Of a DNA stretch of 64,000 nt, positions 1 to 64,000 are shown one piece after another (position 1 is the stretch's first letter; every line of letters begins with the position of its first letter). This DNA comes from an uncultured Phycisphaerales bacterium (GTDB taxonomy: Bacteria > Planctomycetota > Phycisphaerae > Tepidisphaerales > Tepidisphaeraceae). The notes under the pieces are model-generated. The model was not told the origin of the DNA. It worked only from the letters and a program-made list of their open reading frames with translations, and did not search any database. The DNA is taken from NCBI GenBank assembly GCA_963844715.1, contig CAWJPJ010000008.1, positions 768,001 through 832,000 of the forward strand, in the 5' to 3' direction. A program made the position numbers and the translations under genes.

Positions 1-1104
1 GCGGTCCTGCCCCCGGTCCCGCTGGACGGATTCAGTTTCACTCATCCAATGACCGTGATCAATCAGGCCGAACTGGCCGAAGTGAAGCGGCGCATCGCCG
101 CGCAAATCGAACCGCAAGCCAGCGCCTTCGCCAAGCTCCTGCATGACGCCGATGCGGCCCAGAGTTTTCAGCCCGATCCTCCCGACACGATGCACTTCAT
201 GAGCGCCTACGTGCCCAACTCGAACGAGGACACGGTGATTCGCCCCTGGTTGTGGCGCAATTGCCACGCGGCTTACGCGAGCGCATTGGCGTACTCATAC
301 ACCGGCCGGCGCCAATATGCCGACAAGGCCGTCGAGGTTCTCAACGCCTGGGCCGCGAAGGATACGAAATTCGTCGGGTTGGCCAGGGGATTGCAACTCG
401 GCTCCTGGTTTTCCCCCATGCTTTACGCCGCGGATTTGCTCCACGACTACGACGGCTGGAAAAAACCGGATCGAATTCGCTTCAATTCCTGGTGGCGAAC
501 CAACTGCCTGCCCTACACCATCGAGAAGATGCACGAGCACGAGAACAATTGGAAGGATGCCGGCGTGCTGGGCGTGATGTCCGCATCCGTCGTCCTCGAA
601 GACAAATCCCTGATGTCCGATGCGCTGGCCGAATTGCAAAGCTACTTCGAGGCGCACGATGACCAATTCGTCAAAGCGAATGGCGATTGGAAAATCCGGC
701 AGGACGAGCGGGGCGTTTTCCTTCCCGCCGAGGTAACCCGAAACGGCGGCGCCAGCGGGATCACTTACACGGGCTATGCCCTGACGACAATGGTGCAGGC
801 TCTGGAAATCGCGCACTACACCGGGCACGATTACTGGCATCGACGGACGCCGCAAGGGGCCGATCTACAAGGGGTCATCGAATGGTATTTCCGCTGGGAC
901 GTGATGAAGCAGCCCTTCCCCTGGAACGCCGATCCACTCCATTTTGAAACGCGAAAAAACCCGTTCGAGATCGCCAACAATCATTTCCGCTTGATGCCGG
1001 AAATAGTTGACTGGCTGAAGCAGAATCGCCCGGTGAACGGCGAGCAGGGGGATGAATACGCCACGCTCAACAAGGGAGACATGGCTCCCTCGGCCATGCC
1101 CTAA
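1..1104 (+). CDS. Alginate lyase-domain protein (5' end beyond window)
   Basis: Frame is open from base 1 (..FSFTHPM..). Motifs YASALAYSYTG-RQYADKAVEVLNAW, NNW and EVTR..GITY resemble the Alginate_lyase (alpha/alpha toroid) family. Confidence 0.65.
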   Translation, partial: AVLPPVPLDGFSFTHPMTVINQAELAEVKRRIAAQIEPQASAFAKLLHDADAAQSFQPDPPDTMHFMSAYVPNSNEDTVIRPWLWRNCHAAYASALAYSYTGRRQYADKAVEVLNAWAAKDTKFVGLARGLQLGSWFSPMLYAADLLHDYDGWKKPDRIRFNSWWRTNCLPYTIEKMHEHENNWKDAGVLGVMSASVVLEDKSLMSDALAELQSYFEAHDDQFVKANGDWKIRQDERGVFLPAEVTRNGGASGITYTGYALTTMVQALEIAHYTGHDYWHRRTPQGADLQGVIEWYFRWDVMKQPFPWNADPLHFETRKNPFEIANNHFRLMPEIVDWLKQNRPVNGEQGDEYATLNKGDMAPSAMP

Positions 1105-1200
1105 ATAGCAGACCGCGATTCAGCGACACCCTCACTCCCCGGTTTAGCCGCCCCGCTTGCGGGGCGTGTCCTTCGATGTGCCGCAATCATGGTTCCCCAT

Positions 1201-1872
1201 TTAGCTGCGCGGCCGTGCTTCAATGGCGTATTGAAGCAGTTCGTTGCTGCTTTTCAGGTTCAGCTTTTGCTTGATGTGTTCCTTGTGGGCCTCGACGGTT
1301 TTTGTGCTGAGGAATAATTTTTCCGCGATGGCCCGCACGCTCTGGCCTTCCCCGATGAGCCGGAAGATTTCCAGTTCCCGGTCGGTGAGCCGATCGAGCG
1401 GGGCCAATTCAGAATCCGATTTCGGCCCGGAAAAACTGCGCAGCAGCTTGGCGGACATTTTTGGGGAGAGATAAACCGCGCCGCGCAAAACCGTCCGAAT
1501 TGCCGCGATCACGATTTCCTGGGGTTCCTGCTTCATCACATACCCACGAGCGTCCGCCTTGAGGGCCCGCTCGGCGTAAAGCCCTTCATCGTGCATCGAG
1601 ACGACCAGGATCGGCAGCGTGCTGAACCGATCCCGAATTTGCTTGCAAAGTTCCAGCCCGTCCCCGCCCCGGAGGGTGAGATCGACCAGCACGACGTCGG
1701 GCTTGGCGTTGGGCAATAGCCGCATGGCTTCGACGTTCGAATCGGCTTCGCCGCCCACGACAAGGTCGGTTTGATCGTTGATCAGCCGCGCCAGCCCCTG
1801 GCGGAGCACCGGATGATCATCGATGACGAAGACCTTTTTGCGTCCGTCTGGTTTTGGCTGAGTCTTTGCCAT
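1201..1872 (-). CDS. NarL/LuxR-family response regulator
   Basis: Receiver domain (VIDDHP, VDLTL, SMH, GYVMK) plus LuxR HTH (LTDRELEIFRLIGEG..IAEKLFLSTKTVEAH). Confidence 0.93.
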   Translation of the reverse strand: MAKTQPKPDGRKKVFVIDDHPVLRQGLARLINDQTDLVVGGEADSNVEAMRLLPNAKPDVVLVDLTLRGGDGLELCKQIRDRFSTLPILVVSMHDEGLYAERALKADARGYVMKQEPQEIVIAAIRTVLRGAVYLSPKMSAKLLRSFSGPKSDSELAPLDRLTDRELEIFRLIGEGQSVRAIAEKLFLSTKTVEAHKEHIKQKLNLKSSNELLQYAIEARPRS

Positions 1873-1984
1873 TGTCGTTCGCCGTGGGTGTGAGTTCGGC
1901 CCGTGACGGAGTCGGGGATGATGGGCCACTCCGCATTTGGCGTTGACAAGAACGCGCGGGGGCATTCTGCTCTTGCCCTAGCCG

Positions 1985-3407
1985 ATGCCTTTGTTTCAAT
2001 ATTTTCGCCATCGACCTAAGCCGACCATCGCGCCGAAGACTCCGACCGCCGTTGCCTCGGCGAAGCTCGACGCCATGGCCGAGGACGAAGACCGCCTGCC
2101 GCGACGGCCCGGGCAGTGGCTGGTTCAGATGACTCTTGCCGCGATGGTGGGCGCGATCACCGGGGTCGTGGGCGCGGCGTTCCGCCTTACCTTGAGCGAA
2201 TTGGATTTTTTGCGCGGACAGATGATCGTTTGGGCGCATCACCATGGCATCGCTCAAATCAATTGGATCATGCCGGTAGTGCTTTGCGCGATCGGGGCGG
2301 GACTCGCGTGTTATTTGACCCAAAGACTGGCCCCGCAGGGGGCCGGGAGCGGAATTCCGCGCGTCGAGGCGGTGTTGCGGAATCATCTTCATCCAGCGGC
2401 GGCTTGGATATTGCCGGTCAAATTCGTCGGCGGCGCCCTCGGCATCGGCAGCGGGCTGGCGCTGGGACGCGAAGGCCCGACCGTGCAGATGGGCGGGACC
2501 ATCGGACGGCTCGTGGGCGACGCGATGAAAAGAATTTTGGCCGAGCCGTGGACCCTCATCGCGGCCGGAGCCGGGGCGGGCCTGGCAGTCGCCTTCAACG
2601 CGCCCCTGGCGGCGACGATCTTTGTGACCGAGGAACTGTTGCATCGGTTTTCCGCCCGGGTCTTCACGGCAACACTCGTCTCGTGCATCACCGGCACCGT
2701 CGTGTTGCGATTGTGGCTTGGGAACGTCCAGGACTTCGGCGCGCCCAGGCTTGTCGAGCTGCCTTCCGACGTTCTGCCGGGGTATATCGTCCTGGGAGTT
2801 TTGGCCGGAATTTTGGGGGTCGCCTACAACGTGTCACTGATGGCGAGCATTCACCTGTCGGATCGCGCCACGCACTGGCCGCGCAGGATTGAAAGGGGCG
2901 ATCATCGGCGCCGCCACGGGACTCTTGGCGTGGTTTATCCCGAACCTCGTAGGCGGCGGAGAATCGGTCGGGCAGGCGGCGATCTCCTCCACATTTCCCT
3001 GGTCAATCCTCGGCGGATATCTCATCGTCCGATTCATCCTGATGATTTTGTCCTACTCCAGCGGAGCGCCCGGCGGAATCTTCGCCCCGTTGCTGGCCTT
3101 GGGGGCGCTCTTGGGAAGCGGGTTTTCCGCGGCGCATGCGACCTTCATGCACCACCCCCAGGACCCGGCGCCCTATGCGATCGTCGCCATGGCGGCGTGC
3201 TTCACCGCCATCGTGCGATCCCCCCTGACCGGCGTCGTCTTGCTACTCGAGATGACCGGAAGCTGGGGCTTGATTCTCCCAATGATGGCCGCCTCGATCA
3301 CCGCCTATGCGATTCCCGAACTATTGGGGAACCCGCCGATTTACGATTCGCTCCGCCAGCGCGATGAGGAGATGGAAAAGGCCCACCAGATTGCCGCACC
3401 AACTTGA
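1985..3407 (+). CDS. clcA: ClC H+/Cl- exchange transporter (frameshift near 2890)
   Basis: GSGIP, GREGPTVQMG, AFNAPLA and GGIFAP signatures are split across ORFs 1985..3367 and 2889..3407. Confidence 0.9.
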
Positions 3408-3461
3408 TAATCCCGGCATCAGTTGAATTATACGGACCCGAGTTGACATCCGCCCTCCTTC

Positions 3462-3505
3462 TTCTCCCTCCCCCGGTACTCCGGGGGAGGGTTGGGGGAG
3501 GGGGC
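3462..3505. repeat. REP-like palindromic element
   Basis: ctccctcccccgg-tact-ccgggggaggg hairpin between convergent genes; a related copy lies at 5146-5222. Confidence 0.6.
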
Positions 3506-3531
3506 GGGCGCGCGACTCCGCACGATCCGTA

Positions 3532-3948
3532 TTAGCCCTCCACGACAACCATCCAGGCGACGCCGAACCTGTCCGTGAGCATGCCAAAGTTGGAGGAGAA
3601 AAATGTTTTGCCCAGCGGCATGCCGACTTTCCCGCCTTCGCTAAGAGCCGCGAATTTCCTTGCGGCTTCGGCGTCGCTAGGAACATTTAGGGTCAGGGAG
3701 ACCCCCGAAAAAGTCCCCTTGTTGGTGCACCGCCCGTCGGACATGAGCAGGTTCGTATCCCCGACAAGCAGGCTGGCGTGCATGACCTTCTCGAGAATTT
3801 CCTTCGGGAACTGCTGGCCGGAGGGGGGAGACTCCGGGCAATCCTTGAATCGCATGAGCCGCGTGACTTTTGCGCCGAGCGCGGCTTTGTAGAATTCAAT
3901 CGCCTCGTCGCACCGGCCGTCAAAATTCAGATAAGGTTCGATCTTCAT
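3532..3948 (-). CDS. VOC/PhnB-like glyoxalase family protein
   Basis: PYLNFDGRCDEAIEFY, VMHASL and FGMLTDRFGVAWMV motifs. Confidence 0.9.
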   Translation of the reverse strand: MKIEPYLNFDGRCDEAIEFYKAALGAKVTRLMRFKDCPESPPSGQQFPKEILEKVMHASLLVGDTNLLMSDGRCTNKGTFSGVSLTLNVPSDAEAARKFAALSEGGKVGMPLGKTFFSSNFGMLTDRFGVAWMVVVEG

Positions 3949-3981
3949 GATGGCTTCTCCTTGAAAAGCGATTTGATTTCC

Positions 3982-5016
3982 TCACCGGATGATTTTGTCC
4001 CCCATGCCGCCATACACAAGCCCCCGCACCATTTCCTTGGTGTAAAACTCGTGCGGGAAACCCAGGTCAATCCGGCTGGCGTCGTCGAGGGTTTTTAACT
4101 GGTCGTTGGAAAGATTCAGTTCCAGGCTGGCCAGATTGTCCTGAAGCTGGCTGATTTTCCGGGCCCCCAGAATGGCAATCACCGCGACCGGCCGATACCG
4201 CAGCCACGCGAGCGCAACCTGCGCCGGGCTCTTACCGACTTGATCCGCGACAGTTTTCACGGCCGCGACAATCCGAACCGCGCGCGATTCCTCGGGCCGG
4301 AATTCCTTCATGCCGTCACCCGACAGGCGCGCGCCATCGGCGGAGCCCTGACCGTGGTATTTGCCCGTGAGCAGCCCGCCGGAAAGGGGCGACCAGGCGG
4401 TGACGCCCAGGTTCAGGGCTTTTGCCATGGGGACCAATTCCCGCTCGACGGTTCGCTCGGCCAGTGAGTATTCGATCTGCAGCGCGACAAACGGCGACCA
4501 CCCGCGAAATTTGGCCAGCGTGTTCGCCTGCGCGATCCACCACGCCGGCGCGTCGGACACGCCCGGATGCAAAATCTTCCCCTGCCGCACCAGATCTTCA
4601 AACCCGCGCATAACTTCCTCGACCGGCGTGACCTGGTCCCAGATATGAAGCCAATAGAGATCGATAAAATCCGTCTGAAGGCGCTTCAGGCTGGCCTCCA
4701 CGGATTGGAACATATTTTTCCGGTGATTCCCGCCCGAGTTGGGGTCTTTCCCAGGCGCGCTGTTGGTGTATTTAGTCGCCAGCACGATCGAGCCGCGATG
4801 TCCGCGCATGAATTCGCCCATGAACGATTCGCTGGTGCCATTGGTATAGATATTGGCGGTGTCGATGAAATTCCCCCCGGCGTCGCGAAAGGCGTCGTAA
4901 ATCTTTCGCGATTCATCTTTGCCCGCGCCCCAACCCCAGTCTTCCCCAAAGGTCATCGTTCCAAGGCAAAGCTCAGAAACTCGCAAGCCGCTGTCGCCGA
5001 GAAGACGGTATCGCAT
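3982..5016 (-). CDS. Aldo/keto reductase
   Basis: LGDSGLRVSELCLGTM, FIDTANIY, LATK, DLYWLH and WSPLSGG motifs. Confidence 0.93.
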   Translation of the reverse strand: MRYRLLGDSGLRVSELCLGTMTFGEDWGWGAGKDESRKIYDAFRDAGGNFIDTANIYTNGTSESFMGEFMRGHRGSIVLATKYTNSAPGKDPNSGGNHRKNMFQSVEASLKRLQTDFIDLYWLHIWDQVTPVEEVMRGFEDLVRQGKILHPGVSDAPAWWIAQANTLAKFRGWSPFVALQIEYSLAERTVERELVPMAKALNLGVTAWSPLSGGLLTGKYHGQGSADGARLSGDGMKEFRPEESRAVRIVAAVKTVADQVGKSPAQVALAWLRYRPVAVIAILGARKISQLQDNLASLELNLSNDQLKTLDDASRIDLGFPHEFYTKEMVRGLVYGGMGDKIIR

Positions 5017-5145
5017 GGGAAGCTCCGGTTTGGGTTTTCGATTATTCGCCTGCAAACGCCGAATGGGAAATGGGAAATTTTAAATGTTGCGAAAGATGGC
5101 GGACCGCTCTTCTACAGATTCCAGTTGATAATTGCGCACCTTTTA

Positions 5146-5222
5146 ACTCCCTCCCCCGGTACGCCCGGGGGACCTCCTCTGTCCCGTTCCGCTGGTTTCG
5201 GCACGAAGGGAGGGGGCGAGGG
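5146..5222. repeat. REP-like palindromic element
   Basis: ctccctcccccgg-tacgc-ccggggga, similar to 3462-3505. Its internal ccgctggtttcggca matches the reverse complement of about 31171-31185 with one mismatch. Confidence 0.55.
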
Positions 5223-5244
5223 CGCGGTTCAAACACGTTCCATC

Positions 5245-6093
5245 CTACTTGGGAAAATCAGCGCCCAGGGTCACGTCTTTCCATGTTTCAAACTCGGCGC
5301 GCAGAGCATCCAGCTTCGCGTTGGCCCGCTGATGCGCAATCGCTCCCAGCAGCAGATGCAGCGGCGGATTCTTCCCCGTCACAGCGTCAATAATCGCCTT
5401 GGCCGCCCGAACCGGATCGCCCGCCTGCGTCCCGTCGAATTGCTTTTGGTAATCCCGCGACTTACCGGCCGTCGGGTCGTAATCGGCCAGATGCCCGCTC
5501 GCCCACCGCAGCGAATCCCCCAGGAAATTCGTGCGGAATGGCCCAGGCTCGACGATGGTCACCCCAATTCCCAACGGCTTCAACTCCTGTGCCAGCGCTT
5601 CGGACAATCCCTCCACGGCAAACTTCGTGGCGTTGTAAATGCCCCACCCCGCGCCGCCGACAAGCCCGCCGATGGATGAGAGATTCACGATATGCCCGCT
5701 TTTCTGCCCCCGCATCCGCGGCAACACCGCCCGGGTGACGCGAATCAAACCGAAAACATTCGTCTCAAAGGTATCCTTGATCTCGCCGTCGCCCGCTTCT
5801 TCCACCGCCCCCAGAAGCCCATGCCCCGCGTTGTTGATAAGCACGTCGATTCGCCCGAACTTTTGGATGGTGGCGGCAACCGCCGATTCGATCTGCCCAG
5901 CGTCGGCCAGATCCATCGGCGTCGCATACAGCCGATCCCTCGCGTTCGGGAACGCGCTCCGCACTTTTTCCGGCGACCGCGACGTGGCGACAACATTGTC
6001 CCCGCGATTCAAAGCCGCCTGCACAAGATCGCGCCCAAAGCCCTGGGAGGTTCCCGTGATAAGCCAGGTACGTTGCGGGTTTTCTGCGGGCAT
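5245..6093 (-). CDS. Short-chain dehydrogenase/reductase
   Basis: ITGTSQGFG, NNAG and YNATK catalytic motif. Confidence 0.93.
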   Translation of the reverse strand: MPAENPQRTWLITGTSQGFGRDLVQAALNRGDNVVATSRSPEKVRSAFPNARDRLYATPMDLADAGQIESAVAATIQKFGRIDVLINNAGHGLLGAVEEAGDGEIKDTFETNVFGLIRVTRAVLPRMRGQKSGHIVNLSSIGGLVGGAGWGIYNATKFAVEGLSEALAQELKPLGIGVTIVEPGPFRTNFLGDSLRWASGHLADYDPTAGKSRDYQKQFDGTQAGDPVRAAKAIIDAVTGKNPPLHLLLGAIAHQRANAKLDALRAEFETWKDVTLGADFPK

Positions 6094-6168
6094 GGATTTA
6101 TCTCCGGTGGTCGAAGGAGAGTATTTTATAGGCTTGTCGAGAAATCTGGCACTGCAATTTGGGCGGGC

Positions 6169-6411
6169 TTATGAAAACAATTCCGTCTGCAATTCCTGGC
6201 GCGTCTTTCCAATGTGAGCGGCGACTTTTTCGAGAATTCCGCCGATGGTGCCAATGCGCAGCGATTTGTGCCGGGGTATTGTGATGTGGTGCTCGCCGTT
6301 GAGTTGAGTCGTCACCCTGATATGGGATCCCTTTTGCCGCGTGATCTGGTATCCGAATTTGGACAATGCTTTGACAAGATCATCGCCGGAGAGATCCCGA
6401 GGCAATTTCAT
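6169..6411 (-). CDS. hicA: HicA-family toxin
   Basis: 80 aa with RQKGSH, ITIPRH and LRIGT; 4-nt overlap with the upstream antitoxin. Confidence 0.9.
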   Translation of the reverse strand: MKLPRDLSGDDLVKALSKFGYQITRQKGSHIRVTTQLNGEHHITIPRHKSLRIGTIGGILEKVAAHIGKTRQELQTELFS

Positions 6412-6620
6412 ACCGTGAGGACCTCGTCGCGAACGAAGTGAAGCCGCACCAGTCGCGGCAGTTCGTCTTCAAAATGGCACTCGACCGCCTCCCGTACGTT
6501 GGCCCGGAGTTCCTCCAGCGAATCCGCCTCGGTAACGATATCGGCTCCAACGCCACGAGCGACAAATCCCCCTTCGGGCGCTTCCTCGACCACAAAAAGG
6601 ACTTCTGTGCTAACTGCCAT
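6408..6620 (-). CDS. hicB: Short HicB-like antitoxin with no DNA-binding domain
   Basis: EEAPEGGFVA..IVTEADSLEELRANVREAVECHF partial RNase-H-like HicB motif, directly upstream of hicA. Confidence 0.8.
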   Translation of the reverse strand: MAVSTEVLFVVEEAPEGGFVARGVGADIVTEADSLEELRANVREAVECHFEDELPRLVRLHFVRDEVLTV

Positions 6621-6694
6621 GCATCACTCCTTTACAGCCGCAACAACGCTATCCCCAATCAGGTCGATGCGTCAAGCTTTCTCAAAGGAATGCC

Positions 6695-6868
6695 CTATTT
6701 CCTAGGTTTTTTGGCAGGCTCCGTTTTTTCATCATCATCAAACAGCATGCGCAGCGGCGGCGTATCCAGATCGTCATATTGCCCTCGCCGGACCGAGAGA
6801 ATGAAAGCCGCGACCCCCACCCCGGCCATGACGATCGCCAGCGGCAATACAATATATAATATGCTCAT
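6695..6868 (-). CDS. ccoS: cbb3-type cytochrome oxidase maturation protein CcoS/FixS
   Basis: [34 protein letters not shown]. Confidence 0.88.
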
Positions 6869-6950
6869 TTGGCCCCCCGGACGCGTTGGGGACGGCTCGG
6901 GGGCGCCGCCTGACTGGAAGGAAACCAACCGGACGGTGCCAGCCAGCCTT

Positions 6951-8276
6951 TCATGATGCAGGCGGACGAGACCCGACGGTCTCCGAGTGCCGCGGTTCCT
7001 CCACTCGCATCTTGAACGATCCCGTGATCAATCGCGCCTCCCGGCTGTGCGCGAAATACTGGTAAATCCACCCGATCATGACCGAGACCCGGTTGCGAAA
7101 CCCGATCAACGTCGCCACGTGAATAAGCGACCAGAGCAGCCAGGCGAAAACCCCGCCAAACTTCCACCCGCGAATGTCCGCCACCGCGCGGTGCGTTCCG
7201 ATGGTGGCAAGAATTCCCTTGTCGACATAGTGAAACGGTTTCCGGGTCGGGAGCGCGTCGGGCGGAGCAGCCGCTTCGCGCGCGATGATTTCCGCGACGT
7301 ATCGCCCCATCTGAATCGCGGCCGGAGCGAGCCCCGGCACCGGCTTTTGCGTTCCAGAGTCTTTCACGGACGCGGCGTCCCCGAGTACAAAAACATTGCG
7401 ATGCCCCGGAACGGATAAATCCGGCTCGACAATGACCCGCCCGCCACGGTCGGTGGGAACGCCCATCGTCTTGAGCATTTTCGGCGCCGTGACCCCCGCG
7501 GCCCAGATGACGGTTCTTGCCGCAACATGCTCGTCCCCGATCGAGACGCCGTTTTCGTCGACGTTGGTCACCCGGGCGTTGAGCCGCACTTCCACGCCGA
7601 TCGATTCCAGGTCACTCTTCGCCCGATCGCTCAGGTCCGGATCGAACTGATCGAGCAGCCGTTTCCCGCCTTCGAGAAGAATGATGCGGCTGGTCCCCGT
7701 GTCGATGTGGCGGAAATCCTTTTGAATAACGTTGACCGCGATCTCCCGAAGAGCGCCCGCCATTTCCACGCCCGTCGGCCCGCCTCCAACGATGACGAAA
7801 GTCAGCTTTGCGCACTGCGCGGCATCGTCGCGCTCAAGTTCCGCCTCCTCGAACGCCAGCAATATTCGCCGGCGAATCCCCGTCGCGTCGTCAAGATCCT
7901 TCAGCCCCGGGGCGAGGGGTCCCCATTCGGCATCTTTCCCGTAATAGGAATAGGTCGCGCCGACGCAGACGGCGAGATAGTCGAACTCAACGCACGTTTC
8001 CTCGCCGCAAACCTGGCTTTTTTCCAGATCGATGCGATCGACCAGTCCCAGGGCGACCTGGACGTTGGATTTGGACCCGAATATGGCCCGGATCGGATAC
8101 GCGACATCCGCCGGCGAAAGCGCGGCGGTGGCAACCTGATAAAGCAGCGGCTGAAATAGGTGATAGTTATGCTTGTCGATCAGCGTCACATCAACCGGCG
8201 CGTGACGAAGGTGCTTGGCCAGATTCAAACCGGCAAAGCCCGCGCCGAGTATCACCACCCGCTTGTTTGCGGCCAT
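6951..8276 (-). CDS. ndh: Type II NADH dehydrogenase (NDH-2)-like FAD oxidoreductase
   Basis: [29 protein letters not shown] and YVDKG motifs. Confidence 0.9.
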
Positions 8277-8308
8277 AGCGAGTAGTTTAGGCGCCCAAGA
8301 CCGCCAAG

Positions 8309-9494
8309 TCAGCGCGGACTTTTTTGCCGGCGGGCGAGCCGCTGCGTCTTGCGGGTCATAAGCAGATTCGCGGAGATCAGCAGAATCGCAAAACTGCCCG
8401 GTTCGGGGACGGAGACGATGTTGTAATCCGCCACTACGGGGAGATGGTCGGATGCGCCCTGGAGGGCCTCGAGAATCGTGGACCGCTGGGAAGCGGTGAG
8501 GTCGGGGAAGACGCCGGGGTTATCCGTCGGGTAGTTCGTCACGTTCTGCTCGTACAGCGACGTGCTTCCCCCGTTGCCGAAGACCGTGTACGACCCGGTG
8601 TCATATTGGAGACCGGCGGAGCCCGATCCGGCCTCAGCGGCTGCGGAAACAAACTGAATATCGTCGCGATATTCGACGTCGGTCGCCGATTCACTCAGCA
8701 GCGGCATGATAGCCTTGGCGGCCGTGGAGCTGGTGTCGGTCCAGGATTCACCGGGATCGCCAATATCGTGAAATTGGCCGATCATCGTTTGATAGGTCTG
8801 TTCGGAGCTGCCATTGGTGATGTTGAAGTCGCCGAGGGAAACAATATGGGCACTGGAACCGAGAGACTGCGCATTCTGAGTCAGCGTGACGGCTTCGTCG
8901 TTTCGGCGGGTCGCGTCGTCCGAGTCAGTGCCGGATTTCATGTGGCTGACGTCAAGATAAAACCGGTCGCTGGTCGGCATGCCGATCGGTTGAAGCAGAT
9001 ATTGCATCGGCGCGCGGGGCGCCGCTGTCCGATGCCGTGCCGAGGGGTGTGGCGCTGATGACCTGGATGGTTTTGGTGTCGTAGATCAAACCGTTGGGGC
9101 CGCCACCGTCGCCGCCGGTGGTCGGGTCGCTCGTGGGATCAAAGGCGTAGGTGCCCGAGCCGTAGAAGGCGTTTAGGCTATTGACCATCGAAGTGGGCGT
9201 TGGAGCGCCGGAATATCCAGACGAATTGTAAAGCTCCTCCAGCCCCAACACATCGAATGGCTGGGCATTGGATGTCCCGTTATCGTTGAGATGCTCCTCC
9301 CCAATTCCCTGCAGCACCGTTTCAATATCCGACGCCTGTGAAGGGGATTCTCCCTCGTAAGACGTGGTGTCCGCGTTGACGTTCCAGGTGACAATTCGAA
9401 TCGTGTCGGCCGGCGCCGATGAACTAAAACTGAAGCACGCCCCCCACATCGCCAAGGCAACGACGCAATGCCGGCAATATTTAAGATTAACCAT
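8309..9494 (-). CDS. Secreted exonuclease/endonuclease/phosphatase (EEP)-like protein with PEP-CTERM anchor (frameshift near 9010)
   Basis: Signal peptide, IRIVTWNV, GLEE, HMKSG, GDFN, SDHLPV, then VPEP, hydrophobic segment and basic tail. Confidence 0.75.
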
Positions 9495-9604
9495 CGTTCC
9501 CTGTCTGACCTGGCGGAGATTAGACAATCCGCGCGCCCCTGCGAACATGGGCGTTCGAAGCGCCTCATGTTCGCAGAAGGCGGCGGTGGTTGAGATACTC
9601 CAGA

Positions 9605-10318
9605 TTAAGCGATGCGGCGCCGCCGGGTCAGCAGACCCAGAGCGCCGATTCCGAGCACGGCCAAGGAAGTCGGTTCCGGAACCGGAGCCACGACAATCGA
9701 GAACGTTTCCGGATTAGCGATCGCGCCGGTATACGCCGGGGACGTGGAATTCGGGTCCAGGTCGTACAGGCTGTTGAACGTCGTGGTGAGATCCGCGCTC
9801 TTGGTGGCCGGATAGTTTTCAGCGCCCAGCACGAAGGTATTGCTCACGTTCGTCGTGATCGTGATGCTGCCAATCTGGATATCGCCGCTGGCGTTGGGAA
9901 GCGGCCCACTTGAGGCGGCTTCGCCCACGGCGTTGGCGATGCCCTGAAACGTCGAACTGTCCTTGCCCGACGGATTGGCGAAACCGCCGCCGGCGGCGAA
10001 GTTATCGCCGTTGCTGGTGATACTTCCGGCACTGCCGGTGAGCGTTCCGGCGGCAGTGTTGCTCGTCTGGGTCACGGAGAAGGCGGCCGTAAACATGCCG
10101 TCGTCCGACGTGATCAGCGAACTGCTGCCGTTGCTGAGCTGCTCATACAGATAAATGGGGATGGTGATCGGCACCCCGGCCGTGGCGTTGTACGACGTGA
10201 CGGCGGTACCGCCGGTATACGTCGTATATTTGTAGGTGATGGCCGCTTTAGCGCTTCCCGCGGCCGCCAAAGCCGCGGCCGCCGCTGCGGTCATCATTGC
10301 TGATCTGAGGCTCTTCAT
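9605..10318 (-). CDS. PEP-CTERM sorting domain protein
   Basis: Ala-rich signal peptide; C-terminal VPEPTSLAVLGIGALGLLTRRRR. Confidence 0.9.
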   Translation of the reverse strand: MKSLRSAMMTAAAAAALAAAGSAKAAITYKYTTYTGGTAVTSYNATAGVPITIPIYLYEQLSNGSSSLITSDDGMFTAAFSVTQTSNTAAGTLTGSAGSITSNGDNFAAGGGFANPSGKDSSTFQGIANAVGEAASSGPLPNASGDIQIGSITITTNVSNTFVLGAENYPATKSADLTTTFNSLYDLDPNSTSPAYTGAIANPETFSIVVAPVPEPTSLAVLGIGALGLLTRRRRIA

Positions 10319-10356
10319 TCTGTCCTCCTGAACGGAAACCTAGTGGTAAGGAAAGA

Positions 10357-10380
10357 CCTCGCCGCCACAAAGCGGCGAGG
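10357..10380. terminator. Intergenic stem-loop
   Basis: cctcgccgc-cacaaa-gcggcgagg, just downstream of the large surface protein gene. Confidence 0.5.
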
Positions 10381-10390
10381 CCAAGTGGCT

Positions 10391-13300
10391 TTAGTAGACG
10401 TAACTTACCGCGAAATCCTTGTTGAAATCACGTAGCGAGATGGCGTTGATCGTGCCCGTCCCGTTGTAGTCGAGAGCGGCGTTGTAATTCGAGTCGCCCA
10501 CCGACGACGCATAATCCCTATCGAACGTACGCAAATCGCCCGCGTTCACCGTGCCGACGCCGGTGAGATCGCCGAACAACACGTGGAAGTAGGGCGAAGT
10601 TCCCGATTCGGTCTCGTTCGAGGCGAAGATCGCCGGGGTCGACGATCCGCCGTCGAATTCGACCGTGGTCGACGTATCGGTAATGGCGGAACCGTTCAAC
10701 TTCAACTGGTAGATACCGTTGACGAAGAACCCGTTATCGTTACTGCCGGTGCGATCGAGGGCACCGCCCGGAGTGACGGACAGGCTTAGGGTTCGGGCAT
10801 CAGTGGACTGCACCGCTGTTACATCGGCGGTGACGTTGACGGGCGAGGCGCCGGTATTGATGGTTCCGTCCGCATTTAGGACTTCCTGATAAAGCGTCCA
10901 GGACCCGGCGTTGAGATCAACCGGAGCATCAAAGGTGACGCCGATGGAACCAATCGTGGACCGCTGCACCGCGCCGGTACCGACAACCGTGCTAAGCACG
11001 GTCGGCGCCGTCGGGGTCGCCTCGGTGACGCCGATGGAAAGTTCCGGAACTGCAAGCACGCCGTCAATCGTGTCGGGACTCGATGCGTTATCCACCCAGT
11101 GGGTGAAGACGGTCGAATTGCCTGGCGCCACAACGAGGCGGAACTTGTCCCCGTTGTTGAGGTCCGCGATCAGGGCGTCTTCACCAAGCTGGTTGTAATT
11201 CGCCAAAGCCAGCGAAGTGAAGCCCGTGAGCGACGAGGCCGCATTCCAGTTGACGTTACCCAGCAGATAGGCGGTTCCGAACTGCGTGCCGAAACCGTTG
11301 GGTTCCTGAGTGGTGTCGAAGAAGTGGGGATTGGCGGCTTGCGGCGAGACGGGGTCGATGTTCGACGACGAGTCGGACACAAGGTAAACATTCAGCGGGC
11401 CGCTGGCGCCCTCCGCCGGGGTGGCGTTGGTCACCTGCAGCGTGAGGTTGTCAATCGCCGTGATGGTGGCCGCCGGCGTGTAATTATTGCCGCCATCCGG
11501 GGTGTTGAAATCGAGCGCTCCGTAGCCGGCATAGCCCAGAGACGAGCTGGGTCCGGAGACTTCCAGGGTCGTTCCGGCATACGGACCGTCCGTCTGGATG
11601 GTTTCCTGATCGTCGCTGTATTCGGTGAGGGTCTCTTCATTGCTCGGCGTGTCCGCGCTATCGACGATCGTCACCGAAGTCGTTCCGTTGGTCCCAATGG
11701 TGGCGGCGACGCCCACTCCGTTCGTGCTCGGCGAAGAAAGCGTGATCGTAAACTCCTTGTCGCCGCCCTGATTGATGACGTCATCGATCGGAACGGTGAA
11801 GGTTTCACTGGTCGCGCTGGAGCCGGCGAAGCTGAGCATGCCCGACGTGGCGGTGTAGTTTTCGCCCGCCGTTGCCGAGCCGTCGCTGGTTGCGTAATCG
11901 ACGGTTGTCGTATCGTTGAGCGTCGCGCCGTCGCTGCCGCTGCGATCAACCCTAATGGTGACCGTCCCGGCGGTTTCGTTGACCGCATACGCGGCCTGAT
12001 CGAAGGCGAGCGTTTCAACCGGGGATTGGGTGTAAGTTGCTGCCAGGCCGAGGGTCGGCGTATCGGGGCCGGATTCCCCGTCCCAATCCGCCGCAAAACC
12101 GGCGCTCCCGGGCGTGACCGCCAGACGGAACGCCGTCCCGGTATTCATGTCGCTGACGATGTCGCTGGCGACGGTCGAATTAATCGACGCCGGCGTGTAG
12201 GTATCGAATCCGACCTTGTCATTATTGAAGCTGAAGGTACCCAGAAGGATTGGCGTTCCTTGCCCGTTCAGCCCGCCGACGTCGGCGGTCTCGAAGGTCA
12301 TGCCGCTGGTCGGCGTGGTGGTCTGTGAATCCTGGAGGTAGTAGACGTTGAAATCGCCGACGTGCCCGGCGTAGTTTCCGGTCGTCGCCGTGTTGTAAAT
12401 CTGCAGCGATAGGTTGTCTAAAGCGGTGACGTTCTGACCCGTTCCCGCGAATAGGCTCGGCGTGTTCGTCGGATCAAACTCGTAAACCTCGAAGGCCTGA
12501 TACTCGAATGACCCCGTTCCATTGGTGCCGCCGTTGACGTCACCATAGGTACTGTCGTATGGCCCGTCGGTTTCGATGTTAGTCGCCTCGGAGGCGGCGC
12601 CACTAAATGTGCTGGTTGTATTGGCGGAATCGATGATCGTGACGGCCGTGGTGGCGTTGCTCCCAATCGAGGCGGTGTCATCCCCTTGAGTCGGCGTATC
12701 CCCGGTCAGGGTGACAGTAAACATCTTGTTTCCGCCTTGCGGGCTGGCATCGAGAATCGGAACCGAAATCTCGGCCTGGGTTTGTCCCGACGCGAATGCG
12801 ACGGTTCCCGAGGTGGTCCCCGTGTAATTCGTACCGGAAACCGCGTTCTGACCGCCGAGCGTGGTCGCGGTGTAGTCGAGCGTGGTTGCGTCGCCGGTAA
12901 AGCCGGTCCGGAGGACGTCGACTTCGACGTTGCCCTCGGTTTCATTCACATTCACGTTCGGGTAGCCGACGTTGTAGGTTTCGGTGACGCCCCCGGCCGG
13001 TACTTCGTTCACGTCCATTTCAATTTCGGGGGTCTCGCCGGTCTGGCTGCCGTACCAATCCGCAGCGCCCCCGCTGGCGCCGGTGCCTTCGGAAACGATC
13101 GCCAAATCAATGGGAGTGCTATTGTTCGAATGATCGGCGTACTGATTGATATCGTATGCAAGCTGGCTCTCAACCGTCGAAGAAAGACCTGTAAACGTCC
13201 AATGCGAATACCCCAGAGCCAAACCCGAGGTGATCGTGAAGGTTCCGATTTCGTACGCGGAGGTCACGCCAAGACTGGCGGCGTCGTTGGTGCCCCAGTT

Positions 13301-13816
13301 GCTGCCCAGAGCGGCCAAATCGGTGGCCGTTGAACCTTTAATGCGAGTGGCTCCGACCCCGTAGAACAGGTTTGATGAACTGACCGGGTTGGTCGGGCTG
13401 CCCGATGGATCGGGCGGCATCAGATAGACCCCGAAGGTTCCCGCCACAGGGCCATATTCCCCGCTGCTGGAGCTGTTATCGAGATACAGGGTGAGACTAT
13501 TGACGGGGGTCGTGGAATTGACGCCGTAAAGATTATCGCTGGCATCCGGATCGATTGCCGAGATCGGGACGCTGACAAATCCCCAATTTGCATAGTTCGC
13601 GTAGTAGGGTCCGACGCCTTTGGCCTGTGGACCGGCGTCAACACCCATGTACGGGGCAAACGAACCGGTGTATTCGATCTGCACGCCCGGCCCCGCGCCG
13701 ACTGGCGTGGCCGTCAAAAAGAGACGCCGTTCAAGTTGTTCCAGTGTATTGCTCACCGCTCGGGCGCGTTTCGCTGCCGCACTGCGCGGTGTTTTTTTCC
13801 TCAGGAAGCCATCCAT
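10391..13816 (-). CDS. Large extracellular protein: LEPR-XLL-type N-terminus, two Calx-beta-like domains, dockerin/EF-hand-like C-terminus
   Basis: LEQLERRLFL motif; two VNETxG..V.V.R..DY.T..A..G.NYT..SG..FA repeats; GDLTGVGTVNAGD and DYNGTGTINAIS. Confidence 0.8.
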   Translation of the reverse strand: MDGFLRKKTPRSAAAKRARAVSNTLEQLERRLFLTATPVGAGPGVQIEYTGSFAPYMGVDAGPQAKGVGPYYANYANWGFVSVPISAIDPDASDNLYGVNSTTPVNSLTLYLDNSSSSGEYGPVAGTFGVYLMPPDPSGSPTNPVSSSNLFYGVGATRIKGSTATDLAALGSNWGTNDAASLGVTSAYEIGTFTITSGLALGYSHWTFTGLSSTVESQLAYDINQYADHSNNSTPIDLAIVSEGTGASGGAADWYGSQTGETPEIEMDVNEVPAGGVTETYNVGYPNVNVNETEGNVEVDVLRTGFTGDATTLDYTATTLGGQNAVSGTNYTGTTSGTVAFASGQTQAEISVPILDASPQGGNKMFTVTLTGDTPTQGDDTASIGSNATTAVTIIDSANTTSTFSGAASEATNIETDGPYDSTYGDVNGGTNGTGSFEYQAFEVYEFDPTNTPSLFAGTGQNVTALDNLSLQIYNTATTGNYAGHVGDFNVYYLQDSQTTTPTSGMTFETADVGGLNGQGTPILLGTFSFNNDKVGFDTYTPASINSTVASDIVSDMNTGTAFRLAVTPGSAGFAADWDGESGPDTPTLGLAATYTQSPVETLAFDQAAYAVNETAGTVTIRVDRSGSDGATLNDTTTVDYATSDGSATAGENYTATSGMLSFAGSSATSETFTVPIDDVINQGGDKEFTITLSSPSTNGVGVAATIGTNGTTSVTIVDSADTPSNEETLTEYSDDQETIQTDGPYAGTTLEVSGPSSSLGYAGYGALDFNTPDGGNNYTPAATITAIDNLTLQVTNATPAEGASGPLNVYLVSDSSSNIDPVSPQAANPHFFDTTQEPNGFGTQFGTAYLLGNVNWNAASSLTGFTSLALANYNQLGEDALIADLNNGDKFRLVVAPGNSTVFTHWVDNASSPDTIDGVLAVPELSIGVTEATPTAPTVLSTVVGTGAVQRSTIGSIGVTFDAPVDLNAGSWTLYQEVLNADGTINTGASPVNVTADVTAVQSTDARTLSLSVTPGGALDRTGSNDNGFFVNGIYQLKLNGSAITDTSTTVEFDGGSSTPAIFASNETESGTSPYFHVLFGDLTGVGTVNAGDLRTFDRDYASSVGDSNYNAALDYNGTGTINAISLRDFNKDFAVSYVY

Positions 13817-14323
13817 AGTTTTCTCCTTCCGAGAGTCAGCTAAAGGTGATGTGTCGTTCCTCACAGGAGGAAGAAGTGCCCGCCCGGCAGACATGACCGA
13901 CCGGAAGCCTCTCTCCCTACCGGGTCGGTACTATAGGCACGCCGCGCCGCGCCAATTTTTCAGATTTGATAAGATTTCATTCGAATCAAGCTACCGCAAA
14001 ACGTCGACCGCGCCCGTCGCTCATTGCGAGGTTGCACGAAGTCGCTGATCGCAAAACCACTAATGTGGGGGATGCACCGGAGGCGCAATGCGCCTCAAAG
14101 AGAGCCGCCAGTTTCGCGAAATACATTCCAAGGTTAGGAAGCGATGAAATTATCTTTAAATGGATCAAATGTGCCGAATGTTTCGTGGCATCTTCATGAA
14201 AATGTGGTTACATCATTCCTCAGATGTCGCGCAGGGTGGCGGTGATTGGCCACGTCAGGTCATTGCGACAATTTGTTAACAAGAAATCAACCGAACCATT
14301 GGGTTGGAAGGGCAAGGACCCAT

Positions 14324-14747
14324 GATGGTGGACACACCACAATCTTGTATTGGGCGTGATTCGCCCGCGCAAAACGGCGGCGAAGTAAGTTCGATGCGGT
14401 TCGCTTCGCAATCCCGCGACCGAGCCGTCTACCGCGAATTGCCGCCGGAGGATTCGATCAAGAGCGTCCGCTTTGGCCGTTTGGAAATGATCGAAGACCA
14501 ATACAGCGTAAAAACGCAAACGGGGAGCATCTCCCTTACGGCGGCGGAATACCGCGTTTTGTGGAAGCTGGCGCGAAACTTAGGGAGCGTCGTCGGCTAT
14601 CCCGACCTCGACCGCCCCGACGCGTCCAAACGCCGAGTCAATAATCGCGCAGTCCAGGCGATTGTCGCGTCGCTCCGCCGCAAACTGGGATCGCACGGGT
14701 GCGACATTCACACCACGCGCGACCTGGGATATCGCCTCTCACGGTGA
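14324..14747 (+). CDS. OmpR/PhoB-type winged-helix protein lacking a receiver domain
   Basis: ISLTAAEYRVLWKL..RAVQAIVASLRRKLG..IHTTRDLGYRL; start codon uncertain. Confidence 0.8.
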
Positions 14748-14920
14748 GCGCAACTCCGATCACCTCTTCATCGCCACGGCGAGCATGATGCGCCCGAGCC
14801 AACGCATCAGATTTAACGCTCCACTAATCGGCGATGGGGTTTGCGTTCTTACTCTGTTCTGCAAGCGGCCGGACGAGCAACGATCGCCGGCCGGCTCGAA
14901 GACAGGGAGAGGACAGGTCT

Positions 14921-15383
14921 GATGCGCACTGTAGGCGAAGTCTCACAAACGCCGACGGGAAAGATAACCTTCACCGCCGCCGCTATAGCTTGTATAGCGC
15001 TCGGGCTCTGGTCCATTCGTGGGTTCATACATGGGAGTGACGCGATCGACGCGGCGAACACGCGCATCTTTATCGACGCCGACTCGCTTCAGTCGTTCAA
15101 ATATACGGTTACCCCCACGACTTCGATTCCCGTGCGCTCGCCGTATTCGGGGAATCTGTCCGGCTATCCCGCCGAGCTGTGCTACTGGACAGCGGATGGC
15201 CAAATCAAGGACGACCCGACGCCTGTGTTATTGAATTCTTTTCTGCATCCCGGCTCGCATGATCCGACATTTTGCCCCGACTGCGGTCGCTTGGTCGTCG
15301 CCCACAATCCCAAGCCCCGGCCCGGCGATCGTCCACCTCCCACGCGCGCTGAATATTACGCTCAACGAGGCATGACCCCCTAG
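14921..15383 (+). CDS. Membrane-anchored hypothetical protein with Cys motifs
   Basis: N-terminal TM segment; YPAELCYW and FCPDCG. Confidence 0.6.
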
Positions 15384-15434
15384 CGCTCCGCTCACATCTG
15401 ACCAGCGGATCCGCACTTTATGCAGGGTGAAGAT

Positions 15435-16602
15435 ATGAATGGCGCAAAATCGACTCACAAAACCCCCAGCCGGGGATTTACACTCGTCGAACTCCTGGTC
15501 GTGATCGGAATTATCGCGATTCTCATTTCAGTTCTGCTTCCATCACTGGCCCGGGCGCGTAAGGCGGCAACGACGGTGCAGTGCATGGCCAACCTTCGGT
15601 CGATCGGGCAGGCTTTGCAGAACTATTGCACGCAAAATAATGGGTGGCTGCCGGGGAGCCCTGTTACGACTTCCGCCTACCTGGTAGGCGGTTGGAATGC
15701 ATACGGTCCGACTCCGTCCACGAAATACAAGAATCTGGCGGACAATAACCCGCTGAAGACCGAGTTGGTGCCAAACATACTGGGATACTACGATTGGGAA
15801 TCTCCGCTGGCGACGGTAATGGGGTACAACATCGATCAGTATGGCACCGGTCCGGATGTCTTTACCCGGCTTTTGCAGATCAACACCTATGGAGTTTTCA
15901 TTTGCCCGGCAAATCAGATCACTTATGCCTCCTATCCAAGCTCGGAGATCTATTGGCCCCCAAGTCCCCACATTACGAACGTCAAGTTCCCGGTGCCAAG
16001 CGGGCCGATGTACATGCCTTCGTACGTCGCAGCGATGGAATTCCTACAGAGCGGCAACATCGCCCAGGCGAACGGCAGCTATATAGCCAGCGTGGATTGC
16101 ACGATCCCCTCCGGGTACGTCCCGCGTATCGATAAGGTCGGTGCTTCGGCAAGGAAAATCTTCGTTGCCGACGGCGCTCGCTGGTCGTATGGGAGCGTCC
16201 AACCCGACGTGAGTGTTGGCACGGACGGCGATTCATCGGCGGCGTGGGCCGATCCCGGTCCGTGGGACGCCTATGGCCGATCCTGGGACCGCGAAAATGT
16301 TCCAGGCGGGATCAATACAAGTTCGGCGGTCAGCTACAGCGGCACGCAGTATGATCCTGCGCGCATGGGCTTGCCGTCACGGGGCGGAAGGATTTTTTCA
16401 GAATTCGAACCAATATTTGTTCAACGCCCTCTTCTTCGACGGGCATGTCGAAACGCTGGGGGATCTTGAGGGCGCCAATCCCGATTTTTGGGCTCCAAAG
16501 GGATCAGAATTCGTCGCAGGGGCAAATGGAAAGGGGTCTGTTTGGCCGGATGTGTTGAATTTCTTCTGCAATGGCACGTATCCTTATCGTGTAAATGAAT
16601 AA
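15435..16602 (+). CDS. Prepilin-type N-terminal cleavage/methylation protein with H-X9-DG-type C-terminus (frameshift near 16360)
   Basis: [33 protein letters not shown]; the second frame has RHG...[10 protein letters not shown]. Confidence 0.85.
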
Positions 16603-17609
16603 GAACAATGCGATGAAGGTCGAAAAGTTTTTCAGATTCATTGTTTTGATCGTCGTCCTCGTGACATTCACGGGGCGCAGCGCGCCATCGCTTGGATCGA
16701 CACCGGCCATCGAATCGTCTCCCTCGTCGCCTGGGCCGATCTGACCCCAACGGCGAAAGCGAACATCTCCCAGATTCTCCAGCAACACCCGCGCTATAAA
16801 CAGGATTTGCTCAACGGCCTTCCCGACGGAGCCGACCAAGCCGAAACCGATCGCTTCGCCTTCGAAATCGCCTCGACCTGGCCGGACTTGGTCCGCAGCT
16901 TTTCCAATCCCATGCACGCGGCGTACAACCACCCGAGCTGGCACTACATCGACATCCCATTCTGCATCGGCGGCGTCACGCCGCATTTTGACCCCGATAC
17001 CCGCCCCGGCCCGCATAACGTGATCGAGGCTTTGACCAAAAATACCGCCGACCTGCGAAGCCCCGGCGTTTCCGCCAAGGACAAGGCGATCGCCCTCTGC
17101 TGGGTCCTGCATCTCTGCGGCGACATTCACCAGCCCCTGCACTGTGCCTCGCTCTTTTCCCCGCAGTTTCCCAATGGCGACCAGGGTGGCAACGCGTTGT
17201 ACATTCTGCGCGATCCGCCCTATCCCGACACCAAGATGAAGCTGCACCTGCTCTGGGACGAACTTCCCGGGCAATATAAGAACGAGGAAGTCATGGCCGA
17301 TTTCGCGGCCGGCCTGTCGCCGATCCGCGCTACAGCCGCGACGCCCTGAAAGACGCGATCGCCATCACAGATTTCGCGGCGTGGGCGAATGAAAGCCACG
17401 ACTTGGCCGTTCGCTACGCCTATCGCAACGGAACGCTTGCGTTTTCCACAAGCCAGCAAGAGTCGTTGGCCACCGGAGAAGATCAGCCGCTCCCGCCCGG
17501 ACTTCCCCCCGGGTATCTCAAGGATGCCGAGGACGTGGCGATGACCCGCGTGGTTTTGGCCGGGTATCGCATGGCGGACCTGCTCAACTCCATCTTTGAC
17601 TCAAAATAA
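16595..17609 (+). CDS. S1/P1 nuclease, secreted (frameshifts near 16685 and 17320)
   Basis: Signal peptide then W.DTGH, WPD, WHYID, HLCGDIHQPLH, DQGGN, LHLLWD, WANESH and AGYRMA. Confidence 0.88.
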
Positions 17610-17614
17610 CCGCC

Positions 17615-19117
17615 GTGTCCCAGCCCCAGGCATCACCTTTCGTACCGGGTTACCACCATCTCGGCTATTCCCTCAAACGCATGGGCGACCTCGAAGGCGC
17701 CGTCAGCAACTATCGCAAGGCTCTGGAACTGAACGCGAACGATCCGCGCATCCTAGCCAATCTCGGCGCCTGCTTCTTGAACAGGGGAGATTGCCCGAGG
17801 CCCTGGAAGTTTACGCCAAGGCGGTCGCCCTCACGCCCGACAGCCCCGCGGCCCAGAGCAACTTCGGCGTCATTCTCGCCAAGCTCGGACGCGCAGCCGA
17901 ATCCCTGGCCGCCTTTCGCAAGGCGGTCAACCTCGAACCGCGCTTCGCCCTGGCCCATCGAAATCTCGGCGACGCCCTGCGCGGAAACGACCAGCTCGAC
18001 GCCGCGATCGAATCCTACCGCCAGGCCCTGGCGATCAAGCCGGATTATGCGCAGGTTCTATCCAATCTGGCCGGGACGCTTTGCGAATCGGGCCGGGTTT
18101 CGGAATCGCTGCCGGTTTTCGCAGAGGCCCTCCGTCATCGTCCCAGCGACGCTGAGACGCACTGGAATTATTCCCTGGCTCTGCTCACCGCCGGCGATTT
18201 CGATCGGGCTTGGCCCGAATACGAATGGCGATGGAAATGCCCGGGCTTCCGTTCAGCGCCGAGAAATTTCCCGCGCCCGCAGTGGGATGGCTCGGATTTG
18301 GCCGGCCGCACCATCCTTCTCCATGCCGAACAAGGAGCGGGGGACGCGATTCAGTTCATCAGGTACGCGCTTCTCGTCGCCGAACGGGGCAAAAGGGTAG
18401 GGGCCACGGTAATCGTCGAAGCGCCCGAGCCGCTGGCTCGACTTTTCAAGGGGCTTGCCGGGATTGACGAGGTCATCGTCACCGGCCGGTCGCGCGCCGA
18501 ATTCGATCTACACTGCCCGCTGCTTAGTTTGCCCGGTGCGTTTGGGACAACCCTGGCGGACATTCCCGCCAAGGTTCCTTACTTGCGCGCTCCCGAGGAC
18601 GAGACCAGGAAATGGGCCGGGAAATTGGCCGGGAAATTGGCCGGTGATCGGCAGGGATTGCGGGTGGGGCTGGTGTGGGTGGGAAGCGCGAGTCATACGA
18701 ACGATCGTCGGCGGTCGATTCCGGCGGAATTTCTTGCGCCACTGGGCCAAGTCGAGCGGGTTGTTTTTTACAGTCTTCAAAAGGAAGCCGGTGGGGCGGA
18801 GCCGGGATTGAATCTTATCGATCACACGGCCGAGCTAAACGATTTCGCCGACACGGCCGCGCTCCTGGCGAATCTGGACTTGCTCATCTCGGTCGACACG
18901 GCCGCGGCTCATCTCGTCGGCGCGATGGGCAAGAAAGTCTGGACGCTGCTGCCCTACGCAGCCGATTGGCGCGTGGCTCGAGGGGCGAACCGATTCGCCG
19001 TGGTATCCAACGATGCGCCTCTATCGCCAACCGGCGCGGGGAGATTGGCAGTCGGTGATAGCGCGGGTCGCCAGCGACCTCCAAGGGGCTTCTCCAAACA
19101 TTCGTTTGGAGGCCTAA
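17615..19117 (+). CDS. TPR-containing glycosyltransferase-like protein (frameshifts near 17795 and 18972)
   Basis: TPR repeats, YEWRW, EQGAGDAIQF.RY and LISVDT. The true C-terminus DWRWL..DSPWYPTMRLYRQ..GDW is in an alternate frame ending TAA at 19117. Confidence 0.85.
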
Positions 19118-19169
19118 GACCTCGTACGCCTTGCAAGCCCCATCCTCCAAAACCAACGGACTTCGGCGA

Positions 19170-19593
19170 GCTCAGGTTCAGCCCGGCGATGCAGGCGGGA
19201 CTAACAGATCACGTTTGGGAGATTGAGGAACCAATCGAACTTCTAATGTAAAATCCGGCCGTGGCCGAGCCTCTCGATTATGCAAACCCAAGCACCGACC
19301 AATCGGTTGGTTGCAGACGGAAGGTCGCCGCAACGGGTTTCGTGCTGGGCGGTCTATATCTCATCCTAATGGGATCAATACTGACGGCCTACGCATGGTA
19401 TTTCTTGCGGCGCAGCGAATCTCCGGGATTTTCCTGGGGTCCTGGTCAGTATGTTTACAGCATGCTCGCGACCTTTGCCATCGGCGGTCCGATCACTATT
19501 GGCATCGGGGTTATGCTATTCCTTGCCGGTATCAGAAAATTCAGACCACCGGGCCGTGGCGATAAAACCGCTTAATTCCAAACTGACCCACTA
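19170..19593 (+). mobile_element. Probable IS1-like element remnant (transposase tail, passenger gene, putative right end)
   Basis: SPAMQAGLTDHVWEIEE resembles a transposase C-terminus; ttccaaactgacccacta at 19576-19593 resembles recalled termini of such elements. Confidence 0.45.
19261..19575 (+). CDS. Small two-TM hypothetical protein
   Basis: PLDYA N-terminal motif and two hydrophobic helices. Confidence 0.6.
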   Translation: MAEPLDYANPSTDQSVGCRRKVAATGFVLGGLYLILMGSILTAYAWYFLRRSESPGFSWGPGQYVYSMLATFAIGGPITIGIGVMLFLAGIRKFRPPGRGDKTA

Positions 19594-19799
19594 AAAAGTT
19601 CAGTCGAATCGCGCAGCCGCGATTCCCTCCCCCGAAAAAAAATAAAAAAATCTCTCCCCTAGCGCAACCTCGTTCCCCTCCTACACCTGCAAACACGCGC
19701 CAAATTCCCTCTCACGAATTCCGCCCAAAAACCTTCAGCCCGCGCACCCCATATAGAGGCTCCCACTTTTCTTTCCCCCCTTTATCCAGAAAGGCCCCC

Positions 19800-20240
19800 A
19801 TGGAAACCGAACTCGCCACCCCCGACCAGCTCGAGCAGGAAAAGCAGCTCGCCCGTCTTCTTGAGGGTCTTCCCCCTCCCCAGTCCATCGCCATGCAGAT
19901 CATCCTCAACGGCGGCACCATCACCGCCGCCGCCACCGCTGCCGACGTCAGCCGCAGAACCCTCCACCGCTGGCTCCAGCCCGGCCAGCCCCTCGCCGCC
20001 GCCGTCGAATCCTGGAAATCCGACCTCTCCTCATGCGCCCGCACCCGCCTCGTCATGCTCGCCGACCTCGCCACCACCAACGTAGCCAAATCCCTAAAAC
20101 AAGGCGACGTCAAAACCGCCCTAAAAATCCTCGAAAAACTAGGCATCCTCGCCTCGCCCGCCGTCGGCCCCACCCACAACGAAATCCGCCGCGACGTCGC
20201 CCAACCGAGCCGTCATCTCCCTGTAAAATGGTTGAAGTGA
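19800..20240 (+). CDS. HTH-domain hypothetical protein
   Basis: GGTITAAATAADVSRRTLHRWL HTH; strong C-ending codon bias. Confidence 0.65.
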   Translation: METELATPDQLEQEKQLARLLEGLPPPQSIAMQIILNGGTITAAATAADVSRRTLHRWLQPGQPLAAAVESWKSDLSSCARTRLVMLADLATTNVAKSLKQGDVKTALKILEKLGILASPAVGPTHNEIRRDVAQPSRHLPVKWLK

Positions 20241-20477
20241 CGGAGATCTTTGCAGCATTGCCAAATTCGGCCAGAGCATCCCGGCGATTTTCCCATTTTT
20301 GACCAGATATTCGTAGAACTGCCCCGGTTGCTGTGGAGGCAAATCTCCTAGTATCCGACTGTTCATAGACTAACCCTTCCCCTCTTTAAATCCGCGAACT
20401 CGGCGCTGGTAGAGGTTGAAACGAACCTATGTAACTCGGCCAGCCGACCGTCTTGCGCGGAAATCCAAATAAAATAT

Positions 20478-21507
20478 TAGAGCATTTCCCAAATTAAACT
20501 AGCGGCTGGCGGTAACCGCAATGGCGGAAAAATCCCGCGGCATCTTCGGTCGTAACGGCGTCCATTGCCGCGAACACAGCCCGGACCAAGGTGTCGAACG
20601 TTCTGGGCTCCGCCGAGCGGATCAGTTGCTTCGCTTTGCTCCACATCATCTCGATCGGATTCAAATCCGGCGAGTAGGGTGGCAGCAACCACAGTTCGCA
20701 GCCGGCGGCTTCGATCAGGCGTCGCACTTCTGAATGTTTGTGCGGCTGCAAATTGTCCATCACCACGATGTCCCCGCTTCGCAGGCTGGGCACGAGCGCT
20801 TCACGCACCCAGGCGACAAAAACATCGCTGTCCATCGCCCCTTGAACAATCGCGCCGGCGGTCGCGCCGTCGAGCCGAACCGCGGCGATCATGGTGGTCG
20901 TGCTCCAGTGTCCGGCCGGGGTCTTGCACAACAACCGTTCGCCGCGGCCGCACCGGCCACGCAATCGGGTGAAGTTCGTCTTGGCCCCGGATTCATCCAC
21001 AAAAACAAGACGCTCGGGATCGACGTCCTTCAGCCGCCGACGCCACTGCGTCCGCGCGGCGGCGACGTCGGGCCGATCCTGCTCGGACGCGTGGAGAGAC
21101 TTTTTTTAAAGGAGAGGCCCAGCTTCCTGAGCCAACGGTCGACCGTCGACAGCGACACGTCCAGCGCCAACTTCTCTTTGATCTCGTTGAGCGTGGCATC
21201 CGGCCGGGCGGCCACGAACCGACTCAAACGAGTCTTCAACTCGCCGGTCAACTTCCCCTTGCGGCCACGAAGATGAAGCAGCGGTTCGGCCGTCCCCCGT
21301 TCACGTTCATCCTGTCGCACGCGGCGGACGGCCGACTCGCATCGGCCGAAGATCGCGGAAATCTCCTTCGTGCCTTTGCCGGCACGATACGCCGACATGA
21401 TCCATCGACGGGTCAGAGCGGTTTGCGATGCCATGGCAACCTCCTTGTTGAATCGGAGATTAGCAAAACAGCATCGATGGCGCTAGTTTAAAATGGGAAA
21501 TGCTCTA
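20478..21507 (-). mobile_element. IS630-family insertion sequence, complete
   Basis: Terminal inverted repeats tagagcatttccc(aaa/att)ttaaactagcg (25/27 identical including the TA ends); split DDE transposase. Confidence 0.95.
20494..21434 (-). CDS. IS630 transposase (orfA/orfB, probable programmed frameshift)
   Basis: HTH orfA ..LGLSFKK; slippery A-run at about 21101-21107; orfB has DESG, VVMDN and LPPYSPDLNPIE. Confidence 0.92.
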
Positions 21508-21793
21508 GTACCGTCACGCAGGCGGTCAATGCGAAGATCGCTGAGGCGAGCCTAAGAATTTGCCAAAGGAATAGCGTAAAGGCAATTGTCGCCAAAAGAG
21601 ATGCGCCAAGCCCTATCCATGCGCAATAGTCCGGCCGCGAAGCATCTATTTTCGGAAATTGCTCGAGATAGGCTCGAAGGGACGCGAATACGGGAAGCGC
21701 AATCGAAAACGTGCAAAGAGACAGCTTACCGGAAACCTGCAGCGGTCCCATGAAAGCCAAAACCAAAATACACGCGAGGCAAAATCCGGACAT
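21488..21793 (-). pseudogene. Membrane protein interrupted by IS630
   Basis: Removing the IS restores the C-terminus ..ACVTVLIFYLDFRARRSAGRVT* with its stop at 20427-20429. Confidence 0.6.
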
Positions 21794-22224
21794 TACTTCC
21801 GCACGCTGAAGCCGATAGGGGCCACGAATTATTTGCGGCCTCTTCGGCGAGCGCGGATCACTTGAGGATGTCTGAGAATCAACGATCTCAAAATGCTAAG
21901 GCAGATCAGGAGTTTCCTCAATCTCTCAAATGCGATCGGTAGGCCCGCTTCCATCGCAGGAGTAATGCGGAGCGGGCGTTCGGACGCTTGGTCATCCTGA
22001 GATTGCAGAATCTAACCGGTCCAAATTTATTACATTTAATGCGGCGGAGGTCGGACAAGCGGCCGTGTCTTCGGATCGGTTGAGGTCGAGCGCGAAGCTC
22101 GAAATTCCTTGCCAACCCCAGCAATCTCTCCGTCCCCCCTCTAATTGTTAAACAACTAACGAACCTTTCCCCACCCGACTCGCCCCCGCGCCGAATCAGC
22201 TACGATCTTCGCAGCTGATAAGCA

Positions 22225-22449
22225 ATGAACTCCAGCTCCCTAACCCCCGCCCAGGCCGGCATCCTCTACGCTCAGCTCACCGCCCACCTCCGCTACTTCG
22301 GCCGTCTCAAAAGCCGCATGGAGCAAAAGGGATTCCCCACCGGCGACCCCCTCTACGCCAACGTCCTCCGCGCCTACAACGCCATCCACGCCGCCGCCGT
22401 CCAAACCCACTACCTAACCATAGAATCCGGCGTCGCCAAATCGCAGTAA
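22225..22449 (+). CDS. Small hypothetical protein
   Basis: 74-aa ORF with host-like C-ending codon bias. Confidence 0.6.
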   Translation: MNSSSLTPAQAGILYAQLTAHLRYFGRLKSRMEQKGFPTGDPLYANVLRAYNAIHAAAVQTHYLTIESGVAKSQ

Positions 22450-22504
22450 CCAGCCAAAGCACCGCTGCGCCGGTCAACCAGCAACCAGCTTTGTGCAATG
22501 AGTT

Positions 22505-22535
22505 ACTGGCAACTGGCAACTATCAACTGGCAACT
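22505..22535. repeat. Heptamer tandem repeat (actggca)n
   Basis: actggca actggca actatca actggca act. Confidence 0.7.
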
Positions 22536-22822
22536 AGCTCTGTTTATTGAATATCAAACAAACCCCGCCCCAACCGCGCATCTCACCCACCCAGCCAAAT
22601 AATCTACCGATGGGACATTTCGAGACATTCTGAGACAACCACCCCCAATAGCACTCCAAAAACGCACTCCTCAGACCCCATGTGACACGCGCCCGACCCA
22701 CCTGTGACATCCCTTGTGACATTCCCCGCGCAGTCGACCCCCACCCGTCGTGCCGAAACTAATGGAAGGGGACAGGGAGTGCTCCCCCTGAGTACAGAGG
22801 GAGGGGAATTTAGATTAGGCGA

Positions 22823-25592
22823 CTAGTCCCCGTCGTGATCCCCATCCGCGTCCGTCTGGGCCCCCGGCCCCCGGGGCGCAGGCATTTCGGAATACGGCCC
22901 TTTGACGGTCTTCCAAATGATGTCATCCAACTCCAGAGCCGGCGCGGCATCCGCGTGGACGAAGTCCATCTGGTCACAGCGAGTCGCCATGGCCAGGCGC
23001 GGGTCGCCTTTCTTCAGGTCTTTCTTTTTGGGGTTCAGCTCGCCGATCAATTGCTCGGAGGGCCATAGGGCGTCATAGGGGGCGGAATTGTTCGGGGCGG
23101 TGTCCCAATCCATGATGGGGTCGGCTGTCGCGTCGTATTGGCAGAGGGGTTTTAGGCCTAGGATCAACTCGATCGTTTTTAGCATTGTGTCGGTGTTGTT
23201 GAAGCGGTGATCGACGCTGTTGGCTTTGATCCAGGGGCTGACGACGTAGCCGGTGGTGCGGTGGGCATCGACGTGGTCGGCTCCGCTTTGCGCATCGTCC
23301 TCGATGATGAAGATCGCGCAGTGCGGCCAGATTACGCTGTGGCTGATGGACTGGACGAGCTGGCCGATGGCGTAATCGTTGTCGGCGATGTAGCTGCGCG
23401 GGGTGTGCTCGCCGCCTTTGGCGCCGACGGTGTGATCGGTGGGGAGGCGCACGAGCATGAGCGCGGGGACGCTGGCGCCGGTGGGATCCTTGGCGAGCAT
23501 CATTTGAAACTCGCGGTTCCACTCGGCGAATCTGCTTGGCTCGGCGTATTTGCCGTAGTGATGGATCGTGTAGAGGCAACTGGGCTCGCCGTCGCGATGG
23601 AAATAGAAGGACGGGGCGTCGCTGTCGGGATAGCCCATGTCGAAGCGGCGGAAGTCGATGTCGGAAACGCCCGCGAGGTCGTGCCCGGGGGGTTGTAATC
23701 CGGTGGCGCAGGGATAATTGTCGGGGCCTTTGACGGTGCCCTGGCCGACGGTGTTGACGCTGTAGAAGAACCCGTAGTTGCGCAGCGAGATGCCGGCTTC
23801 CTCGGCGGCGTCCCAGATATTCCTGTCGGTGCTGGCGACATCAGGAATCGGGGCGGCGCCGTTCTTGAACTCGCGCTCGTGCGACGTGGGCTTTCCGTCT
23901 AAATCCTTGGCGGGGTATCCGCCGGTGACATAGCCGTTGTTTTGGCCCTCGAAGTCGAATTTTCGTCCGCGGCCGCCGTAGTTATAGGGGACGTTTCGGG
24001 CGACGTAGGCGTCGACCATTCCTTGTGTGCTCCAGTCCCAACCGTCGCCGCTGACGTCGCCGCAGGCGTAGAGGTTGTCCATGAGGACGAATCGGTCGGA
24101 GAGGGCGTGCAGATTGGGGGTGACATCCTCGCCGAAGAGGACGAGGGAGGGGTCGCCGTTGCCTTTGGGTTCGTCGCCGAGGATCTGATCGTAGGTGCGG
24201 TTCTCCTTAATAATGTAGACAACGTGGGTGATTCCGCCGGCCTTGAGGCCGATGTTGGCCAGGGGATTGGCCTCTTCCTGGTCCAACTTATCGAGTCGGC
24301 AATCGGCCAGGACCTGCTGCGTCGCGGCTTTGAGATCGTCGCCGGTGGGAATTTTCATCTTGCAGACGTTTCCGTGCAGGACATTGAGGACGTACATGGT
24401 GGTGCGCTTGGGGTCATCGGGGTCCTTGAAGTTATTGGGATTCCGGACGGTGGTGCCGGCGGCGTTGGCGACGAGAAGCTCGTCGCCATCAAGGGCGAGG
24501 GCGGTGGGATACCAGCCGGCGGGGATATATCCCTGGAGGGAATTTGTGGTCAGATCGATGACGGCGACGGCGTTCATGTCGCCGAGGGTGGCGTAGAGCG
24601 TTTTGTCGTCTTGCGAAACGCACAGGCCCGTGGGGGTTATGCCGGGGAGATCGCGTGCGATGGATGGGCGGAGAAGAATGGTTTGATCGACGCGATCGGT
24701 TTGGGTGTCGATGATGGAGATGGTGTCGCTGAGGGAATTGGCGACGAACAATTTGGATTCGTCGTGGGAAAGGGCCAGAGCGACGGGGCGGGCGCCGGTG
24801 GGGATTTTTGCGCGGGGGAGGGGATTGGATTCGTCGCGCGTGTTGATGGCGTAAACGCAATCATCGCGTTCGGAAGCGAGATAGCATTTGGTTCCGTCTT
24901 TCAGCACCGCGATTGCGAGGGGGAAATTGGAGGTGCCGTAGTACCTATCGGAAAAGGTATATCGGCCGAGTTCGGTGGCGGTGGAGGGGTCGATGATGGC
25001 GAGGCTGCCGGACATTTTTGTGGGGGGAGCGTTTCCGGAGGCGTTGTTGGCTACATATAGATAGCCGCGCTGATCGAGAGCGAGACCGGCGGGGAAATCC
25101 CATTTCTTCATTTGGATGAAGCTGCGATATTGGAGCGAGCCGTCGTCCTGAAGTTTCATGACGGCGATGGTGTCGTGGCCGCCTTGTGCGGCAAAGAGGA
25201 CGCCGTCGCCGGTGATGGCGAGGCCAAAATAGAGTCCGTTGGTTTCGCTGGTCAGGGGCTTGGGAAATTTGGCCTGGCCTTCGCCGTTGCCGGGGCGTGT
25301 GGTGGGCTCGTCGTCGGGCGCGCGACGGTTTTTGAAATCGATATGGGAGACGCCGGCGCCGTCGGCGAGGCGGATGGACCAAAGGGATTGGTAATAGCCG
25401 ATGTCGGAGGTGATGGCGTAATGGCCGTCGGAACTGAGGATCATATTGATCGGGAAATGGCCGACGTCCTGGCTGGTTTGTGTGGCGGGAGTGAGGTAGC
25501 GGCCGCTGTTTAAGGGGACGGGTGGGGTGGCGCAGGCGGCGAGAAAGATAATGGAGAGGCAGAGAAGGGCCGCGGGAATCCGGGTGGCGCAT
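22823..25592 (-). CDS. YncE/YVTN beta-propeller plus phosphoesterase (alkaline phosphatase-like) lipoprotein (frameshift near 5' end)
   Basis: LAAC lipobox upstream of the ORF; propeller repeats (LFVANSLSDTISIID, IPAGWYP); IIKENRTYD, DHT and EDDAQSGADHVDAHR. Confidence 0.85.
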
Positions 25593-25664
25593 GGGTTCGA
25601 AACCTCCTGCGTGAAGGGTAGGGGGAGAAGGTTATGATTCCGTGAGGGAATTGTGGAGTCGTGA

Positions 25665-25714
25665 AAATCCGAAATCCGAAATCCGAATCAATGCTCGAAT
25701 GACCGAATGACCGA
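25665..25714. repeat. Short tandem repeats (aaatccg)x3 and (gaatgacc)x2
   Basis: Directly visible intergenic repeats. Confidence 0.7.
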
Positions 25715-25751
25715 GGTAGCACGAGCGCTGGAATAGTACGGCGTGGGGCGC

Positions 25752-27620
25752 TCACTCCGCGGGGGCGGCGTTGGGGGCGGCGAGCATTCTGGATTGGGCG
25801 AGTTGGTGGGCTTGTTTTAGGGCGTCGCGGAAGGTGGCTGCGATTTGCATGTTGGGGGCGCAGGCGATGCGATGGTGGGAGTCGCGGAGATTGATCATGG
25901 TCCAGAGGCCGATCAGGATGTCGATGTTGGGAATTTTTTCGTGGAGGCGTTTGCAGAGGTAGCTCACCGGGCGGGTGGCCGAAGGGGGGACGGCGGAGAC
26001 GCAGACGAGATCGGTGGGGTTCTTTTCGACGGCTTCGACCATTTCGCTGGTTAGCTGATCGACGGGGATGGTGGAAACGGTGTATCCGCGGAGGTCGAGG
26101 AGTTGGGCGAACATGAGGGCGGCGATTTCGTCGGACTCGTCGTGGGCGGGGAGGCAGATGGCGCGGAGGGTTACGCCGCGGGGGAGGATTCCGCGGCGGA
26201 GTGCGTCGCCGGGGATTTGCTGCTCGAGCGATTTCTTTTCTTGCTCGCCGAGGTCAATGATGATGCGGCGGAGTATTTGGAGCATTTCGCCGTGGCGGTC
26301 TTCTTCAAGATGGCCCACGTAGATTTCGCGTTCGATGGTGGCCAGCACGGGGAGGAGGAGGGAATCGTAAAGGTCTTCGAGGGTCTTGTGTTTGTGATAT
26401 TCGTCGATGAGGGTTCGGGCTTCGCGCTGGTCTAGGGCGAGCAATCTTTCAAAGACGCGATCGGGGGGTTCAAGGGCCGGTTCATCGGACAACATGATAT
26501 TGAGGAAGCTGAGGGCCGGGACGTATTTTCCGATGACGACGACGCAGACGGTGAGGGGCGTGGCTAATAGCAGGCCGAGGGGTCCCCAGAGCCAGGTCCA
26601 GAACATGGCGGAGACGAGGACGGCCAAGCCGGTGATTCCGGTGCTGGAGCCAAACATGATGGGTTCGAGGGCGTTGGCGGCGAGGGCTTCGATGAGGATG
26701 AAGGCGCCGAGGGTTTCGAATGTCACGCTGAGGCCGGAATAGACAGCCAGGGAAAGGAGCAGGGGGATGAAGGCGGCGATCCAGATTCCGAGATAGGGGA
26801 TGAAACGGAGCAAGCCGGCGAGCAAGCCAAAGAGGGCGGGGCTGGGGAAGGGGCGGTGATTGATTTCGCCGATAGACCAGAGGGAGATGAAGACGGCGAC
26901 GCCGACGGCGCCGTTGAGGATGGATTGCATGATGAGGTAGCGGCTGACGCGCGCGGCGGCGTCGTCGAGGGCGTGGGTGGTCATGGTCAGCTGATCGCGT
27001 CCGACCAGGCGGATGAGGCGGTCGCGCAAATCCTCGCGCTGGAGAAGCATGAAGACGGTGAAGATGGCGACGAGGCCGGCGGTGCCGGCGGGGCCGAGGA
27101 GCATGGCGCCGATGTCGGCGATGAGTTGGAAGGGGCCTTCGGAGTAACTGGTGAAGCCGTTGTAATTGGTGATGACGACGGGGGTGGGCTGCGGGGCGGG
27201 GGGGACGGCGCTGCTGGGAGAGGAAGCGGAGGGTGCGGCGAGAATGTGTTTGACTTCTTCGCCGGCTTTTTCGAAGCCGGCGATGATGCCGTGACCGTTG
27301 CGGATGGAATCCACCTTGGCCTGAATTGTTTGCTGATATTGGGGGAGACGGCCGGCGAAATCGGTCATCTGGTTCCAGACGACAAAGCCGATGCCTGCGA
27401 CGATGGCGAAGGAGATGACGACCGTGACAAGCACGGAGAGCATGCGAGGCAACTTCAATCGTCTTAATCGATATTCCAACGGAGCGAGGAGAAAGCTGAA
27501 GAGAATGGCCAGGGCGAGGGGGACGAGAATCGGCCTGGCCCAATAGAGGGCGGTTACGATGAGAACCAGCGCCCCCATGGTGACGAAGCGCGAAGTTTTT
27601 AGGGAATCGTTTTGAGTCAT
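25752..27620 (-). CDS. AI-2E family transporter with C-terminal soluble domain
   Basis: LVPLALAILFSFLLAP, REDLRDRLIRL, LRFIPYLG and FWTWLWGPLGLLLATPLTVC. Confidence 0.9.
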   Translation of the reverse strand: MTQNDSLKTSRFVTMGALVLIVTALYWARPILVPLALAILFSFLLAPLEYRLRRLKLPRMLSVLVTVVISFAIVAGIGFVVWNQMTDFAGRLPQYQQTIQAKVDSIRNGHGIIAGFEKAGEEVKHILAAPSASSPSSAVPPAPQPTPVVITNYNGFTSYSEGPFQLIADIGAMLLGPAGTAGLVAIFTVFMLLQREDLRDRLIRLVGRDQLTMTTHALDDAAARVSRYLIMQSILNGAVGVAVFISLWSIGEINHRPFPSPALFGLLAGLLRFIPYLGIWIAAFIPLLLSLAVYSGLSVTFETLGAFILIEALAANALEPIMFGSSTGITGLAVLVSAMFWTWLWGPLGLLLATPLTVCVVVIGKYVPALSFLNIMLSDEPALEPPDRVFERLLALDQREARTLIDEYHKHKTLEDLYDSLLLPVLATIEREIYVGHLEEDRHGEMLQILRRIIIDLGEQEKKSLEQQIPGDALRRGILPRGVTLRAICLPAHDESDEIAALMFAQLLDLRGYTVSTIPVDQLTSEMVEAVEKNPTDLVCVSAVPPSATRPVSYLCKRLHEKIPNIDILIGLWTMINLRDSHHRIACAPNMQIAATFRDALKQAHQLAQSRMLAAPNAAPAE

Positions 27621-27837
27621 GTAATGCGCTTAGCATCTATCAAACGGCGTTCTATAGCGAATTGGCGAGCGCCAGGCGTGACAGAGGGACGGGGCGGCGG
27701 ACAATTCGGCGCTGTTGGCGGGGGAGATGGACCATTTGTCATGGGGTATTCGCTTAATTACATGATCGGTGCATATGTGCGGGTTGCGGCATTGGGTTTG
27801 CGTTACCCCTCGATGAGGTTTTTGAAAGGAGCTTTAC

Positions 27838-28038
27838 ATGGGACTCGAAGATGTCGCGGCCGGAAAGGCCAAACAACTCAGGGGGAAAGCGAATGACGTA
27901 ATCGGTGCTGTAAAAGGGGACACGGCGCAACAAGTTAAGGGCAAAGTGCAGAAGGCGGTTGGAAAAGTTCAGGAAAAAATAGGCAAGGCGAGCGTGAAGA
28001 AACACGCGGATCGTTCGGACCGCCCGAGCGATGATTAA
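27838..28038 (+). CDS. CsbD family stress protein
   Basis: GKAKQLRGKANDVIG..KGKVQKAVGKVQEKIG. Confidence 0.85.
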   Translation: MGLEDVAAGKAKQLRGKANDVIGAVKGDTAQQVKGKVQKAVGKVQEKIGKASVKKHADRSDRPSDD

Positions 28039-28135
28039 CAGAGCGGCGCGGGCGCCGCAGCTCGACCACGAGGCTGCGGCGTTCCGCGATTTTTTTGTGC
28101 ACTTTACGGCGGATGTGAAGCCGCTTGGAGTTGAA

Positions 28136-28354
28136 ATGAGTTCCCAACGAATCATTGGAATTGTGCTGCTGGTCGTGGGGGTGGCGGCGCTGATCATCGG
28201 AATGAACGCGTCGCACTCGGCGGTGGATCAGGTGAATCAGACGTTTACCGGTCGATGGACGGATAAGACGACGTGGTACGTGCTTGGCGGCCTGGCGGTC
28301 GGTCTGGTGGGATTGCTCATGGCGGTGTTTGGAGTGACCGACCGCCAGGCATGA
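28136..28354 (+). CDS. DUF3185-like small membrane protein
   Basis: [25 protein letters not shown]. Confidence 0.75.
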
Positions 28355-28436
28355 GGAGTTGGTTGGCGGCGGGAATTGCGAAACCGAGCCCGATTCGCGA
28401 TTCGCCGGATTAACCAGGGCTTTGATGGAGGTTGTC

Positions 28437-28625
28437 ATGCTTCGCTGGAGCCTGATATTTCTGATCGTGGCGATCATCGCGGCGGTGTTCGGTTTTGGAA
28501 ACATCGCCGCCAACGCGACGGACATCGCGCGGATTCTGTTCATCATATTCCTGGTTTTATTCGTGCTGAGTCTGCTGTTTGGACTGATCACGGGACGGCG
28601 TCCGCCGATGGGACCGACGCTATAG
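28437..28625 (+). CDS. DUF1328 (UPF0391) membrane protein
   Basis: [30 protein letters not shown]. Confidence 0.9.
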
Positions 28626-28765
28626 GCGTTGCAGATGGGAACGAATGGAAATGGAAGAGTTCTGATCGGCCGCCCCTTGGGTGAGCGGCCGGGCGCGGTT
28701 TGCCGACTCCAACGCTCCAGGCAGATCGCACGTTTGCTGGAGCCGCTTCTTGAAGGAGTTGTCTT

Positions 28766-29137
28766 ATGCGTTATGCAGTTTTTCTTTTCCTGGCGATGGC
28801 AGGGGGATTATTGCTGTTGGATCTCACCGCCTGCTCGACGGACCAACCTGGCGCGACCGATACGCTCGGGACGTATAGCACGAACGTATCGGCCGCGCCG
28901 GACAAGGTCACGGACGCGGCGCACAAGGCGTGCAATGATCTGAATCTTCAGAACATCAGCGCGACCGGGACCAATGTTGACGGCAAGGTGACGGCGCAGA
29001 CCGCCGAGGGTCAGGACGTTGACATCACGATCGCCCAGGCGGGCGACAATGTGAGCAAAGTTTCGATCCGCGTTGGCGCCACCGGCGATCAGCAGATCAG
29101 CAAGGAGCTGATGGATAAGATCCAGGACCATCTGTAA
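28766..29137 (+). CDS. Lipoprotein, DUF3568-like
   Basis: LTAC lipobox; SKVSIRVGATGD. Confidence 0.65.
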   Translation: MRYAVFLFLAMAGGLLLLDLTACSTDQPGATDTLGTYSTNVSAAPDKVTDAAHKACNDLNLQNISATGTNVDGKVTAQTAEGQDVDITIAQAGDNVSKVSIRVGATGDQQISKELMDKIQDHL

Positions 29138-29176
29138 GAGCTTATTTACACCTTACGCGCGCTCTACTCTCCGCTT

Positions 29177-29211
29177 GCCAAAGGCCCAGTCACGATGACT
29201 GGGCCTTTGGC
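29177..29211. terminator. Bidirectional terminator-like hairpin
   Basis: gccaaaggcccagtca-cga-tgactgggcctttggc, a perfect 16-bp stem between convergent genes. Confidence 0.75.
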
Positions 29212-29249
29212 TTATTTCCTGGGATACGGGCAACACAATGGGAGACGAG

Positions 29250-29402
29250 TCATCCGCGGCGCTTGAAGTATTGGACAGCGCGCTCGTGCTTTTTGGCGGC
29301 CTCGAGGGTGTCGAAGGTTCCCAAATTCCGTTGCTTTCCGGTCGTGGGATTTTTCTTTCGTGAGTAAAGGCGGTATTCGCCGGACTTGAGTTTCTTGATC
29401 AT
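29250..29402 (-). CDS. Small basic hypothetical protein
   Basis: MIKKLKSGEYRLYSRKK..RNLGTF..HERAVQYFK, with an RBS upstream. Confidence 0.75.
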   Translation of the reverse strand: MIKKLKSGEYRLYSRKKNPTTGKQRNLGTFDTLEAAKKHERAVQYFKRRG

Positions 29403-29404
29403 GG

Positions 29405-29856
29405 TTACCTCTCTTGTGCGCGAGTTCGGGCGGCTTTCCTTGCGGATGCGGAACGCGAGGCCGGGCTTCGCGCTGCGGCAGCGGCGCGGGCTTGGCGCGA
29501 AAGGGCTTCGTGCGATGCCGATTGAGCGCCTTCGCGCTTGAGGGCGTTCAACGTCGCGCGGCGCGCTTTGGCGAGGGTTTGTGCGGCGCTGCCGATTGGC
29601 CCTGGGCATATTCTCGTTTGGCGTTTTTGCGCGTTTCTTCCGATGCGCGTCCCTTTGCGGGCGGGGGCAGATCGACTCCGGCGCGGCGGGCTTCGGAGAG
29701 GCCGATCGCGATCGCCTGCTTCGCGGAGCGCGCTCCGTGTTTGCCTTCTCGAATATGATGGATCTCTTCGCGGATGAATTCTCCGGCTTGCGTGCCGGCG
29801 GATTTTCCTTCTCGTTTATCTTCGCTGGCGCGTTCGAGAGTTTCTTTTTCGGGCAT
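29405..29856 (-). CDS. Basic DUF6496-like protein (frameshift near 29555)
   Basis: QAGEFIREEIHHIREGKHGARSAKQAIAIGLSEARRAG. Confidence 0.7.
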
Positions 29857-29979
29857 GATTTTCTCCAAAGAATTGAACTTGATTCGATGCCTTTTTGACC
29901 GGCAAATTGTCGGGGGCGACAAAAAGCCGAGCCGCGCACCGGGGTTCAAGCGGTGCGCGGGCTCGGGCTCATAGGGGGC

Positions 29980-30618
29980 TTATGGCATCGTCGAGCCGCT
30001 GGACGGCATTGACGAGGTGTAATCTCCTCTTTCTTTCATGGCGGCGCATCCCGCGGTGCTGCCGATGATTGAGAAGACGAATCCGCAGGCCAGGGCGATC
30101 ACAACCGCCCAGAAATATCCATAATTGGCGATCATGCCGAGATTATTTCCGGTCGCGGTGGAAATGACGCTGGCGCGCGGGAGAGTGAGGCCGCCCAGGA
30201 GATCGCCGCCGCGGGCCGCGAGGGAATAGAGCACGGCGGCAAGGGGGAGGCTGAGAGCCCAGATGCCGATGCCTTTAACCACGCCCATTCCGCGGGGAAG
30301 GGAAATTGCGCTGGAAGTCAGTCCGGCGGCTAGAAATGCGACACATGCGGTAACGCACATCCAAACCGCGGCGCCGGCGCCGGGGTCGATGGTGCCGTCC
30401 TTATCGACGCCAACATGGCACCCGAGCATGAGATACCAGGAGAAAACGAAAAGTGAGAGGGCAAAAAGTGCGCCGGCGATAACGGGTCGCCAGTAGGGGC
30501 TATAGGAAGCGCGAAAACGCGGAACGCCGGTGACCAGCGTTTCTTCGACGACAAATCCGCGGTCCAACACCGGCGGGTTGGGGGGAACATTGGTTCCCAT
30601 TGGATTCTGACTAACCAT
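29980..30618 (-). CDS. Multi-pass membrane hypothetical protein
   Basis: Four hydrophobic segments; W.PVIAGA motif. Confidence 0.7.
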   Translation of the reverse strand: MVSQNPMGTNVPPNPPVLDRGFVVEETLVTGVPRFRASYSPYWRPVIAGALFALSLFVFSWYLMLGCHVGVDKDGTIDPGAGAAVWMCVTACVAFLAAGLTSSAISLPRGMGVVKGIGIWALSLPLAAVLYSLAARGGDLLGGLTLPRASVISTATGNNLGMIANYGYFWAVVIALACGFVFSIIGSTAGCAAMKERGDYTSSMPSSGSTMP

Positions 30619-30778
30619 GACTAAACCTCCATGCCCGCGAAGGGCATATTTAAAAGTGACGAATCGCCTGATCCACCTCCACCCGGAAGATAAGGCAAAG
30701 CGCATTCCATGCGCTTCGAATGGATATGCGCATCTGGCACGACACTTGCACGTATGCGAATCCCATAGGAGCGTGAAT

Positions 30779-31105
30779 ATGATTCGATTCCTGCATCATG
30801 TGCGAATTTCGGAAACCGAAGCGACGGCCTCGACCGACTACGAGGACATGTTGTGTTTTGATCCATCGCGGGTCGTTCAGGCGATTACGTTTCATTTACT
30901 GGATGAAGAGAGGGCGGTGGCGGTGGACGCGGATTCGTGCGCGGACGCGATCGCGAAACTTTCGACGCGGTTTGGGAATCTGACCATTTCGGTGGACAAA
31001 TGGTCGGTCATGGAAAACGATGAGCGGCTGCGATGGCTGCTGGATAAGAGCGAGATTGGGGTGAGAATGAGTTCAGCGCGATGCGCGGCGCTGATGGCGA
31101 GATGA
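30779..31105 (+). CDS. Hypothetical protein
   Basis: ORF with plausible composition and an aggag RBS upstream. Confidence 0.45.
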   Translation: MIRFLHHVRISETEATASTDYEDMLCFDPSRVVQAITFHLLDEERAVAVDADSCADAIAKLSTRFGNLTISVDKWSVMENDERLRWLLDKSEIGVRMSSARCAALMAR

Positions 31106-31220
31106 TGGTTAGGGTCAGGGTGAGGGACGGCGCTCGACGATCCGAAATCGCCCCTCACCCTGGCCCATCCTGCGGAAACCAGCGGAGGCATGGGGAGAGG
31201 GGAAAAATCGGAGGACGTTC

Positions 31221-32579
31221 TTACCGGCTGTCGGCGTAGCTGCTTGTGGTGGTGGGATTTTGAGAGGCGGATGCGGTGGCGGTGTTGGCGGGAGATGCGC
31301 CGGGTTGGTTGGCGGGGTTGGCGATTTGGACGGCTGTGCCCTGGGAGATACTTTCGCCGGGATTGGCGACGACCTGATCTTGATCGGTCACGCCGGTGGC
31401 GATTTCGATCTCGGCGCCGAAATCGCGGCCGAGGGTGACGGTGCGAAAGTCGATCTTGTTATTTTCCACGACGGCGACTTGTGTGCCCTCGGCTTCGGTG
31501 AGGATGGCGCTGCTGGGGAGGACGAGGGTGGGCTGGGCGCGTTTAATTTTGAAGACGACATCGGCGTACATGCCGGACCAGAGGAGGCCCTGGCGATTGT
31601 CGACGTCGACTTCGACGAGGAGGGTGCGCGTCGCGGGGCGGAGGGCGCCGCTCCAGTAGGCGAGATGGCCGACGAAGTTGCGGCCGGGGTAATTGCGGAC
31701 TTGCAGGATGACGGGGTCGCCGATGTGGAGCATGGTGACATATTCCTGGGGTACATCGGCGTAAACGCGGAATTTGTCGGTTTCGGCGACGGTGAATAGT
31801 TCGCTGCCGGGCGTTGTATTGCTGGGGGAGATAAGAGCGCCGATGTCGTAGTTGCGGGTGGTGACGGTGCCGGCGAAGGGGGCGCCGATGCGTTCGAAAC
31901 CCTCCTCGGCTTTGAGGTGCTGGACGTTGGCGACGGCGGATTTAACGTTTGCGATGGCGGCGCCGCGCGCGGATTCGCCTTGCTGGGCGGCGGTTTGGCG
32001 GGTTTGCAGATCCTGCTGGGTGACGCCGCCGGTGGCGAGGAGGCCTTTGTATCGAATGTAGGTGGCGTTCATGAGGTCGGCGTTTTGATTCGCGGAGACG
32101 AGATTCGCCTTGGCCTGTTCGAGGGAGGCTTTGGCTTGTTCGAGTTGGGCGTCGACGTCGGGGGCGTCGATTTTGGCGAGGAGTTCGCCGGCGGCGACGT
32201 GGGTTCCGACTTCATGGGTCCATTGGGCGAGGTAACCGCTGATGCGGGCGTAGAGCGCGGTGACCTGCCAGGGGTGGAGATCGCCGGGGAGTCTGAATTC
32301 TTCGTATTGGCCGGTCGGCTGGGGACGAACGACGGTGACGAGGACGGGGGCGTCGGCTTCGGCGATGGTTTCGGCGGCGAGCGCGTGTTCCTCATGGGCG
32401 TGGACGATGAAGCGAGCGACGAAGGCGACGACAATAATTCCGGCGAAGATTCCGCCGAGGAGGATCATCCAGAAGGGGCTGAGGCGGGGGAGATCGTGGG
32501 GGACTTCAGCCTTGTCGGCCTCGTGCGGCTGCTGGGGCCCGGGCTGATCGGACTGCGGTTTTTCTTCGTGGCTTTCCAC
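31221..32579 (-). CDS. RND efflux membrane fusion (periplasmic adaptor) protein
   Basis: TM anchor, LYARISGYL, APFAGTVT and ATRTLLVEVDVDN. Confidence 0.92.
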   Translation of the reverse strand: MESHEEKPQSDQPGPQQPHEADKAEVPHDLPRLSPFWMILLGGIFAGIIVVAFVARFIVHAHEEHALAAETIAEADAPVLVTVVRPQPTGQYEEFRLPGDLHPWQVTALYARISGYLAQWTHEVGTHVAAGELLAKIDAPDVDAQLEQAKASLEQAKANLVSANQNADLMNATYIRYKGLLATGGVTQQDLQTRQTAAQQGESARGAAIANVKSAVANVQHLKAEEGFERIGAPFAGTVTTRNYDIGALISPSNTTPGSELFTVAETDKFRVYADVPQEYVTMLHIGDPVILQVRNYPGRNFVGHLAYWSGALRPATRTLLVEVDVDNRQGLLWSGMYADVVFKIKRAQPTLVLPSSAILTEAEGTQVAVVENNKIDFRTVTLGRDFGAEIEIATGVTDQDQVVANPGESISQGTAVQIANPANQPGASPANTATASASQNPTTTSSYADSR

Positions 32580-35500
32580 TATCGCAACTCCTCTTCAACT
32601 TGGGTGATGGGCGGCTTGTGCCGCAGAGCGCTGTAGACGACGGGGACGAAAAAGAGTGTGGCGAAAGTCGCCAGCATGAGGCCGCCGATGACGGCGCGGC
32701 CGAGCGGGGCGTTTTCCTCCCCGCCCTCACCGAGGCCGAGGGACATGGGGAGCATTCCGATGATCATCGCCAGGGCGGTCATGATGACGGGGCGGAGGCG
32801 GGTCATTCCGGCGACGAGAGCGGCGTCGTGGGAGTCGAGGCCGTGCTTTCGCTGATCGTTGGCGAAGGTGATCATGAGGATGCTGTTGGAGGTGGCGACG
32901 CCGATGCTCATGATTGCGCCCATGAGGGAGGGGACACTAATCGTAGTGCCGGTGAGGAAGAGCATCCAGAGAATTCCCGAGAGGGCGCCGGGGAGAGCCA
33001 TCAAGATGATCAGGGGATCAAGCCAGGATTGGAAGTTGATGGCCATGAGGAGGTAAACGAGGATGACGGCGAAGATCAATCCGAAGGAGAGGCCGGTGAA
33101 AGACGCTTTCATGCTCTGGACCTGGCCGCGGACGGCGATGGTGGTTCCGCGCGGGAGGTCTTTTTTGACGCCGGCGACGATTCGATCGACGCCGTCGGCG
33201 ACGGAATTAAGATCGGTGCCGCGGACGTCCGCCAGGACATCGTAGGTGGGCAATTCCTGGTAGTGGGTGATGTTGGTGGGGGAGCGGCCGCGATCGATCG
33301 TGGAGAGATTTCCGAGCAGTTGGGTGGGGAGCGCGCCTTCGGGGAGAGTCATGGCGGCGGTGGCGACGGGGGAAGTCTGGAGATCGTTGATGTTTTCATA
33401 CCGATAGGGCGGGGTCTGGACGAGGACGCTGTATTGGCGTCCGCTGCGGGGATCGACCCAGAAATTGGGGGAGGCCTGGGCGGTGCCGCTGAGGGAGATG
33501 AGCATGTCGCTGGCGACGTTTTGCTGGGTGACGCCGATTTGATCGGCCAGGACGCGATCGACGTTGAGGCGAAGATCGGGAGTGTCGGTCACCTGCTGGA
33601 GGCGCAAATCCACCGCGCCGGGGACTTGGCCGAGCTGGGCGAGAATATTATTGGCGATGGAGAAATCCTTGTCGGCATTGGGCTGTGGGCCGGCGATTTG
33701 AATGTCGATGGGGGCGGAGATGCCGAAATTCAGAACCTGGGTGACGATATCGGCGGGGAGGAAGAAGAAGGTCTGGTCGGGAAATTGTTTGGGGAGGTCC
33801 TTGGCGAGGCGATCGATGTATCCCTCGGTGGGGGCGTGATTGTCGTTCAGGGCGACGAGGATTTCGCCGTCGGCGGGGGACATCATGGTGCCGTCGCTGA
33901 GGGAAAGATTGATGGAGCTGTTGGGAATTCCCATGTTGTCGGTGATGGTTTCGACTTCAGATGGGGGAATTTCCCTGCGCATGTAGTTTTCGACGGCGCC
34001 GAAGATTCGCTCGGTTTGTTCGATGCGCGTGCCGGGCGGGTTGCGGACGTGGAGGCGGATTTGTCCGGCGTCGACGGTTGGGAAGAAATCGCGGCCGATG
34101 AAGAAAAAGAGGGAACAGGAGAGAAGCACCAGTATGGTGAAGGCGGCGGTGAAAGTGGGGCGATGCTTGAGGCGCCAGGGAGAGGAGGCTGCCGTAATAT
34201 TGGCGGAGTTGCTCGAAGTAGTGCTCGAATTTGTCGTGGAAGCGCCAGAGCCAGTTGCGGTGGCGATCGAGGTGGGCCTTCTTTTCGTCGACGTGGGGAT
34301 CGTTGGGGTCGATTTTTCCGCCGTACATTTCGACTTCGTTGGCCAGGAGATAGTGGACCATGGTGGGGACGAGGGTTCGGCTGAGGAGATAGCTGGTGAG
34401 CATGGCGAAGACAACGGCCATGGCCAGGGGCGTGAAGAGAAACTTCGCCGGGCCGCTGATGAAGACGACGGGGACGAAGACGATGCAGATGCACAGGGTC
34501 GAGACGAAAGCGGGGACCGCGATTTGGGAGGCGCCATCGAGAATGGCCTGGACGAGGCGTTTTCTCTGGTGGAGATTGCGGTGGATGTTTTCGATTTCGA
34601 CGGTGGCGTCATCGACGAGAATGCCGACGGCCAGGGCCATTCCGCCGAGGGTCATGACGTTAAGGGTCTGGCCGAGCCAGTGGAGGACGATGACAGAGAC
34701 CATGATGGAGAGGGGAATGGAGATGACGACGATGAGGGTGCTGCGCCAGCTTCCCAGGAAGATGAGGATCATGAGGCCGGTGAGTCCGGCGGCGATGGCG
34801 GCTTCGCGCATGACGCCGTTGACGCTGGCGCGGACGAAGATGGATTGATCGAAGAGGGGGGTGATTTTCATTCCGCCGTTGGGGACCTGTGCGGAGATTC
34901 CCGGGAGGGCGGCTTTGACGCGATCGACGACGTCGGTGGTGGAGGCGTTTCCGGCCTTGAGGACGACCATGAGGACGCCGCGTTTTCCGTTGGTGTGGAC
35001 GATACTGGTCTGGACCTGGAAGCCGTCGCGGACGTAGCCGATGTCCTTCATCTGAACGGTTGCGCCGTTGACGGTTTTGATGGGCATCTGATTGATGGCG
35101 TTAACCAGCGGGGGGCTGCTGTTGAGAATGACGGGGTATTCCTGCTTGCCGATCTTGGTGGTGCCGGAGGGGATGACGAGATTCTGGGCGGCGATGGCGT
35201 CGGAGACCTGGCTGGGGGAGATTCCCCAGGCGTAGAGTTTTTCGGGATCTAGATCGACCATGATCTGGCGGACTTTGCCGCCGTAGGGCCAGGGCAATTG
35301 CGCGCCCTGGACGACGGCGAGACCGGGGCGGATGTATTGATTGCCGTAATCGAAGAGTTGCTGCTCGGTGAGGGTGTCGCTGCTGAGGCTGAGCTGCAGG
35401 ACGGGGACGTTGGAGGCGTTGTATTGAATGATCAGCGGCGGCTGAGTTCCCGGCGGCATCGAACGAATCGCGGTTTGGGCGATGGCGGTGACCTGTGAGA

Positions 35501-35816
35501 GGGAATTGGCGAGGTTGGCGTCGGGTTGGAAATAGACTTTGATGACGGAGACGCCGTTGAGGGATTGGCTGTCGACGTGCTCGATGTCGTTGACGGTGGT
35601 GGTGAGCGCGCCTTCGAAGTTGGTGACGATGCGCTGTTCCATGTCGCCGGGGGTCATGCCGCTGTAGTTGAAGGCGACGGCGACGACGGGGATGTTAATG
35701 TTGGGGAAGATGTCGATGGGCATGGAGGCGACGGTGACGACGAAAAGAATGACCACCATCATGGCCATGACGACGAACGTATATGGCCGGCGGAGGGCGA
35801 GACGAACAATCCACAT
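32579..35816 (-). CDS. RND efflux permease (frameshift near 34175)
   Basis: MWIVRLALRRP, DIFPNINIP, GILVDDATVEIENI and RLRPVIMT, split across two ORFs. Confidence 0.93.
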
Positions 35817-36051
35817 ATATCAGGAGTTCCTAAAATTGCGGGGCGACAACTCGGTGCGCCAAGGACGCACTGCCAACCCTGTCGGGAATGATACCGCAAT
35901 AGCGTCGATCCGGGAATGGGCGAACACGGCGTGGGGGGAATTCATGGATAAAGGTTGATTTCGGTGCGAAAACGGGGATTGGAAGCGCGGTCCCGATGCG
36001 GGAGGGAGCCGGCAGTTTGCCGCGCTGGCGCCGGGGCGCGGGCGCGCTAGC

Positions 36052-36291
36052 ATGTGGTTCATGTCGGAACCGCCGAAAGCGTTTGATTCATACGCGGAAC
36101 AGCCCAAAAAGCCCTCGCAGACCACGGAAAAGGAGAAGCTCAAAGTCGGCGTGACGGCGGGAGCGACGGGGCTGGGGTGTCTGGGAGTGGCGACGCTTCC
36201 GTTTAGTGTTCTGGCGATCATCGCGATTTTCTTTGCGATCGTGGCGTATATTCATCACGTTATCTATCTGCATCACCATTTGTTGAAATGA
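36052..36291 (+). CDS. Small membrane hypothetical protein
   Basis: C-terminal TM segment and His-rich tail. Confidence 0.5.
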   Translation: MWFMSEPPKAFDSYAEQPKKPSQTTEKEKLKVGVTAGATGLGCLGVATLPFSVLAIIAIFFAIVAYIHHVIYLHHHLLK

Positions 36292-36424
36292 GATGCCGCG
36301 CCCCCGGGGCTGAGCGGGATGGCCGCGTGGAGAGGGGCTTTCGCGGGGTTTTATAGGCGATCTGTCTGAAGTGGGGCTGGCTCTGGCTTATGGGGGGCGG
36401 GTGGTCTAGAATGTAATTATAGAT

Positions 36425-36498
<74 letters not shown>

Positions 36499-36509
36499 TT
36501 CCAGATGAC

Positions 36510-36545
36510 AAAGGGACTTGCAGCGATGCGAGTCCCTTTTTCTTT
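36510..36545 (+). terminator. Hairpin/terminator after tRNA
   Basis: aaagggacttgca-gcga-tgcgagtccctttt followed by a T-run. Confidence 0.7.
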
Positions 36546-36562
36546 GGCCAAAAATGGGCCTG

Positions 36563-36584
36563 CTGCCCCATAAACTGCCCCATA
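36563..36584. repeat. Tandem 10-bp direct repeat (putative integrase arm-type sites)
   Basis: ctgccccata-aa-ctgccccata between the tRNA and the integrase. Confidence 0.55.
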
Positions 36585-36616
36585 CGGCCTGGGAAACATG
36601 GTACTCGCCAAGGAGT

Positions 36617-36631
36617 GTTCAACACTTGTTC
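36617..36631 (+). promoter_or_regulatory. GTTC-N7-GTTC box upstream of integrase
   Basis: gttc-aacactt-gttc, within the hairpin ccaagga...tccttgg abutting the GGAGG RBS. Confidence 0.5.
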
Positions 36632-36645
36632 CTTGGAGGTGGCCA

Positions 36646-37851
36646 GTGGCCTATTTGTTCAAGCGCGGAAGCGTCTATTACGTGAAGTTCTACGTCGCCG
36701 GAAAGCAGAAGGAGAAATCCCTCGGCACCGGCGTCTACCAGATCGCCAAAGAGAAGCAGCGGTTGTTCGAGTCGGCGCGGGCCAGAGGTGAAAGCCTTCC
36801 GATGCCGACGCGCACGCCCATCGCGGAGATCGTGACCGCTTACGTCGCGGCCATCCGCACCGCCAAGACGGCCAAGAGCGCTCAGACCGACATCTATTAT
36901 CTCCGCGATGTGTTCGGCCCGATTTGCGACGCTCTGAAAATCACGAGCCGCAAGGCGTCGGAGAAAACCCGCAAGCGCCAATTGAAAGATGACGTGGACC
37001 GCCGGCACAAGGCACCGGTGATCGAAGCCGACTGCTTCGAGGCCATCACGACGGCGCAGATCGTCGAATTCGTTTCGGGCCAGGTCGCTCGCCGTGGCCT
37101 CGCGCCCAAGACTGCCAACCGCTATCGTGAAATCCTCACCCGCCTTTTCAATTGGGCCGTGGAGCAAAAAGGCGTGCGGCTGCCGGGCGACCGCAATCCC
37201 GCCTCCAAAGTGGAACGCTATCGCGAGTCGGCGCCGAACATCCGCTTCCTGACGCTCAAGCAAATCGACGAGCAACTTGGCGCGCTGGCCGACAATCTCA
37301 AGCTCCAGGCAATGGTGGCCACGCTGATCTTCGCCGGTTTGCGGCGCGAGGAGTTGTTATGGCTCACGCACGACGACTTGGATTTGGACACCGGGAAACA
37401 CGGCCTTATCCGAGTTCGGGCAAAGGAAATTCATGGCGAGTCTTGGGAGCCGAAGACGAAGAAGAATCGCGCCGTGCCGGTGAGCTCGCGGCTTCGCCAT
37501 TACCTCGACAAGTGGCAACTGAAAATGGAAAAGAGCAAAGGGGCGTGGATTTTCCCAAGCCCCGAAGGGAAGAGATGGGACCCCGACAACTTCTCCCAGG
37601 ACTTGCGCGCAACAAACGAAAACGCGAAATTATCCTGGGGTTGTCTGGATTTCCGCCATACGTTCGGCAGCCAACTCGCGATGAAGGGTGAGAGCCTTTA
37701 CAAAATCAGTAAGCTCATGGGAAACTCGCCGGAAATTTGTAGTCGGCATTACGCGGCTCTGATTCCTGAGGAAATGGGGGATTCCGTCGAATTCGGCGCA
37801 ATAAAAGATTCGATGATATCGCCTTCCCATGGGACAGCCATGCGAGCATAG
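36646..37851 (+). CDS. int: Tyrosine recombinase/integrase
   Basis: GTG start after GGAGG; AGLRREE (R), KTKK (K), DFRHTFGS, LMGNS and RHYA (Y). Confidence 0.93.
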   Translation: MAYLFKRGSVYYVKFYVAGKQKEKSLGTGVYQIAKEKQRLFESARARGESLPMPTRTPIAEIVTAYVAAIRTAKTAKSAQTDIYYLRDVFGPICDALKITSRKASEKTRKRQLKDDVDRRHKAPVIEADCFEAITTAQIVEFVSGQVARRGLAPKTANRYREILTRLFNWAVEQKGVRLPGDRNPASKVERYRESAPNIRFLTLKQIDEQLGALADNLKLQAMVATLIFAGLRREELLWLTHDDLDLDTGKHGLIRVRAKEIHGESWEPKTKKNRAVPVSSRLRHYLDKWQLKMEKSKGAWIFPSPEGKRWDPDNFSQDLRATNENAKLSWGCLDFRHTFGSQLAMKGESLYKISKLMGNSPEICSRHYAALIPEEMGDSVEFGAIKDSMISPSHGTAMRA

Positions 37852-37931
37852 ACCCGTTCCCGGCGTGCAAGCCAACATTGCTTGTGAACAGGCCGGAAGC
37901 TATTCTCCGTACATTTACCGAACACGCGGAT

Positions 37932-39272
37932 ATGGCAAAGCGGCTTACAAACTCACAATTACTCGGCCAGCAAGGCATGGACTTAGTCTCGACTCGAGTT
38001 CATGAAATGGGTTTCGCCTGGCATCCAACGAACGCCTCCCTCGATGCGGGCATCGACGGTTACATCGAACTCCGCGATCCAAATTCGGGTGAGGCCAAAA
38101 ATGCGATCTTGCTGGTACAAAGCAAGGCGAGATCCACTCTTGAACGGGAAACTGACGAAACCTTTGAATTTACATGTACACCCGAAGATTTGAGCTACTG
38201 GCTTCAAGGAACAGCACCCGTCTTGCTCATCGTGTCCAAGCCGAAAGAACAGCGCGCGTGGTGGGTATCGGTTAAGGATTACTTCCGTTCCCCTGACGCC
38301 AACAAGAGCCGACGGGTTCGCTTTGTCAAGCATGACCAGGCTTTCGACAAATCGGCGGCCACGTCACTGATAGCATTAGCGGCCACTTCGGGCAGCGGCG
38401 CATATTTCCCGCCGATCCCACGGCAGGAAAAATTGCTGTCGAATCTGTTAGCCGTCACTCGGTCACCCACCCGAATCTACTGGGCGCAAACGCAATTCAC
38501 TGATCGCAACGAGGTTTGGGACGAGCTAAAGAAACGCGTCGAATGGCCTGACCGCGAATGGTTCCTTTACGAACAGAAGATTTATTCGATCCACGACCTT
38601 CACGACGATCCATGGGCGAAGGTTTGTGACATCGGAACCATCGAGACAGCCGACGGAAGGGAATGGAGCCGCTCCCGCGACCGCGACATTCAGCGCATGT
38701 TCGTCCGCTTCCTTAACGAGTGCTTGCACTCGCGCGTGAGCCCGATGGGATTGCGCTTTACCGGCGCGTCAGAATGTTTCTACTTCAAAGCCACGAAGGA
38801 CCTGACAACCCGGCGAAAATCGTATCGAAGTCTGAGGGTCAAAGCGTCGCGGGACGTTTTCAAAGCTTATCCATCAAAAGCTGACCCAACGCGCATTGCG
38901 TATTACCGTCATGTTGCCTTCGAGCGTCGTTTTCGCAACTACGACGGTAAGTGGTTCTTGGAGATTAACCCGACTTATGTCTTCACGTCCGATGGGCATG
39001 AACTCCACCCATTTCGGGAAGAACTGTTGTCGAAGATAAAGACGATAGAGGGAAACGCCGCAGTTCTTGGGCTTGTTGTCATGTTCGCTGACCTGCTTCA
39101 TGACGATGAGGGATTATTTACCCGGGCGTATCCCCACCTGGGCTTCGGATGGCTCGAAACCGTGGAATTGCCAGTTGGCATCGACGACAAGGCGTGGCTC
39201 AATCGCGACGAGCTAAAGCTGCCCGAGTCTGACGAGGAAGACTTCACCCAAACTTTATTTGACCGATGTTAG
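37932..39272 (+). CDS. DUF4365-like PD-(D/E)xK nuclease fused to APAZ (short pAgo effector, DREN-APAZ-like)
   Basis: N-terminal DAGIDGYIEL..LVQSKA..DLSYW; C-terminal EKLLSNLL, YYRHVAF, WFLEINPTYVFT.DG and KTIEGNAAV, typical of APAZ; overlaps the pAgo start. Confidence 0.8.
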   Translation: MAKRLTNSQLLGQQGMDLVSTRVHEMGFAWHPTNASLDAGIDGYIELRDPNSGEAKNAILLVQSKARSTLERETDETFEFTCTPEDLSYWLQGTAPVLLIVSKPKEQRAWWVSVKDYFRSPDANKSRRVRFVKHDQAFDKSAATSLIALAATSGSGAYFPPIPRQEKLLSNLLAVTRSPTRIYWAQTQFTDRNEVWDELKKRVEWPDREWFLYEQKIYSIHDLHDDPWAKVCDIGTIETADGREWSRSRDRDIQRMFVRFLNECLHSRVSPMGLRFTGASECFYFKATKDLTTRRKSYRSLRVKASRDVFKAYPSKADPTRIAYYRHVAFERRFRNYDGKWFLEINPTYVFTSDGHELHPFREELLSKIKTIEGNAAVLGLVVMFADLLHDDEGLFTRAYPHLGFGWLETVELPVGIDDKAWLNRDELKLPESDEEDFTQTLFDRC

Positions 39273-40810
39273 CATTTTTTCTTGAAGAACCCGAGTTGGA
39301 GTTTGCCCGAGGCGGGCGCCACATCGACATCCGATTCGGCCTCAGCACGCTCGGGCCGCTGGATCGGACAGGTGAACTGGCGCCGCGAGCGATCCGCGTC
39401 GGCGTGGTGGGTGACGCGGAGAGCGTGGACGGTTTTCAGCAATGGATTACCAAATGCCGCGGCGGCATCGAGGCCAAGCCGTCGCCTCTCTCAACGCTTT
39501 TTCCATCATTCCCAGGTTTTGGCACGACCGGAGCCTTCTGCGATTTTGTCTGCACCCCACAATTGACTTCCAGTATTTCACGCAGCGATCTAGATGAACT
39601 TGCGGCCATAGAACCAGCGCCTTTACTTATCGAGCAATCCGTCACCCGCTATTTGAATGAAGCCGCTAGCTTGATCGAGAACACCAACGCGGACGTCATT
39701 GTCTGTATTCTGTCACCGACCTTGCTTAAAAAGATCGACGTTCAAAGCGAGCATCGTCGCGGCCCGCGCTCGCGGAAAATTGCCTCAACCGCGACGACCG
39801 CCGACAAAGTCGTATGGCACGATTTGCTGAAGGCTCGGGCGATGAAACTTCGCAAACCGATCCAGGTCACTCGGCCCGGAACATTCGGGGGGCGTGTGCA
39901 GCGGTATAAGCAGGACGGAACGAGTAGTCTTGAACTTCAGGATGAAGCAACCCGCGCCTGGAACTTTTTCAGCGCGCTCTATTATAAGGCAGGCGGAATC
40001 CCATGGCGGCTTGTGAGACAGACAAGCGACCTGGCAACGTGTTACGTTGGTATAAGCTTCTTTGAATCCAAGGATCACGATGCGTTGCAGACGAGCGTAG
40101 CCCAAGTATTTAACGAACGGGGTGAAGGCGTGATTGTCAGAGGCGGTCCGGCGACAATCGACAAAGATGATCGCACGCCCCATGTTCGGGATGAAGACGC
40201 CGAACAATTGCTGTCTCGTGCATTGGAACTTTACCGTACCGTTCATCGCACCATGCCGGCCAGGCTTGTGTGCCATAAGAGTTCTTATTTCACCGCTGGT
40301 GAAAAAGCCGGCTGTCGAGCTGCGGCAAAGGCAGCGCGCATCGATGGCGCTGACCTCATTTCAATCCGCAAGAGTATGACCCGGTTATACCGGAAAGGTT
40401 CGTATCCCCCGCTTCGCGGCACGGCTGTCAACGTATCGGACATGGAAACATTGCTGTACACGCAGGGGAGCATCGACTTTTATCGGTGTTATCCGGGCCT
40501 TTACGTCCCACGGGCATTTTCCGTGCAATGGGACGATGTGGAACAGAGCCAACGAAAATTGCTTGAGGAAATTCTCGCGCTTACGAAAATGAATTGGAAC
40601 AGCACGCAATTCGTAAACTCTGAGCCGATCACACTGGCGGCCTCGCGCAATGTTGGTGACATTCTTCGGTATTTGGGAAAGGACGACCCGATCGAAGCAC
40701 GCTACTCGTACTATATGTACGCGCCCGCACCTCATATCGTTAGCGGCATTCATCAAAATGCGAGCGACCGTTCCGGCGGACTTGCATTTCCGGAACGGTC
40801 GCTGCGATAA
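39266..40810 (+). CDS. ago: Short prokaryotic Argonaute (MID-PIWI, catalytically inactive)
   Basis: EEPELEF, GPLD, FPGF, HDLLKA, QDEATRAWNF..ALYYKAGGIPW, CYVGISF, AQVFNERGEG, HKSS, YPPLRGT, YPGLYVP, LTKMNWN, PITL and RYSYYM. No N/PAZ domains. Confidence 0.93.
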   Translation: MLAFFLEEPELEFARGGRHIDIRFGLSTLGPLDRTGELAPRAIRVGVVGDAESVDGFQQWITKCRGGIEAKPSPLSTLFPSFPGFGTTGAFCDFVCTPQLTSSISRSDLDELAAIEPAPLLIEQSVTRYLNEAASLIENTNADVIVCILSPTLLKKIDVQSEHRRGPRSRKIASTATTADKVVWHDLLKARAMKLRKPIQVTRPGTFGGRVQRYKQDGTSSLELQDEATRAWNFFSALYYKAGGIPWRLVRQTSDLATCYVGISFFESKDHDALQTSVAQVFNERGEGVIVRGGPATIDKDDRTPHVRDEDAEQLLSRALELYRTVHRTMPARLVCHKSSYFTAGEKAGCRAAAKAARIDGADLISIRKSMTRLYRKGSYPPLRGTAVNVSDMETLLYTQGSIDFYRCYPGLYVPRAFSVQWDDVEQSQRKLLEEILALTKMNWNSTQFVNSEPITLAASRNVGDILRYLGKDDPIEARYSYYMYAPAPHIVSGIHQNASDRSGGLAFPERSLR

Positions 40811-40835
40811 AAACGCTCGTGGCGGGCATGATGGT

Positions 40836-41045
40836 TCATCCCTGCCGTTTGGTCTCGAATTCTTCCACCTCCTTTCGGTTGTACCGCACAATTCCGTTGC
40901 GCCCTTCGCCAAGACAAAGCCGAGTCAGGCCAGCGCGCCGGGCGATTCGGTCAACGCTTGAACGCGAGCAGCGCCACCGCTCCTGAAGCTCTTTGGGCGA
41001 CAAATATGGCGAAACTGCCGGAGCGTTCACTTCAATCGTCGTCAT
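40836..41045 (-). CDS. Excisionase/AlpA-like HTH protein
   Basis: YLSPKELQERWRCSRSSV..VRYNRKEVEEF. Confidence 0.75.
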   Translation of the reverse strand: MTTIEVNAPAVSPYLSPKELQERWRCSRSSVDRIARRAGLTRLCLGEGRNGIVRYNRKEVEEFETKRQG

Positions 41046-41084
41046 GGCGTCACCGAATCTCACGACCAGCCGCACTTCGCGTCT

Positions 41085-41121
41085 GTTCGGTAGATGTTAG
41101 CATCACGCTCTGTAAAGTCAA
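41085..41121 (-). promoter_or_regulatory. Putative sigma70 promoter with overlapping TAAC-N7-GAAC box
   Basis: Minus strand TTGACT-N16-TAACAT; box at 41085-41099. Confidence 0.55.
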
Positions 41122-41161
41122 TGGTATTATCCATACCAATCGTGATTCATGATTGGGGCGA

Positions 41162-41867
41162 TTACGAGCGATTTGTTTCAGCAGGCCAGCGGCCGATGAT
41201 TTTGCCAATGCGGCACGATGTCTGCCGGGTCTAAGTAATGGCATTGCCCATCAGGCGTCACAACGGCGGCTTGGGGCGAAGCCAGTTGGACCCGACCGTA
41301 TAAGCCTCGCGCCTCCCACCCATTCCAGCAGTAGACCGCCGCAGGCCCCTCGCGGAATTCCCAGGGTGGTATGTTGCGGAACACGATGGATTGGCCGACC
41401 CCTTCAACTTCCAGCGCGTAAATGTCGTAACCCTTCCCGAAGCGCGCGGGCAGATGCCGTCCCCATTCTTCTTGCCAATCCTCATCAGTTTCGGCTTGGC
41501 CCGTGGACTTGATGCGACCGAGGAGAGGCGTGCCACGATCTTCCGGGCGGGTTTCTTTCGGAATCCAGTAAGCAGGATCGTTCTCCTGCGACGGAAGCGC
41601 ACGGCTCCGAACTTCGGGATCGAAAACGTGTGTATCCTCGATCCAGTCGATAGCGCCGTCGTTAAGCTGTTCCAGCTTGCGCAGCGACACGCGAAGCGCA
41701 CCAGCGAGCAGTCGCCGCTCCGAGCGGTTCATAATGTTCAGCGTGTGATGCATCTGCACGTCGTCGAGCGTTTGCAGCGACACGCCGTACAACTCTGCCA
41801 GATTCTTCCAGTTTTCCAATCCCACCACTTCCCTGCGATGGTCGAGCCATTGAATAAGCCTCGACAT
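41162..41867 (-). CDS. HTH protein with degenerate S24-like C-terminal domain
   Basis: N-terminal helical HTH-like region; PLLGRIK, YALEVEG and IGKIIGRW (the last after a frameshift). Confidence 0.55.
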
Positions 41868-41888
41868 CGTTTTTCCTTGTTGGAGAAA

Positions 41889-42573
41889 TCATTTCGTCAA
41901 AGTCAGCACTCCTACACAACGGGCGACTCGCGCAATCTCGCGCCGATGAACCGCACGGTCCGGGAACCGTGCCACGGTCCGGGTTCAGCTTTTTCAGCAC
42001 CAGCAAGTCGCGGTCATCATCGCTTTCAAACACCCGGCTGAAATAACATTCATCGTTGGTAAACCAGGTGATGTAATCCTTGCCGTAAACAACTTCTTGA
42101 CCTTCGACGTTCTCGAATCGCGCCGTCGCCGCATTTGGGTAGGTCGGCATCATTGATTCGCCGTCCACCCGCACGCAGAAATCGCACAAGCCTTGGGGCA
42201 CTTTCACGCCTCCGACTTCGATTGCTAAGCGCTCGCTGCGGACGCCGGCGCTGATGCTGTGGAATCCCGGCACTTCGGCCAACTCCTGGAACGGTCCGGA
42301 CACGCCGCACAGAGATTTCGATTCCTCCATGCTGCCCACGACATTCGGCGCGATCCGCCGTTGCAGATCGGCGGGCGTCACCTTCAAGACTTCGGCCATC
42401 TTGCGGAAGTTGTCGGCAAACATGCCGTGTACGCCTGGGCGCATCAGCCGAAAAACGCCCGACCGCTTCATGCCGGCGGCTTGCGCGAAGGTTTCCTTGG
42501 ACATCATGCTGCCGCGCCAAACCTCCGCGAGACGCTCGCCCGAAACCTTCACCGTGCGCGATTCCTTATGCAT
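41889..42573 (-). CDS. XRE/CI/LexA-like repressor with S24 domain (frameshift near 41975)
   Basis: HTH (SKETFAQAAGMKRSGVFRL), ISAG cleavage-type site and VRVDGESMMPTYP; GGAGG RBS. Confidence 0.8.
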
Positions 42574-42646
42574 TTTGGATTCAAACCTCCATGAGAGTCT
42601 GTTTACTGCCCTTCAAATCCAAAATGAGGGCAAAATGGAATAGTTC

Positions 42647-42678
42647 TTGACTCCGTCCATATCGTTAGGGTAATGTTC
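42647..42678 (+). promoter_or_regulatory. Putative promoter with GTTA-N7-GTTC box
   Basis: TTGACT-N18-TAATGT; box gtta-gggtaat-gttc at 42664-42678. Confidence 0.55.
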
Positions 42679-42719
42679 GGATAACCAAAAGGCAAGCAGA
42701 AAAAAGAAGGAGGCGGCGC

Positions 42720-43193
42720 GTGCGATCAGAGCATCATTTAACACGATTTATTGCCGAGCGCGTCGCCGGATCAAGGGCCGACTGCCTTTGTTTCGGCGAT
42801 GCGGTTCGTCGGCGGATCGGTCGTAATGGCCGCATCAGTCATTACTTTCAGCCCGGTCAATTGTTTTCTGTGGTCTGGCGGCGGCAATACTCGCCCGACC
42901 GCGAACATCGCACCTTCGCAGTGGTTGAATCGCTACCGGCTCGCAAGATCGGTCAGATTCTTCCAGGCATTCATCCCGGAGTTGCGATTCACGCGCTTGT
43001 TCGCCAGCATGGACCGGCGGGACAGGACGAGGCCGTAGATCGCCTGCTCGATCTGATTGAGGAGTTGAAATACCAAGGACGCAATCCCGCAGAAATGTCC
43101 GCTGCCTTCTGGACGGAAGCAGCGCAAAGACTACTTCTCTGCGATGAGCCGTTGGAATCATTTGGGATTGAGAGCTTGGCATGTCTCATGTGA
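42720..43193 (+). CDS. DUF2840-like protein
   Basis: FQPGQLFSVVW and VDRLLDLIEELKYQGRNPAEMSAAFW..AQRL resemble DUF2840; adjacent to traF as in Tn4371-like elements. Confidence 0.65.
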   Translation: MRSEHHLTRFIAERVAGSRADCLCFGDAVRRRIGRNGRISHYFQPGQLFSVVWRRQYSPDREHRTFAVVESLPARKIGQILPGIHPGVAIHALVRQHGPAGQDEAVDRLLDLIEELKYQGRNPAEMSAAFWTEAAQRLLLCDEPLESFGIESLACLM

Positions 43194-43734
43194 CGTTCTT
43201 CGGCTGGCGTCGTTCGACGCACGGTAATCGCGCTCGTCGCGTTCTGTTACGCCTTGCGCGAAATCCTTGTGGCACTCGCGATTCTGCCGGAACTGGGCAC
43301 GCGCCGAGTTCTCGTCATCAACACATCGCCGAGCGTGGCGCCCGGCCTGTACTTACGTTCTTCGGACGAACCTGCCGTCGGGAAACTGGTGGATTTCTGC
43401 ATTCCTCCCGCCGCTCGTGATTATGTGCGCGGACGCACCGGGAACAGCGGCGAAAATTGGTACATTCTCAAACCGATTACGGCCGGTCCGGGCGACCTCG
43501 TTGACACGACCGGTGCGTGGCTGGCGATCAATGGGCATTCCGTTGCACCCATGCCACCGGCGGTAGATACGCGCCGGGCGTTCGCTGCCTCTCTGGCGCG
43601 ATCGCCGCGTGCTCAATGCTGATGAATTCTTTGTGTTCTCCGGGCGGATTCCCAACAGCTTCGACAGCCGTTGCTACGGTCCAATCAAGAGAAGCCAAAT
43701 CGATTCCGTCCGCGAGGCATTGCTGACCTGGTAA
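43181..43734 (+). CDS. traF: Conjugative S26 signal peptidase TraF (frameshifted)
   Basis: INTSPSVAPGLY, ILKPITAGPGDLV and NSFDSRCYGPI. Confidence 0.8.
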
Positions 43735-43858
43735 ATGCTGCAAAAAACGCAGACGAAAGTCATCGACAACCTTCGCAGATTGCGGAAGCGCGTGCGATCC
43801 TTGATCGGTGCGGGCGCAATTCCTTTGTTCATTCCGTGCGTTTATGATCCCCGGCAGG

Positions 43859-46800
43859 ATGTCCAACCCCTTTTTTGAAAAACCGATCCTCAGCTCTCCC
43901 TACTCGTGCCCAACACGGCATTGGGAGCTAGACATCCACGGTCAGCCAACCCAAAAGATTCTCGAAAAGCGGCGGCGGGCGGAGTTCATCACGCCCATTC
44001 CTAAGCCGCGAAAACGCAAGGATTCAGCCAACCAGCAACAGATTATTTTCGACGAGGGAAAAGGGCTTTCGACAAAAGAACAGCAATACGATCCCACGTC
44101 AATCATCAATCAGCTTCGTCAGCAAGTTGACCAATGGCGGACTTTAACTAACCCCAATGATTGGCAAGTCACGCCCGAGACTGCGCGTTTGATCCAGCAC
44201 TGGCGGCATCATAAATTCAACGGTATCCGGCCTTTCTTCTGCCAAGTGGAGGCCGTTGAGACGGCCATTTGGATTACCGAAGTAGCGCCTCACGCGGGGA
44301 AGTCGGGCAAGGCAATAGTTGAGCACTTGGCAAACGCCAACAACGACGCCAATCCAGGACTCATGCGCCTCGCCTTAAAGCTGGCGACTGGTGCCGGCAA
44401 GACCACTGTAATGGCGATGCTCATAGCGTGGCAAACGATCAATGCAGTGCGCCGACCGGCAGGCAAACACTTCACGCGCGGTTTTCTGGTCTGCGCACCC
44501 GGCTTGACGATCAAAGACCGCTTGCGTGTTCTCCAGCCCAACGACCCCGACAGCTACTACGCCAGCCGTGAACTCGTTCCTGGCGACATGCTCGACGACG
44601 TAAACCGGGCCAAGATCGTTATCACCAACTACCACGCATTCAGGCTGCGCGAGCGTATCGAACTTTCCGCCGGCGGCCGCGCATTGCTTCAAGGCCGCGG
44701 CGGCGATGAACTCAACACGCAGGAGACTGAAGGCCAGATGCTCCAGCGCGTGATGCCCGACCTGATGGGAATGAAAAACATTCTGGTCATCAACGATGAA
44801 GCGCACCATTGCTACCGGGAAAAACCAAAAGCCACCGACGAAGAGGATTTGAAAGGCGACGAACGGAAGGAGGCCGAGAAGAACAACGAGGCCGCCCGCC
44901 TTTGGATTTCCGGTCTGGAAGCCGTGAACCGCAAGCTCGGTCTCAGCCGCGTTATTGATTTGTCCGCGACACCATTCTTCCTCCGCGGCTCCGGCTACGC
45001 CGAAGGCACTTTGTTCCCTTGGACGATGAGCGACTTTTCCCTTATGGATGCCATCGAATGCGGCATCGTCAAACTGCCGCGCGTCCCCGTCGCTGAAAAC
45101 ATCCCTGGCGACGAGATGCCGATGTTCCGCGACCTTTGGGAAAACATCCGCAAAGACATGCCCAAGAAGGGGCGCGGCCAAGGCGAGGAGCTCGACCCAC
45201 TGAAACTTCCCACGCGCTTGCAGACGGCGCTGCAAGCACTTTATGGCCATTACGAGAAGACATTTAAGCTTTGGCAGGATACGGGCATCGCGGTTCCGCC
45301 GTGCTTTATCATCGTTTGCCAGAACACCGCAATCTCGAAACTCGTTTATGACTTCATCTCCGGCTTTCATCGCAAGAACGATGACGGCACCACTACCCTT
45401 GAAAACGGACGCCTCGCGCTATTCCGCAATTTCGATGAAACCACCGGCAACCCGTTCCCGCGCCCGAATACGCTCCTAATCGACAGCGAGCAACTAGAAG
45501 CTGGCGATGCGCTCGATGACAACTTCCGCGGTATGGCAGCCGACGAAATTGAACGCTTTCGACGCGAGATCGTGGAGCGCACCGGCGACGCCCGCGCCGG
45601 CGACAACATCACCGACCAGGAATTGCTCCGCGAAGTCATGAATACCGTCGGCAAGCCCGGACAGCTTGGCGGTGCGATCCGCTGCGTCGTGTCTGTGTCG
45701 ATGCTGACCGAAGGATGGGATGCCAATACTGTCACGCACGTACTCGGCATTCGCGCGTTCGGCACTCAACTCCTGTGCGAGCAGGTAATTGGTCGCGCTT
45801 GCGTCGCCAATCTTATGAGTTGAATGAAGAAGGGCTGTTCAATGTGGAATACGCCGATGTCTTCGGGATTCCGTTCGACTTTACCGCCAAACCTGTCATC
45901 GCGCCGCCGCAGCCACCGCGCGAAACAGTTCAGGTGAAGGCCGTGCGCCCTGATCGCGATGCACTGGAAATCCGATTCCCGCGTGTCGAGGGCTATCGCG
46001 TGGAACTTCCCGAGGAACGCCTAACGGCCGATTTCAACGGCGACTCCATCTTGGAATTGAGCCCGGACCTCGTTGGTCCATCCATCACGCGCAACTCCGG
46101 GATCATCGGCGAAGGCGTTGATCTTGGCCTCAAACATTTGGGAGACATCCGGCCATCAACGCTGGTTTTCAACCTCACTCAACGGTTGCTCTACACAAAA
46201 TGGCGCGACCCCGGTGAAGAGCCGAAGCTCCATCTTTTCGGCCAGCTTAAGCGCATCACCAAGCAATGGCTCGACACCTGCCTCGTGTGCAAAGGCGACA
46301 CCTACCCGGCGCTGCTCATGTACCAGGAGTTAGCAGACACGGCATGTAACCGCATCACAGCAGCCATCACTCGTCAATTTCAGGGCACACGCCCGATTAA
46401 GGCGCTGCTCGATCCATACAATCCCGCCGGCTCGACGAGCCACGTTCGGTTCAATACGTCAAGGCCCGACCGTTGGGAAACGAGTTCAAAATCCTGCCAT
46501 ATCAATTGGGTTGTTTTGGATAGCGATTGGGAGGGGGAGTTTTGCCGCGTGGCGGAATCTCATCCGAAAGTCCGGGCCTATGTGAAGAACCACAATCTCG
46601 GGCTGGAAGTGCCGTATCGCTACGGTTCGGAAACACGGAAGTATTTGCCTGACTTTATTGTGCTGGTTGATGATGGTCACGCGGCGCGGTCCGACGGAAA
46701 ACCCGACTTGCTCCACCTTGTCGTGGAGATCAAGGGCTACCGACGCGAAGACGCGAAAGAAAAGAAGTCCACGGTGGAAACCTATTGGGTGCCTGGCGTG

Positions 46801-46947
46801 AACCACCTGGGCGCATATGGCCGGTGGGCCTTCGCCGAGTTCACAGACGTTTACCAGATCCACGCCGACTTTGCTGCCAAGATCGCGAGCGAGTTCGATA
46901 AAATGATTAAAGCGGCTACCGAAACACCCACGACCGAGAGCAAATAA
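43859..46947 (+). CDS. res: Type III-like restriction endonuclease/helicase Res subunit (frameshift near 45800)
   Basis: ATGAGKT, DEAHH, LSATP, MLTEGWD and EQVIGR; C-terminal YLPDF..VEIKG nuclease. Confidence 0.9.
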
Positions 46948-46948
46948 C

Positions 46949-49762
46949 ATGGCGAAGAAATCGGCAGCCTCCAAAACCGTAGAATCTCTCAAGCACGGCG
47001 CCGATAAGCGGAAGAATATTCCAACCGCGGAGTTTCAATCCGTTTTGAGGCAAGAGGCACAGCACCCCATCCGTCTCGCCTATGAGCGCCGCAATCGCGA
47101 CCTCGATCCGCAACTCGTATGGCGCGGAAAGGACGAGCAGGATTGGAGCAATCTGATTGTTCACGCTCCGCCACTTTACATCCAAGAGAAGGTCCACCCT
47201 AAAGTCCTCATCGAAGACTTGCTGCGTCAAACCAGAGATATCCGAGCGCAGGAGCCTGGCCATCAGATCGACCTCTTCGCCGATTTCAACGGCATCGCAA
47301 ACGACGCCGACAAGACCGAGTTCTATCAGCACGACCAGAATTGGAGCAACCGCATGATCCTGGGCGACTCGCTCCAGGCGATGGCAAGTCTCGCCGAGCG
47401 CGAAGGCCTGCGCGGTCAGGTGCAATGTATCTATCTCGACCCACCTTACGGCATCAAGTTCAACAGCAACTTCCAATGGTCCACCACGAGCCGTGACGTC
47501 AAGGATGGCAATGCGGGCCACATCACCCGCGAACCGGAGCAGGTGAAAGCGTTCCGCGACACTTGGCGGGACGGCATCCACAGTTATCTCACCTATCTGC
47601 GCGACCGCCTCACGGTCGCTCGCGATCTTCTCACCGATTCCGGATCGATCTTCGTTCAAATTGGACAGGATAATTGTCACCTCATCCGTTCTTTATTGGA
47701 TGAAGTTTTTGGTGCCGAGAATTTTATTTCGCAGATCGTGTTCTCGAAGACCGCGAGCGCGACATCGGAATATCTCGCTGGCACATACGATGTCCTCGTT
47801 TTATACGCAAAATCGCACGAGAAATTGAAATATCATCAACCCCTGACGCTGAAGCAACTTGGGGGGTTGGGTGGCAGTGCATATAAAAGAGTCCGGCTTC
47901 CAAATCTCTCGGAACGAGCGCTCACCCCCGAGGAGCTTGCCGGCCAGCAGGAGCTTCCTGCGGATTCGCGTGTGTTTCGTATCGACAACCTCACGAGTCA
48001 AAGCGTTGGGCGCGACAAGGGTGAAGGAGCAGCTTCGTGGTTCCCCGTGGAGTTCGAGGGGCAAACGCTTCGCCCCTCTGACAAGGTGCGATGGAAAACC
48101 AACGAACAAGGAATGAGTCGTTTGAAAATGGCGTCTCGCCTTAGTTCGACGGGCAAGGGCTTATATTATGTGCGCTACTTTCAAGATTTCGCCGCATTTC
48201 ACGAGGACAATGTCTGGGCCGATACCGGGATAGCGGGCTTCGCCTCTGAGAAGCGATATGTTGTCGAAACCTCTGAGAAAGTCGTTCAGCGCTGCCTCCT
48301 CATGACGACAGACCCCGGCGATCTCGTTCTCGATCCAACTTGCGGCTCCGGCACGACCGCCGCCGTCGCCGAACAATGGGGCCGCCGTTGGATTACCATC
48401 GACACTTCCGCGTCGCATTGGCACTTGCTCGCGCCCGCATAATGGGTGCGCGATATCCATTTTACTTTTTGGCCGATTCTCGCGAAGGACAGCTTAAGGA
48501 AGCCGAAGTCGCGCGGCACGTCGCCAAGTTCGCAACCAACACGCGGGAATATCCGTCATGGCTTTGTCTACGAACGTGTGCCGCACATCATGCTAAGTTC
48601 TATTTCCAGCAATGCGGAAATTGATGTTATATGGAGCAAATGGCAGGCCATCTTAGACCCGTTGCGCAAGAAACTGAGCGCCGCGCTCAGGACACAATTG
48701 CATGATTGGGAGATTCCGCATGAAGCGGACGCGAAGTGGCCGGAATCAGTGAGGGCACTGCATGGCAACTGGTGGCAGGCGCGCATTGCACAGCAGACGG
48801 AAATCGACAAGTCGATCGCTGCCAAGGCGACGTTTGATTACCTCTACGACAAGCCGTACGCCGACAAGAAAACGGTAAGGGTATCTGGCCCCTTCACCGT
48901 CGAAAGTCTGAGTCCCCACCGAGTGTTGGGCGTGGATGAAAACGATGACTTGATTGATCCTCTAAAGACGCACAATCCCGACTTCGGCGCAAAGCAATCC
49001 TTTGCTCAGATGATCATCGAGAATCTCAAGACGGCTGGTGTCCAACAGGCTCACAAGGAGGATAAAATCACCTTCATCGCCCTCGCTCCTTGGCCGGGCG
49101 AACTGGTCTGCGCCGAAGGGCGCTATATGGAACGCGAGACCGAGAAGCGTGCCGCCATTTTCATCGGCCCGGAATTCGGCACTGTTCAACGTGCCGATCT
49201 AGTCGCCGCGGCCCGCGAGGCCGGCGATGCCGATTTCGATGTGCTGATTGCCTGCGCCTTCAACTACGAGGCCCACACTACGGAGTTCAATAAGCTAGGC
49301 CGTATCCCCGTGCTCAAGGCCCGTATGAATGCGGACCTCCACATGTCGGACGACCTCAAAAACACCGGCCAAGGCAACCTCTTTGTCATTTTCGGCGAGC
49401 CGGACATAACTCTTCTCAACGAGAAGGATGGCAAACTTCGTGTGAAGGTAAATGGCGTGGACGTATTCAAACCTCAAACGGGCGAAGTTATTAGCGACAA
49501 TTCCGATGGCATCGCCTGCTGGTTCATCGACACCGACTATAACGAAGAGAGTTTTTTCGTCCGCCACGCGTACTTCCTTGGGGCCAACGATCCTTACAAC
49601 AATCTAAAGACGACTCTCAAAGCCGAAATCAACGCTGACGCTTGGGCTACGCTGAACAGTGACACTTCACGACCTTTTGAAAGACCCAAGAGCGGCCGCG
49701 TAGCCGTGAAGGTAATCAATCACCTTGGCGATGAAGTCATGAAGGTATTCAAGGTAACGTGA
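46949..49762 (+). CDS. mod: Site-specific DNA amino-methyltransferase (Mod-like, beta class; frameshifts near 48410-48515)
   Basis: DPPY precedes VLDPTCGSGTT, with a variable central region and a long C-terminal extension. Confidence 0.9.
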
Positions 49763-51832
49763 TGGAATTCCGCATTGCCGACACTTTCACGGACAGCCTT
49801 GCTCGGCTAACCGGCGACGAACAGAAAGCCGTCAAGATGACGGCTTTCGATTTGCAGATTGATTCGTCCGGCGCAGGAATGAGCTTCCACAAGCTCGACA
49901 AAGCAAAAGACAAGAAATTCTGGTCGGTGCGCGTCAGCAGCGACATTCGGCTGATCGTCCATAAAAGTGAATCCAGTCTCTTGCTTTGTTACGTGGACCA
50001 TCACGACAAGGCATATCAATGGGCGGAACGGCGCAAGTTGGAGACGCATCCAAAGACCGGTGCCGCGCAATTGGTGGAGATTCGCGAGACCGTCAAGGAA
50101 ATCGTGGTTCCTACATACGTGCAGGCGGAACTCCCTGTGGCGGCCAAGCCCCTGCTGTTTGCGACGCTCGGTGACAATCAGTTGCTTGGTTATGGAGTGC
50201 CGCCGGAATGGCTGGCGGATGTACGAAAAGCCGATGAAGACACGTTATTCGCGCTGGCCGACCATTTACCAACGGAGGCCGCCGAAGCATTGTTGGAGTT
50301 TGCGACCGGTGGTAAACCGCAGGCGGTCGCACCGGCCGTCAGTGGAACCGATCCCTTCGCTCATCCCGATGCTCAACGCCGATTCCGCACGATGAAGGGC
50401 GTTGAGGAGTTGCAGCGCGCGCTAGAATATCCCTGGGATAAATGGACGGTCTTCCTGCACCCCGAACAGCGGCAGTGGATCGAACGGGACTACAGCGGCC
50501 CCGCGAGAGTTTCCGGGTCTGCGGGCACTGGAAAAACCATCGTGGCCCTTCACCGCGCTGTCCATTCGCGCGCACAATCCAGATGCGCGAGTTGTGCTAA
50601 CCACTTTTTCGGGCATTCTGGCCAATGCGTTACGAACCAAACTTAAGCGACTCATCAGCAATGAGCCGCGATTGGCCGAACGACTGGAAGTGTATTCCAT
50701 CGACGCCATCGGCCTTCGGCTTTTCAAATCCCACATCGGCCAGCCGCAGATCGTATCGCAGGACAAGATGCGCGAGATCGTGGAGAAGTCGGCCGCGGAG
50801 GTGGGAGGCCACAAGTTCGGCCTTCCATTTTTGCTTTCCGAATGGGAACACGTCGTCGATGCGTGGCAATTGCACAGTTGGGAGGCGTATCGCGACGTGA
50901 GGCGGCTGGGCAGGAAAACCCGTCTTGCCGAGCCGCAACGCGCCGTGCTTTGGTCGATCTTTGAGCGTGTCGGCGCTCGGTTGGCGGCTGACAATTTAAT
51001 TACCTATTCCGGCTTATTCAGCAAACTTGCAACCATCATCGCCGCGAGTAAGCATCCGCCGTTCGACTTTGCCGTGGTGGATGAGGCACAGGATATCAGC
51101 ATCGCTCATCTGCGTTTCTTCGCGGCGGTTGGTGGTAATCGCCCAAACGGCCTTTTCTTTGCGGGCGACCTTGGGCAACGTATCTTCCAGCAGCCGTTTT
51201 CATGGAAGGCGTTGGGGATCGATATCCGTGGTCGCGCGCGTACCCTTCATGTGAACTACCGGACCTCACACCAAATCCGAATGCAAACCGACCGCCTATT
51301 GGGCCCGGAAGTGTCCGATGCCGATGGCAACACGGAGGAACGAGACAGCACCGTTTCGGTATTCAATGGACCGCCGCCCACTATTCAGGTCGTCAAAAGC
51401 CAACAGGAGGAAATCAAGGCGGTCAGTCAATGGATCTCAGCTCGCCATAAAGAGGGCGTGTTGCCTCACGAGCTGGGAGTATTTGTGCGATCTGTGGCGG
51501 AGTTGGATCGGGCGCGAGCAGCGGTCAAAGATGCTGGGCTGTCGTTCAAAATACTTGACGACCAGGTTGAAACGGTGAGCGGCCAAGTGGCAATCAGTAC
51601 GATGCATCTTGCCAAGGGTTTAGAATTTCGCGCCGTCGTGGTGATGGCCTGTGATGACGAGATTATTCCGTTGCAGGAACGAATCGAGACGGTGGCCGAA
51701 GACGCAGATTTGGAAGAAATCTATAATACGGAACGCCATTTACTTTACGTCGCGTGTACTCGCGCACGGGATCATCTTCTCGTTACGAGCGTCGATCCGG
51801 CATCAGAATTTCTCGACGACATGGGGACGTGA
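49762..51832 (+). CDS. UvrD-like SF1 helicase with N-terminal RelE/ParE-like domain (frameshift near 50570)
   Basis: N-terminus F..SLARL..FHKL..FWSVRVSSDIRLIVH; GSAGTGKT, VDEAQD, GDLGQRI, NYRT, TMHLAKGLEF and LYVACTRA. Confidence 0.85.
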
Positions 51833-51987
51833 CGCAAGACATCGGATTCTCGACAGTGGGTAGATCGTGTGTGCGGCACTCGCACCGCGCAGATACCCAT
51901 TGCCATACGATCACGATGTTTCCTTATTGCTGGCGTGACGGCAGGATTAATTTGCATCCCACCGGAACCAAAGCATAATCAACTACG

Positions 51988-52047
51988 GATCGGCGGTATT
52001 CCCCGAAGAAGGTTCCCCCCTCCTTCTTCAACCGCCGATCTTTTTTT
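51988..52047 (+). terminator. Intrinsic terminator
   Basis: gatcggcggt...accgccgatc stem followed by T7. Confidence 0.7.
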
Positions 52048-52102
52048 GCGCCATACTTTCCATCGCGAAATCCGTCATTGAACAAACCTAAATGGCGCGG
52101 GA

Positions 52103-52146
52103 TTGACGAAACCCGGCTTAGATCGTTACCCTAACATATAGCGAAC
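52103..52146 (+). promoter_or_regulatory. imuA promoter with TAAC-N7-GAAC box
   Basis: TTGACG -35; taac-atatagc-gaac at 52132-52146. Confidence 0.55.
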
Positions 52147-52164
52147 AATGGGAAGAGGTTTGTC

Positions 52165-52874
52165 GTGCAGATAACGACTGATAAGGATGAGCTGCGCCGC
52201 GCCCTTGCTGAAAAGCAAGTCTCGCACGTTCGTTGCCGCAGCTTTCGCACGGGCTTGGAGGCATTCGATGAAATTGCACCGAACGGCGCGTTTCAGGGTG
52301 GCGCAGTGCATGAATTGCTCTGGGCACGGCAATCGACCCATCCCAAATCGCTCGCATTACTGCTGGCAAAGGCGGCGCAGAAAAACGGTGGCGCGATTGC
52401 TTGGAGTGATCCAGAGCGCGAGCTTCACCTGCCCGCCTTGTCGGCGGCAGGAATCAACCTTCGGAATCTGGTTCTGCTGCGCTGCGCGAATCGCGCGGAC
52501 CAGCTTTGGGCGCTGGCCGAATGCTTGCGCTGTCGTGGGGTCGGCGCGACCGTCGCGTTCATTCAACGTCTAAGCCAGATCGAGGCGCGGCGGTTGCAAC
52601 TTGCCGCCGAGCGTGGGGGCGGCGTGGGCCTTTTCATGCGCCCTTATGCGCCGGGGATAAGCAACTCTTACGCAGCCGCCACGCGCTGGCTTATCCAGCC
52701 CGCGCCCGGCAGCGACCAAGTGCAACGATGGAGCGTGGAACTTCTTCACGGCCACGGAGGACAGGTCGGAAAAGTCCTTCTACTGGAGGTGGACCGTGAG
52801 ACACGTGCTTTGCGCATATCTGCGCCACTGGCCGATCGACCGGCTGCGCCGGCACGGCCCGAGCTACGGCGTAA
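52165..52874 (+). CDS. imuA: ImuA (RecA/SulA-like)
   Basis: GAVHEL, LWALAECLRC, ARRLQLAAERGG and AAATRW; the apparent fusion to imuB results from an indel near 52850. Confidence 0.85.
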
Positions 52875-54291
52875 ACCGCTGGTCCTGATCGAAACCAGCG
52901 GCAACCGGCAGACCATCGTTCACGTCAGCCCGGAAACGCCGGCCGATATTTATCCGGCAATGCCGCTGGCAGCGGCAAGAGCACGTCATGCAGCGATGTT
53001 GGATTTTCCGGCGACGCCGGCCGCGGACCTGCGCTCCCTCGAAGCGATGGGACACTGGCTGTTGCGATTCAGCCCAGGCGTGTGCGTTTATCCCCCGTCA
53101 TCCCTTTTTCTCGATGCTACAGGTCTCGAGCGCCTGTACGGTGGCCTTGAGAACTTTCGCCGTCGAGTTGCCCAAGCATCGCTTCGCTGCGCATGACCGC
53201 TGCCGTGACGATTGCGCCAACGCCGGGTACGGCGTGGGCGCTGGCCGCGTTTGGAAGGAACGGATCGCACATCGTCACAAATGAACACGTACTTCCCGCG
53301 CTCTCGCCACTTCCGCCAGAGGCGTTGCGGCTGGACAGCAAGACGGTTGGCGTCTTATCAGCTTTGGGCGTGCGGACGATTGACTCGCTGCTTCAACTTT
53401 CTCGCAACGATCTCGCTGTTCGCTTCGGACCGGCGATCCTGATGCGGATCGACCAGGCGACCGGCACTGCGCCCGAACCTCTGACATACTTGGTTCATCG
53501 CTCGCCCATTCGGGCGACCCTCGAATTTGAAGGCGCTATTGAATCGCTCGACGCGATTCATTTCGCGGTGCAGGAGCTTACAAGGCAAATTGCCGCGCAG
53601 CTTGCCGCGCGTGGTCAGGGAGGCGCGGGAGCTACGCCTGACGTTCCGCCAGCCGTATGCATCGCCTGTCGAAAAAGTTATCCGGTTGGTGCGCCCGTGT
53701 CGCAACGAATCGGCACTGTTAAAGCTGATTTGTTGCGCGATTGAAAATCTGGAAGCCAGCGAGGGTTTTGTGGCCGCGACGTTGGCCGTCACTGTCGCTG
53801 AACGGTTGGGCGACGAGCAGGCCGCATTGATCGGAGGCGAGGAAGAACGCGATGCCGCCGAATTGGATCATTTGGTCGAGCGGCTGCGCGCACGGCTGGA
53901 TCGCGGCGTGGATTGGGGAGAATTGCTCGAATCCAATCTCCCTGAAAACGCCAGTCGATGCCGAGACACTGCCGGTAAGGCGGATGCGCCCGGCGCGCAC
54001 GGCGCGGTTGATCTTCTTCGCCCGCTCCGGCTGCTGCGTCAGCCGCGTTCGATCAAGACAATCGTTCGACCCTCGGAGAGCCGCGATGGCGAGCCCGTAT
54101 CTTTCACTGACTACGGCGAAGTTCATAGGCTCGACCACATCCGGGGACCGGAGCGAATCACCGGCCAATGGTGGAACGGGCGGTGGAAGACCCGTGACTA
54201 CTTCGATGTTCTGGATACCGCCGGCGATCGGTATTGGATCTTCCGCGTCCCGCAATCGGGACGATGGTTTTTGCACGGGATATTCGAGTGA
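52796..54291 (+). CDS. imuB: ImuB, inactive Y-family polymerase (several frameshifts)
   Basis: HWPIDRLRR, RFSP, LFLDATG..LYGG, IAPT..AWALA, GPERI..WW, RDYF and WFLHG. Confidence 0.88.
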
Positions 54292-54307
54292 TGGCGGAAA
54301 CTCATCT

Positions 54308-57300
54308 ATGCCCGAAGCGGCCAATCCCAAACATCGTCCCGTCGTTCCGCCGCCAACATCGGCGCACGGCACATCGTCCTATCCTTACGCGGAATTGGAC
54401 GTCACAACAAACTTTTCATTCCTGCGCGGCGCGTCGCATCCCGATGAATTGGTCTATCGCGCCGCCGAGCTTGGATATACCGCCATTGCCGTCACAGATA
54501 TAAACAGCGTTGCCGGCGTCGTCCGCGCCCACCAGGCCGCGAAGGATGCCAGGATCAAACTTTGTGTCGGAGCGCGCCTGCGCTTCGTCGATGCGCCCGA
54601 TGTTCTGGTGTGGGTTGAGAATCGCGCAGGCTACGCCAGCCTGTGCCGTCTGCTGACTACGGGCAAACGCAGGACTGAAAAAGGTTCCTGCATTCTTCGT
54701 CTTCAAGATTTGCTTTCGGTCCCAAAGGGCCTTTTAGCGGCGCTGGTGTGCCGGTCCATCGATCCACAAGTCGGCGAACCCGATCCAGCCGCGATCGACA
54801 CCGCAGCAGGAGCGTTGCGGGATGCCTTCGGTCGAGGATTGTCTATCGCGGCGTCGCGCGTCTTGGACCCTTGGACCGAATGATGCTGCGCCACGTCGAA
54901 TCCGTCAGCCGTACTTACGGCGTTCCGCTTCTGGCCACCAATCAGGTCCACTATCACGATGAGCATCGACAAACGCTCCAGGATGTGCTCACTTGCGTTC
55001 GCCACGGCTGTACGATTCAGGACGCGGGATTCCGTCTCTTTCCGAACGGCGAGCGATTCATCAAGCCGCCGGAAGACATGCACCGCTTGTTCAGCGACCT
55101 TCCGGCCGCGCTGCGAAGGACGGTCGAGATCGCGGAACGCTGCACTTTTCGCTCGATGAGCTGCGCTACGAATACCCGGATGAGATCGTGCCGGCAGGCA
55201 AAACGCCGGCATCCTATCTGGCGGAACTGTCCTGGGCCGGCGCCGCCGGTCGCTATCCGCAGGGCATTCCTGAAAAGGTCCGCCAGCAGATCGGTTATGA
55301 GTTGACGCTGATCGCGGAACTCAAGATCGAGCCGTATTTCCTGACGGTTTACGATCTTGTCCGCTTCGCCCGCTCGCGCGGGATTCTCTGTCAGGGCGCG
55401 GCTCCGCCGCGAATTCCGCCGTCTGCTATTGCCTGGGAGTCACGTCCGTTGATCCCAATCGGATTGACGTGCTCTTTGAGCGATTCGTCAGCGCCGCCCG
55501 CGACGAACCGCCTGACATCGATGTTGATTTCGAGCACGAGCGCCGCGAAGAAGTGATCCAATATCTTTATGACAAATACGGCCGCGAGCGCGCGGGCATG
55601 ACAGCGGAAGTCATCAGCTATCGCGGTCGATCCGCCGTAAGGGACGTAGGTAAGGCAATGGGATTGGGCCTTGACGCGGTGGATGCACTGGCCAAACGCC
55701 TTGAGGGCTGGTCCAGCGGCGCACCGCTGGATGAACAGGTTCGAGAAGCGGGATTGGACCCCACCGACCGCACCGTGCGGATGGTCGTCGCGCTGACGCG
55801 CGAACTGCTCGGATTTCCGAGGCATTTATCGCAGCACGTTGGCGGAATGGTTATGACACGCGGGCCGTTGTGCGAGTTGGTTCCCATCGAAAACGCCAGC
55901 ATGGCGGATCGCACAGTGATCGAGTGGGACAAGGACGACATCGACGCCATCGGCATTCTCAAAGTGGACGTGCTGGCGCTAGGAATGCTTACGGCGCTGG
56001 CCAAGGGGATGAAGCTCATTAACGACACGCATCCGACGCAGCCGCCGATCGAGCTTCACACGATTCCGCCCGAAGACCCCGGCGTGTACGTGATGGTCAG
56101 CGACGCCGACACCATCGGTGTCTTTCAGATCGAATCGCGGGCGCAGATGTCGATGTTGCCGCGACTGCGCCCTAACAAGTTTTATGACTTGGTGATTGAG
56201 GTCGCGATTGTGCGGCCCGGTCCAATCCAGGGCGATATGGTGCATCCCTATCTGCGCCGCCGCGACGGGATTGAGCCGGTGAGTTTTCCCAAGCCCGAAT
56301 TGGAGGCGGTGCTTGGCAAGACGCTCGGTGTTCCATTATTTCAGGAACAAGCGATGAAGATGGCGATGGTCGCGGCGGGATTCACCGCCGGAGAAGCCGA
56401 CCAGTTGCGCCGCGCGATGGCTGCATGGCGACACGCGGGGAGCATCGAAAAGTTCCAGCAAAAGATGATTGATGGAATGCTCGCCAACGGCTACGAACGA
56501 GAATTCGCCGAGCGCTGCTTCAACCAGATCAAGGGGTTTGGCGAATACGGCTTTCCCGAAAGCCACGCCGCTTCTTTCGCGCTGCTTGTCTATGCCAGCG
56601 CGTGGATCAAACGGTATTACCCGGCGGCCTTCTGCTGTGCGCTGCTCAACAGCCAGCCGATGGGATTTTATGCGCAGCACAGATCGTGCGAGACGCGCGA
56701 GAACATGGCGTGGAAGTGCGAGCGATCGAGGTGAATCGGAGCGATTGGGATTGCACTTTGGAGAGTGCCGTCGATTCGCCGGCGTCTGTGCCCACGGCGG
56801 ACAAGCGGACTTGGGGAATCGGTGGTCCCGCCATGCGGCTTGGCTTCCGCTTGATAAAGGGACTACAAGCCGCCCACGCGCAGCAAATTGTCGAGTGCCG
56901 AGGTCAGCACGGCCCGTTCCGCTCAATCGACGATTTCCATGCGGCGACGGAGCTTCCGGTTTCCGCCGTTGCAAAACTATCTGAGGCCGACGCCTTCGCG
57001 TCCCTACCCAGATCGCGCCGGGTCGCATTGTGGGAAACGCTGGCGCTGCCAGAGGAGCGAGGTCCACTGGCCATGCCGCCAGCGCGAAAGTGCCGCGCCC
57101 GCACTTTCGCCGATGACCGTGGGCCAGGAGATTCATGCCGACTACGGAACGACCGGCCTATCGCTCAAAGGACATCCGGTTCAGCTCATCCGAACGGAAT
57201 TGACCCGCCGCAATGTGATTCCCGCCGCCGAGGTGTGGAATCGCCCGCATGGAAGGTGGGTGAGCGTGGCCGGCGTCGTCATTATTCGCCAGCGCCCCGG

Positions 57301-57535
57301 CACCGCCAAAGGAATCGTGTTTGAAACGCTGGAGGATGAGACAGGCATCGTGAATTTGATTATCCGGCCCGACGTTTACGACCGTTGCCGGAATGCCGCG
57401 AGGAGTGCTTCCGTGCTTCAAGCCGATGGTTATGTCGAACGCCAGGGCCAGGTGCAGCACGTCATGGCCGTGCGATTGCATGACCTTACCGAGTTGGTTT
57501 CCAACTGCTCCTTGCGCTCGCGTGATTTTCATTAG
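54308..57535 (+). CDS. dnaE2: Error-prone DNA polymerase DnaE2/ImuC (about 5 frameshifts)
   Basis: [64 protein letters not shown] and SRDFH C-terminus. Confidence 0.93.
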
Positions 57536-57568
57536 CCGAGCGTCGTGGCATGGTCGCACCTCGACCGA

Positions 57569-58340
57569 CTGCGATGTTGACCGCTACATCCTGCTGGCCG
57601 CTGCTGCAAAACGTCGATCCATTGGCCAGCCAGTCGGCGAACCGCCAACCCTCAGCAATCCGCCGACCGCGCGAGCTTCCGTGCCAGCCTTTGCGTGATA
57701 TCGCGCGGATTCCAGCACATGACGTAGAGCGACCGCCCTCGATTCGTTCACCCAGGCGGCAAGCCGCCGATTCGCCCCCGCGCCGGGCATGAGTGGATTC
57801 CCGCCTTTCGCCAAAACTCCGCCGGTTCTCCGCTGCGCTCTGGTCGCTCCTATGCGACGCTCACGCCACGCCGATCGCTCGATTGCATCGCCGCTGCGCG
57901 GACCGCGATCCGCGTGTCATTCACTGTCGCTTTGGCCTTTGGCCCGTCGCTTCCGGCGCTCCACTGCGCCCCGGCGGCCAGCTCCTTCAAGGGTTCGTTT
58001 GTCCGTCAATCGCCTTGCGAACGGAACAACCAAACCCTTTTTAAGAGAGGAGCTTTTTATGGCGAAGCAGAAATCCACCAACAAGCCCGTCGAGGAAGTT
58101 CGGATCGGCAGCGTCAAAGCCGCCATCTGGAAGAACGAAACCGAAGGCGGGCCGCGTTTCAATGTCACGTTCCAGCGGATCTACCGCGATGACGAGAAAG
58201 GCTGGCGGAGCACCGACAGCTTCGGCCGCGACGACTTGCTGGTGCTGGCGAAAGTCGCCGACCAGGCCCACGGCCGGATCGTCGCACTCAGCCAGCAGCA
58301 GCGGCCGCAGGAAGCATCAAAGTAGCGGTCAACATCGCAG
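57569..58340. repeat. Perfect 19-bp inverted repeat pair enclosing a 772-bp segment
   Basis: ctgcgatgttgaccgctac (57569-57587) and gtagcggtcaacatcgcag (58322-58340). Confidence 0.85.
58059..58325 (+). CDS. Small conserved protein, possibly PC4/whirly-like ssDNA-binding
   Basis: Strong RBS; KPVEEVRIGSVKAAIWKN..FNVTFQRIYRD..W.STDSFGRDDLL beta-strand run followed by a helix. Confidence 0.65.
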   Translation: MAKQKSTNKPVEEVRIGSVKAAIWKNETEGGPRFNVTFQRIYRDDEKGWRSTDSFGRDDLLVLAKVADQAHGRIVALSQQQRPQEASK

Positions 58341-58376
58341 GTCCGGTCGGGCATCCGTTCCCCGACCGGACCTTTC
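58339..58376 (+). terminator. Hairpin terminator
   Basis: aggtccggtcggg...cccgaccggacct-tt. Confidence 0.65.
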
Positions 58377-58519
58377 CAAATCTCGGAAGACATCTCACGA
58401 CAAAAACGCGACATGGGACGTTGGCAAACCGACATCCAATCGGTCTGCGTAATGGGTGGGAAGTCTCCCTTTGTGAAGGTCAATTCCACTGTGTGGTCGC
58501 GCAACGCACCCGACTAGCT

Positions 58520-59200
58520 TCACTTTGGCGCTTGCTCTGGAGCATCAACCAGAATTTTTGCTGCTGCGGCCATGCCCAGCGAGACTACCTCACGGCGAGG
58601 AATCCGAATCTTAACCGCCTCCGCCGCCGAGTCTCGCTTGCCGACGGTAACAATTGAGCCAGGTTTCAGACCGCTTCGCTCGATAAATCGTAAGAATTCC
58701 GGCTCTTGATCCACCACTCTAACGATTTGTTGAGCAATGCCCACGGGGCAGTCGGCGAGGCTCATCAACTGGCGTTCGTGCAGATGCCCCTTGGGAGTCG
58801 GGATCGGGTCGCCGTGCGGATCGGCCGTCGGATGCCCCAGCAAAGCATCCATCCGCTCCAGCACTGCGGTCGGATATTGCGTGTTCCAGGCTGTCGGCCT
58901 CGTCATGCACGGCCGACCAATCCAAGCCCAGCATATTGACCAGAAACAACTCCACGAGCCGATGCCGCCGCAGGACGTGCAGGGCCAATTGTTCGCCGCG
59001 GCGGGTCAGTTTCACTCCGCCTCTCGGCTCGTAATCGACCAGTCCTGAATCCGACAAGGCCTTGACCATGGAGGTGGCGGTCCCCGGCACGACCCCCATG
59101 CGGCCGCCAGACGGCCCATCGACACCAACGTTCCCCCTTCGGCGGCGCGCTGCTCCAAATAAAGTTGCTTCAAGTAGTTCTCAACCGTGCTTGTCGCCAT
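58520..59200 (-). CDS. mntR: DtxR/MntR-family metalloregulator with FeoA domain (2 frameshifts)
   Basis: TVENYLK, LRRHRLVELFL, HDEADSLEH and DPHGDPIP. Confidence 0.9.
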
Positions 59201-59277
59201 GAGCGCCGTCCTTTTGCAACGTAAAAGATTATCTGCCGATCAACCGATTGACAAATGATATGGTATTCGATATTTTT

Positions 59278-59295
59278 ATTTTGAGTAATCAAAAT
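59278..59295. promoter_or_regulatory. Palindromic operator, putative MntR box
   Basis: attttga-gtaa-tcaaaat downstream of TTGACA, between divergent mntR and mntH. Confidence 0.55.
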
Positions 59296-59330
59296 TCGGT
59301 GATGGAGCGACCGAATAGGATTGAAGGCAT

Positions 59331-60760
59331 ATGATGCAAAGCCGAAAGACTGGACCACTGAATTATGAGACGATTCCGCCAGCAGTTAGCCACGCTGGGC
59401 ATGTTTCGCTGGAAGGAATGCACGGCACGGTGGCGGTTCCCCACCACGAGGCCGCCTTCTGGAAGCAATGGCGCGCCTATGTCGGGCCGGCGCTGCTGAT
59501 CAGCATCGGTTACATGGACCCCGGCAACTGGGGCACCGATCTTTCCGGCGGCGCTTCGTTCAAATACGACCTGCTCTGGGTGGTCGCCGTCGCCAGCCTG
59601 ATGGCCATCTTTCTTCAAGTCATCTCCGCCCGGCTCGGGGTGGTCACCGGCAAGGATCTGGCCCAGTGCTGCCGCGACTGGTATCCCAAGTGGACGCGCT
59701 GGCCCAACTGGCTGCTCTGCGAACTGGCGATCGGGGCCTGCGATCTGGCCGAAGTGCTCGGCAGCGCCGTCGCGATCAACCTGCTCACCCACAACCACAT
59801 TCCCATTTTCTGGGCGGTCATCATCACCGCCGGCGACGTGCTGCTGCTGCTGGCCCTGCAACGATACGGCATGCGGAAAATCGAGGCGGTGGTGCTGGTG
59901 CTGATCTCGACGATCGCCCTCTGCTACTTCATCGAGATTTTCGTCATCCCGCAGACCAAGCCAAGCTTTCTGGAGATGGGGCATGCCCTCTTCACTCCGG
60001 GTTTCCGGCACGCGGGGATGCTGTACGTGGCGATCGGGATCATCGGCGCGACGGTGATGCCGCACAATCTCTATCTGCATTCGGCATTGGTGCAGAGCCG
60101 CAAGCTTCAGAAGGACGAGCGCGCGATCCGCACGGCCATCCGGTTCAACACGATCGACTCGGCCGTGGCGCTTGTCCTCGCGTTCTTCGTGAACGCGGCC
60201 ATTCTGGTGCTGGCGGCCATGGTGTTCTACGGAAAGACCAGCGTCACCGTGGCCGGCGGGCAGTCGTCCCATTCAACGACGATACCGACTGGATTCGGGT
60301 CGCGTACTTGACCCTCGCGCCGCTGCTGGGCGTTGCCGCCGCCAGCCCGCTGTTCGCGATCGCGCTGCTGGCCAGCGGCCAGGCCAGCACCATCACCGGC
60401 ACGCTGGCCGGCCAGGTGGTGATGGAAGGCTTCATGCACTGGAGGCTCTCGCCCTGGGTCCGCCGAATCATCACCCGGCTGCTGGCCATTATCCCCGCGG
60501 TCCTGATCATCGGCATCCGCGGCAATGGCAGCGTCAACGACCTGTTGAACCTGAGCCAGGTGGTGCTGGCCCTGCAATTGCCCCTGGCGATGTTCCCGCT
60601 GCTCCATTTCACCAGTTCCCGCAAGCGGATGGGCAAGTGGAAGAGCGGCTGGTTCCTGCTGATCGCCGGCTGGGGCAGCGCGATCCTGATCACCGCACTG
60701 GACATCTACGGCTTGCCGGATGCGTTCAAACAGGCTTGGCAGGTCATCGTCGGAGGATAA
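59331..60760 (+). CDS. mntH: Nramp divalent metal transporter (frameshift near 60265)
   Basis: YMDPGNW, GATVMPHNLYLHS and TGTLAGQVVMEGF. Confidence 0.93.
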
Positions 60761-60805
60761 ACGCGCAAGGCATCGACCTGCGGATCATAGACGGCAAGGA
60801 ATATC

Positions 60806-61218
60806 ATGTATCAAACCATTTTAATAACGCTCGATGCCACGCCAACGGATCGCGCGATCATCAAGCATATCAAGGCACTGGCGGCGATCATGAAGAGCCG
60901 CATCGTGCTGCTTCATGTGGCCGACGGCTGGGCGGCGCACCTTGGACCGGATGCGGTCAGTCCGGAGATCACCGAAGACAAGGCCTATCTGGAGCAGGTC
61001 CGAGAGGAATTTGAATCGGCCGGCATTCCGGCGGATGCCTTTCTCGCCTACGGCGAGCCAGTGAAGGAGATCGTCCGCTGGGTCCATGAGAAACACTGTG
61101 ATCTGGTCGCGATGAGCACCCACGGACATCGCTTCCTGGCCGATTTTTTTTGGGCGCAACGGCCAGCCGTGTGCAGCACAGCATCGACGTCCCCGTACTT
61201 TTAATCCGAGCTAGATAG
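60806..61218 (+). CDS. Universal stress protein (frameshift near 61150)
   Basis: ILITLD, LLHVAD, GEPVKEI, DLVAMSTHGH and VPVLLIR. Confidence 0.88.
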
Positions 61219-61227
61219 GAACCCATC

Positions 61228-62187
61228 ATGCCCAGTTTTGGGAGCGCTAGGAGCCAATCCGCGTTATTGACGTCGGTAACAATCGCGATCTTGCTCATTG
61301 CATGCAGTCGCGCGGCGCTCGCCGACGATTCAACTCCAACAACCACGGCGACGACCGAGCCATCGAATACGGCGTCAACGGAGTCTAACAAGTGGCAACA
61401 CACTCTGTTCAATCCGACACCAACCGATCAGCTTCGCGGAATGGACACCGATCGACCCAACGTGACCAACACTCCGCACACCATCGACGCTGGGCATTTG
61501 CAGATCGAGACTGGAGTAATTGATTACTCCTATTTCCGCGATCATTCTTCTGGAAATAACGTTCGCGAAGATGATCTCGACTTCGGACAATTCAACTTCC
61601 GGCTCGGCGTGTTGAACAATCTGGAAATCAATGCGGTCGTCGATAGCTATGACCATGTGCAACTCCATGACTACGGTGCCGGTAATTCACTTCATGCCGG
61701 CAGCTTTGGCGATACGGTACTCGGCGGAAAGCTGAATCTCTGGGGGGATGAGAGCGGTGACAACGTGTGGGAAACGGCGATGGCGATTCAGCCCCAGTTC
61801 AAGATTCCCACGGCCCGAAGTGATATTGGGAATGGTCGCTTTGAATTCTCCGTTGCTGCTCCTTTCTTAATGAATTTGCCCGCCGGGTTTCATTTGGGGC
61901 TTCAGCCTGGTGTTTCTTACGAGCGTAACTCTGATAACACCGGATATGTGACCGGATTCCCAACGTCAATTTCGCTCGACCGCGTTGTGATCGGCAAACT
62001 TGATGTCTATCTCGAATACGCGTGCGACCCAACGACGGAAAGGCACGTTAAAACCGAGCAGACCGTCGATGTGGGTGGCACCTATCCGCTCACCGACAAC
62101 ATCGTGCTCGACGCAGGAGTCAACTTTGGACTCAATAGAGCTTCAAACAATATTGAGGTATTGGCCGGAATCAGCTTTCGCTTTTAG
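61228..62187 (+). CDS. Putative outer-membrane beta-barrel (MetA-pathway/transporter-like)
   Basis: Signal peptide, TDRP, GHLQIETG and C-terminal ISFRF. Confidence 0.75.
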   Translation: MPSFGSARSQSALLTSVTIAILLIACSRAALADDSTPTTTATTEPSNTASTESNKWQHTLFNPTPTDQLRGMDTDRPNVTNTPHTIDAGHLQIETGVIDYSYFRDHSSGNNVREDDLDFGQFNFRLGVLNNLEINAVVDSYDHVQLHDYGAGNSLHAGSFGDTVLGGKLNLWGDESGDNVWETAMAIQPQFKIPTARSDIGNGRFEFSVAAPFLMNLPAGFHLGLQPGVSYERNSDNTGYVTGFPTSISLDRVVIGKLDVYLEYACDPTTERHVKTEQTVDVGGTYPLTDNIVLDAGVNFGLNRASNNIEVLAGISFRF

Positions 62188-62358
62188 CAGAGGATTTGTC
62201 CGAGGCTTAGCGCCGTGTTTTCCGGAAAACTCTCTGCCGGCGATCGGGTGATCTTTAGCGTGACCAGGCACGGCACGCACCAACCGGGAGATTCTTCTTC
62301 CCGGCGACGTCAACTAAGAAGGTGGTCGCAAGATCTGGAATGCTATCATCACTGAGCA

Positions 62359-62636
62359 ATGTGCGCTCGCTACCGTCTGTAACTTTCGCTCGACACATCG
62401 CGGAGCTGCTCGGTCTCAGTGTGACCGATCTATTCGAGGAGTTTTCGGAGCGGCCACGGCTGAACATCACGATCTCGCAGCCAGTGCCCATTGTGACGCT
62501 CGATGACAGCAGGCGAAACTTTGCCGTGGCCGAATGGGGATTTCTTGCGCCCTGGGACAAGTCAAAACGAGTTTTCAACGCCGCGGGCGAAACCGTTGCC
62601 GTCAACCCGACGTTTCGCGAATCCTTCAAAGATTAA
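62359..62636 (+). pseudogene. SRAP (SOS response-associated peptidase) fragment
   Basis: MCARY start, then frameshift; RPRLNI, WGFLAPW and FNAAGET..FRESFK; truncated. Confidence 0.7.
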
Positions 62637-63195
62637 CTCGCTCGGCCGCCGCTTCCTGATCCGTGACAAATGAAGCTCTTGCCGGGTCACGCGCTCGTCT
62701 TTCTCGCAGCATATAGCTCCACCAAACTCCGAAGCGAATGAGTGGGACTCCTTTCCAAATTCCATTCAATGCGAATGCAGAGAAGAGGACCTCCGGGGCC
62801 GGTCCTCTCCTGATACCGTTCCCGACGTTATCCATGATGCTGCGCAGCGGCCCTACGGACGCCAGGGCGCAGCAGCATTGTGGATAACTCGGCGGAAAAA
62901 GCTGGATCAATTGTGCACAAACTGTCGCGTGCGCCAGATGCCGACAGTGTGCCCATTACGGTAACGGCGGCCGAGCATATCGCGCCGCTGTCGGCTGGGT
63001 TGCGGTTACGGTCCGTCCTCTCTATGCGCGAGACGTTCTTGCGGAGATCACCGGGCCGCGACACGGCGCCTGTTCAGAAGTCTGAGAGAACATCGTCCCA
63101 GCGGAAGCTTCACTTCCGCACCGAGGACTCCGTATCAGGTCGATTGGCAACAGGCTGCTGGCCGCAAGCGCTCCCGCTCGCCAGGAGATTGTCTT

Positions 63196-64000
63196 ATGGA
63201 ATCCTCTGAACTTCCTTTTTCGGAACTGCTTCACTTTGGCGGCTTCGATTACGCAGGTCAGAAGCATTATGTCGTCGTTGTTGATCGGGCAGGCTCGAAA
63301 GTGCTGAGCATGGAGTTCGATAACACCGCCGACGGTTGGCGCAGATTCCTGGACGCGATCAAGCCCTTTCCGAAGATCGCCTTCACGATCGAGACCAGTT
63401 GCGGCGCAGACGTCGAGCGCCTGCTGGACGCCGGTCTGCCGGTCTATCCGATTAATCCCAAATCCGCGCAGCGCTACCGGGACCGCAAGTCAGTGGCCGG
63501 CTGCAAGAGTGATGAGCTGGACGCTTTCTGCATGGCCGACGCGCTGCGCACGGACGGCGCGGCCTGGAGGCGGTTGTTGCCAATGGACCCGACAACACAC
63601 GAACTGCGTGTGCTGTGCCGGGATGAGATTCACCTTATCGAGCTGCGCACTTCCTTGATCAATCAGCTTCGTGCTACTCTCCATCAATATTATCCAGTGG
63701 CATTGGAGGCCTTCACGGATTGGGTGTCGCCAAGCGCATGGGATTTTGTCATCACGTTCCCGACTCCCGCGGAGTTGGTCAGCGCGGGGAAACGAAAATG
63801 GCAGAAGTTTCTATTCGCGCATCACATGACCAGCCAGGAAAAACTCGATGAGCGAACGGCACTGTTCGCCAAGGCCAATGAGTTCACCAATCCGGTTGCA
63901 GCGGTAATCTCAGGCAAAAGCCTGCTGGCGACGACGCTGGCAAAACAACTGCGCGTTGGAGGCGCAGCTTTGCGTATACCGGTCCCGCATCACGGCACTG
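63196..64000 (+). CDS. IS110-family transposase/recombinase (runs off window)
   Basis: AGGAG RBS; GGFD, TIET, VYPINP and KSDELDA (DEDD RuvC-like), then RTSLINQLR. Not in the ORF track because it has no stop codon. Confidence 0.88.
   Translation, partial: MESSELPFSELLHFGGFDYAGQKHYVVVVDRAGSKVLSMEFDNTADGWRRFLDAIKPFPKIAFTIETSCGADVERLLDAGLPVYPINPKSAQRYRDRKSVAGCKSDELDAFCMADALRTDGAAWRRLLPMDPTTHELRVLCRDEIHLIELRTSLINQLRATLHQYYPVALEAFTDWVSPSAWDFVITFPTPAELVSAGKRKWQKFLFAHHMTSQEKLDERTALFAKANEFTNPVAAVISGKSLLATTLAKQLRVGGAALRIPVPHHGT

Follow-up and report, generated by a model that had tools for sequence, protein, structure and literature searches.

Two overlapping genes beside an integrase raise the question of whether they form a working short prokaryotic Argonaute (pAgo) defence system, to which of the known systems they belong, and how they came to lie where they do. 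Our study addressed this in a window of 64,000 nucleotides, the whole stretch of DNA that was analysed, and the answer to which we give a probability of about 0.8 is that the pair is a working SPARDA module for abortive defence, carried as swappable cargo of an integrative conjugative element at tRNA-Met. From the locus itself, this reading draws upon gene identity, fold, conserved nuclease and 5′-phosphate residues, purifying selection and position within the element, while the steps of the mechanism are inferred from NbaSPARDA, XauSPARDA, EaeSPARDA and TmuSPARDA. The features concerned are listed in Table 1.

Table 1. Coordinates in the window of the SPARDA pair and of the features that border it
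Feature	Position	Strand	Size	Basis
tRNA-Met (CAT)	36424..36499	+		ARAGORN, Rfam; attachment site formed by the 3′ 43 bases (blastn)
Tyrosine integrase of the element	36598..37851	+		Pfam Phage_integrase, E 1.5e-16
DREN(DUF4365)-APAZ effector gene	37932..39272	+	446 aa	Pfam, PADLOC and PDB matches; DREN four-copy model
Short pAgo gene (MID and inactive PIWI)	39266..40720	+	484 aa by family consensus	PADLOC, PDB, model
Read-through past the expected pAgo stop	40718..40810	+	+30 residues	Homologue ends, close copies, frameshift census
Helix-turn-helix gene, putatively excisionase-like; right border of the cargo slot	40836..41075	-	79 aa	Pfam HTH_17, E 6.4e-5, below cut-off

The first-pass annotation had described two overlapping ORFs, the first with an N-terminal nuclease and an APAZ-like C-terminus and the second with MID/PIWI motifs, no N or PAZ domains and replaced catalytic aspartates, and had called the pair SPARDA-like. 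This description was borne out, and the profile searches that it proposed (Pfam and PADLOC) found both proteins to fit SPARDA-type PADLOC profiles at a level well above chance. As assembled, the pAgo ORF runs from 39266 to 40810 on the + strand (514 aa) and overlaps the DREN-APAZ ORF by 7 nt. An alternative start of the latter, an upstream TTG at 37878, would give 464 aa; the profile and PDB matches start at the ATG of the 446 aa form. DREN-APAZ matched Pfam DUF4365 at residues 13–149 (E 7e-26, over the cut-off), the PADLOC profile Aga_REase-PNTD1-PNTD2 across residues 1–436 (E 1.5e-147) and the DREN-APAZ chains of the PDB (9qbq, 9qbp and 9jsb) end to end over residues 1–438 (E 1e-45 to 1e-52), and by all three the gene adjacent to and upstream of the pAgo is a DUF4365/DREN-APAZ fusion. 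Its C-terminus reads as an acidic tail rich in Asp and Glu.

The pAgo fell below the cut-off for Pfam Piwi (E 0.0014), and matched the PADLOC model pAgo_I, of 455 positions, across residues 4–484 (E 8e-160) and the SPARDA pAgos of the PDB across residues 6–483 (E 1e-82 to 1e-87). The motifs that had been quoted are present, with YYKAG at residue 239, VGISF at 261, HKSS at 337 and LTKMNWN at 439. GISF and HKSS, which we take to be the first and third positions of the PIWI DEDX tetrad, align to the same non-acidic motifs in the pAgos of Nba, Xau and Eae, which are inactive. A structure of residues 1–484 predicted from a 91-row alignment (pLDDT 90.3, superseding a single-sequence prediction of pLDDT 31) was compared using Foldseek, and the ten best matches were all SPARDA chains (TM 0.87–0.89, 32–35 % identity; 9qbp_B, TM 0.88), ranking above SPARTA and SPARHA. 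The PADLOC, PDB and fold matches agree upon the short architecture of MID and PIWI only. A long pAgo is ruled out by the missing N and PAZ parts, and SPARTA, SPARSA and SPARHA are ruled out by the DUF4365 effector. With whole-length matches to solved SPARDA chains and the essential nuclease residues kept, the pair is SPARDA proper and a new copy of an already published system.

Five characterized members of the family, Nba, Xau, Eae, Tmu and Cme, are named in the literature, CmeSPARDA by name only in 10.1101/2025.04.08.647717. XauSPARDA and EaeSPARDA (9qbq, 9qbl, 9qcc and 9qbp; 10.1101/2025.04.08.647717) have the same order of a DREN-APAZ and an inactive short pAgo, match both proteins at full length (DREN-APAZ E 7.5e-52 and 2e-51; pAgo E 4.4e-86 and 1e-87), share the D/Q/K nuclease residues and resemble the pAgo model at TM 0.87–0.89 and 32–35 % identity. 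They differ in having N-F-R where V-W-H is found here, in the helix-1 glutamate that is missing here, and in their proteobacterial hosts, compared to a probable planctomycete host here. NbaSPARDA (9jsb, 9jsz, 9jt2, 9vx1 and 9vx6; PMC12205087, PMC12774872) likewise matches at full length (E 1.4e-45 and 9.9e-83), and its K187, K240 and S447 correspond to K189, K241 and S446. TmuRE-Ago, or TmuSPARDA, from Thermocrispum municipale, compared by description rather than by sequence, is reported to be alike in its DUF4365-APAZ and short pAgo, its Q-x-K motif and its non-proteobacterial host (PMC10810196). SPARTA (TIR-APAZ) and SPARHA (HNH-APAZ) likewise pair APAZ with a short inactive pAgo (E 5e-37 and 5e-60; TM 0.71–0.83), but their effector is TIR or HNH rather than DUF4365.

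By analogy with the characterized systems, DREN-APAZ and pAgo would form a heterodimer that is kept off by the acidic APAZ tail, and an acidic, autoinhibitory APAZ tail is reported as a feature of the S2 clades (10.1101/2023.09.23.559129). The pAgo would load short cellular RNAs as guides, the pairing of which with single-stranded invader DNA would lead to filament assembly. Four DREN domains would then come together and cleave DNA irrespective of its sequence, and the cell would die or stall, such that the plasmid or phage would not spread.

The pair lies between the integrase and the excisionase-like helix-turn-helix gene of the tRNA-Met element. Two further copies of the last 43 bases of the tRNA-Met lie 80 kb and 116 kb beyond it, at G000:C8:884389 and 920483, and behind each stands a further integrase of the family; we read this as three elements in tandem, the first of approximately 80 kb. 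This first element encodes members of the TraG/VirD4, T2SSE-family ATPase, TrbE, TrbL and VirB8 families, a content that identifies it as an integrative conjugative element, and it further carries a type I restriction system, a type III-like methylase and an error-prone polymerase cassette. The planctomycete island proposed in the first-pass annotation can be kept with the addition of an integrated conjugative element; a planctomycete host fits the nearest named homologue-bearing relatives, which are Phycisphaerae and other Planctomycetota, as indirect evidence where a mobile gene is concerned. The GC content is 0.541 for the operon, 0.576 for the element and 0.597 for the flank. A promoter scan returned one site compared to 2.4 expected and none upstream of the SPARDA pair, and a scan against Rfam returned the tRNA only.

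Integrases of this family were present in 13 of 61 related genomes, the own genome included, and at 17 of 20 loci the tRNA-Met or its 3′ part lay beside the integrase. The slot that follows the integrase is occupied in these relatives, several of whose loci are incomplete, by TIR-TM (L053, E 6.5e-61), a DrmD-like helicase (L055, E 2e-105), ATPase-TIR (L059), NACHT (L069), RES (L070), DUF6338 (L058), PIN (L066), a transposase (L063) or a TraG piece (L065). The slot genes of L060 and L064, one of L066 and two of L056 had no Pfam match. The small helix-turn-helix gene is conserved in the close copy L001 and in L053 and L056, and ends the slot in the latter two as it does in the window, the comparison with L056 resting upon an unpublished genome (G004). 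A conserved stretch 3′ of the pAgo, considered as a non-coding element, was rejected as such and is this same gene. SPARDA thus appears as swappable cargo, in a slot that relatives fill with other defence genes.

Such a position bears upon what the module is for, as the main benefit to the element could be the exclusion of competing plasmids and elements rather than phages, a view that is compatible with abortive defence and differs in the target alone. The cargo slot in which SPARDA travels here belongs to a conjugative element, and XauSPARDA and EaeSPARDA are reported to act on plasmids and to give no robust protection against the 12 phages tested (10.1101/2025.04.08.647717), which makes ‘anti-phage’ a less sure description than ‘anti-plasmid’. 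However, NbaSPARDA is reported to restrict T5 (PMC12205087, PMC12774872), and genes of the phage-defence type occupy the slot in relatives. We consider a benefit directed mainly at competing elements to be possible, if somewhat short of even odds.

A genome of another genus in the same family (G179) carries integrase and SPARDA with 87–88 % identity at the DNA level, and further on it has backbone blocks in common with the element, while the pAgo query had no match in a 95 % complete genome of the window’s own genus (G002); near-identical relatives are counted once. In a sample of the host class, a pAgo was matched in 16 of 301 genomes, the own genome included, and a DREN gene lay within the 1.5-kb flank in 5 of the 15 others, a patchy spread that fits horizontal transfer. 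Searches of viral contigs (16 loci, at most 45 % identity), metagenome contigs (80 of 117 kept, at most 52 %) and plasmids (93 records, all <60 %) found no close copy. A literature search with limited coverage of subscription journals and supplementary host tables found no planctomycete SPARDA, and the accessible part of PMC13477220 mentions Planctomycetota without linking them to SPARDA (further sources: PMC12738770, PMC13618286); the host context may perhaps be new for SPARDA.

In one respect the locus was not as first described. The ORFs had been called frameshift-free and the second given an end at 40810, but the pAgo family ends at a Y-Y-M motif (M484, window position 40717), after which the window has TAC at 40718–40720 and continues for 30 further residues. 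Each of the best 120 of 3890 homologues stops at the M484 motif. A T/S-K-x-N-W-N-like motif was found at 159 of the 162 loci examined, and 157 of these 159 end 41–50 residues past it, as do all 93 of the DREN-bearing loci, compared to 75 residues in the window; the two that end elsewhere are partial matches with no DREN gene in view. The close copy L001 has TAA at the expected stop position. Base 40720 is missing from one contig each of runs X3 and X4, which come from two studies, and an extra C stands behind 40723, giving TAG; these contigs belong to relatives of the strain, and at their depths of 2.9 and 3.3 an individual contig can be in error. Some joints of X2 and X3 jump from the integrase to approximately 40770 with unread letters between, and carry no weight here.

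Frame switches are frequent in this assembly. The rpoC gene is split, although two genomes of the genus have it uninterrupted (1486 and 1494 aa), and switches were seen in five of eight conserved genes compared (10 in 16.3 kb) and in three of five genes of a second, overlapping set (6 in 12.8 kb), the two sets sharing three genes and not being independent. This rate of approximately 0.5–0.6 per kb in conserved genes would lead to one or two errors being expected in the 2.8-kb operon. Given the homologues that stop at M484, the TAA and TAG of the close copies and a frameshift-prone assembly, the 30-residue extension is very probably an assembly error, with one base of the stop codon wrong. Reading the tail as a new domain was rejected, since none of the homologues listed has it.

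If the read-through were real, SPARDA would have been recently disabled, its pAgo C-terminus unable to close the guide pocket. A 29-residue C-terminal tag is reported to render XauAgo non-toxic (10.1101/2025.04.08.647717), and by this analogy a real extension would probably mean a dead system. The assembled sequence itself reads through, a loss of function in a toxic defence gene is plausible, and reads of the window’s own strain were looked for and not found, the best run containing 0.23 of the words and RNA runs 0.05–0.10. Nevertheless, the frame-switch rate of the assembly, rpoC included, already predicts an error in a stretch of this length, no other lesion is visible in the operon, the stop is kept in close copies, and natural extensions were seen at 0 of 93 DREN-bearing loci, so that we regard a disabled copy as unlikely. 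In the close copies the pAgo C-terminus is free directly after aromatic-aromatic-M, whereas 30 extra residues follow in the window as assembled, the assembly being error-prone. The pAgo gene cloned as assembled would probably yield a false negative.

A working module is further suggested by the comparison with L001, which covered 920 codons, one unread stretch having been skipped; 234 of these differ synonymously and 49 change the amino acid. This pattern points to purifying selection.

The DREN domain carries D38, D42, Q63 and K65, giving a D...Q-x-K active site. D42, Q63 and K65 align to Nba D41, Q60 and K62, mutation of which is reported to abolish or impair activity (10.1101/2023.06.08.544223; PMC12205087), and among the best 120 of 413 DREN homologues they are conserved in 118, 119 and 113, the last being R in six more. 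D38 occupies the position of Xau E37 (10.1101/2025.04.08.647717), and this position is D or E in 118 of the same 120. Nba E16, which PMC12774872 counts in the catalytic site, corresponds to M16 here, and none of the best 120 of 413 has E.

Four copies of DREN 1–152 were predicted to form a tetramer with a score of 0.95, compared to 0.00 for the best of three controls, with at least 93 % of contacts agreeing between runs and pLDDT of at least 92. The closest contacts in the model are helix 1 on helix 1 (13–24) and the strands at 29–37, and the two interfaces reported for the Nba tetramer, helix 1 and strand 1/2 (PMC12205087), are thus also predicted here. The complex score has a mark that 20 of 30 solved pairs attained, compared to 1 of 23 single chains, a calibration set that this prediction does not resemble; since like complexes have also been solved already, and the model may echo them, it shows likeness and not binding. 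That the pair is intact and behaves differently, with DREN a weak or narrower nuclease (e.g. for single-stranded substrates only) or activated without filaments, is very improbable: E16 is found at 18 of 19 F-R/W loci (mostly proteobacterial) and at none of 19 others, among them the window, and most of the Nba polar tetramer contacts (E13, R20, Q29, D31 and R33) are other residues here, but the three residues shown to be essential are kept, the accessible text of PMC12205087 gives D41, Q60 and K62 alone as active-site residues, the same two interfaces are predicted, and the actinobacterial TmuSPARDA is also reported to oligomerize and cut DNA (PMC10810196; 10.1101/2025.04.08.647717).

Where the SPARDA of this element may depart from the solved members is the guide-binding pocket, a feature that the first-pass annotation had left unmentioned. 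The predicted 5′-phosphate pocket of the pAgo is H185-K189-Q200-N233-K241, of which H185, K189, Q200 and K241 match the canonical H/R, K, Q, K and are invariant, as are D158 and R203, in all of the best 120 of 3890 pAgo homologues. The MID motif N-F-R-x-x-x-K of the three solved SPARDAs has V-W-H in place of N-F-R here, making it of the HK and not the RK type; both are reported as canonical in short pAgos, with HK long known (PMC6299218). In Nba, guide base 1, an adenine, is reported to lie in a pocket of W159, F182 and W201 and to be read by N181 (PMC12205087, PMC12774872), whereas the HMMER alignment places D158, W184, R203 and V183 at these positions, and H185 at that of R183. Xau N179, which is said to read the 5′-adenine of the guide, likewise corresponds to V183, while Xau Q222 and N230, which read guide base 2 (10.1101/2025.04.08.647717), are kept as Q225 and N233. 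By this alignment, the adenine-reading pocket (N, F and two W) with the RK motif of the 5′-AU SPARDAs is absent from this copy.

The histidine is not rare in itself: where the motif could be read, 50 of 90 DREN-bearing loci have it, in a sample biased toward the window query. A tree of 53 rows, which left out rows of <380 aa, the window’s own locus and one duplicate and included no characterized protein, places the window, with support 100/100, in a W-H/R clade of seven rows, two of them identical, every named member of which is from Planctomycetota; the F-R/W rows, mostly proteobacterial, stand apart from it. As the HK-type pocket is without the residues that read 5′-A in the solved SPARDAs, the guide preference may differ from theirs, and guides need not begin with A. 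The more specific proposal, that a planctomycete branch of SPARDA with a rebuilt first-base pocket and no helix-1 glutamate loads guides with a 5′ base other than the 5′-AU type, seems to us evenly balanced. Unlike the solved 5′-AU systems, TmuSPARDA is reported to require a 5′-U guide and to prefer 5′-OH (PMC10810196), and an altered preference would therefore be variation within the family and no new principle.

In summary, PADLOC already has profiles that closely fit both genes, and the mechanism and structures of SPARDA are published. To these, the present copy contributes a probable example of SPARDA moving between genera in a conjugative element with a defined slot for defence genes, alongside named, testable pocket substitutions from a branch without a solved member. 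Should this branch indeed use other guides, it would sample a different RNA pool and would widen the guide range for SPARDA-based DNA detection.

Behind the DREN-APAZ/short pAgo (SPARDA) pair, the element carries further genes, which are collected in the table below. The restriction helicase, the methylase and the toxin-like/UvrD helicase gene were each found as two ORFs, the PADLOC MTase_III match of the large methylase also falling into two halves, and these splits are probably due to assembly errors. Frame changes also split the metal uptake cluster, whose genes presumably include one for a DtxR-like regulator and another of universal-stress-like type. Conserved genes across G000, the source assembly, showed about 0.5–0.6 frame switches per kb; split genes in its other windows therefore need to be checked before they are called pseudogenes. 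In this assembly, 24 tRNA genes were also seen to form a dense array (G000:C6:952626–956065).

Other genes of the element (window coordinates)
Feature	Position	Remarks
Type III-like restriction helicase, large methylase, toxin-like/UvrD helicase gene	43808–51832	
Error-prone polymerase cassette	52165–57535	IMS and DNA polymerase III alpha matches; several pieces
Manganese-type metal uptake cluster	58520–62187	Within the element; Nramp transporter match

A DNA match to locus L098 revealed a second, inverted copy of the polymerase cassette near G000:C8:926000–930000. On the same contig, one tRNA-Met site (G000:C8:804456–920525, window from 36456) was seen to hold three tandem elements, each with an integrase. 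Copies of the tRNA 3' end form the boundaries between them, and the other two integrases share 66% and 46% identity with that of the first element.

Among related short pAgos, loci L007, L008, L011, L131 and L146 encode DREN-linked proteins of a separate guide-pocket type, L-H/L, of which two copies (L008 and L011) lie in a single genome record. By motif, this type accounted for 20 of 90 DREN-bearing loci with a readable motif, in a sample biased towards the window's pAgo query, and its named members are Acidobacteriaceae. Four other related short pAgos (L015, L016, L017 and L019) have a partner gene with an APAZ match, and no DREN match was found within these loci.

In L001, a close copy of the window's SPARDA pair, an ATPase and two unannotated genes (L001:7938–11861) lie beyond the excisionase-like HTH gene, where the window has a regulator. 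These genes gave no PADLOC match and a single weak AAA_16 match. The region forms a second cargo slot, which may hold an unnamed defence system.
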